A stretch of 47,230 bases of DNA. Origin: Nemertoderma westbladi. Lineage: Eukaryota > Animalia > Xenacoelomorpha. Of this stretch, positions 1 through 47,230 are shown in pieces. The first letter of the stretch is position 1. Every line of letters starts with the position of its first letter. Under the pieces are notes generated by a model. The model was not told the origin of the DNA. It did no database searches and saw nothing but the letters and a program-made list of their open reading frames with translations. The position numbers and the translations under genes are program-made. The DNA lies in assembly GCA_032718475.1 (NCBI GenBank), contig JAUCBJ010000509.1, forward strand, positions 1 through 47,230, in the 5' to 3' direction.

Positions 1-2151
1 TAACGCTAGCACAGTAGAGATACCAAAAGTCGAGGTCGCCAACGACACTGCGACAGACAGATGCGGTGGCCTTTGGCCTAGATGGCGAGTTGTTTGAGTA
101 CCGGTACATGATATGGCTGAATAGTCGCGAATAACTGAATACTCTGAACTCTGCAACCTGGAAATGCTGGAATGGCTGATGAAAGTGAAATAGGCCTACC
201 ACACGTTCCAAGGCAGCAAGGGAACATTATTAATTGCTGCATTGTACCGGTATTGCTGAATTTCAAACCCCCTGATATATCCTGCAGTCTCCTAGCAACC
301 AGCTGATGCCAAGCCTAATAATTTTTGTGTAAATAAATTTATTATAACTGCAAGACAGTTACACAGATGCTGCACGAAGACCCCACGCAAATTTAACTTG
401 GAAAATTTCTAAACTTTTGCCAGACTACATACTGTATGTACCATTTGTGTACCGTTTGGATATATTTTATCGAGATTTGGCTGAGTTATTAATGTTTAAA
501 ATAGAACAACAGAGCAACAGACATACCGATTGAGTTAGTGGTACCTGTATGCTTTCGTCGCTCGCCCCACAAGTACAGCAGTAATCAGTCAGTCAAATAT
601 AGTCAACCAATATAACCAAGCCAAGGTAATTGACTATGATTCTCTGCATCCTGCCCTGATGTTACTCAGCAAAACACAACAGGTATGCTCTGCGTCAGCA
701 AAAGACAGAGTGAGATACTGGCCAGGGCGAACCTAGCAGTTCCTGGAAAAACGCCCTCTTATCTCATTGCTGGTCAACAACCAATAAAAAGCCACCATCT
801 TGCCATGTTTAATACAATATCATATATCAGCAATGTTGAATGACAAACTCTTATTCACTGGGCATACAGCCAGACACAGTCTATAGATAGTTGCTCAGAT
901 AGTCAGCAGGCTAGAAATTAACACACGAGCAGTCTAACAATCACAGTCGGGAGTCAAGCCAACTGACTGTTGTCACAGTTCACAATGTATACTGAAGAAC
1001 ACTCTATTGAAGTACAACAACGACGAGGATGAGTGAATCCATTGGGAGATCCATGCGTGGTTCTGGAGGAGGAAGCAGTCTGTAGTGAACTCCATGACAC
1101 AAGAATATCACTGTTTGGGAGGCAGCAATGGATCAGTATCAGGCTGTGACACAGGATCCATCGGAATGAAACAGTGGGTCAAACCGCGTCGAGGAAGATG
1201 GAGGGAACACGGCAGGAGGTACAGTCTACAGGGGGCTGTGGGAGGCGAGGGGACTGATGGAATGGCAACGGGTGGGCCCACTGTATGACGCCGTACGAGG
1301 AGGAACCCAGGGAGTCTACCAGCCGAGGAGAACGTTGAGACTACATCTCGAGCACGAGGCTACAACGCCTCCAAGAAGCTCCTCTACAAAGCGAAGAGGA
1401 TTGGTAAGGTGGATCGAACGAAGCTTCTATATAAGGATGGTTTTTCCAATAAACATTTTGAGTGCTAAGCTCGATTTAGGCAATGGGAAGTGGCAGATGA
1501 GCAGGCGTGAGAGGTGGCTGTGGACTTATTTGAACTTCAACGATTAAATATGATAGCTTTTGATAAAGTGTATATGGTGGAGATATGAATGAGGGGGATA
1601 TAATTAATAGATAAAGCCAGTTCGGATGGTGTCAGCCTCAAGATAAATACGGAGGACTAGATATCATCTGTGGGGAGGGCCAGTAGAATCAATAAAAAGC
1701 AGACATACTTTATCATCATTTGTCTATGATTGAGATTTAATGTGTATTTGAATGGATTAAAAATCATTATCAATAGAAACCAAGATAAGAAATTATCAGA
1801 GCGCTCTGTAGCAGCCAATTACAGCCGATTTTCAAAATTGGCTTGCCACATTTACTTAAACCCACCACATTGACATAGATTTTACGAAAAGAACACACCC
1901 TGCCATTCTATTCAGAGCACCTTGTTACCCACTATTCGATTGTTTCTAGCCAAACAGTTTTTCGCACACTAACAGTGGTGGCAAAAATTTTTTTTGTTAA
2001 GCCAGCATAGCAGCTATATGTGCATGTGCAGCTTCAATGCAGTGGGCTGATAGTTCTGCCTACTGAGCTATATAAACACAAATCAAAAGCAAATCGAGAA
2101 ATATTATTACCAAAAACATTTAAGAATTCCTACAGTTGTCAATATAACACC

Positions 2152-3453
2152 TCACAAACATCTAAAAGTAGACACAGCCACCAGAGCTAAGATAAATGGC
2201 AACCCAAATAAACTGAGTAGCGAGCAAGCAAGTTCCATACCAAAGTAATCATTGAAGAATCCACCTATAACAGGACCTATAATAGCTCCTATTGAGAATG
2301 CAATTCGAAGCATTTGTTGGAGAAGAGATCTGGTATCAACATTATCATGATAACCACAAACATTCACTGCCATTTGTGTCTGTGTTTCCAGGGCTGGAAC
2401 GTGATATAATCCACAACCTAATCCAAGGAGAGCACATCCAGTGATAGAAATGTTGAGATCATGAGGTAAACCCAGTAGCTCTGTAGGACCTATTAGTTGC
2501 ATTGACACTGCTAGTAACATTGCACCGAATATGGTTGGTAATATAGTCTTCAATTTCTCCATCATTAAGGATATTATTAGACTAGTAGAAGTATCAATAC
2601 TTGGAAATATAATATAAATACGACCAATATTGTACTGGTTGACATTGTAGTTGTGGTAAATGTAGGCAGCATAGTTCGCAACTGTGAAGGATGATAATGT
2701 TCTGGAACAAATATTCATAATAAATATAAGTGTAATTGTTGGATTCTTCAGAAGCCCAATATAAGTTGGTCTGTCATTCGATTCACATCTGTCGTAAATA
2801 TAACGTGGCGACTCCATCCAGCAGTAAAGTAGAATAATAAGAAACATCAAACCCGATATTATAAATGGGAACTCAAAACCCAATGAAGCGAAAATGGATG
2901 AGCCAAAAACTGGTGCAACCATGAATCCCACAGCGCCACAAACAATTGATAAACTGGCTAATAAAGTTCTCTGTGCAGGCCACAATTCCATCAATAGACT
3001 GTATGAATACATATAACTGATGTTGAGTCCAATTGCCTCAATTATGCGCAGAGAAAAACAAGCGAATATATATAACCCATTGTTGTTGTTTGGGATATAT
3101 TCTACAAACCCAAATGCCAATTGGGAGACAGCCCCAATAATTCCAAATAGGCCCAAAGAGATACGAATTCCCCAATTGTTGATAGAATGAGGGCAACTAA
3201 TGTATATTATAAGTCTGACCATAGCAAACATTGCCAATAATGTACCAATCAGAGTCTTTGACCAACCACGCTCTTCTACAACAATTGGAAAGAATGTTTC
3301 CAGTAGATTCTGACACCAACCTGGTATCATTTGATACATCAGCAACATGGCCACCAACATGTAAAGTCGCCAGCCCTTTCGATGACTATTCTGATCAGCA
3401 TTAATTTTATTTGTTTCATCATAAGGTATAACGGAAGCTGCTCCTTCTGACAT
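2152..3453 (-). CDS. MFS transporter, SLC18B1-like (copy A), 433 aa, uninterrupted ORF
   Basis: Many hydrophobic segments. Motifs LLETFFPIVVEERG, GFMVAPVFGSSIFASLGFEFPFIISG, LIGPTELLGLP and AFSIGAIIGPVIGGFFNDYFG resemble SLC18B1-type MFS. Start placed at ATG 3453 because the context ctacaagATGTCAGAAGG is shared with the other two copies. Confidence 0.9.
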   Translation of the reverse strand: MSEGAASVIPYDETNKINADQNSHRKGWRLYMLVAMLLMYQMIPGWCQNLLETFFPIVVEERGWSKTLIGTLLAMFAMVRLIIYISCPHSINNWGIRISLGLFGIIGAVSQLAFGFVEYIPNNNNGLYIFACFSLRIIEAIGLNISYMYSYSLLMELWPAQRTLLASLSIVCGAVGFMVAPVFGSSIFASLGFEFPFIISGLMFLIILLYCWMESPRYIYDRCESNDRPTYIGLLKNPTITLIFIMNICSRTLSSFTVANYAAYIYHNYNVNQYNIGRIYIIFPSIDTSTSLIISLMMEKLKTILPTIFGAMLLAVSMQLIGPTELLGLPHDLNISITGCALLGLGCGLYHVPALETQTQMAVNVCGYHDNVDTRSLLQQMLRIAFSIGAIIGPVIGGFFNDYFGMELACSLLSLFGLPFILALVAVSTFRCL

Positions 3454-3735
3454 CTTGTAGACCAACTTCTAATTGATTATTAATATTGCAGAGCTACTTC
3501 AAATTGATTAATTTATTTTATATTAATTAATATGATTATCTTAATAGCCCATGTATTGCTAGTTATTTGAATGACTAAATTGAATGTATGCCTACACGCT
3601 ATCATGCTATATACTGACAACCACAGTCGATAATCATTATAAACCTTGATATTCCTTACCAGCGTAGTATCTATTGTGTTAATGTTGCAGCAACGCCTTA
3701 ACATAAGCCGTTGTTTTGTATTACTATCTCAAAGA

Positions 3736-3801
3736 AATGCAAAGAAATTGCACTTAGAATAATAGATATATCTATTATTCTAAGTGCAATTTCTTTGCAT
3801 T
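3736..3801. repeat. Perfect 66-bp palindrome (33-bp arms, no loop)
   Basis: aatgcaaagaaattgcacttagaataatagata is followed directly by its exact reverse complement. Confidence 0.95.
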
Positions 3802-3944
3802 GTGGCTTTCGATTTGTTATGGCTGCAATGTCTCCGCTAAAGGCTCACCTAACTGGATATCCACTGGGAAGCAGAACCTCAAAATTCTGCCAATCACCTT
3901 TCTTCTTATTGATGATGGGCTGTTTTCTGAGAAAGAAATTTATT

Positions 3945-4800
3945 TAACACTATTTGACCCCGGGCTATTTTTCCTACGTAATTGGTGCGGGGGAGTGCCA
4001 TTTAGAAATTTTTTAGCTTTCTTCATATCTTGGCTGAATAATTACAATTTTTAAGATATAATTTTTCAAAGAGCTGAAAAATATTACTCAATAAATATTA
4101 TCTGGTAAAGTATAACCATATATATTTTATGATGCTATTCTGGTGGGACGAAAAATACGAAAATTAAAAACTGAAAATTGTTGTTTTCTATTCATGTGTT
4201 TCAGGGTCTTTATCCCCCTAAATTAAACACAAACAATATTTTAGATATTTCATTAATTCCTATTCTTTTCACTAACATTTAAATTTCCCGCGAACACTAA
4301 TAATTCGATAAATTCTTCACTCCATCACCTAAAATACCAGACATTCGTACTCATTCATTCTTATGAATGAATGTCAAAAATTGATTATACGGGTTTTAGG
4401 TCGCTGATTAAGATTGCACTTGTTTAAAAAATTTTATTGTAGTCCTCTAACTGTCAAAATTGTTATAAATTTGTGCTACACTAATTGTATTGGATGCCAC
4501 ATTGATACATATTCAAAAATGCCATATTCAATGAGCTGCGATATATTTGAGTGTCATTCGTGTTCAGCATGACCAAACCCATAATGTCATAAAATCAGGT
4601 TGATTTTTCATGAGAATATTTGCACTATTTTTGTTTCGTGCCCCTAGGTGCACTTATCAAAATTATCAGAATTTTTCTCGAATGTTATATTTGAGTTCCA
4701 TAATCGCAATCAGCATTCAAAAAACCTCTACATACTGAAAATTTATTTTTTTTGGCAGCCATTTAAAACTTTCAAAAATTTCACCACGAAAAATATAGAT
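3945..4800. mobile_element. Possible non-autonomous DNA transposon/MITE remnant
   Basis: Begins TTAA-CACTATTTGACCCCGGG, a TTAA-flanked terminus style, followed by AT-rich non-coding sequence. Second terminus not found; right boundary approximate. Confidence 0.3.
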
Positions 4801-5526
4801 GCCAGAATGGTGCTAGAATGGTCCCAAAGCATGAAAACTAACAACGCTATTTAATAGAAATGTCACGAAATCTAGGTTTTTACAACAAATCTGGCTCAAA
4901 GATACAGCAGGTGAATTACAAAAAAATTTATAAAATGAAACAGGCACGGAGGCCAAATAGATCCCAAAAGTTTTGTGGAATGGACAAGAAGGATGCCTTT
5001 CAATTACTTTGAAGTCTTTACACATCTCGTGCCTGTCAGATAGCCAATGCAATGTGGGCTCTCTATTGAGTTTCATGATGTGTTTATGCGGTTTGTAAAG
5101 ATTTGTAAGTCTTGTTTTGTATACAATGAACTACCATTTATTGTTTGGTGCCAAGTCCTGTTGTTGTGTAATGCGTTGGTCATCCATCAGGTGATCCATC
5201 ATATTACACCCCACAAGTGATGCGAGAACAAATATGCATGCATGTTAAAATCAAGAATGTTGAGAAAACAAACCGAACTGTATATGTGGAAGATATGGAT
5301 ATGAGCCCATGCAACCTTCTAAAGAACAAGTCAGTTTTACGGCCTCAGTAATCGAACATATGGAACTAGCAGTAGGCGCAGGGACCATCTGTTCAATGAC
5401 CTGTTTGCTGAACTGAACCCCTGCATACGCATCTGAAACTTCAATTTTCGAAAATTGAATGCCTTTTACTTTGCGTTTTTCTACGATATTCCGCTGAACG
5501 TCATAAAATCGGAATTATACATTTTG

Positions 5527-5757
5527 AAAGGGAATAGCACAACAGTGAATCGAAGTGGATAAAGATTGTTTGATAGATGCTTTATAATCAACCTGGAACA
5601 CATGTTATGTCCTCAACAGTACAAGTTTCTGCTGATTGATCAAGAATAAATTATTTATCATGCTTTGTTCATTCATTCTCTCATATAATATATTTCTTTG
5701 TACTGCATAAACCCTAATCAACAGGATTTCAAATTCATTTGATTCCTATATGGCAGG
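5527..5757 (-). promoter_or_regulatory. Conserved upstream non-coding block of MFS copy A (inverted copy at 28187-28417)
   Basis: 231 bp with 3 mismatches to the reverse complement of 28187-28417. Its core motif also appears at ~10075-10120 (-) and ~40041-40070 (+). Regulatory role is inferred. Confidence 0.6.
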
Positions 5758-5829
5758 AAGATAGAGTGAATTTCTAACTCCCACGTTTGATCACTAACTC
5801 CAATTCTTTTTGTATTCCACCAGCCAGTA

Positions 5830-7030
5830 GAAGCTAAGTTCCCAAATCCCTGGTGGGACATGGTGGTGTACTTGAGCAAGTGGCTTACATCACCACCCTG
5901 GAGAAGTACATAAAGGATGTAATTGTAGCAATTACAGCTTAACTGCTGCCATCAAGACTTACTGGCAAACTGTAAATGATGTACCTGTATGGTAAAGTTG
6001 TGCATTGAGGTCAGCCCTACAAGGAAAATATATGACAAGATGCTTCAAGAAACAGAGGGCTTTTCATTCACTACACCTGCCGAACCTCAGAGAAGCATTA
6101 AAAGCATGCCCAATCAAATAGCATGTGGGTCTGATTAAATCCCTCAGAGGTATAGAAAACAGGAGCACTGAACAGACCATTATTGAATGTTTGCAAACAT
6201 ATGTTGTAATGGAAGCTATTAACTAAAGCCTCTCCACAAGAAAGGAGACCCCATTGAACCAACAAACTATCCTAGTATTGGTCTCCTTGTAGTTGCTGCC
6301 AAAACATGGGTCCTAGTAAACTTCCAGAAACTTCCAGGGTGGCACACTTGGTTCAGGGTGTAACAAAAGGACCCCTACAGTCGGCAGCAGGGCTGCAGGC
6401 CATGGATAGGCGGAAGGTAATCAACCAACGGCTAGACATGCTGACAAGGTCGGCGGAAGGTACTCAACCAATGGCGATCTACTGCGAAGACGCTTGTAGG
6501 AGTTGCGACCACAAGCGGTTCACTCCCGCAACTGAAAGATATGAGTATGAGAACCCTCCAGGAGAAATACCGGCTCGGTCGTCGCCCGGGTCAACAAGGA
6601 CCGCGTCCCCCAGTGGTACACCAGGCTGGGGTCGATAAATTGGCTACTGGAACAGAAGACCGAGAAGAAAGAAGAACCAACCTGTTGAAATGTAAAAAGA
6701 CACTAAAGATTGCTACAATGAATGCACGCATGCACGCTGAAAGCACATACCAAACAGGGTGACATGGTCGCTCTGGCAATGGAATATAACATTGACATCA
6801 TCTGCATCCAAGAACATCGGATTTGTCATGAAGACACTGCCATGAAGTACAATGACATTGGAAATGGATGGACGTTAGTAACAAGCTCAGCAGTAAGAAA
6901 CTCGGCCAATGCATCAATTGGTGGAGTAGGAATTCTGCTAAGCCCATTTGCACTTAAGACCCTAAACAACTACAAAGTGCATAAGGATCTCAAATCATAC
7001 GGAAAAGCATGGCAAGGAAAGACGAAATAT
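5830..7030 (+). mobile_element. RTE-clade LINE 5' portion with AP-endonuclease N-terminus, frameshifted and internally deleted
   Basis: APE motifs LKIATMNAR, DIICIQEHR and GGVGILLS in the 6541 and 6722 ORFs. GKAW at the end resembles the start of the RT C-terminal fragment at 37668. Left boundary approximate. Confidence 0.7.
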
Positions 7031-7100
7031 TGAGATTAATTGTACTTCACGCAATGAACCTGTTAACCCCTTCCGTACGGTGACATACCTGGTATGTCAC

Positions 7101-7500
7101 CATGAAGTGTACTGTGACATACCTGGTATGTCATGTTTTGTTTACAGTTCTATGCTCAGTGAAAAGATGCAGTAGCATGAATGGTACATTTTAAATTACT
7201 CTCAGGGCTCTCCATGGTACTATGCTTTCTGGCTTTAGTAGTTTGAGTTCTGGTAGTCTGACAGTGTGTGGTTTACTGCTGTACTTACCGGTAGTACTAC
7301 CATGAAGGGTACTGTGACATACCTGGTATGTCATGTTTTGTTTACAGTTCTATGCTCAGTGAAAAGATGCAGTAGCATGAATGGTACATTTTAAATTACT
7401 CTCAGGGCTCTCCATGGTACTATGCTTTCTGGCTTTAGTAGTTTGAGAGCTGGCAGTCTGACAGTGTGTGGTTTACTGCTGTACTTACCGGTAGTACTAC
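7101..7500 (+). repeat. Near-identical 200-bp tandem duplication in the piggyBac left end
   Basis: 7101-7300 and 7301-7500 differ at only a few bases; each contains the palindrome TGACATACCTGGTATGTCA. Confidence 0.95.
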
Positions 7501-7705
7501 ATAGCTATTGGCTATAGCTCTGGTACAGTGGTAGACTGGTAGTGTGTGTCGTTATGTAGTACCAGTAGGCCTAGTTATCTGTTTATGGCGGGTGTATACC
7601 CAGTACGTCAACGGAATCGGTTGCTACGATTTGGTTATGATGACGGTCACACGAATTCCGATTCCGAATCCTCGAATCCCAGGGATGATGATACCGATAC
7701 CGATT

Positions 7706-8100
7706 GATAGCGTAGCAATTGATAAATACAACCATACAATGGGTGGAGTAGATATAACCGATCAATACATCTCATCATGTAGTGCCGCTCGCCGAACCCA
7801 CGCGTGGTTTAAAAAACTAGGCATTCACTTTATTCAGCGCCTATTATTGAATGCGTACGTTTTATACAAACAAGAACAAAAACCTGTAACACGAAACGAG
7901 AAACCTAAAAAAATCGTATTCACGGATTTTGTGTATCACTCTGTGGCCTTTCTTACTGGAGTTCCTGATGAGAACAAACGAGTTACAACAAAGAGGAAGT
8001 CGACTCCTGCTACCTCATCCCAGCCACAAACGATACCTCGACCACATATATTAGAAAAGATAATATCGGCGGAATCCAGCAAACCACAGAAACGCTGCAT
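7706..8100 (+). pseudogene. piggyBac transposase C-terminal fragment
   Basis: YNHTMGGVDITDQ...WFKKLGIHFIQRLLLNAYVLYK is the piggyBac/PGBD motif. The Cys-rich domain is truncated after PQKRC. Confidence 0.85.
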
Positions 8101-8124
8101 TAACTATGTACCAGACTATATTTC

Positions 8125-8510
8125 CGTATATATCTTTTTATATATATATGTACATGTATATATAATATATTTACATGATATAATTAATGACATGACAATG
8201 ATAATGGCAATGTTATCAAACATCCTATAAATTTAAAAAAAAAAATTTTAAAAATTAAAAATTTTTTTTTATATACAGTACTATTTTATACAATCTAAAA
8301 TAAATATATATACACATATATATATTATATATTTATTTATATATATATTTAAAAATATATATTTTATATATTATTATAATATATATATATACAGTATATA
8401 AATATAATGAAATATGTACTAAATATATAATATATATAATAAATATATATATATCAATATATATATACAAATATATATTATATTCACTATATGTGGCATA
8501 TATATGCATA
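8125..8510. repeat. AT-rich low-complexity (TA)n-like tract inside the piggyBac
   Basis: Almost exclusively A/T with tata runs. Confidence 0.85.
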
Positions 8511-8730
8511 AAATAAGTTTGGGTACCCTTTTGTTAGAAAAATATCACCATAAGGATCTCATATAAAAAAATGTTTTTTTCAGTGCCCTAGATGTATGCT
8601 TTTTTTTTATCTTCAGTATGGAAGGGGTTAAAGCACTGTTGTGTATTGCCATCTAGAGATTCTGTGTCCTCAGCAGTTAGAGCCCAGAATGGTCTCCCAT
8701 ATAATAATACTTGTTTTACTGCTTGCTACC

Positions 8731-9050
8731 CTACTACTACTGCCATAATCGGCCTGCTGCATTGAAGCACATTGAGAAGCTATGCTGCTGGCTTAACAAA
8801 AGGAATTTTGCCACCATCATGCAATCCACAATTTGCAAGCCCAATGCACGCATTAAAAACCTGGCTTATCAACAAAGTTGCTCCACCACAACTCCTTATC
8901 CCCATGACTCCCATGACTTTCGCGAGATTATCCGCATCTCCAAGGCCAGTGTCCTTTAACAGGCATCTCAAGAAAGTCATGGGCTCTCCCCATCCTTATT
9001 TTCTCCACGGTGCTGCCAAAGCGCAATATTGTGCACAAGCTCGTCATTAC
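8731..9050 (-). mobile_element. RTE LINE 3' end with (TAG)n tail
   Basis: ORF MTFLRCLLKDTGLGDADNLAKVMG matches the end of the 37695 ORF; ctactactact tail at the 3' end. Confidence 0.8.
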
Positions 9051-10479
9051 GCCGAAAACAACTGCTCCATTCTTACCAGCAGACGATTGGTATTGAATGA
9101 TTCAAACATATACTATCACTCCCTAGAAACTTGTCACACTATCTGTACAATTGATAATTTATTGGTAATATTTATTGGCAATAATTTTTTGATTATTGGT
9201 TTTGTTACAAATAGTTTTGATATTGTCAGTCAATGTACTTTCGATATATATGCCCCACCCTTATCACACAAGTTTGATTTAGTTGTATTAAGCTAATTTT
9301 ATACATTTTAGGCAGCCCCATGGTTGCTCTGTCATTTTATATTACAAATTATTTTCTCTACTTAGTGAAGCCGAGTTTTGAGGCCTTTGCGGCTGTCAAA
9401 TTATATCAAACTCAATTCCTCTAGGATTAGGATAATACAAGGAGTTTATAGTATAACTAGCAGGTCATTCCCTAGGCGGGTTACCCGGTATTTCCCGATA
9501 ATTGTATTGCACTTATTTCCGCTTTTGCGACTGCCTGTAATGTTTCCACCAATATTTTAGGCAGTAACAAAGTCGTGTGTTCTCAGCACCAAAGTTTCCA
9601 AGTAAAGCGAGAAATGTGAAGTGAAGCAAGAACCTTATTTTTTATGGTCTTTTTTTCAGATTAATTTTTACTCTGGCAGATATTACGGTATCATTTTATT
9701 CTCAACAGTCTCAGTGCTACAGTATTATATTATTTTCAAATGTACAAAGAACTTAATTATCTCATATGTTCTGATTGTCGTTTCTTAATTAGCAGTGTCC
9801 GAAGTTATAACCTTTGCTTTTCACACGTTGGTAAACGCTACACTACACCTATGTGTACTATAAGCCGGTAGGCCTATACACCTGACTGTTGCTTCTCTAG
9901 CTATTGATTCTCAATTTAATTGTGTTTTCTACGACTTGTTTCTGTTTCTGTAACCTGTTCCCTATCCTTCTAACCTGGGTGTGGGTAGGCATGGGCGTAG
10001 TACAGGGTGTTACCCCCGAGTACAGGAAAACAAACTAATAGTAAAACTACTAACAATGATCGATTGACAGATTGATGTATAAGATGCTTTATAAATCACC
10101 CTGGAACACCTGTTATGTGTGCAAATCTACATGTTCGAGCAAATAGACCAAGAATATATTAAAGTATATTAAGATCAAATACGATTTTGTTGCAGCACTC
10201 TTGCTTCTTGCTAGTATAATAGATTTCCTGGAACATTATAGTATGAACCTATTATATTGAATATTAAATATACATATAATTATGTGTATACTTACATATT
10301 TCTGAATCCAGTACATTGTTAGTGGCCATGGCAACCATATCCTCTGAAGCCTTTGGCCAATAATGAATATAATTTCTGATGTCAAACATTTAGTTGAAAA
10401 TTATACCCCAACTAGTAATAAAATATTGGTTGGAGATATTAATGCTTAACATTAATTATTTATTATAATTACTTATTTT

Positions 10480-11557
10480 CATATAGTGCAGTTCATGATT
10501 GAGTTCAGTTCAGTAGCTGCCCGGACTTTCTGGAATATTTCGATTTTCATAGTTTATGGGACTTGTTGACTTGTATGCTGTAGATTCTACATGCACACAT
10601 TGTGTATAAAATTGTATATATCTACTATAAATCATTTTTTTCATTTCCAACCAATTCTACTATAGACCATTTTTTCATTTCCAATACAATGATGACCAAT
10701 CTACAAGGTTATGTAATTCATTCTGGGGAAAATTTGCCTTATCATACATAGTTCTATCAAATATTTAGCCTCAGTTCCATCTATTTAAATGCATAGGCTT
10801 TTCCTTTTGTTCGGCACAGCTTTGCAAAGTCGGCAATGACGTCCAGGTGGGATCGAACTGGTGACCTCCAGGTTGGAAGTCTGATGCTATTGGCTTTTCC
10901 TGTGAAACGTAATTATAAAAGGGCGGATGCATAACAGAGAATGTATTTTGTATATTGTCTAAAGTGTCACTTGGAAAAATGCGTCTACAATTGGCATGCT
11001 GCATCGCAGCTGCATTATATATTTAGGAATGCTGTGCCGGCTTGTCGATAAAATTGCATCGCCACAACTCCCTATCACCCATAACATTTGCTAGAGAAGC
11101 TGCATCTTCAAGACCGGAGTGCCCTTAAGAGGTGTCTCAAGAAAGTCATGGGTTCTCATGTCTACTATGCTTATTCACTCCATGTCGCCACTAAATCACA
11201 AGATTATGCACTGGCAGGTCCTCATGGCGAAGGCAATGTCATGCAAGAAGGATTTATTCATCACTGCACGAACAATGCAGAGCCGAAGGGCAGAAGTTGA
11301 TTTCCGGAAGAGTGGTGGTGCAGGTGTTCCTGCTCCTTACCCAGCCATGGACTTCGACCTCGCTCCACATACATGATGCAACACAACTCCCAGCAGGGAT
11401 CCCAAACTTCTGTAAACCCCCCCATTTATTCTAATTAACTTGGCAGGGAAACTAGTGCCGAAGTCTTCAGTTTACAAGTTTAGTTTAGGATTCCCATTCC
11501 AGAGGCCGAGGTCCCGGCCATTTATTCATTATTTTGTTAACTTATGACTGCTGAATA
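10480..11557 (+). repeat. Local duplicated segment, copy 1 (continues at 24596-24610 after the BEL insertion); contains an RTE 3' fragment at ~11000-11280 (-)
   Basis: Near-identical to 30388-31359 plus 32923-33015; duplicated short ORFs at 11088/30968 and 11119/30999. Confidence 0.92.
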
Positions 11558-12495
11558 TGTTCGTGCCGCTGACTTTTTCTAACTCACAACGCGATATTTG
11601 TCATGGAGCGATGGTATTTTTACGTTGAGTTGCAATACGCTAATTAATTAGTACTTTAATAGGCTTAATGAATATATGAAGTGTATGTATAGATTACGGT
11701 GCCCGGAATGTAATTGAACCAGACAACAATCGGACACAAAGGGCTGTCAATCACACACAGTGCACTGGCAATAAAGGGCAGAGAACAAATGGCTTGACAC
11801 TCACCGTGTGCGGCAAATAGCTCCCCTTGTTTCCCTTTAATTGTTGAACAACGTCTTGTGTTATATCTTTCTTCATATATTACTTTCAATGCAGATTACA
11901 GTATATACCGTATATATCAAACTTATTATACAGTTAATAATTAATGATTTATAAATACTGCATACATAACTATTAAATTTAGTACTATTTGAACTTAATT
12001 TTATTGCTTTCCTATAGCAACTCTATCGCGTTACGGTGAGGGATAAATTAATAATCACCGCTCAATATTAAACCAAGGCCTTATATACCACATAACAAAT
12101 AGGGATGTCCTATACACAAGTACAGCAGCTGCGATTGCCCTAGAAATTCAACCAATCACAGCGTCAGAAATCTGTAAATCTCATTAACTGCCATCTGGTT
12201 GTTACAGCTGAATCTTCTACAATAAGTAGAATATGAGAAAGAAAAGAAAGCACACAATATAAATTACGTTTCAATAACCTAACCAACCACCAATATGGCC
12301 CTCATGGATTTGCCTTAGGACGGCAGAATATATTAAGTTATTAATAGTAATTAATTCACTGTACCGTAATAGGGGAACATAATCATTGGTGAAATCAGGT
12401 TATGGAATATAAACTAATGAGAGCTTATAACGATATTTAAGATACTGAATAGGGCCTATAACAGATAAACTAAATATAGGCGAGTTTCACCAACA
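11558..12495 (-). repeat. 3' LTR of BEL family 1
   Basis: Direct repeat of 23658-24595 at an exact 12,100-bp offset; 6 substitutions and no indels counted by eye. Confidence 0.97.
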
Positions 12496-12502
12496 CCGCC
12501 CC
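12496..12502 (-). promoter_or_regulatory. Polypurine tract (GGGGCGG)
   Basis: The minus strand reads ttttGGGGCGG immediately before the TGTTGG start of the 3' LTR. Confidence 0.75.
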
Positions 12503-14389
12503 AAAAGGGTTTGTGTGGCATGTCACAAAAACATATAAAATACTACAATTTTCTTAAAACACAAACTCTTTCAAAGAATGAAACAATAGTAAGTCGCCTA
12601 TAAATATAAATCGCACATTGTTGCAAATTTTACTAGTTCATTACTTGCTTGCATGCATAGGTTAAAAATATTTCCATTAAGATATCATAATGTATACTGG
12701 ACAGATTGTACGAAATTGATAATAATTTTTGAGCAATTTAAATACAATAAAGATCAACATCAAACTTAAATCAGTCATTGCTCCAAACTATTTAAATTTC
12801 AGTTACATACATCTGTAATCAACTACATAATAAAAGTATAACATAAAATACTATTCTATAACCAAAGTTAATATACAAGCATAATGAAGCACTCCCAATA
12901 AGTACATTACATATACTGCATAACAATACATATATAATATATATACTAAATAATAAAGCTACCTACATCATTGTTGAATATTGGTTAAACCATCATGGTC
13001 GCAATTGCGAGAACAACGTGGCAGATGCGATCAAAGTTGTGAGAGTTGTAGTCCTGTCGATATTCTCGCGAAATCAGTACATTCGGAGCGACGAACGGAT
13101 TTTTCCCAGTACTAATTTGTTCCGGTTGATCGAGCCGCGATACATCAGTCAACTAGGTATACATCAGTCAACTCCCGGACAAGCCCCCAATTTATCTTTG
13201 AACCAGAGAAGCCCACCAGGTCCCACTCGTTGAAGGCACACTATGGAGTGTGTAACAATCACCATGACATGTTGCCCCACACTGGGCGAGCAGGTATCAC
13301 CGAACATTCTGCAACGTAAATACATTCTTCGGGGTTAACTTGGTACTTTAGAGGGGCATACCGCAAGGCTTATGCCAGACCACCCATTCCCAAACCCCTT
13401 ATTCACCAGTTTCTACTGTAACACTCATAGTTAGAGGATATATATATGAGATGTATATACAATACATGCGCCCCTCCATTACATCACATTCATACAATAT
13501 ACGGTACTGGATTTAATTTGTTGTCTCTGTCTTTTGTGATTTCTAGAATATTTACAGTTGTATATAAAAAAGCATATAAAAACAAGCAATTGGCAATTTA
13601 TATGAATAATGAATATTGGGGGTAAATATTCTAGAGATCGAGCGTAGTTAGAGTCTCGCGTCATTCATTCAGATCTGGAAATGTCCGATTATTGTAATTT
13701 TATATAGAGCCGGGTCTTGAATATAATTTTTAATTAGGTATCACAGCATTCTAACTAGCAAGAAGGAAGTGATAAAAACTCAATAAATCACTTATGATCT
13801 ATCCATACACAAAGTTGCATCCGGTCGTACCGAAATATTAATTTCCTCCGCTCCCGTGACAACTTTAGCCTCATACTTTGATATTTTGTGATTTAATTAT
13901 CTATCTAAACACGAAATAGGCTTAGCTGTCTTGTACATATATTACATATACTATTTACTGAAATGTTCATTCAGAATTATCATCCATTAATACACAAGAG
14001 CCATCATACAACTGGCTGCGCATGCCCACACATACTGGCTCTTTATCATACATACCAGGCTCACAGATACAAACATACATATAAATGATATAACTGAATT
14101 ATACAATCGGTACAATTGAGTACATTTTTATACACAGACATAAATATATACAAATCCCGAGAATCAATACAAGTGCATATGTAATATAAATACTAGTGTA
14201 TCTAGGAGGCCTAATAAGAACATCTAGGAGACCTAATAAGTCTGTAACAACAGTCTGTAAAGAATAATGCAATATGGATTGAATTGTATTGTATGCGGCG
14301 TACTTTACAATTATGCTATAAAGGAATGAATACACCAGTAGCTACTATAGTATGGTAATCTGTGCCATCCTGTATATGTTGTCTTCATC

Positions 14390-15915
14390 TTATTGAGTAT
14401 ATTCGATAATTTCAGGTTTATTTGGTTGTTGTCCATAGTTCTCAGATAGCCCACGGGCTCGTTCCAATAGACATAATCTACCAATAGCTCTGTTGAGGTG
14501 CTGTCCCTGGTCAGAAAGAACTTCTACTTCACGCACCCTTCCATCTTTACCTAGAATTACCTTTGTAATGCGACCAGTAGTCCAATACTTGCAAGGAAGA
14601 TTGTTGTCAACCAGAAGTACCATGTCTCCAACTTGTGCATTCCTCTGTTCTGCAAACCACTTAGTGCGTAAATGAATACTTGGCAAATAATGTTTCTCGA
14701 AGTGAATTGAGAAGCGCTTTGTTAGAAGTTGCATTATACGCCATGTTTGACGGAGGTACTCATCTCCATCAGTGGGTTCACTAATGGGTATCATGGTGAC
14801 CTTTTTCTTCATCATGAAGTGAGCGGGTGTGAGAGACTCTAAAGCGTGAGGGTCGGATGATACAGGCATAAGAGGCCTGCCATTTATGTATGATGCAATC
14901 TCCTCAAAAAGGGTTCTCAGCAATTCATCATTAAGGTATGCTTTACACGGCAATATATGATTCAATGAGATTTTTACACGTCGAATAAGCCGTTCCCAGC
15001 TTCCTCCATACCAAGGAGCATGACTAGGAATAAATTTCCAGTCAGAACCTTTGATTTTGAGAGAATCATCAAGTTGTTGTTGATTCCAGTCTGTTATAAG
15101 TTTTGTGATCTCATTCGAAGAACCGATAAAATTTGTGCCTCTATCTGATCGGACCACTTCGCTTGTTCCATATCTTGCAATTTGCCGTCTGGCATAATAA
15201 AAAACTAAAGGTCGTTCACCATGTCAATATGCACTGCTCGACAAGTCAGACAAATGAACAGTACACCCCATCTCTTTACCAAAGTACGAGCCCTTTTTAC
15301 TTCAATAGGCCCAAATAGGTCGACACCTGTGAAAGTGAATGGGGGTGAGTAACTACCAAGTCTTTCAAGTGGTAAAGCAGCCTCTAATTGTGTCATAGGT
15401 CTACAGTTAATTTTCTTACATGGAATACACTCATTAAGTACAAAATTCAAGGCCTTGCGAGGGTGTACAAAATAATAACGCGTGCGTATTTGATTGATGA
15501 TATATTCTCGACCCGCATGCAATAATGACTTATGAACATCAGAAATTATTTTTGTTTGCACTCTTGTATCATACACTAAAATTGGATACTTAGTGTCAAA
15601 TGAAAGAGGAGCATTGGTCAATCTCCCACCGACTCTAATAAGCCCATCTCTCATTGTGCTACTGTATCGGTTGCTAAGTATAAGGTTTGCATGAGTAAGC
15701 AACTTGTCATAATCATTAAGGTTATCTCGTTTTTCTGTGATACGTAAAAGTTTCAAGTTTGTACAGTCTACTTCTGGCAGAGACATGAATTTTCGTGTCT
15801 GACGTTGATTGTACCAATAGTGGAAGAGTAACCTAAGATAGGTTACTGCACGACATAAGCGGTTCCATGAACTGTAATGGTTGAAATAATTCTCTAATCT
15901 TTGAGAAACACCCAA
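14390..15915 (-). pseudogene. BEL/Pao integrase region, frameshifted near 15200
   Basis: GLIRVGGRL, HKSLLHAG...CIPC (HHCC), GVDLFGP, SDRGTNF, GGSWERLIRRVK, GRVREVEV. Confidence 0.92.
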
Positions 15916-16032
15916 AGAAAGGTCAGGTAGATCCGGTGCATTTGTCCAGAATGTTTTATCTAGAATATCTAGTTTACTACCAGTAAAGGTATTCTGAATA
16001 ATGATATAGTTATTTGAGGAGCCAAGTGAGTT

Positions 16033-17060
16033 TCATAAAAGTTTGGACTTTGAGGGTTTGGATTTTGGCCTGATTATTTCTGCTCCCTTGGCCTGTTCTA
16101 TTTGTTGTTGGCTGAGTTGTTTAGGCCAATTTATTTCAGGTTGTTGAAGAAATTCTGGACCATGAATCCAAGACTCAGTGTGTAACAGCTCCAAAGGAGT
16201 AGCTCCTCGGGATGCAATGTCTGCTGGATTCAGTGGGCCTGGACAATAACGCCACTGTTCCGGCTTTGAAGTATTCAGAATTACATGCCTTCGATTTCTG
16301 ACAAAGACACTAAACTCACATTTACTATTAGTTATATATTGCAGAACCAGTGCTGCATCCGTCCAATAGACAATTTGTTGTAGTTTATATTTGGTTTGTT
16401 CAATAAGATCATTTGCTACAATGGCAGAATATACGGCAGCTTGAAGCTCTGCCTTAGGAATGTCTAATGACTCATGTTTAAGCTTCGCTTTGGCGAAGTC
16501 TAAGGATACTTCGACACCAGTATCATCCTCCTTGCGAAAGTATGCAGTAATACCCATGCCCTGTGTGCTAGCATCACTAAACATATGTAATGCATATTGA
16601 TGGTGGGGTTGAGCATTATAGAAATATTTTCTGGGTATTAATAGCTGATCAATAGCTGGTAATTGCGATTCCCAAGCTTTCCACTCTTTCAATATGACCC
16701 CATCCAAATGGTCGTCCCAGTTTGTATCAAGCTTCCACATTTTCTGAACCAACTGCCTAGCTCGTAGAGTAATAGGACAAATAAAACCCAGAGGGTCAAA
16801 GTTAGAAGACAATATACTTAAACAAATGCGCTTCGTTCTGACTTCCCCACCACGTGGCTTCACTTGAAAGTATAATTGATTTGCCTCAGTATTCCATCGT
16901 AAACCTAGGGTTTTGGTAACAGGCAGAGGCTCTTTAAAAAGATCTATATCAGTGGCAGCCCTGTCGTCTTTCAGAATAGAGGATAGCATTACCTTTGAAT
17001 TACTTACAAATTTAGTAAGCTTAAAACCTCCTAATTTCAGACATTCAAATTGTGCCTTTC
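16033..17060 (-). pseudogene. BEL/Pao RT C-terminus and RNase H-like region, out of frame with the upstream ORF
   Basis: GGFKLTKFVSN, KTLGLRWN, FDPLGFICP, LHMFSDAS, WTDA, NPADIASRG. Confidence 0.92.
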
Positions 17061-20000
17061 GCTGTAACAATTGCTTCCTCCACAGTAGGTTTAGAACACA
17101 AATTGTCATCCATATAAAAATCTTCCTTTATATTGTCAATGACCCCTGGAGGAAACTTCAATTTATTATCATCAGCTGTACTTTGCAGTATGAAACTGGC
17201 ATTTGAAGGACTTGATATTAGACCAAAGGCCTGGATTGTCATTCTATATTGGCGCAATTCGCAAGTTAGTTTACCCTCAGGCCACCACAGAATCCTTAAA
17301 CTATCACGATCAATTTCACATGCCTTCACCTGAAGGAACATTTCCTTAATATCGGATGCAAATGCAATATTATATTGGCGTAGGCGAATTAAAATTCCTG
17401 TAAGAGACCGGAGAAGATTAGGGCCAGACATAAGTTCTGTATTTAATGAATGACCTTTGTACATTGCAGCACCATCTTTAACAACTCGTATGCATCCTGG
17501 TTTATCTTCTCGTTGAATAAAGTGGTGTGGTAAATAATATGTTCTGTTGGTATCTTGAGTATGAGGAGGAATCTCCTCCATATATCCATTTGAAATATAA
17601 TGGTTCATTTTATCGGAATACATCTTGTGTATTTCTTTGTTGGCTAATAATCGACGTTTTAATTGTTGAGCACGAGTTAGAGCCAATGGAAGGTTATTAA
17701 TTAAGTTTGGTTCTTGAGCTCGCCATAGGAGCCCAATTTCATATTTCCCTTCTTCAGGGATAAATCGTCGAGTAGTTTGTTGAATTTGAAATGATCGTTC
17801 ATCTTCCACAGACAGGGTTTTTGCATTAGCGTTATGTTCAAGTTTGTCTTGATCAAGCCAAGCAATAACTTTCTCAGTAAGTCTAAGTTTATTAATAGCT
17901 TCTTCAATCGGTGCTAAAGATTCACAGGTAGAAGGATTATCTAAATGAGTGGTAGAATCATGAAGCAGATTACATAGATGAGTTTGGCATTGAAGTATCT
18001 CTTCCTCGGGCATCAGGCCAATTGGATCAGTATTGGTGCAGCGCAGTGCCTCACTGGACCATTCAACTTCCGAATCAGAACTATCGGAGACATCTTTGGA
18101 AGAACAGGGAATGTCTACTGAATTACCAACTATGTGATCCTTTGCGATACCACGTTCATATAATGTACGTTCTGAGGGCCCAGTACAATACCAGCCCAAC
18201 CGTGTCAGGACTGCATAATCTTGAAGTGGTAATGGATTACTCGGAATTTTGTTCAAGGGTTCAAACACTTCATGCAAGTTTTGTCCTATTAATAAATTAA
18301 TACCTGGATAGTCTACAGCATGATATGGAATCTTATGTTGAAGTGTAAATTTGTCATTCCCCCAATCATAAGGTGTAGATTGACTAGTTTGGAAGTTAGG
18401 AATGACTACTAACCTAGCATGTGGAACAATACCACTGAGCATCCTGTCAGCAGGCAATAAATCTCCTTCATAATAACCTGTTTGTACTGTAGTTTTCCAT
18501 ACATCCATAACACCAGAGAGATTTAACCGTAGAGGTTTCCTAGTTTGCCCTTGAAAAATTAGTTCAGCTAACTCTTTGTCAATAAAGGAAAGAGAGCTAC
18601 CACTATCTAATAGAGCATTTACAGTCACTAGTCCTCTTGTTCCCCTAATTCTAACCTGCAGAATTGGAAACTCTCTTATACGATCTTGACTCTTTGAACC
18701 TGCTGGATGAATCTTAGTATCCTCCTCATAGGTCAATGCTTTATATACATATCGAGAATCGCAAGTTTCTTCATCAGTAAATTCATTTTTCTCAAATTCA
18801 TCAGTATCTATAATATCACTATTGTTAACTGTTTCTTCTACTAGTTCGCATATTTTATGAACCCTATCAAGTGCTGGGGGTGTTTTGTCGACATGAAGCA
18901 AAAGATTATGAGTACCCTTACATTTGAAACATCGTAAAGAAGATCTGCAGTCTAAACGAAGATGTCCCGGTCGCAAACATATGAAACATAAATGATTCTT
19001 ACGAAGGAATTCTCGCCTAGTTGCAATAGAGTCATTTTTGAAAACATCACAGAGGGTTATCCTATGCCCTCTTTTCTTGCATCTAATACAAGGTTCTTTG
19101 CTCATTTTTATGTTATCACCAATGGAGTTAAGACAAGAACCTTCTAGAGTTCCACCATCTATGACATCAGTCAAAAGGTCACTATATGCTTCAGCCAAGT
19201 AATTTGCAATTGCATTATTGATTGGTTTTGATTTATTTTCTATAGATAAATCACGTTGAGGTTTCTTAAAAGGAAACTTTGCTTGACCCTTTGAAGGTTT
19301 GCTATAAAGATTTTGTACACGTCCACCTGCATCATCTTCTGTTTCACCTTCCTCATGTATATCATTTAATTGCATAATATTGTGAGATCGTCTCTTATCT
19401 CTATCCTTCCCAACAGAATGTCTGTCAGCAACCTTATCCTTTCCCATTGAATGTTTGTCTGAAGACCGTTCACGCTCTCTCTTAATAAAGGTTAAGTCAG
19501 TTTCCTTCTGAAGAAATTCGAGAAATTCCTCCATCACTGGTTCACGTCTATGTTTATCACGTGTATAAAGTACAATTTTGTCCCAACGATAACCTATACC
19601 TCCTGTGGGCAGTGCCGCTGAAACCATTCTCACAACCATTGGATTATTATAGGTATCAGATTTCTTCAACCAATCCAACTGGCAACATATGGTTCTCAGT
19701 TCATCAGCATATGCAATTAAATTATCTGTTGTAACCTTACGATGAACTGTCAACTTATCAAAAATCCTCGATGCCAAAGTTGTTTCATTACCATATCTTC
19801 TCTTTAGAATGTCCCATGCATTATCTATACCATTTGGCATACCCCTAAACCCTTCTGCTAATTTCTTTGGCTCACCATCCAAGCTATCTATAAGAAGCTT
19901 CAACCTTTCATTGGCTGGAAGAAGACTGTCCTTAATAGAAGTTTCATAGTGGTCAAGAAAAGGTATCCATTCTAAAAGTTGGCCATTGAATTTGGTAATA

Positions 20001-20482
20001 GTTCCCATCATAAGTGCTTGTCTAGCATCTGAAAAAAAACTCTGCGAAGCGAGTATAGAATTCAACTCAGAAGTCTCATTAATGGGATCATTCGATGGAG
20101 GACGTCGTAAAATTTGGGAAGGGTAATTATGCGCGCCACTACTATTAACATCTGGTAAGGAAGAACATTCTGCTTCTTGATAAATATTATTTATTTTTGA
20201 GGCATTACGAATGGCTGCTTCACCATGTACTGCTTGTGACCTAGATACAAGAGGCTGATTAGTTGCTAAATAATCTTGGCGGATAACCATTTCCTGTTGC
20301 AACTCCTCCAATTTGACTCTGTGTTGTTCTAACTGCTCCAATTGTAAACGATGTTTACCTGCTAGTGAATGGGTTTCTTCCCGTAGACGATCCAGTTTCT
20401 GTGCTTCGCGGTTAGATTCTTGCAGAATGTATATGATTTTATCCTTTTCAACAGAGTTTATCATTCTCAGACAATGTAACAT
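17045..20482 (-). pseudogene. BEL/Pao Gag core, zinc knuckles, aspartic protease and RT (largest open segment, 1145 aa)
   Basis: KFNGQLLEW, three knuckles (CIRCKKRGHRITLC, CFICLRPGHLRLDC, CFKCKGTHNLLLH), ALLDSGS, YYLPHH, SDIKEMFLQV, FYMDD. Confidence 0.95.
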
Positions 20483-21833
20483 TATCTGTCACTGGTGTTT
20501 GAAAACTCCTTGGAGCAAATGGAGGTACCTCCGGGTTGAGGGGCACAGGAGATACTCCTCCAAAGGAGACCCGAGGTATACGAGAAGGCATCATTTTTCC
20601 TGCTGTTGACGAATTTCAAGCCGACTATTAGCCACCACAAATTCAACTTCTTGGTTGGCTTTATCTATTTCACATTCTACTTCTCGCTTAGCTCGTTCTG
20701 CTTCCCGATGAACACGATCTGCTTCATGCTTAGCATCCAGATCAGAAATGGCTAACTCTATCTCTAATGTTTTGTTTAGTGCATCTAATGCTTCTTGTTC
20801 ACATTGCCTGTCACCTTCTTCCATCTGCTTAAATAATTCTTGCACAATATTGTCTGATTCCTTACTGCGTGCATTCAATCCCTTTAACCTGTCTCTCACA
20901 TAAGCTTCACCATGAAAATCAAAGATGGGAGACAAGAACTTATTAATTGTATTATCACCTTCTTCACCTTCATCACCTACTATTTCAATATCAGTTTCAC
21001 ACTGTCTCTTCAGGAAGAATTCCTTGTGCACGAAGATCACCTTTTACGGCTTCTCTAACCAATCCCTCTGTTAATAGTATTGCTGTCTCTGCAATATCCA
21101 CTGTCTTGGACATTAAGCTATCTATTGAGTCCAGAGCTGATTGTGATTCACCACGTATGGCTGCTTCATGAAAGGCAGACAATATTACTTTAATTCTATA
21201 TAGTTTCTCCTTCAGTTCCAAATCTAATTTTTTATACTCTATTAAAGATAATACCGGTACTTCACGTTTACACTTACTCTTCAACTTAGTACAATGGTTG
21301 ACAAACCCTTGCACATAACCACGAATAGTTCTTCCAAACTTAACCCAATTTGAGTAATCCTTAGGTACATTTTGTTCATACAAATGCTCCCAGGTTAAAC
21401 TTCTAAAATCGAAGTACTGGGTAAGTGCTGGGCGCTGAAATTGGGTTAAATTATGTGGGTTATAAACTGGAATATAATTACTTGGCCCTGCAGCGGTGGC
21501 ACTAGGGGTGGTTGCAGCAACAGTGTTTGGAATAGGTACTGCTGAAGCTGTCACTGGAATAGGCCTATTTGTCAGAACTGTATTACCGGTAGTATAAGTC
21601 TTAGATCTAACTACAGTGGGCAATGAGGTAATAATCACGGGATCAGTTATTGGTACTGTTAAGCCTACCGATACTGTTATTGGTACCGGTACCCCAGTGA
21701 TAGTACTAGTGGTTGGAGAGTCAGGTCCTGTGAGATAAGTTTCATCAGGGCCACTATCAATGCCACTACCGGTAGTAGGTGTTTTTGTCTGGTCCAAATC
21801 GTTGTCACTAAGTATAGTTAAATTAGGGTCCAT
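20483..21833 (-). pseudogene. Gag N-terminal region (Thr/Pro-rich, then coiled-coil), broken by frameshifts
   Basis: 278-aa ORF from ATG 21833, an overlapping 149-aa coiled-coil-like ORF, and a third frame reading MMPSRIPRVSFGGVSPVPLNPEVPPFAPRSFQTP that leads into the main ORF. Confidence 0.75.
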
Positions 21834-23642
21834 AATACATTAATATAGTAATACTCTAATACTGCAATAATTTAGACCGACTTACCTGACAGCCTGATGA
21901 TATGGCAGTATGGGATTGGGATATGCAATTAGTGAAATAATATAGAAGGCTAAATTAAAAATTAGGCCTAGATATGTAACAGCATCTACAGACCTACCAG
22001 TGCTGACGTACTGGCTGACTGGTATTAGCAGATTAATGCAGACAGGTGACAGGTCAGGCTATAGCCTGATAGCTGTATAGTCAGTACAGATCTGCAGATA
22101 GTCAGTATAGATAGTACCGGTATCTAGGCTAGGCCTAGACCTAATGCTGTAATAGTATATTACAATAGTAATACAGTATAAATAGGACTGTAAATATTGA
22201 AGTACCGGTACTGAAGTATGGGTACTACTACTACTGTCAGATAGTACTGCAGTAGTTTGGTATTCTACAGCAGCAGTCGGCATCACAGACGGCTGTAGTC
22301 TTCAGTCTGGCAGACAGCAATGGCAGACTGGTTGACTGGGCTGTATACAGATGAGATACACTGCTGTACAGTGCAGCAGTGTTGTACCTGTCTGATTGTC
22401 AGTTTTTGCTGTACAGCCTAAATTAATTGTTAGTCCGGTTACTGCAATTCCTTAGAAGCCTATTTATAGTATTGTATTTAACCGGGCCACTGCAACTCGG
22501 CATGCAGTACAGAAAGCAGTATAAATTGAAATAATAGTTTAGTTTAAACAAGTGCAGTAAAGTTTAATATAATAAGTTGACAAGAGAGTATCTGAAACTA
22601 TTTTATACAGTAAAGTTGTACTGTACAGTATGTATTATTCTGTTATTACGTTTAATATAATCATAATAATCAATATTGACAGCGTAGTACAGTAGATATG
22701 AAAGAAAGACAATTATCAAAACCTTTTGGAACCGAAGTGTGATTCCACTTCCTACAAGTACATGCAGTACGTACAGTACAGTACCTACACTTCTGAAGGC
22801 TGAGACACACGACCTCAATCGAACTGTTTTACTACACCACAGTGTTAGTCAAAACTACAGTATTAGGTCAGTCCACACAAATAATATGCCACCAATATAC
22901 TCCACGGAATTATCTGAGACCGTCAGAAGATTTATTATGTGGGACGGCCATATTAATGCGCAGTGAATTAATGTGTTTCGAAATCTCACCGTTATTTGCG
23001 AACAATACAACCCAGATCCCTAATTGATCAGATCTTGAAACAAAGAAGTTTTGCTCGCGGAGAGTCAAGCTGTTAAAATATGAAAACTCAATAACTTCTA
23101 GATAAAAACTAAGCCTCCGGAGTACGAAGTGGGATTTATCCTATACCCAAACGATTTAATCGGACAACTTAGATAATTATCGAGAACTCCTTTACCAGGG
23201 CGCAGCAGACTATACGGATACAGATCACATGCACCGAATTACAACATCAAACCACGCACTGTCACGAAGCTTATTACTGACATTCATATCACAGCCGACG
23301 GGAATGGACAAGACAAACTGTCGCCAACCTCTCAACAGTTTATCTCAATACACTATAGAGATACGCTAGGACTTATCTGATGCCTATCTCGATTTATAAT
23401 TCTACAGTGCACAGGAAATGTGTAAAATACTGTATATTTTACACCCAGGAATAAGAGTAGTCAAGCCTACGGACACATACAGTAAATTATTTTAAGGTAT
23501 TGTAGAGGCTCACAAACAAATGAAACACTGTACGTTATAATCACATCAGAAATAATACTGTATGTTTATTCCAAATAGTTTGGAAATTTAATCTTGTAAT
23601 TTGCTTCCGATATGAAAACAACAAGTAAATAAATACTGTTGG

Positions 23643-23657
23643 AAGCAATAAAATTAA
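23643..23657 (-). promoter_or_regulatory. PBS position holds a 15-nt sequence complementary to the element's own LTR; no TGG tRNA-type PBS
   Basis: aagcaataaaattaa (23643-23657) is the exact reverse complement of ttaattttattgctt (24095-24109; also 11995-12009). Confidence 0.7.
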
Positions 23658-24595
23658 TGTTCGCGCCGCTGACTTTTTCTAACTCACAACGCGATATTTG
23701 TCACGGAGCGATGGTATTTTTACGTTGAGTTGCAATACGCTAATTAATTAGTACTTTAATAGGCTTAATGAATATATGAAGTGTATGTATAGATTACGGT
23801 GCCCGGAATGTAATTGAACCAGACAACAATCGGACACAAAGGGCTGTCAATCACACACAGTGCACTGGCAATAAAGGGCAGAGAACAAATGGCTTGACAC
23901 TCACCGTGTGCGGCAAATAGCTCCCCTTGTTTCCCTTTAATCGTTGAACAACGTCTTGTGTTATATCTTTCTTCATATATTACTTTCAATGCAGATTACA
24001 GTATATACCGTATATATCAAACTTATTATACAGTTAATAATTAATGATTTATAAATACTGCATACATAACTATTAAATTTAGTACTATTTGAACTTAATT
24101 TTATTGCTTTCCTATTGCAACTCTATCGCGTTACGGTGAGTGATAAATTAATAATCACCGCTCAATATTAAACCAAGGCCTTATATACCACATAACAAAT
24201 AGGGATGTCCTATACACAAGTACAGCAGCTGCGATTGCCCTAGAAATTCAACCAATAACAGCGTCAGAAATCTGTAAATCTCATTAACTGCCATCTGGTT
24301 GTTACAGCTGAATCTTCTACAATAAGTAGAATATGAGAAAGAAAAGAAAGCACACAATATAAATTACGTTTCAATAACCTAACCAACCACCAATATGGCC
24401 CTCATGGATTTGCCTTAGGACGGCAGAATATATTAAGTTATTAATAGTAATTAATTCACTGTACCGTAATAGGGGAACATAATCATTGGTGAAATCAGGT
24501 TATGGAATATAAACTAATGAGAGCTTATAACGATATTTAAGATACTGAATAGGGCCTATAACAGATAAACTAAATATAGGCGAGTTTCACCAACA
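23658..24595 (-). repeat. 5' LTR of BEL family 1
   Basis: Repeat of 11558-12495; minus-strand TATATAA at 24187-24181 and AATAAA at 24105-24100. Confidence 0.97.
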
Positions 24596-25187
24596 GAATA
24601 TATGGCTAATGATTGATTTGCTGATACCAAATATCTGAAAGGCCTGTCTAGGAAAATAAATGAATGCTAAAGTATATTATTTTATTATAAATGTTCAGAT
24701 TTTAGCTAATTATAGGTGGTTATGGCCTGGTTTAGCCAAGTTATAATAGCCCATTATAGATCGTTATAGTCTGTTACACAGTATGTCGTTCTACCTTTTA
24801 GTAAGTACCACCAAGTACCATAAGTTGTTTAGGTAAATGTTGATTTCACACAGTACCGGTAACATGGGGCATTGCGACACATGTTGCAAGTGCGCAACTC
24901 TTTATCGTGTATGAGAAAGATAGTGCATTGTATGATAAGTACTCACCCAAATATCTCTTAAAATTTGTACTGTACTTAGCAAGTACTTTTTAAATGTTTT
25001 TAAATATTTTTTCATAATCTAAATTGTTTTTTTTGTAATCAATATATTTTTAAATTTTTGGCGTCAATGGGGCCTCATATGTAATTAGTTTATGCTATAT
25101 AGGAATTCAGATTTCCTATTTGTCAGGGGGCAACATACAGTTCGATTTGAAGTTTCCATGAAGATGTTAAACTATTACTACTTGCAC

Positions 25188-25340
25188 GTCTCGAATAAGC
25201 GCCCAGTCTCGAATAAGCACCCAGTCACGAATAAGCGCCCAGTCTCGAATAAGTGCCCAGTCTCGAATAAGCGCCCAGTCTCAAATAAGCAGTGTGTCTC
25301 GAATAAGCAACCTGTCTCGAATAAGTGTCCAATCTCGAAT
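25188..25340. repeat. 18-bp minisatellite (gtctcgaataagcgccca) x ~8.5
   Basis: Units start at 25188, 25206, 25224, 25242, 25260, 25278, 25296, 25314, with a partial unit at 25332. Confidence 0.95.
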
Positions 25341-25385
25341 GATTTTGTGTATTGTCTAAATGTTGTCTAAAGTATTGGTTGGAAA

Positions 25386-27143
25386 CAGTGGCGGAGATCT
25401 GTATTTGGGAGTGGGGGGGACATAAAGAGTAGGGACTTTTTTATTTACTTTAATTTATTTATTTACTAAAATAACCTTTGTGGGGCGAGCCACAAAGTAA
25501 GCGAGTATGCGTAAAGTGCGTATATTATACAGTATGACAAACAAAAACCATAAATCAGTTTCCAAAAACATTCTTTCGAATTTCAGATTGTTTTGTAAAA
25601 ATACATACAAGTTTTTCAATGTCACAGTGACCTAAAATGTCTTTGTGCACATGACATACAGCTAAGTAGTTAAGCGTTTCTGAGCCATTGTAGATCTTAA
25701 CCAAGTTTTCAATCGGCGCAGCCGCAGGACGGAAAAGCTCCGCTCACATTCGCATGAAGATACTGGGCAAACTAGTAATAGTCTTAGTAAATTAAATACT
25801 TGAGGAAATAGGTTTTTCACGTCTGCTGACATTGCTTTATAAGATGACACAGCTTTACTTAGGGATCTGGATTTGGTAGAATGATTGAACATTTTCAATT
25901 CAAGTTCAAGGCTGTCACCGCTCAGTTCTGGATATTGACTAACAATCTCACGGTTAACTGTCCCAGTTGTTAAACATTTCTCTAACTCGATGTAATTTTG
26001 TATACTACCATTGTTCGGAAAAAATCGGTCATGTAACTCAGAGAGTATGTTATCGATAAATTCGTAGTATATGGTGCGGAAATGCGCCTCTACAGTTAGA
26101 GCCTGATAAGGTTCAGCAGGACCAGTATAACGTCTTGGGGGGCGTCTATTTCTTGGAATCGATAGCGTACTTAATCCCAATTCCTCTAGCTTCGCACTAG
26201 CTTCAGTGAAAACCGCGCTGAATGCCTCCGCTGTTCTCAACCTCTGCAGTTCGTTAACAATCAGAGGGACTGTCTCCATCGTACCTTTAAGAGTCATAGT
26301 GCGGGACTGCAGCGACTTATTAAATTGCTCCATTATAGTTAAGCGTTTTACAGCCAACATTAAAGCCAATAACGATACTAAACTATACTATTGAGTAATT
26401 CGCCCATAACGTAAACCACGGAAAAATAACACTAATACAGTATATTGCATTGTGCCATTTTGTTATCAATATTAGAGGGAATCCCTTCCTATTGTATTGT
26501 ATACATGCGCTCATGGTATACACCAGAGGTCTAGTCAGTCAACCAACAGAATCAACTTACCTTCAATATACTATGTGTCTCCTTGTCTGCGCTACTAATG
26601 AATTGAATGGATACACCCCATGTTAAATAAATACATGTTCTGGAATGAATATTTACAACTTGGCTGCCTCTCACATTGACTACTAAGGGCCCTCATATTT
26701 TGTTTCACTGGAAACAGTTACAGTATGTTAGCAGTAGTTGGATGCCCTGTCCACTCATGGGGCATCCCAAATCCCCAGCCGGCTACGTCAGTTGCCAGAG
26801 AACCAATAGAAACAACTCTCAACTTTAAATTAATTTAAAATTTATAATTCGGCCGGCCACAAGGCCGAGGCCATGATGGCCTTGTTAGCCTAGGCGGTAA
26901 TGAGGCCCTGCTCACATTGAGGCTAGTATACATACATAGAGGCAATAAACCAACGTTGCCATGTTTCATGTATAATTACCGCTATAATGATATTTAACCG
27001 ATAATTGGATCAATTCAACCGCCGGTGGAATCTGGACTGAATGAAAAAACATGTGCTACCTAAATGTGGAAGGGACATTATCATGGATTCTAAAAAGTGG
27101 GGGGGACAATGTCCCCCTCTCCCCCCCAGGATTTCCGCCTCTG
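25386..27143 (-). mobile_element. Internally deleted hAT DNA transposon
   Basis: TIRs CAGTGGCGGA and TCCGCCTCTG; ttggaaa flanks both ends (7 bp of the expected 8-bp TSD); internal transposase fragment. Confidence 0.85.
25662..26369 (-). pseudogene. hAT transposase C-terminal fragment with dimerisation domain (ZMYM1-like)
   Basis: FPQVFNLLRLLLVCPVSSCECERSFSVLR..RRLKTWLRSTMAQKRL. Confidence 0.88.
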
Positions 27144-27299
27144 TTGGAAAAGTGCCTCTTTCGGCATCAGTTAACATTCCATCTCATTACTCTATTGTTA
27201 TATTTGAATATACTAGTTATAAAGTCAGTTGTCATCCACATTACTTATTGAACCAAATAAAGCCTGTATTATAGTTTTGATATAACAGCACTGTATTTA

Positions 27300-27540
27300 T
27301 ACAAAATACTATTACCAAAAACAGATAGATACAACAAAGTAATGGGTTGCCCACATGTCCACTGGGCAATGACCAGCCCCCTTCACAGTTAATTTATTTA
27401 CTTGTCAATATGATCAATAATATCATGATACTCGCAAACATTAACAGCCTGTTGTGTTTGTATTAGCAGGGCAGGAATTTGAAATAATCCAGACCCAAAT
27501 CCAAGGAGAGCACATCCAGTGATAGATATAGCGAGATATG
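27300..27540 (-). pseudogene. Relic of a fourth SLC18B1-like paralogue (TM10 region plus 3' flank)
   Basis: The minus strand translates LAISITGCALLGFGSGLFQIPALLIQTQQAVNVCEYHD, matching copy A LNISITGCALLGLGCGLYHVPALETQTQMAVNVCGYHD. 27301-27360 matches the 3' flank of copy B (~36570-36628). Confidence 0.88.
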
Positions 27541-28186
27541 AGATAAACCAGGAGATGAATCAGGTAAATATAATACTGCTTAGTTAGGGCGTTACGTTAA
27601 TTACATGCACTTGTATTTCTGCAGTCAAAATATTAAATCTGCAGTAATCTGGTGATCCGCCAGATAATTTGTATATGGTTGATGTTTTGTATAACTTTTA
27701 ATATTAATAACCTGAAATTTTATTTCAAAACATAGTAACCAAAGTTAGGTCAGCTTTGAATAAAGCTATTACAGAGTAACAATACTTAGTCAGTTTCGGA
27801 ATGTACTGAATGAATATTTTCAGACTTAGTTGGTTTTGGGAAATTTTGATTGGCTGATACTATGATAGAAAGATGCAGCTTGAAACTCCGATTCTAGTGA
27901 TATCCATAACTTATTTTTGACCAAAATTTCCGGGCCGCTGTACCGTCCAGATACAAAATTTACTGTCTACCAGGTAAGTATTGACACTTTACTGTATATG
28001 GACAGTTGTTGTAATTTTTTCATTTTGTCCTGTATGTACTTTTCCTGGCTGATGTTGTACGCCACATGAGCATTTAATTACACCGTGTCCCTCTCAGGGA
28101 TATGGAAACTTTGCTTCTTCTGTCTGGTGGAGTAAAAAAAGATTGGGGATAGAGTGATCAACCTTGGGAGATTGAAATGTGCTCTC

Positions 28187-28417
28187 CCTGCCATATAGGA
28201 ATCAAATGAATTTGAAATCCTGTTGATTAGGGTTTATGCAGTACAAAGAAATATATTATATGAGAGAATGAATGAACAAAGCATGAAAAATAATTTATTC
28301 TTGATCAATCAGCAGAAACTTGTACTGTTGCGGACATAACATGTGTTCCAGGTTGATTATAAAGCATATATCAAACAATCTTTATCCACTTCGATTCACT
28401 GTTGTGCTATTCCCTTT
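28187..28417 (+). promoter_or_regulatory. Conserved upstream non-coding block, same orientation as MFS copy B
   Basis: Inverted, near-identical copy of 5527-5757; weaker similarity continues to ~28620 versus ~5330-5520. Confidence 0.6.
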
Positions 28418-29453
28418 TAATATATATTATTTAGATTTTTTATGTCTGCCAGGGAGAATACTGTAGAATATTCTAGAGAGTAAAAGACTCAATTTTCAAA
28501 AATGTAAATATTAGTTCTGCATGCAAACAAGCGACCGAACCAACCAAGGTCATTGACACGATGGTTCCTGTTCCCACTTATAGTAAGTTCGATTAACAAG
28601 GCCGTTTAAACGGACTTATGTTCGTTAGAAGTTTGCGCGGCTCATACCCATCCATAACTTGTAACTGGCCAGTTCAGTATGTTTTCTCAACATTGATCCT
28701 TTCAACATTCTCTTATCACTATTGTAAGGTGTAATATAATGGACAGGACACGATATCACATTACAAAGCACCAGGACTGGAGTGCCAACCATAGTAGTAG
28801 TGATCAAACCAAGACTATAAGCAACAGACAAAACAAGACAATTTAATAAGAATTTAATTTACAGTAGGCAGGATCATAAATTCAAAAATGTTGGTCAATT
28901 TCTTAGAGAATCTCAATTTAGTGGCTTCCAGATGTACTGAATCCATTGCTGCACACCGTTTATTTCTAGCACATTTCTATACTTTGAGTTTTTTGCCTCG
29001 AAGATCCGAAAAATATCATCCAAACATCAAATGTTTTATCTATATAGTATTGAACACCAAAACACGTGCAACACATTAACAAAGGAAATTATAATTATCT
29101 CATCACATAAGGCAACATTAAGACAAACAGTCTAGGCCAAAACACCAATAAAATAGTAAAATAGCATTTAAGAAGTCAATTTATAATTTATAAGCCTTTG
29201 AATTCCGATTTGGTATTGAAGTGAGGCATCAATTGGCGCCGTTTCAGGAGCACCCCAATATACCCATCTCGACCTTTGTGACCGTAAACCTTCAAGGCGG
29301 ATTCATTTACGACTTTTACGGGGTATCATTGGTTTCTAGAACACTGAATATAGTTATTCTTTGAGGCATGGTTGCCATTTCTGGCAGAGCACGGGAATAA
29401 TGTTGTACTTTCCTATGAGTGACTGAAAAAGGCCTAGTGAATAAATCTTCTAC

Positions 29454-29559
29454 AACCCTGGTAGCTCAGTGGTCTTAGGACACCCACTCGGCTGATGATA
29501 ACCGGAAGTTTGAAACCTAGGTACTGGGTTCGAACCAATAGGGGCGGTTGATATTTTTT
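29454..29559 (+). ncRNA. tRNA-like/SINE-like Pol III unit containing a hammerhead ribozyme motif
   Basis: A box TAGCTCAGTGG (29462-29472), B box GGTTCGAACC (29527-29536), T6 tract (29554-29559); no canonical anticodon arm. Confidence 0.65.
29486..29529 (+). ncRNA. Minimal type I hammerhead ribozyme motif
   Basis: ACUCGG-CUGAUGA-U(AAC CGGAA GUU)U-GAAA-C CUAG G-UA^-CUGGGU: 6-bp stem I with two G-U pairs, canonical core, palindromic stem III ACCUAGGU, GUA cleavage triplet. Confidence 0.72.
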
Positions 29560-31359
29560 GCTATGGAGAGTGTTAAGCGCAAGCAGAACCGTCAGTACAG
29601 GGTCTGTCAATCACACGCTCCGTTCTCTGTCGATTTCTCAACAGAGAGCTAACTGTTCGAATTTATATGCCAAAACAGCAGTAACCAAAACAATAAATCT
29701 GAAATGGCTCCCTAATCTACTTAATATGAGTGCGGATGGCCTTGCACTCGGTGTTCACTTCCCACAGAAATACAGGAAGTTATTGGGCGATGTCGAATGT
29801 GAGAATATTTTATGTTGTAATGGGTTCGGATATTAATTTGCCCTAATGTCGAAACTTGGCCTTATGCTGGTTTAAGCCAGCGACTTTACTACTGCGTTAC
29901 TCTGGCTACCGCTGTACACCTGCTAACCCGCTATTTTCAAATAACCGCCTAGCGTTGGATATTCTAAGGTGTTTCTAAGCGTAATTTACCCAACTATTCT
30001 CCGCTATGCAGCGTACAAGTTCTTAAGACGCTCTTTAACAACACAACATAAAATAACGTTAACACTAATATATGGCGATAGTAGCGCTAAAGGTAGTGTT
30101 AGTGATAGCGCTAGTGTAACGCTAGTGTAAAACACTTAGGCCATCCCAGCTATATGTAGTCTCCCTAGCTAAACCCACTATTTCTACCGTAGTACTGCAA
30201 GGCTGAGACAAAATCTGGATCGTCAGCCCCGGATGCTGTAGTGACGACTGGTCCCCTAACTGATTAGCCCAACCGCAACTTCTGGCCCCCCGCCAGCATT
30301 GCCCCACATTGGATCGTCCACTCCTCCTTCCGTCGCTTCCACAGTGCACCCGCTACGCCTACCGGTACAGTTAGTCATATAGTCGGTCATATAGTTCAGT
30401 TCATGATTGAGTTCAGTTCAGTAGCTGCCCAGACTTTCTGGAATATTTCGATTTTCAAAGTTTATGGGACTTGTATGCTGTAGATTCTGCATGCACACAT
30501 TGTGTATAAAATTGTTTATATCTACTATAAATCATTTTTTTCATTTCCAACCAATTCTACTATAGACCATTTTTTCATTTCCAATACAATGATGACCAAT
30601 CTACAAGGTTATATAATTCATTCTGGGGAAAATTTGCCTTATCATACATAGTTCTATCAAATAATTAGCCTCAGTTCCATCTATTTAAATGCATAGGCTT
30701 TTCCTTTTGTTCGGCAATGACGTCCAGGTGGGATCGAACTGGTGACCTCCAGGTTGGAAGTCTGATGCTATAGCCTTTTCCTGTGAAACATCATTATACA
30801 AGGGCGGATGCATAACAGAGAATGTATTTTGTATATTGTCTAAAGTGTCACTTGGAAAAATGCGTCTACTATTGGCATGCTGCATCGCAGCTGCATTATA
30901 TATTAGGAATGCTGTGCCGGCTTGTCGATAAAATTGCATCGCCACAACTCCCTATCACCCATAACATTTGCTAGAGAAGCTGCATCTTCAAGGCCGGAGT
31001 GCCCTTAAGAGGTGTCTCAAGAAAGTCATGGGTTCTCATGTCTACTATGCTTATTCACTCCATGTCGCCACTAAATCACAAGATTATGCACTGGCTGGTC
31101 CTCATGGCGAAAGCAATGTCATGCAAGAAGGATTTATTCATCACTGCACGAACAATGCAGAGCCGAAGGGCAAAAGTTGATTTCCGGAAGAGTGGTGGTG
31201 CAGGAGTTCCTGCTCCTTATCCAGCCATGGACTTCGACCTCGCTCCACATACATGATGCAACACAACTCCCAGCAGGGATCCCAAACTTCTATAAACCCC
31301 TCCATTTATTCTAATTAACTTGGCAGGGAAACTAGTGCCGAAGTCTTCAGTTTACAAGT

Positions 31360-32922
31360 TGTTCGGGGTATTTCAACTTTTCTTAACGGGAGTTGAATAT
31401 TTTTTGGATTTATTTTAAATGAATATTCCGATATCACTACTGGGTGCGGGAACATAGGATTTGGGCACATTCAATGGACTGGGGGCGATTTATGGGCGAA
31501 TATTGGGGCGACTTACGGGGTACAGGACTCATTTCATGTATTTAAGGGCCAGGGATGGGAGGCAAAGTTAAGCAGTATTCAGGTTTCCCTGATTACTATT
31601 AGGCCTAGCCAACTTCCTGCTGCCTGTAGAGGTGGATTTGGTAACTCGCTAGGTCTAAAGTACAACACCAACAGCAGTTATTACGAGCCTGAATAAGGAC
31701 TCGGAAAGTCTGCTGCTTGTGTCAGGGATTTGCGACGGGAACCGACAGACAGACCTTTAGCGGTCCCTGGTCGCCGGCAGTTAGTACGAGCCTGAATAAG
31801 GACTCGGAAAGCCTGCCGACATACGCCAGGGACTTGCGACGGGTCGAGCGACTAACGGAGGAAGGGTTCGACGACCGGCGTTAGTACGAGCCTGAATAAG
31901 GACTCGGAAAACCACCAACCGTTGGGGCTCACGACGGGCTGACATACCCTTTGCCAAGCCGTGCTGCTTTCCTGATGACCGATCCCTTCGGGGTTCGGGA
32001 AGGGTGGGATGGACACGCAACGTGGTCGAAAGACAAAGGACCGGACCCCACTGGCCTACCGACTGTTCGGAGCAACTTCTCAGCTACCGAAGCGACTACG
32101 AGCCTGAATAAGGACTCGAAAAGTCTAGGTGGTTGGGTCCCTGCGATGAACTGACTGACCCCTAGCCAAGCCGTACCGCTTTCCTGATTACCGATCCCTT
32201 CGGGGTTCGGGAAGGGTGGGACGGACACGCAAACGGGTCCACCGACACGACAGACCCCTAGCCAAGCCGTACCGCTTTCCTGATGACCGATCAATTCGGG
32301 GTTCGGGAAGGGTGGGATGGACACGCAAACGGGTCCACCGACACGACAGACCCCTAGCCAAGCCATACCGCTTTCCTGATGACCGATCCCTTCGGGGTTT
32401 GGGAAGGGTGGGACGGACACGCAACCGGGTCTACTGACTGGACCGACCCTTAGCCAAGCCGTACCGCTTTCCTGATGACCGATCCCTTCGGGGTTCGGGA
32501 AGGGTGGGACGGACACGCAACCGGGTCGACCGACACCGACACTACGGTACCGAGACTAGGACTGAGGGAAAATTGGGGAACATTAGTTAGGTTAAAATCT
32601 GAGCGAACAGTGGGTAATTAAATAATGTACTGTAGGGATTTATATTGTCGTGTTATATTATTGTGAATATTTGGTGTATATTGGTTTGGGGAAGCCCAAC
32701 TTATTCTCAATCAGGATTCAATGTTGTACAAGATTCAACCGTAGGGAAGTTACAATAAAGTATATATCCAACCAATGAAACTTTTCTCAACTGCAATCTT
32801 GTATTTAAGAACGTATTCCTTCTCCACTACCAATATCCGGTGACTGGCCGGAATTCCGTGGTCAAAAAGTTCCGCCTCCAGCATCGGCGTTTTCCCCCAT
32901 GGTGTCGGGAATAACGGCAACA
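31360..32922 (-). mobile_element. Solo LTR of BEL/Pao family 2, 1563 bp
   Basis: TGTT...AACA termini; TSD CAAGT (31355-31359, 32923-32927); empty site at 11475-11479; homologous in inverted orientation to 44392-45719, which leads into BEL pol. Confidence 0.93.
31680..32525. repeat. Internal repeat arrays in the solo LTR: five type-A units (four spaced ~96 bp apart) and four type-B motifs
   Basis: Type A ccaagccgtaccgctttcctgatgaccgatcccttcggggttcgggaagggtggg at ~31950, 32160, 32256, 32352, 32448; type B tacgagcctgaataaggactcg at ~31682, 31785, 31885, 32097. Confidence 0.92.
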
Positions 32923-33019
32923 CAAGTTTAGTTTAGGATTCCCATTCCAGAGGCCGAGGTCCCGGCCATTTATTCATTATTTTGTTAACTTATGACTGCT
33001 GAGTATATGGCTAATATAC

Positions 33020-34211
33020 GGCAATAGATTTGGCTGTTCCACTTTTGGGAGTAGTATGATCAACATAGGTTGAATCTGGTTCAGACAAGATCGAAATATG
33101 TTCTTCTGAAACCACAGTCTGACGGCCTCCGATATGTTTCAAAGTCTGATCTTTTTGACCATTGAACTACAATCCATAAATGCCCCTATTAATGTTTTTA
33201 CATACTGATCTCAAACTACTATAGTGGCAGCTGCACGATCAGATACACCAAACCCATCTGCCTGTAGAGCGACATTTTTTAAACACCACTTTTTGATACG
33301 AGGAGTTTTCAATATTTCATCAGATATTTAATCTGACACAGAAGGCGAATACAGGTCAACATCAGAATCGATTTCTGAATCGGAATTGTTAGCAACTATA
33401 TCTGGATGCTCGGATGTATCACGAATTCCTGTACATTTTATAGGCCTACTGACTGGTTTTTCCAGTATTTGAACAGATTTTCCTTTCAAGCGTCTCTCAG
33501 TAAGAGCAGACTCTTTCACTTTCAAGTCAACTCCAGCAATATGGCCAATACATGTGCTACGCTGATCAGTAAGGAAGCTGCGTTCAATTATTGGAACCTT
33601 CTGATTCAATAAGCAGCAGCATGATGAAAACTCCTTACATTTACATGAACAAATATCAAATAATGTATCAAGAGATTGTTCTATTTCTTCGTATTTGAGC
33701 TTTGCAGATTTCAATCCTGTGACTTTTTGGACATCATCTATATATTTTTCCAACTGTAGTTCTATTCCTCGTAAAGTTATCATAGGAATCGATGCTTTTA
33801 TCCATACTTGCTGAAGTTTATCTGCCAATCTTTGCAGACAGATCCTCATGGCTCTGTTCCATAATCCTTTTCAGACAATTAGGCCTGGGGTCTTGTGTGT
33901 TGGCAAGCTAATACTTAGAAGATCACATGACTCGCCAAAAAATATGTGGCTCTCCTTCGCAGCTACAGACCACATTAACATTTTCAATTATAATTGATAA
34001 GAAAGTAAGAAGCCTAGGTCCCTAGGCCTAGGTAAGTTCAGAGCCTACTGCTATGACTGTATTGTAGGCCTACTGGTTTGAAATGCTTCATATAAAAATA
34101 CTGTAGTTTCCTAGTATTTTAGGATGCCTTGACCATGACCTTTACCATCTAATTCAGTAATTTGAGAGCCGGAAACATTTTAAAAGGTAGGCCAGTGAAG
34201 GCACCACACTA
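33020..34211 (-). mobile_element. Degenerate DNA transposase 5' half, probably hAT superfamily (hATm-like)
   Basis: WIKASIP, LFDICSCKC..C.C..KVP..E..FLTDQR; in other frames ALQADGFGVSDRAAATI, FNGQKDQTL and EEHISILSEPDSTYVDHTTPKSGTAKSIA; possible terminus TAGTGTGG at 34211. Family assignment is from recalled motifs. Confidence 0.65.
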
Positions 34212-35190
34212 TGCTGAAATAAAAGTAGTGCCCAAATCTAGGATATAATTGCCTGATTGCAGCATAGCACGTAGTATGTAGTTAGATATAGGTACCTAGC
34301 TGGAACATATGAATAACGACGTAGATTAAATGGTATATAAAAAATCTTAATGTTTAAGCCTTTTACATTATAAATAATTCAAGTCCATGTTCATTAAGGT
34401 GGTAGTGTGCCGCCTTACTATAATTATAACTTGCCACCCTAGAGCGGCAGGTTCCGCCATTTACCTAAAACCTAATAACTTTGTTATAATTATTGGAACG
34501 GAAAAATTGAGTTTTCATATTTGAGCAAGCATACATGCTGTTCACCAGGGACTGGGATCGAATCGAAAGTTATTAATGAAAAATTGCGATATCGAATTGA
34601 AAAACGATCATTGTTTCCAATGAATCCAATAATTTGTCATCTTTTCGCAGCACTTTGTAAACTTTGGAATGGATATGTTATTTTTAGCACCAAATATAAT
34701 AAAATTTATTTTTGTGGAATTGCATAATTGTTTTATTCCCCAAGCGAAATATAATCTTATTATAATAGCGATATATCCTGCAGCTGTATTAGAATAATAT
34801 AACTTTGTGCTACATGTTTTTGAGCAAAATCAGTAAATTTTTTTCATTTTTATGCTACTTATTATTATAGTTTCGTCCTTATTGTCATTCAATTATATTT
34901 CTATTTTCCATATATTTGCCTTTGTTTATTATTAGTGCAGCATTGGTTGTTATTGAGAATTATAGGCGGATGGGAAAAATTCAACCAACAATTAGAGCAA
35001 AATGCCATCCAATAAAAATTAAAGGAAATAATATAAAATAAAGTTAGGTTTATTGTTTTGATTAGAAAACAATGCTACTTTCACCCATAATGCTCCATTA
35101 CCCTATAAATTAAATTGTTTAACATGCTAAACAAATAGTTGGTATCTTAGGCCACTTTGCGCTATTAACTCTTTGAAGTTGGACTACAAG

Positions 35191-36505
35191 ATGTCAGAAG
35201 GAGCAGCTTCTGTTATATCAAATGATGAAAACAAATGAAATTCGTGCTAATCAGAATGACCATCAAAAGGGATGGCGATTTTACATGTTGGTGGCCATGT
35301 TGCTGATGTATCAAATGATACCAGGTTGGTGTCATAATCTACTGGAAACATTCTTTCCAATTGTTGTAGAAGAGCGTGGTTGGTCAAAGACTCTGATAGG
35401 TGCATTATTGGCAGTGTTTGCTTTGGTCAGACTTATAATATACATTAGTTGCCCCCATTCTATCAACAATTGGGGAACTCGTATCTCTTTGGGCCTATTT
35501 GGCATTATTGGGGCAGTTTCACAGTTGGCATTTGGGTTTGTAGAATATATTCCATTCAACAACAATAGATTATATATATTCGCTTGTTTTTCTCTACGCA
35601 TTATTGAAGCAGTTGGACTCAACATCAGTTTTATGTATTCATACAGTCTATTGATGAAATTGTGGCCTGCACAAAGAACTTTATTAGCTAGTTTATCAAT
35701 TGTTTGTAGCGCTGTGGGATTCATGACCGCACCAGTTTTTGGATCCACAGTTTTTGTTTCATTGGGTTTTGAGTTCCCATTTATAATATCGGGTTTGATG
35801 TTTCTTATTATCGTCATTTATTGCTGGTTGGAGTCGCCATCTTATATCTATGACAGATGTGAATTGAAAAACAGACCAACTTATTTTGGGCTTCTGACAA
35901 ATCCAGCTATTTCTCTTATATTTATTTTAAATATATCTTCCAGAATAATCTCATCCTTCATTGTTGCAAACTATGCTGCCTACATTAACCACAACTACAA
36001 TGTCAACCAGTACAATATTGGTCGTATCTATATGATATTTCCAGGTATTTATGCTACTACTAGTGCAACAATATCCCTGACAATGAAGAAATTGAAGACC
36101 ATCTTTCCAACTGTATTTGGTGCAATGTTACTAGCAGTGTCAATGCAACTAGTAGGTCCAACAGAGCTACTCGGTTTACCTCATGTTCTCACCATCTCTA
36201 TCACTGGATGTGCACTCCTAGGATTCGGTATTGGACTAATCGATACACCTGGACTGGAGACACAAACAGAACTGGCCATTAATATTTGTGGCTATTGCGA
36301 TAATGTAGATACCAGATCACTTCTCCAACAAATGTATAAAATTGCATTATCTGTTGGAGCTATTATAGGTCCTGTTATTGGTGGATTCTTCAATGATTAC
36401 TTTGGTATGGAACTTGCTTGCTCGTTTCTCAGTTTGTTTGGGTTGCCATTTATCTTCGCTCTGGTTGCTGTGTTCACTTTCAGATGCCGCGTCAGTGAAA
36501 TCTGA
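35191..36505 (+). CDS. MFS transporter, SLC18B1-like (copy B); +1 frameshift after codon 13, main ORF open from ATG 35222 (427 aa)
   Basis: Collinear with copies A and C. The conserved ATG at 35191 reads MSEGAASVISNDENK* (TGA 35236) because of one extra A in 35228-35231. Confidence 0.8.
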
Positions 36506-36939
36506 TATTAAGAAGTATTCATCATGTTCACCAATTATATTATTCACCAATTCACCCCGAATGGGGCTGGGCATTTGGGCAACCCATTAATTTGTTGTAT
36601 CTACATGTTTTTGGTAATAGTATTTTGTCAATTTACGTAGTTTTATGTTTAAGTTATTATTTACAAATGGGAATATTATGTCTAGATAATAACAAACCTG
36701 CCTAGTAATAGGCTATGGTAGTTCTTCTCAAGAGTTGAACCATTCAAAAACATGATGTGGTTGTGGATGTATGGAAGTCCGGAAGTACAAAGAGCGGGTT
36801 ACATCTGTGGAACACAAGTGTCTGCCCTTTTCACTGATATGCACCAAGATAAACTTTGCCCTGGTCCAAGCAGCTCTAATGTGCCTAAGGGGGGGCCTGC
36901 AAACATAAAGGGGACATGCCCCAAATGCAGCATCTATTA

Positions 36940-37245
36940 CGAATCCTATGCCATTTGCACCACAATTGCACCACCACAACTTCCTATTCCCCATTCATAT
37001 TATCCACATTTCAAGGCCTTTAAGTGGCGTCAATAATCTGCTAAAGCACAAGATTGTGGACAGGCTGGTCCTCACGGCAAAAGCAATGTCCTGCAAAGCG
37101 GAGGCAGCAATGGAGGGGAACCATGAGAAACCTCCCATTTTATATAGTGTCTGGTTGGAGTGGTATGGGTCACTCACATTCATCTTCAAATGGATCTGTG
37201 TGTACTACTACTACTACTACTATAATCGGGCTGCTGCATTGAAAC
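36940..37245 (-). mobile_element. Rearranged RTE LINE 3' fragments with (TAG)n tail
   Basis: HSNQTLYKMGGFSWFP matches HISNQTLYNIGGVSLVP; tactactac tail plus aatcgggctgctgcattgaa as at 8731-8767. Confidence 0.7.
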
Positions 37246-37469
37246 TGCACTTTGCTGTAATTGGTTGTAGTTCGACCTGTCCTTTATGCTTTACTTAAAT
37301 TGAGAAATAATCACTGGTAAGTGTATACTGAACACATTAGTGACTACCGGTAGCGATATGACAATTGACACATTGATAATATTCACTTTCTGACTTTATG
37401 CTGATGCTCTAGACCTATAAGCTGATAAATTATGATGAGCAAGAAAGTGAATCAAAGGCCTTGAAGAAG

Positions 37470-38590
37470 TCACCAATGATAACAGCCAGATGCCTGTCTT
37501 TCTTTTTTGATAACTCTTAAATTATTCTTTATGTGCCAAAATGACTCCATTGTCCTATGACCTTTACGGAACCCATTCTGATTTCCAAGTAGCAATCTCT
37601 CGATAGGATCCCTGATGCGATTTAATAGAATTGTATTGTGTAGCTTTGCTGCAATCGAGATCAATGAAAACGTAAGGGAAAGGCATGGACAGCCTTGAAT
37701 AGGCTTTCCAGGATTTGGAAGTCACCGAGAATTAATCGGAAACTTAAGGTCCGATTATTTAGAGAAGCAGTAGTTCCAGTACTCCTCTACGGGAGTCCAT
37801 GCTGGGCTCTAACTGCTGAGGACACCAAATCTCTGGATGGCACATTCACAAGAATGCTACGCCGGGTTCATTGTGTCAAGTACAATGCACACATCTCCAA
37901 CCAGACACTATATAACATTGGAGGTGTCTCATTGGTTCCCCCAAGCTTGACACTAGAACAAAATCGCCTCCGCTTTGCAGGACATTGCTTTCGCCGTGAG
38001 GACCAGCCAGTACATAATCTTGTACTTTGGCAGCCTCATGGAGTGTATAAGCATGGTGGACAGCCCATGACTTTCTTGAGACGCATCTTAAAGGACACTG
38101 GCCTTAAAGATGCGGATGATCTAGCAAATGTCATGGGTGATAGGGAGTTGTGGCGGTGCAATTTTGTTGACAAGCCGGCACAGCATTCTTAAAAATGCAG
38201 CTGCAATGCAGCATGCCGATCCTAGTAGTAGAGATCAATGACATTCTCCGAAAAGAGCCACATGGTGTTAGGTTGCCCTTCTTGGGAACTCGCACCAACT
38301 TATTTGTTTTCATTTCTTGTGGGACTCGTGTTGTTCTGTACATGTCTACTATGATGGGTTAGATGAGCTTTAAACACTCAGGTATTTTTAAGACCCCAGG
38401 GGGGATACCATCTACTCCACTGGCACGATTCATCTTAATGCTCATTGCAGCAGCCATCACTTCAGCAAAGGAGTTATCGCCAATGGGAATATGAGGGAGT
38501 ACAATCAGTACAGACTTGGACACTTTTACTTCTATAAAGTTGTCAGGCAATATTGAGGAGATTGCAACCATTGAAGCGATCAGCTGGTAA
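37470..38590 (-). mobile_element. RTE LINE RT N-terminal fragment, interrupted by another RTE copy
   Basis: RASGVDGIPPGVLK, VPKKGNL...FRRMSLIS | IAAKLHNTILLNRI...NQNGFRKG. Confidence 0.85.
37668..38230 (+). mobile_element. 5'-truncated RTE insertion, 563 bp
   Basis: KLKVRLFREAVVPVLLYGS..W, RLRFAGHCFRR; tagtagta tail; 11-bp TSD GAGATCAATGA at 37657-37667 and 38231-38241. Confidence 0.9.
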
Positions 38591-39379
38591 TTCTGCCTTA
38601 ACCTTGATGGTTGGTTGGCTTTTCCTCACATGTGTATGCATTTTCCTCACTCAGTGTAAATCCTTGTTACTTTAATGTTCAATATGTATAAACGGCACCA
38701 GTGCACAATCACATGATGACGTTTCCTTCCTTCAAACAATGACTTATAACATGTAGAGTACAAATACACTGTACATTCGGTTAAAATAAAACAATATAGT
38801 TAAGTTCAGTGACCAATAGGTCAAATAATAGAGTCCAAGAAGGTCAGTTCCTGAAACAAAGTGTTGACAAAACTATGTAACGTTTCTACAAAGTAATATC
38901 GACAGAATGAATATAATGTCATCCTACTCTCTTGTCTTGTATATGAATGGAAGAAAGCCATCTGGGATTGGTATACCAAACAACAATAGGCCATAGAAAA
39001 TGGGGCCAAAATATGTAATACGTTATACACCAATATACACACGTGAGGGTAAATTCCAGAGGATGCCTTACACTTTACATTGCCCCTCACTCACTTTGAC
39101 CATTCACTTTAAGTGGTTCTAAAATTAACTCACTCATTTTAGGATATGATAATTCTCTCTCGTGAACATGAGCTGATCAAGTCTTTATGCCATGCACGAT
39201 ACATTTATTTCTATGATGTCATGACATTCTCACTTAATTAAATGGAATTTCTACGGTAATAACAGGTGATAAGAATTTTGGGCCATACTGTATGATGAAA
39301 TACTGACTATAGTCAGGAACATTGATAAGCTCCAGTATATTATCAGAGAACTGCCTGTTCAGTGGGTTATCGAGACATG

Positions 39380-39868
39380 AAAAATATCGCGAGTAATAAT
39401 ATTAGTAAAAAAAGTAAAAAAAAGTGAGTGTTGAAAAATATCGATAATATCGCTCATTCAAAAAATACCAAGAGTAAAAATATCGAAATATCAAGAGTTT
39501 AAAAATATCGATATATAGAGAGTTTAAAAATATCGAAATATCGATAGTTTAAAATTATCGAGAGTGAAAAAATCTAGATTAAAAATAGCGAGAGTAAAAA
39601 TATCCAGAGTAAAAATACCGAGTGTAAAAATATCGAGATTAAAAATTTTGAGGGTAAAAATATCGAAATATCAAGAGTTTATAAATATTGAAATATCGAG
39701 AGTTTAAAAATATCAAGAGTGAAAAAATGTAGATTAAAAATAGCGAGAGTAAAAATACTGAGTGTAAAAATATTGAGAGTAAAAATACCGAGTGTAAAAA
39801 TATTGAGAGTAAAAATATCGAGGGTAAAAATATCGAGAGTAAAAATATCGAGGGTAAAAATATCGAGT
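39380..39868. repeat. Degenerate ~17-bp minisatellite (gagagtaaaaatatcga-like)
   Basis: Many imperfect aaaaatatcga-containing units. Confidence 0.9.
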
Positions 39869-40040
39869 AATTAGCATGACAAACTGGTAATCCTAACTAC
39901 AACTACAATGACAACTATTTTCAAAAATGTATCCACCCCCTAAAAGTGTCAGATTGTTAAGGCTCCGCCAACTTTGTGGCTCGATCCACAATAATTTAAT
40001 TTAATGTTATACTTTAATATATGTTAAAGTATAGAGTATT

Positions 40041-40200
40041 CCTGTTGCGGACATAACATGTGTTCAGGTTTTGTTTATATAATCTAACAATATATTATAC
40101 ATTATATGCTTCACTTACTGATATTCATATTTATATGATATTATTTAGACTTTATGACGTCCGCCCAGGAGATTATTGTAGATAAACGCAGATAAAGTAC
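40041..40200 (+). promoter_or_regulatory. Diverged homologue of the MFS upstream block, ~1.8 kb before copy C
   Basis: ctgttgcggacataacatgtgttcaggtt and ttatttagactttatgacgtccgcccagg match 28325-28354 and ~28428-28455. Confidence 0.55.
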
Positions 40201-40500
40201 ATTCATTTTTCTAAACTTTAAATATTCAATATCAATCAATATATTTATTTATTAGCCTTTACAACTTGAGCAAGCATGCTGAATCAAGGCAGTTAACATG
40301 TTCATGTATACCACATAAACAGAGGATACTTCCCACATAACGAGGAGATTATGAAAATCGAGAATATCCACTATTTAAAATTAATTAAATTTGTGTTTTG
40401 TGGTATCAGGACATCCTAAAACTAAAATTTTTTAAAATAATTTTTTTTGAATTAATCCTTTTTTTTAAATAAAAATTTATCCATTAAATATCTTACGCCA

Positions 40501-40543
40501 ACTATATTTTTCCCTTATCCAGTGGATAAGGGAAAAATATAGT
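40501..40543. repeat. Perfect inverted repeat (21-bp arms, 1-nt loop)
   Basis: actatatttttcccttatcca-g-tggataagggaaaaatatagt. Confidence 0.95.
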
Positions 40544-41847
40544 ATAATATTTATAATATCCACCCCTATCTATTATATGGTATCTTAATTTGAGGAAAAA
40601 TGCATTCTTCTACGCTCAAACCCCTACGTAGGTCGTACTGAACTAAAATTAATAAATTAATTTATTGTAGGCCAATTACATTTTCTCACAGCCGTTCATT
40701 GTCAAGCCCTATTTACAAATTGTTTATCTATTTTACCTCTTGTACTTCTACACAAACATCAAACCGCCATAATGTATGACTCAAATAATATCACTCCTCC
40801 CCCATCGGCCAATTATTAAAAAAAATCACATTATTGGTGTAATTATTGCAATTATTCCGGTTTGCGTTAGTTTATGGTTTTTCCTCACCACAGTAAGTTG
40901 ATTTAAATTCCTCACCCGAGGAAGGCTCCTGCAAGAGGAATAGAGTTGAAATATTGTGACAATTTAATTGTTGCAATACATCTCTCCATTCATTTTCTTG
41001 CTTTTCTACTTATTAAATAAAATCTCTCATGGATATTGTACCTGTTTGGCTACCTCTTTTGGCTTAATCGTCCCTTTAGTTAGTTTAGATTCATCCCAAT
41101 GCTCTATCCGTTAGCAGGGCCCAACCTTCTGGAATTCAGTTCCGTCTGAAATCAAGATCATATTCTAAAAACTCATTCTCAAAATTATATAAACAACATT
41201 ATTCTAAATTATATCTAAAAATTCTGATAACATAACTCAATTCTGTGCGATATCAATTCAATGCGATAACCCCATTTATATTTCACACATAACGCCCTGT
41301 GGCTGAAATGATCCATCTTGGTACATACATAACTTGCAGTAATCTATACTCTATGAGCACTTCATTAAATTAGACTAACCTGAGCAACAAAGGTTACCTT
41401 AGAAAGAGTCCTACCCGGCCGCTCATTCGATTTTCTCAATGTTTTTTATGACATAATAGTGCATACTTTACAAGAAGAATGATTATACCTCAACTATGAT
41501 TAGGATTATGGATTGTGGTTTAGTCTGGGATATCCATATTAGATTGTACTGTAGTGTATTATTTATTGTAGTAACCCGCATCTTTATAATCCGAACTACT
41601 GTAGGGCCTATGTAATTGCACCGACATACAGATCACTCTAATGTACATACTGTACTTAAATCCTGTATTACATAGACACTATACTTAGAGTACTGGTATA
41701 CTAATAATACAAATCAACTTTTAGGAATAAATTTCTTGTACATATAATATAAGTAGCTTAATCTCCCAGTACCCCTTAAATTAAATTGTAACCCACTAAA
41801 TATATAGTTGGTGTCATTAACTATTTGAAGTAAGTAGGCCCTACAAG

Positions 41848-43161
41848 ATGTCAGAAGGAGCAGCTTCCATTAAAACTTATAATGAAACCAATAAAAGTTT
41901 TATTAACCAGAATAGTCATAAAAAAGGCTGGCGACTTTACATGCTGGTGGCCATGTTGCTCATGTATCAAATGATACCAGGTTGGTGTCAGAATCTCCTG
42001 GAAACATTCTTCCCAATTGTTGTAGAAGAACGTGGTTGGTCGAAGACTCTAATTGGTGCATTATTGGCAATGTTTTCTACTGTCAGACTTATAATATACA
42101 TTAGTTGCCCTCATTCTATCAACAATTGGGGAACACATATCTCTTTGGGCCTATTTGGCATTATTGGTGCAGTTTCCCAGTTGGTATTTGGGTTTGTAGA
42201 AAATATTCCAAACAACAGCAGTGGATTATATATATTCGCTTGTTTTTCTCTTCGCATCATCGAAGGAGTTGGTCTCAACATCAGTGTTATATATTCATAC
42301 AGTCTATTGATGGATTTGTGGCCTGCACAGAGAACTTTATTAGCTAGTTTATCAATTGTTTGTGGCACTGTAGGAATTATGGTTTCACCAGTTTTTGGTT
42401 CAACCATTTTTGCATCATTGGGTTTTGAGTTCCCATTTATAATATCGGGTTTGATGTTTCTTATTATTGTCCTTTACTGCTGGTTTGAGTCACCACCTAA
42501 TATTTATGACAGATGTGAAACAAAAGATAGACCATCATATCTTGGACTTATGCGAAATCCTGCAATTTCACTTATATTTATTATAAATGTATATTCCAGA
42601 ATACTCACATCCTTTATCATTGCGAACTATGCTGCCTACATTCACCACAACTACAATGTCAACCAGTACAATATTGGTCGCCTTTATATGATATTTCCAG
42701 GTCTTTATGCTTCTACTGGTCTAATAATGTCCTTAACAATGGGGAAATTTAAAACCATCTTACCAACTGTATTTGGCACAATGTTACTAGCTGTGGCAAT
42801 GCAACTAATAGGCCCTACAGAGCTACTGGGTTTACCTCATGATCTCACCATATCTATCACTGGCTGCGCTCTCCTTGGATTCGGTAATGGACTAAACAAA
42901 ACACCTGGACTGGAAACACAAACACAACTGGCTGTGAATGTTTGTGGTTATCGCGATAATGTAGATACCAGATCTCTTCTCCAACAAATGTTTAGAATTG
43001 AACACTCAATTGGAGCTATCATAGGTCCTGTTCTTGGTGGATTCTTCAATGATTTCTTTGGTATGGAACTTGCTTGCTCGCTTCTCAGTTTGTTAGGGTT
43101 GCCATTTATCTTCGCTCTGGTTGCTGTGTTCGCTTTTAGATGTCAGGTCAATGAGATGTGA
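41848..43161 (+). CDS. MFS transporter, SLC18B1-like (copy C), 437 aa, uninterrupted ORF
   Basis: Intact ORF collinear with copy A, with the same motifs and start context. Confidence 0.92.
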   Translation: MSEGAASIKTYNETNKSFINQNSHKKGWRLYMLVAMLLMYQMIPGWCQNLLETFFPIVVEERGWSKTLIGALLAMFSTVRLIIYISCPHSINNWGTHISLGLFGIIGAVSQLVFGFVENIPNNSSGLYIFACFSLRIIEGVGLNISVIYSYSLLMDLWPAQRTLLASLSIVCGTVGIMVSPVFGSTIFASLGFEFPFIISGLMFLIIVLYCWFESPPNIYDRCETKDRPSYLGLMRNPAISLIFIINVYSRILTSFIIANYAAYIHHNYNVNQYNIGRLYMIFPGLYASTGLIMSLTMGKFKTILPTVFGTMLLAVAMQLIGPTELLGLPHDLTISITGCALLGFGNGLNKTPGLETQTQLAVNVCGYRDNVDTRSLLQQMFRIEHSIGAIIGPVLGGFFNDFFGMELACSLLSLLGLPFIFALVAVFAFRCQVNEM

Positions 43162-44010
43162 TATTGAGAGGGAATATAAATTCACTGTGAATGGGACTGT
43201 GCATGTGACCAGGCAGTACTTTATTGTATCTAAATGTTTTTGGTAATATTATTTTCTCAACTATGGCTTAGATTCGATCCAGGGTGTAGGGTGCTCTTTG
43301 CATTTGTGCATATGACCTCCCATTGTTTGCATGGATCACGCACAAAACACAGCAGTCTCTTAATGGTTTCTCTTGTGACCGACCAACTTGATCAAGAAAA
43401 CTTGCCACCTCCATGCAGCATAAAGGAGGTGCCACCTATGGCTGCATAGACTGAAGCTCTTATGAGGGCTAATATGGTCCTGTAACTATGACCCCCTTCA
43501 TTTTGGGATAAGGACACCCTTGGTCGTGGATTAAGGATCCATATACTTGGCTGCAGGGGTATATGGCCTGGCCAGGCAGATGGTAATCTACCAATGGCTG
43601 GTCAGGAGGTGGCTGGTCAATGGCTTCTCATGTCCACTCTGAGTGCACTTCACTGTGACCTGCACCTGGCAGCAGGGGTACAGGGTATGGCCCAGCAGAT
43701 GAGCTACACAACCAATGGTGGTTTTTCTGCGTCAGAGTAGGTATGGGTGATGGGCCTCATATCTGACTCCACTGTGACACCCACCCTGTGGAATGGCAAA
43801 CCATGATATGGTATTTGCCCCGAGAGCTGACTCAGCAAAAAAGCACCCCCAACCCCCACTTCTTGTAAGCGGATTCAATTCCACTTCATTACCCAACAGA
43901 AAATGGGACCAGTGGCATTTAGAAATATGTTGGGGATACGAGATTACCAATATTAATCTCGTATCATAACCAACATTTTTTTTTTTGGGGGGGGGGGGGG
44001 GGGGCGACAC

Positions 44011-44082
44011 AAGCCCCAAAGCCACAGAGAAAGGTGAGAGGTCAAAAAGCCCCAAAGCCACAGAGAAAGGTGAGAGGTCAAA
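44011..44082. repeat. 36-bp tandem duplication following a T-run/G-run
   Basis: aagccccaaagccacagagaaaggtgagaggtcaaa occurs twice in tandem. Confidence 0.9.
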
Positions 44083-44391
44083 CCACCTCGGAGGGAATAC
44101 AGCTAGTAGAGGCTAGCAGTGGAGGGGAAACACTCAAGGGGAGTGCCAAAGTGACAATTAGTATATTAGCCAATAGTGGGGAGGGAAGCACGTGATAAGG
44201 AACAGGAAAGCATCCATGCAGACTGGTCATAGTTAATGACTGCCACCGCCATACCGGTAACAATTAATCTGTGTATATTCTGCTATATTCATTTATCAGT
44301 ACCGATGTGTTACTATCGCCTATGTTAATCAATACCGAGAAACAACACAAACTCCTATTGTTTTCCTCAACGGCCTTCGGCCAAAGCAAGT

Positions 44392-47230
44392 TGTTGCCGT
44401 TATTCCCAACCCCGGGGGGGAAAACGCCGATGCTGGTGGTGGAATTTTCAGACCACTTGATTCCGGCCAGTCACCAGATATTGGGAGTGGAGAGGGAGTC
44501 TTATCTGAGATGCAGGATTGCAGTAGAGAAAAAGTCACATTTGTTGGATAATCTGTAATATAACTTTTCTACAGTTGAACCCTAATTGAGAATAATTTGG
44601 GCTTCCCCACACCAATATACCAAATATTCACAATAATACACGAACATATAAATTCCTACAGTACATTATTTAATTACCCACTGTTTGCTTTTAGATTTTA
44701 ACCTAACTAATGATCCTCATTATCCCTCTGTCCTAGTCCAGGTACCGTAGTGTCAGTGTCGGTCGACCCTGTTGCGTGTCCGTCTCCACCCTTCCTGAAC
44801 CCCGAAGGGATCAGTCATCAGGAAAGCGGTATGGCTTGGCTAAGGGTCGGTCAGGTCAGTAGACCCGGTTGCGTGTCCGTCCCACCCTTCCCAAACCCCG
44901 AAGGGAACGGTCATCAGGAAAGCGGTACGGCTTGGCTAGGGGTCTGTCAGTTCATCGCAGGGTCCCAACCACCTAAGCTTTCCGAATCCCTTTCAGGCTC
45001 GTAGTCGCTTCGGTAGCTGAGAAGCTGCTCCGAATAGTCGGTAGGCCAGTAGAGTCCGGTCCTTTGTCTTTCGACCCTGTTGCGTGTCCGTCCCACCCTT
45101 CCCGAACCCCAAAGGGAACGGTCATCAGGAAAGCGGTACGGCTTGGCTAGGGGTCAGCCCGTTGTGAGTCCCAACTGTCGGAGCTTTCCGAATCCTTTTC
45201 AGGCTCGTAGTAACGCCGGTCGTGGAACCCACTCCAAGAAGTCAGTCCTCGTCAAACCCTTCCTTCGTCCAGTCAGTCGATCCGTCGCAAAGTCCCTGGT
45301 GCAGTCAGCAAGCTTTCCGAATTCCTTTCAGGCTCGTAATAACTGCCGGTGACCAGGGACCGCTAAGGATCTGTCAGTTCCCGTCGCAAATCCCTGACGC
45401 AATCAGCAGGCTTTCCGAATCCTTTTCAGGCTCGTAATAACTGCTGTTGGCCAGGAACCGCTAAGGGCAGTCCTTGTCCCAAGGCCTAGCGGGTTACCAA
45501 AACTACCTCTACAGACAGTAGGAGGTTGGCTAGGCCTAATTAGTATCAGGTAAACCTGAGTACTGCTTGATCTTACCTCCCACCCTTGGCCCTTAAATAT
45601 CTGATATGAGTCCCGTGCCCTGTAAGTCGCCCCAATATTCGCCCGTAAATCACCCCCAGTCCATTGAATATGCCCAAATTCCAAGTTCCTGCACCCAGTA
45701 CTGATATTGGAATATTCATAATACAGTATAAGGTATACAGTAAGACAGTATAAGGTCCGTTAAAATGGTGGCTATTAAGAACTTTGCTGCTAGTCAAGTA
45801 CAGCCTTATAACTGGGACGAGGACAGCTTTGCCCAGCAACACAATGTCCCCAGATTTAGAACAGATTACCCAGGGGTACAAATGTTACTCGGCCAAAATG
45901 CGCATGAAGCGCTCGACCGCGATCTTTACAAACATATGCGGGACGAACTAGAGTAGGTTGGTATTTCAGGGACCTAGACGCACATTAAGGGAAAGATTAG
46001 AAAACAAACATATCATTCATGTAAGAGAGAGTGTGGAAACCATGAAAGAAGATGACATCATAGCTGAGGGAACTTCATGCTCCTCAGATAATGACGATAT
46101 ACAAATTTTATACGACGAGGATAATGCTATTGAAATCCTCACTGAGACTCAAACTTGGATGGACTAATCAATCAGAATTGTGTAACCTCATACAGCAGAA
46201 TAACGAACTATTAGCTTATGACAACGACAAACTCAATGAGGTAGTAGAGCGATACAATACCAAACTACGAGATGAACACGCAGTGCGATTCTTTACCCAG
46301 GAAGCTGTGGAATCCAACTCTTACAATAAAGCATTATCGGTAGAGGAGGAGAGAGCTAAAAAATCCAGGCAACAACTACTCGTTACATCAAGGAGGAGGG
46401 TCGTTACGAGATCGGTTTGCCTTTTAGAAAGAGGGAACCCAGCTTTATTAATAACCGACCGACCCTTCTTAGCCATCAAAAGAATCAAACAACTGCATCG
46501 ACGCTTATCATCCAATGATCAAGCTAAAGAGATCTATAAGATGGAATTAAAGAAGCTTATAGATAAAGGATACGTGGAGCGAGTTCCAGTGGAAACATCC
46601 ATAATGGAGAGAACACATTACTTAACCCATCATTACATTCCTAAACCCGGTAAACCAGACAAAGTCCGGGTAGTATTTGATGGCTCTGCCCTTTATAAGG
46701 GACAATCCCTTAATTCCGAATTGTTGCTGGGACCCAACTTACTCCAATCTTTATTGGGAATATTATTACGACTCCGGCAATATTCTATCACCTTCGCCTC
46801 AGACATTGAAGGCATATTTCAGCAAGTTAAAGCGTTACAGCGAGATAGGGATAGTCTATGATTTCTGTGGGGGCCTGAATGAAACCTCAACCGAGAACCG
46901 GTGTAGTACTGGATGACCGACCGTCCAGGCTTTCGGGATCATATCTAGCCCCTCGAACGCTTGTGCGGTAGTGCGCACCAATGCCGACGATAATAGAGAT
47001 GCCTTCCCTAAAGCGGTCATTGACAACATCAAACAAGATATTTACATGGATGACAACCTTAAGTCCCTCCCCTCAGTGGAAGAAGCAATTGAGGTTGCCA
47101 AGGGAACGGTAGAGTGCCTACAACGAGGTGGATTTTGCCTAACCAAATTCTCCTGGGAGTTCCTGGAGTCGATCCCAGTGGAAGACTGAGGTGTTAAAGA
47201 TCTTGACCTCATTAAGGACAATCTCCCAGA
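44392..47230 (+). mobile_element. BEL/Pao family 2 element, internally deleted and degenerate, running off the window end
   Basis: LTR from TGTTGCCG (44392) to ~45719, homologous to the solo LTR; then pol fragments YPGVQMLLGQN, HYLTHH, KVRVVFDGSA, SDIEGIFQQV, IYMDDNLKS and GGFCLTKF with stops and frameshifts. Confidence 0.92.

Follow-up and report, generated by a model that had tools for sequence, protein, structure and literature searches.

Self-priming, in which the RNA of an LTR retrotransposon takes the place of a tRNA, has been shown for Tf1 (PMC7175516, PMC5443660). In this element, the first 11 bases pair with the primer-binding site (PBS), cleavage by RNase H takes place between bases 11 and 12 (PMC7175516), and the first RNA bases are required as the primer (PMC5445492). 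Self-priming has also been proposed for Tj1 of S. japonicus (PMC4600332) and predicted for Tcn1 and the plant copia lineage TAR (PMC6317226), and hairpin priming is mentioned for chromoviruses (PMC3601003). GalEa elements (PMC5445492) and bivalve TRIM elements (PMC6934838) are PBS-less.

The Belpaoviridae are described by the ICTV as host-tRNA-primed elements of 4.2–10 kb with LTRs of 0.2–1.2 kb and an 18-nt PBS for tRNA-Arg or tRNA-Gly (PMC8742986). The main texts of surveys of BEL/Pao or of mollusc and annelid LTR elements contained no tRNA or PBS terms (PMC554778, PMC3118150, PMC6238403, PMC8556966), and in a further paper the PBS is mentioned only generically (PMC8220671). No description of self-priming in BEL/Pao was found in the literature searched (supplements, Repbase, GyDB and subscription papers lay outside the search). 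The Cer7 element of C. elegans reportedly encodes its own tRNA-like primer, which would be a different mechanism. Here, a BEL/Pao element was analyzed whose primer-binding position is complementary to its own LTR.

Structure of the Element and Its Genomic Context

The element occupies 13,038 bp of the minus strand, from LTR to LTR (24595-11558), within the window, that is, the whole stretch of 47,230 nt that was analyzed. It is a young BEL/Pao LTR retrotransposon that was inserted recently; its two LTRs are 99.4% identical, with 6 differences over 938 bp. Of the structural features of BEL/Pao elements, the following were found: paired LTRs with TG...CA ends, a target-site duplication and a polypurine tract (PPT) (Table 1). 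Pfam domains were arranged in the order DUF1759, Peptidase_A17 (E 3e-40), Integrase_H2C2 and DUF5641, and the element has the BEL-type order Gag, PR, RT, RH, IN; the protease and RT motifs were recognized by eye, and RVT_1 gave no score on the cut RT piece. The Pao peptidase domain PF05380 was present in all 108 of the 108 homologues returned (identity at most 41%), and the element is assigned to BEL/Pao by its proteins. The gag-pol region is broken, either in the window copy or in the assembly.

The leader of ∼1.8 kb (23657-21840, minus strand) and the 3′ region of ∼1.9 kb (14389-12496, minus strand) hold no sense ORF of 100 aa. A Toxin_R_bind_C Pfam match below the cut-off (20.4 vs. 25 bits) over 39 residues of the integrase ORF (14390-15223, minus strand) is most likely noise.

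The insertion lies within another repeat, which is found again elsewhere in the window (10479-11480 resembles 30387-31360, and 11474-11558 resembles 32922-33006), and a related repeat copy shows weak DUF6451 similarity at 37668-38192. Inverted repeat copies at 31419-32922 and 44392-45719 contain internal tandem units of 96–100 nt. Three intronless MFS transporter ORFs, 87–89% alike in DNA, were found at 2152-3468 (minus strand), 35177-36505 (plus strand) and 41821-43161 (plus strand), with a further fragment near 27413-27549, as in a local gene-family expansion. DNA transposase remnants were located at 25662-26387 (minus strand) and 7535-8230 (plus strand), with a hAT dimerisation domain and a weak DDE_Tnp_1_7 match.

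Table 1. Features of the BEL/Pao element and positions in the window.
Feature	Position	Strand	Remarks
Target-site duplication, upstream copy	24596..24600	.	5 bp
5′ LTR	23658..24595	-	938 bp, TG...CA
TATA-like box TATATAA	24181..24187	-	78 nt before the arm
LTR arm (candidate self-primer, 3′ part)	24095..24109	-	LTR nt 487-501; contains AATAAA
Poly(A) addition site on the 5′ LTR	23961..23963	-	3′ LTR equivalent 11861-11863; X4 contig
Primer-binding position	23643..23657	-	lacks TGG; perfectly complementary to the arm over 15 nt, starting directly at the LTR end
Local leader hairpin	23601..23648	-	8-bp stem; overlaps the 3′ half of the PBS; loses to the arm duplex in folding
Antisense-oriented contig	23072..23641	+	23 untemplated A; run X4; ends 2 nt before the PBS
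gag-pol region	14390..21839	-	six ORF pieces; DUF1759, Peptidase_A17, Integrase_H2C2, DUF5641
Polypurine tract (PPT)	12496..12502	-	flush with the 3′ LTR
3′ LTR	11558..12495	-	938 bp, TG...CA; 6 differences vs. the 5′ LTR
Identical arm in the 3′ LTR	11995..12009	-
Target-site duplication, downstream copy	11553..11557	.	5 bp

The Primer-Binding Position Is Complementary to the LTR

Directly 3′ of the 5′ LTR, starting with the first base beyond it (offset 0), lie 15 nt that match the reverse complement of an LTR arm without a mismatch. When the LTR was shuffled with dinucleotides preserved, a complement of at least 14 nt at the PBS position was reached in none of 20,000 shuffles, the best being 13 nt, twice. 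Among 11,132 internal positions this was the sole 15-nt complement of the LTR, the next independent one measuring 12 nt. With one bulge per side, the duplex extends to 21 pairs with −23.3 kcal/mol (24112-24091 with 23662-23641). The initial annotation, which had described a flush 15-nt complement in place of a TGG-type PBS, its bulged extension on both sides and an arm ∼70–90 nt downstream of the TATA-like box, was borne out on all of these points. A start site near 24157 is predicted from this box.

The CCA end of a tRNA pairs with the TGG of a PBS. The first TGG of the leader is located at leader position 85, which precludes binding of an intact tRNA at the LTR border; the window element has no 18-nt PBS for the 3′ end of a host tRNA such as the ICTV profile gives. 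There was no tRNA gene within the 47,230-nt window, and a search of Rfam over 11300-24800 returned no family save one chance-level match at E 0.99. Pattern searches gave 38 matches in viral contigs and 33 in genome contigs, none of which was confirmed.

In each of runs X1–X3, one unbroken contig spans 23000-23751. Runs X2 and X3 come from the same sample, and the window itself may derive from X1; these contigs thus only exclude an assembly error at the junction. Neither the PBS nor the arm was affected by any of the 40 variant rows examined (of 56), and no covariation was seen within the element's own family.

Splice junctions in the element's own LTR were also considered, and none beats or lengthens the contiguous 15-nt match. 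A longer, bulged duplex would result if LTR nt 5 were joined to the nucleotide preceding the arm, but this junction is located upstream of the predicted start, and no splicing is seen there in the X4 contig described below. Apart from this, in U5 (23904-23865, minus strand), a 5′ splice site close to the consensus (LTR nt 692) precedes a pyrimidine-rich acceptor (LTR nt 731) by ∼40 nt; as this pair lies downstream of the poly(A) site, it would exist only in the transcript of the 5′ copy. The 6 nt that follow the 15-nt match (23642-23637) can pair with the 6 nt at the LTR start (24595-24590) and also fit the local hairpin. Such a 6-nt complement resembles the internal complementary region of DIRS elements.

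Transcript Ends and Predicted Folding

Run X4 is filed as ‘DNA?’ and was read as RNA only from two untemplated A-tails, which terminate 2 of the 3 X4 contigs placed on the element. The sense contig (1,646 nt) comprises the 3′ UTR and the LTR, is unspliced across the LTR and ends with 20 untemplated A. Its end, known from one contig of one run, and contigs lose rare ends, is likely to mark the R/U5 border near 23961. Since it lies 134 nt beyond the arm, the arm is inside R and not at the 3′ end of R, and the nearby signal for this end is not the AATAAA of the arm. The initial annotation had expected the arm to be transcribed; this one A-tailed contig supports the expectation for the 3′ LTR copy only. 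X4 has no coverage over 23642-23960, and absence there proves nothing. The antisense-oriented contig ends 8 nt after a plus-strand AATAAA and may be either a real antisense RNA or the product of oligo-dT mispriming on the A-rich strand of the PBS.

Folding of the 5′ RNA was predicted in 30 settings, which combined five trial starts with two ends and three temperatures. In 30 of 30 settings, the duplex retained its 12 inner pairs with a probability of 0.96–1.00, and the arm–PBS duplex dominates the predicted ensemble; the 561-nt fold had a z of −2.67. A conserved U5 terminal hairpin, comparable with the U5-IR-like stem-loop next to the PBS in the Tf1/sushi group, was not evident among 15 LTR ends: z was −1.71 for the last 55 nt of the window LTR and below −2 in 3 of the 15.

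Self-Complementarity in Related BEL/Pao Families

The ORF covering the RT end and RNase H was aligned with 26 homologues, and 79 loci were retrieved from metagenome contigs. Contiguous and GT-AG-split matches to the own LTR were scored at offsets 0–4 past the LTR end. [quoted passage not shown] Pairing of 10–15 nt with the own LTR was observed in 5 of these 9 (L001, 12 nt; L008, 12 nt; L034, 11 nt; L052, 10 nt; L059, 15 nt). When leaders and LTRs were swapped, 3 of 210 pairs reached 10 nt and none of the 210 reached 11 nt, and at least 10 nt were found in 6 of 900 decoy leaders (Fisher p 1.7e-6 against the swapped pairs and 1.1e-8 against the decoys). The control L072 carries a normal TGG tRNA site, and its best self-match was 4 nt. 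In L033, L036 and L050, also of the nine, only 5–6 nt were found, which was not counted as a match; the LTR pairs of L036 (84% identical) and L050 (89%) have decayed, and L033 gave an 11-nt match only once its LTR end was reset from its sibling L035.

Among loci with inferred ends, L004, L011, L065, L031 and L028 showed 10–11 nt across introns of 164–426 nt (L031 and L028 were first spotted by eye and scored afterwards). A blind scan of 33 further loci, comprising 2,787 sites and having no null of its own, yielded 6 matches, four across introns (L017, L020, L035, L054) and two contiguous (L012, L026); in many of the 27 negatives, the LTR is represented by a short end only. The 33 loci remained after 21 of the 79 had been excluded as already scored, tandem or rearranged, and 25 for lack of a 5′ end. 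A match in L029 (9+2 nt) was set aside as probably due to chance, and no self-match was found in L044 and L069.

Every match starts 0–4 nt past the LTR end, which is where the PBS must be, and no TGG was present within the first 12 nt of 16 of the 17 leaders listed, the exception being the control L072. The paired sequences differ between families, which indicates that the pairing is kept and not the sequence. The initial annotation had proposed looking for conserved pairing in related BEL families, and the complement was indeed kept with different letters. Its suggestion of tRNA-independent priming in a BEL/Pao lineage thereby gains comparative support from families that keep a complement between the PBS and the own LTR, from which we infer the priming itself. 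Among the contigs and relatives analyzed, none of the observations that the initial annotation had named as refuting its idea was made. In L033, L034, L035 and L026, the 5′ LTRs end with TA instead of CA, and the self-complement is retained. The distance from the TATA-like box to the arm was 78 nt in the window element, 31 nt in L001 and 133 nt in L059 (in the remaining 8 of 11 listed LTRs, no TATA-like box was identified), so that the arm need not be the first RNA bases, unlike in Tf1.

In most relatives, pairing is obtained only when the LTR sequence is joined across an internal GT-AG splice junction. L001, L008, L059 and L052 match their own LTR only across introns of 71–77 nt, and the match of L034 is contiguous. 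The locus L026 (6924-7206) is without exactly the 168-nt GT-AG LTR intron of its sibling L028 (7566-8083), and this absence makes its arm contiguous, as in the window element. It is either a genomic copy that has lost the intron or a spliced transcript, and the junction exists either way.

The spacer of 0–4 nt that separates the duplex from the LTR end is mirrored, in several families, by the nucleotides that follow the PPT and precede the LTR. The spacer is an exact inverted copy in L001, L008 and L034 and is absent on both sides in the window element and L052; L004, L017, L033 and L059 show the symmetry imperfectly, and 5 others gave no clear picture. This symmetry would be consistent with the duplex marking the true cDNA end. 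In a quick tree of 104 rows, built without references for the named clades (BEL, Pao, Tas, Suzu, Sinbad/Sailor, Dan, Flow), the window element formed a long branch (1.92; best identity 43%) in no strongly supported clade, outside the strongly supported group that contains the insect rows and the TGG control L072. The relatives therefore show a recurring trait and not a proven shared descent.

Proposed Mechanism and Alternatives

The complementarity is a real feature and would represent a known mechanism in variant form within a family defined as tRNA-primed. The best reading is Tf1-like self-priming, likely with the element's own RNA instead of a tRNA. In its specific form, the arm copy of the 5′ R would probably fold onto the PBS, be cut at the 3′ end of the arm and prime minus-strand DNA synthesis. 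The predicted pairing would span a loop of ∼440 nt; by analogy with Tf1, a cut immediately downstream of the arm, probably made by the RNase H of the element, would free a 3′-OH for extension into U5. If the TATA box sets the start, the paired arm would be ∼50 nt inside the transcript, unlike in Tf1. Splicing of the LTR intron would be needed to create the arm in most relatives, and in the family of the window element this intron would have been either lost or never present. We lean towards the wider view that a broad BEL/Pao branch dropped tRNA priming and takes the primer from its own LTR transcript, mostly assembled by the spliceosome across the LTR intron, the spliced form having become fixed by intron loss in families like that of the window element.

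Instead of the 5′ end in cis, a self-primed element could use the 3′ R copy as the source of its primer, or a short LTR-only transcript that runs from the start to the poly(A) site near 23961 and acts in trans. The identity of the arm in both LTRs and its position within the transcribed 3′ end would suit such a source, and a polyadenylated 5′ LTR transcript of ∼200 nt is plausible. With the arm 134 nt from the observed 3′ end, a cut would still be needed, and the retention of introns in daughter LTRs would be simplest if the 5′ copy were spliced and the 3′ copy served as the unspliced template; we regard this source, the main variant of the proposal, as unlikely. The same distance disfavours the extreme 3′ end of R as primer, which the initial annotation had listed among the possible sources.

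Priming by a host RNA (a tRNA half, a mitochondrial tRNA or another small RNA), with the LTR arm only guarding or opening the site, appears improbable. Half-tRNA priming is known in Ty1/copia lineages (PMC6317226), and the site is A/T-rich. Against this, the site varies by family and tracks the own LTR, often across a splice junction, a pattern that a fixed host primer would not yield, and a TGG near the leader start is confined, among the 17 leaders listed, to the control L072.

It is quite improbable that the duplex is regulatory only, whether it masks the 5′ poly(A) signal, as had been suggested as an alternative, or acts in dimerisation, packaging or 5′–3′ pairing. The arm does contain AATAAA, and its partner is present only behind the 5′ LTR. 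The masking reading is nevertheless disfavoured by the sole A-tailed sense contig, which passes the unmasked 3′ arm before it ends, and by the relatives, in which AATAAA or ATTAAA occurs in the arm of 0 of 10; a purely regulatory duplex would also leave the element without any primer site.

A primer from a leader-local structure, similar to the conserved hairpin that replaces the PBS in fungal GalEa elements (PMC5445492), or from an antisense RNA with its end at the PBS, is very improbable, even though an 8-bp leader hairpin overlaps the PBS and the A-tailed antisense contig ends close by. Stems of at least 8 bp were found in only 2 of 17 leaders vs. 157 of 3,000 random leader-sized windows, so a GalEa-type Conserved Hairpin Site was not found among these leaders, and the pairing probability of the leader hairpin was at most 0.04 when the arm was present. 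The antisense end is A-tailed, falls short of the site and may reflect mispriming. Finally, a chance match or a one-off inverted duplication in the window copy, for which the A/T-rich sequence and the broken pol might speak, is largely refuted by the shuffles and by the same arrangement in relatives; the junction also lies within one unbroken contig in each of X1–X3, and this reading is hardly credible.

If self-priming by the own LTR transcript holds true, the BEL/Pao branch would represent a third, independent use of the mechanism, after Ty3/gypsy and the predicted case of plant copia, and would explain BEL elements without a detectable PBS. If the primer depended on splicing, retrotransposition would be coupled to host RNA processing, and the 5′ and 3′ LTR copies would be functionally separate. 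Moreover, the signature is easy to score in assembled animal genomes, and exact coordinates are available for primer mapping.

Comparison with Known Systems

The window element shares its LTR pair, gag-pol domain order, PPT and LTR length with the Belpaoviridae as defined by the ICTV (PMC8742986). It differs from them in its size (13.0 kb vs. 4.2–10 kb) and in having no PBS for tRNA-Arg or tRNA-Gly. Like Tf1/Tf2 of Schizosaccharomyces pombe, Tj1, Tf1/sushi and Tcn1 of the Ty3/gypsy group, it has no tRNA site and a PBS complementary to its own LTR transcript (PMC7175516, PMC4600332 and PMC6317226). It is not a member of that group, given that its domains are those of BEL/Pao and not of a Ty3/gypsy (chromovirus) polyprotein, but it may function in a similar way. 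The duplex comprises 15 perfect nt (21 with bulges) vs. 11 in Tf1, and the arm is probably inside the transcript, whereas that of Tf1 consists of the first bases of the mRNA. In most BEL/Pao relatives, unlike in Tf1, the arm spans a splice junction. Cleavage at the duplex end is known for Tf1 and would occur in the window element by analogy. In the TAR lineage of plant Ty1/copia (Houba, Osr-1), self-priming has been predicted from sequence only (PMC6317226); as this lineage is outside the Tf1 group, the trait can arise in another superfamily. The fungal GalEa copia elements resemble the window element in having no PBS at the expected position (PMC5445492). They have a conserved local hairpin and no LTR complement, whereas in the window element and its relatives it is the LTR complement, and not a local hairpin, that recurs.
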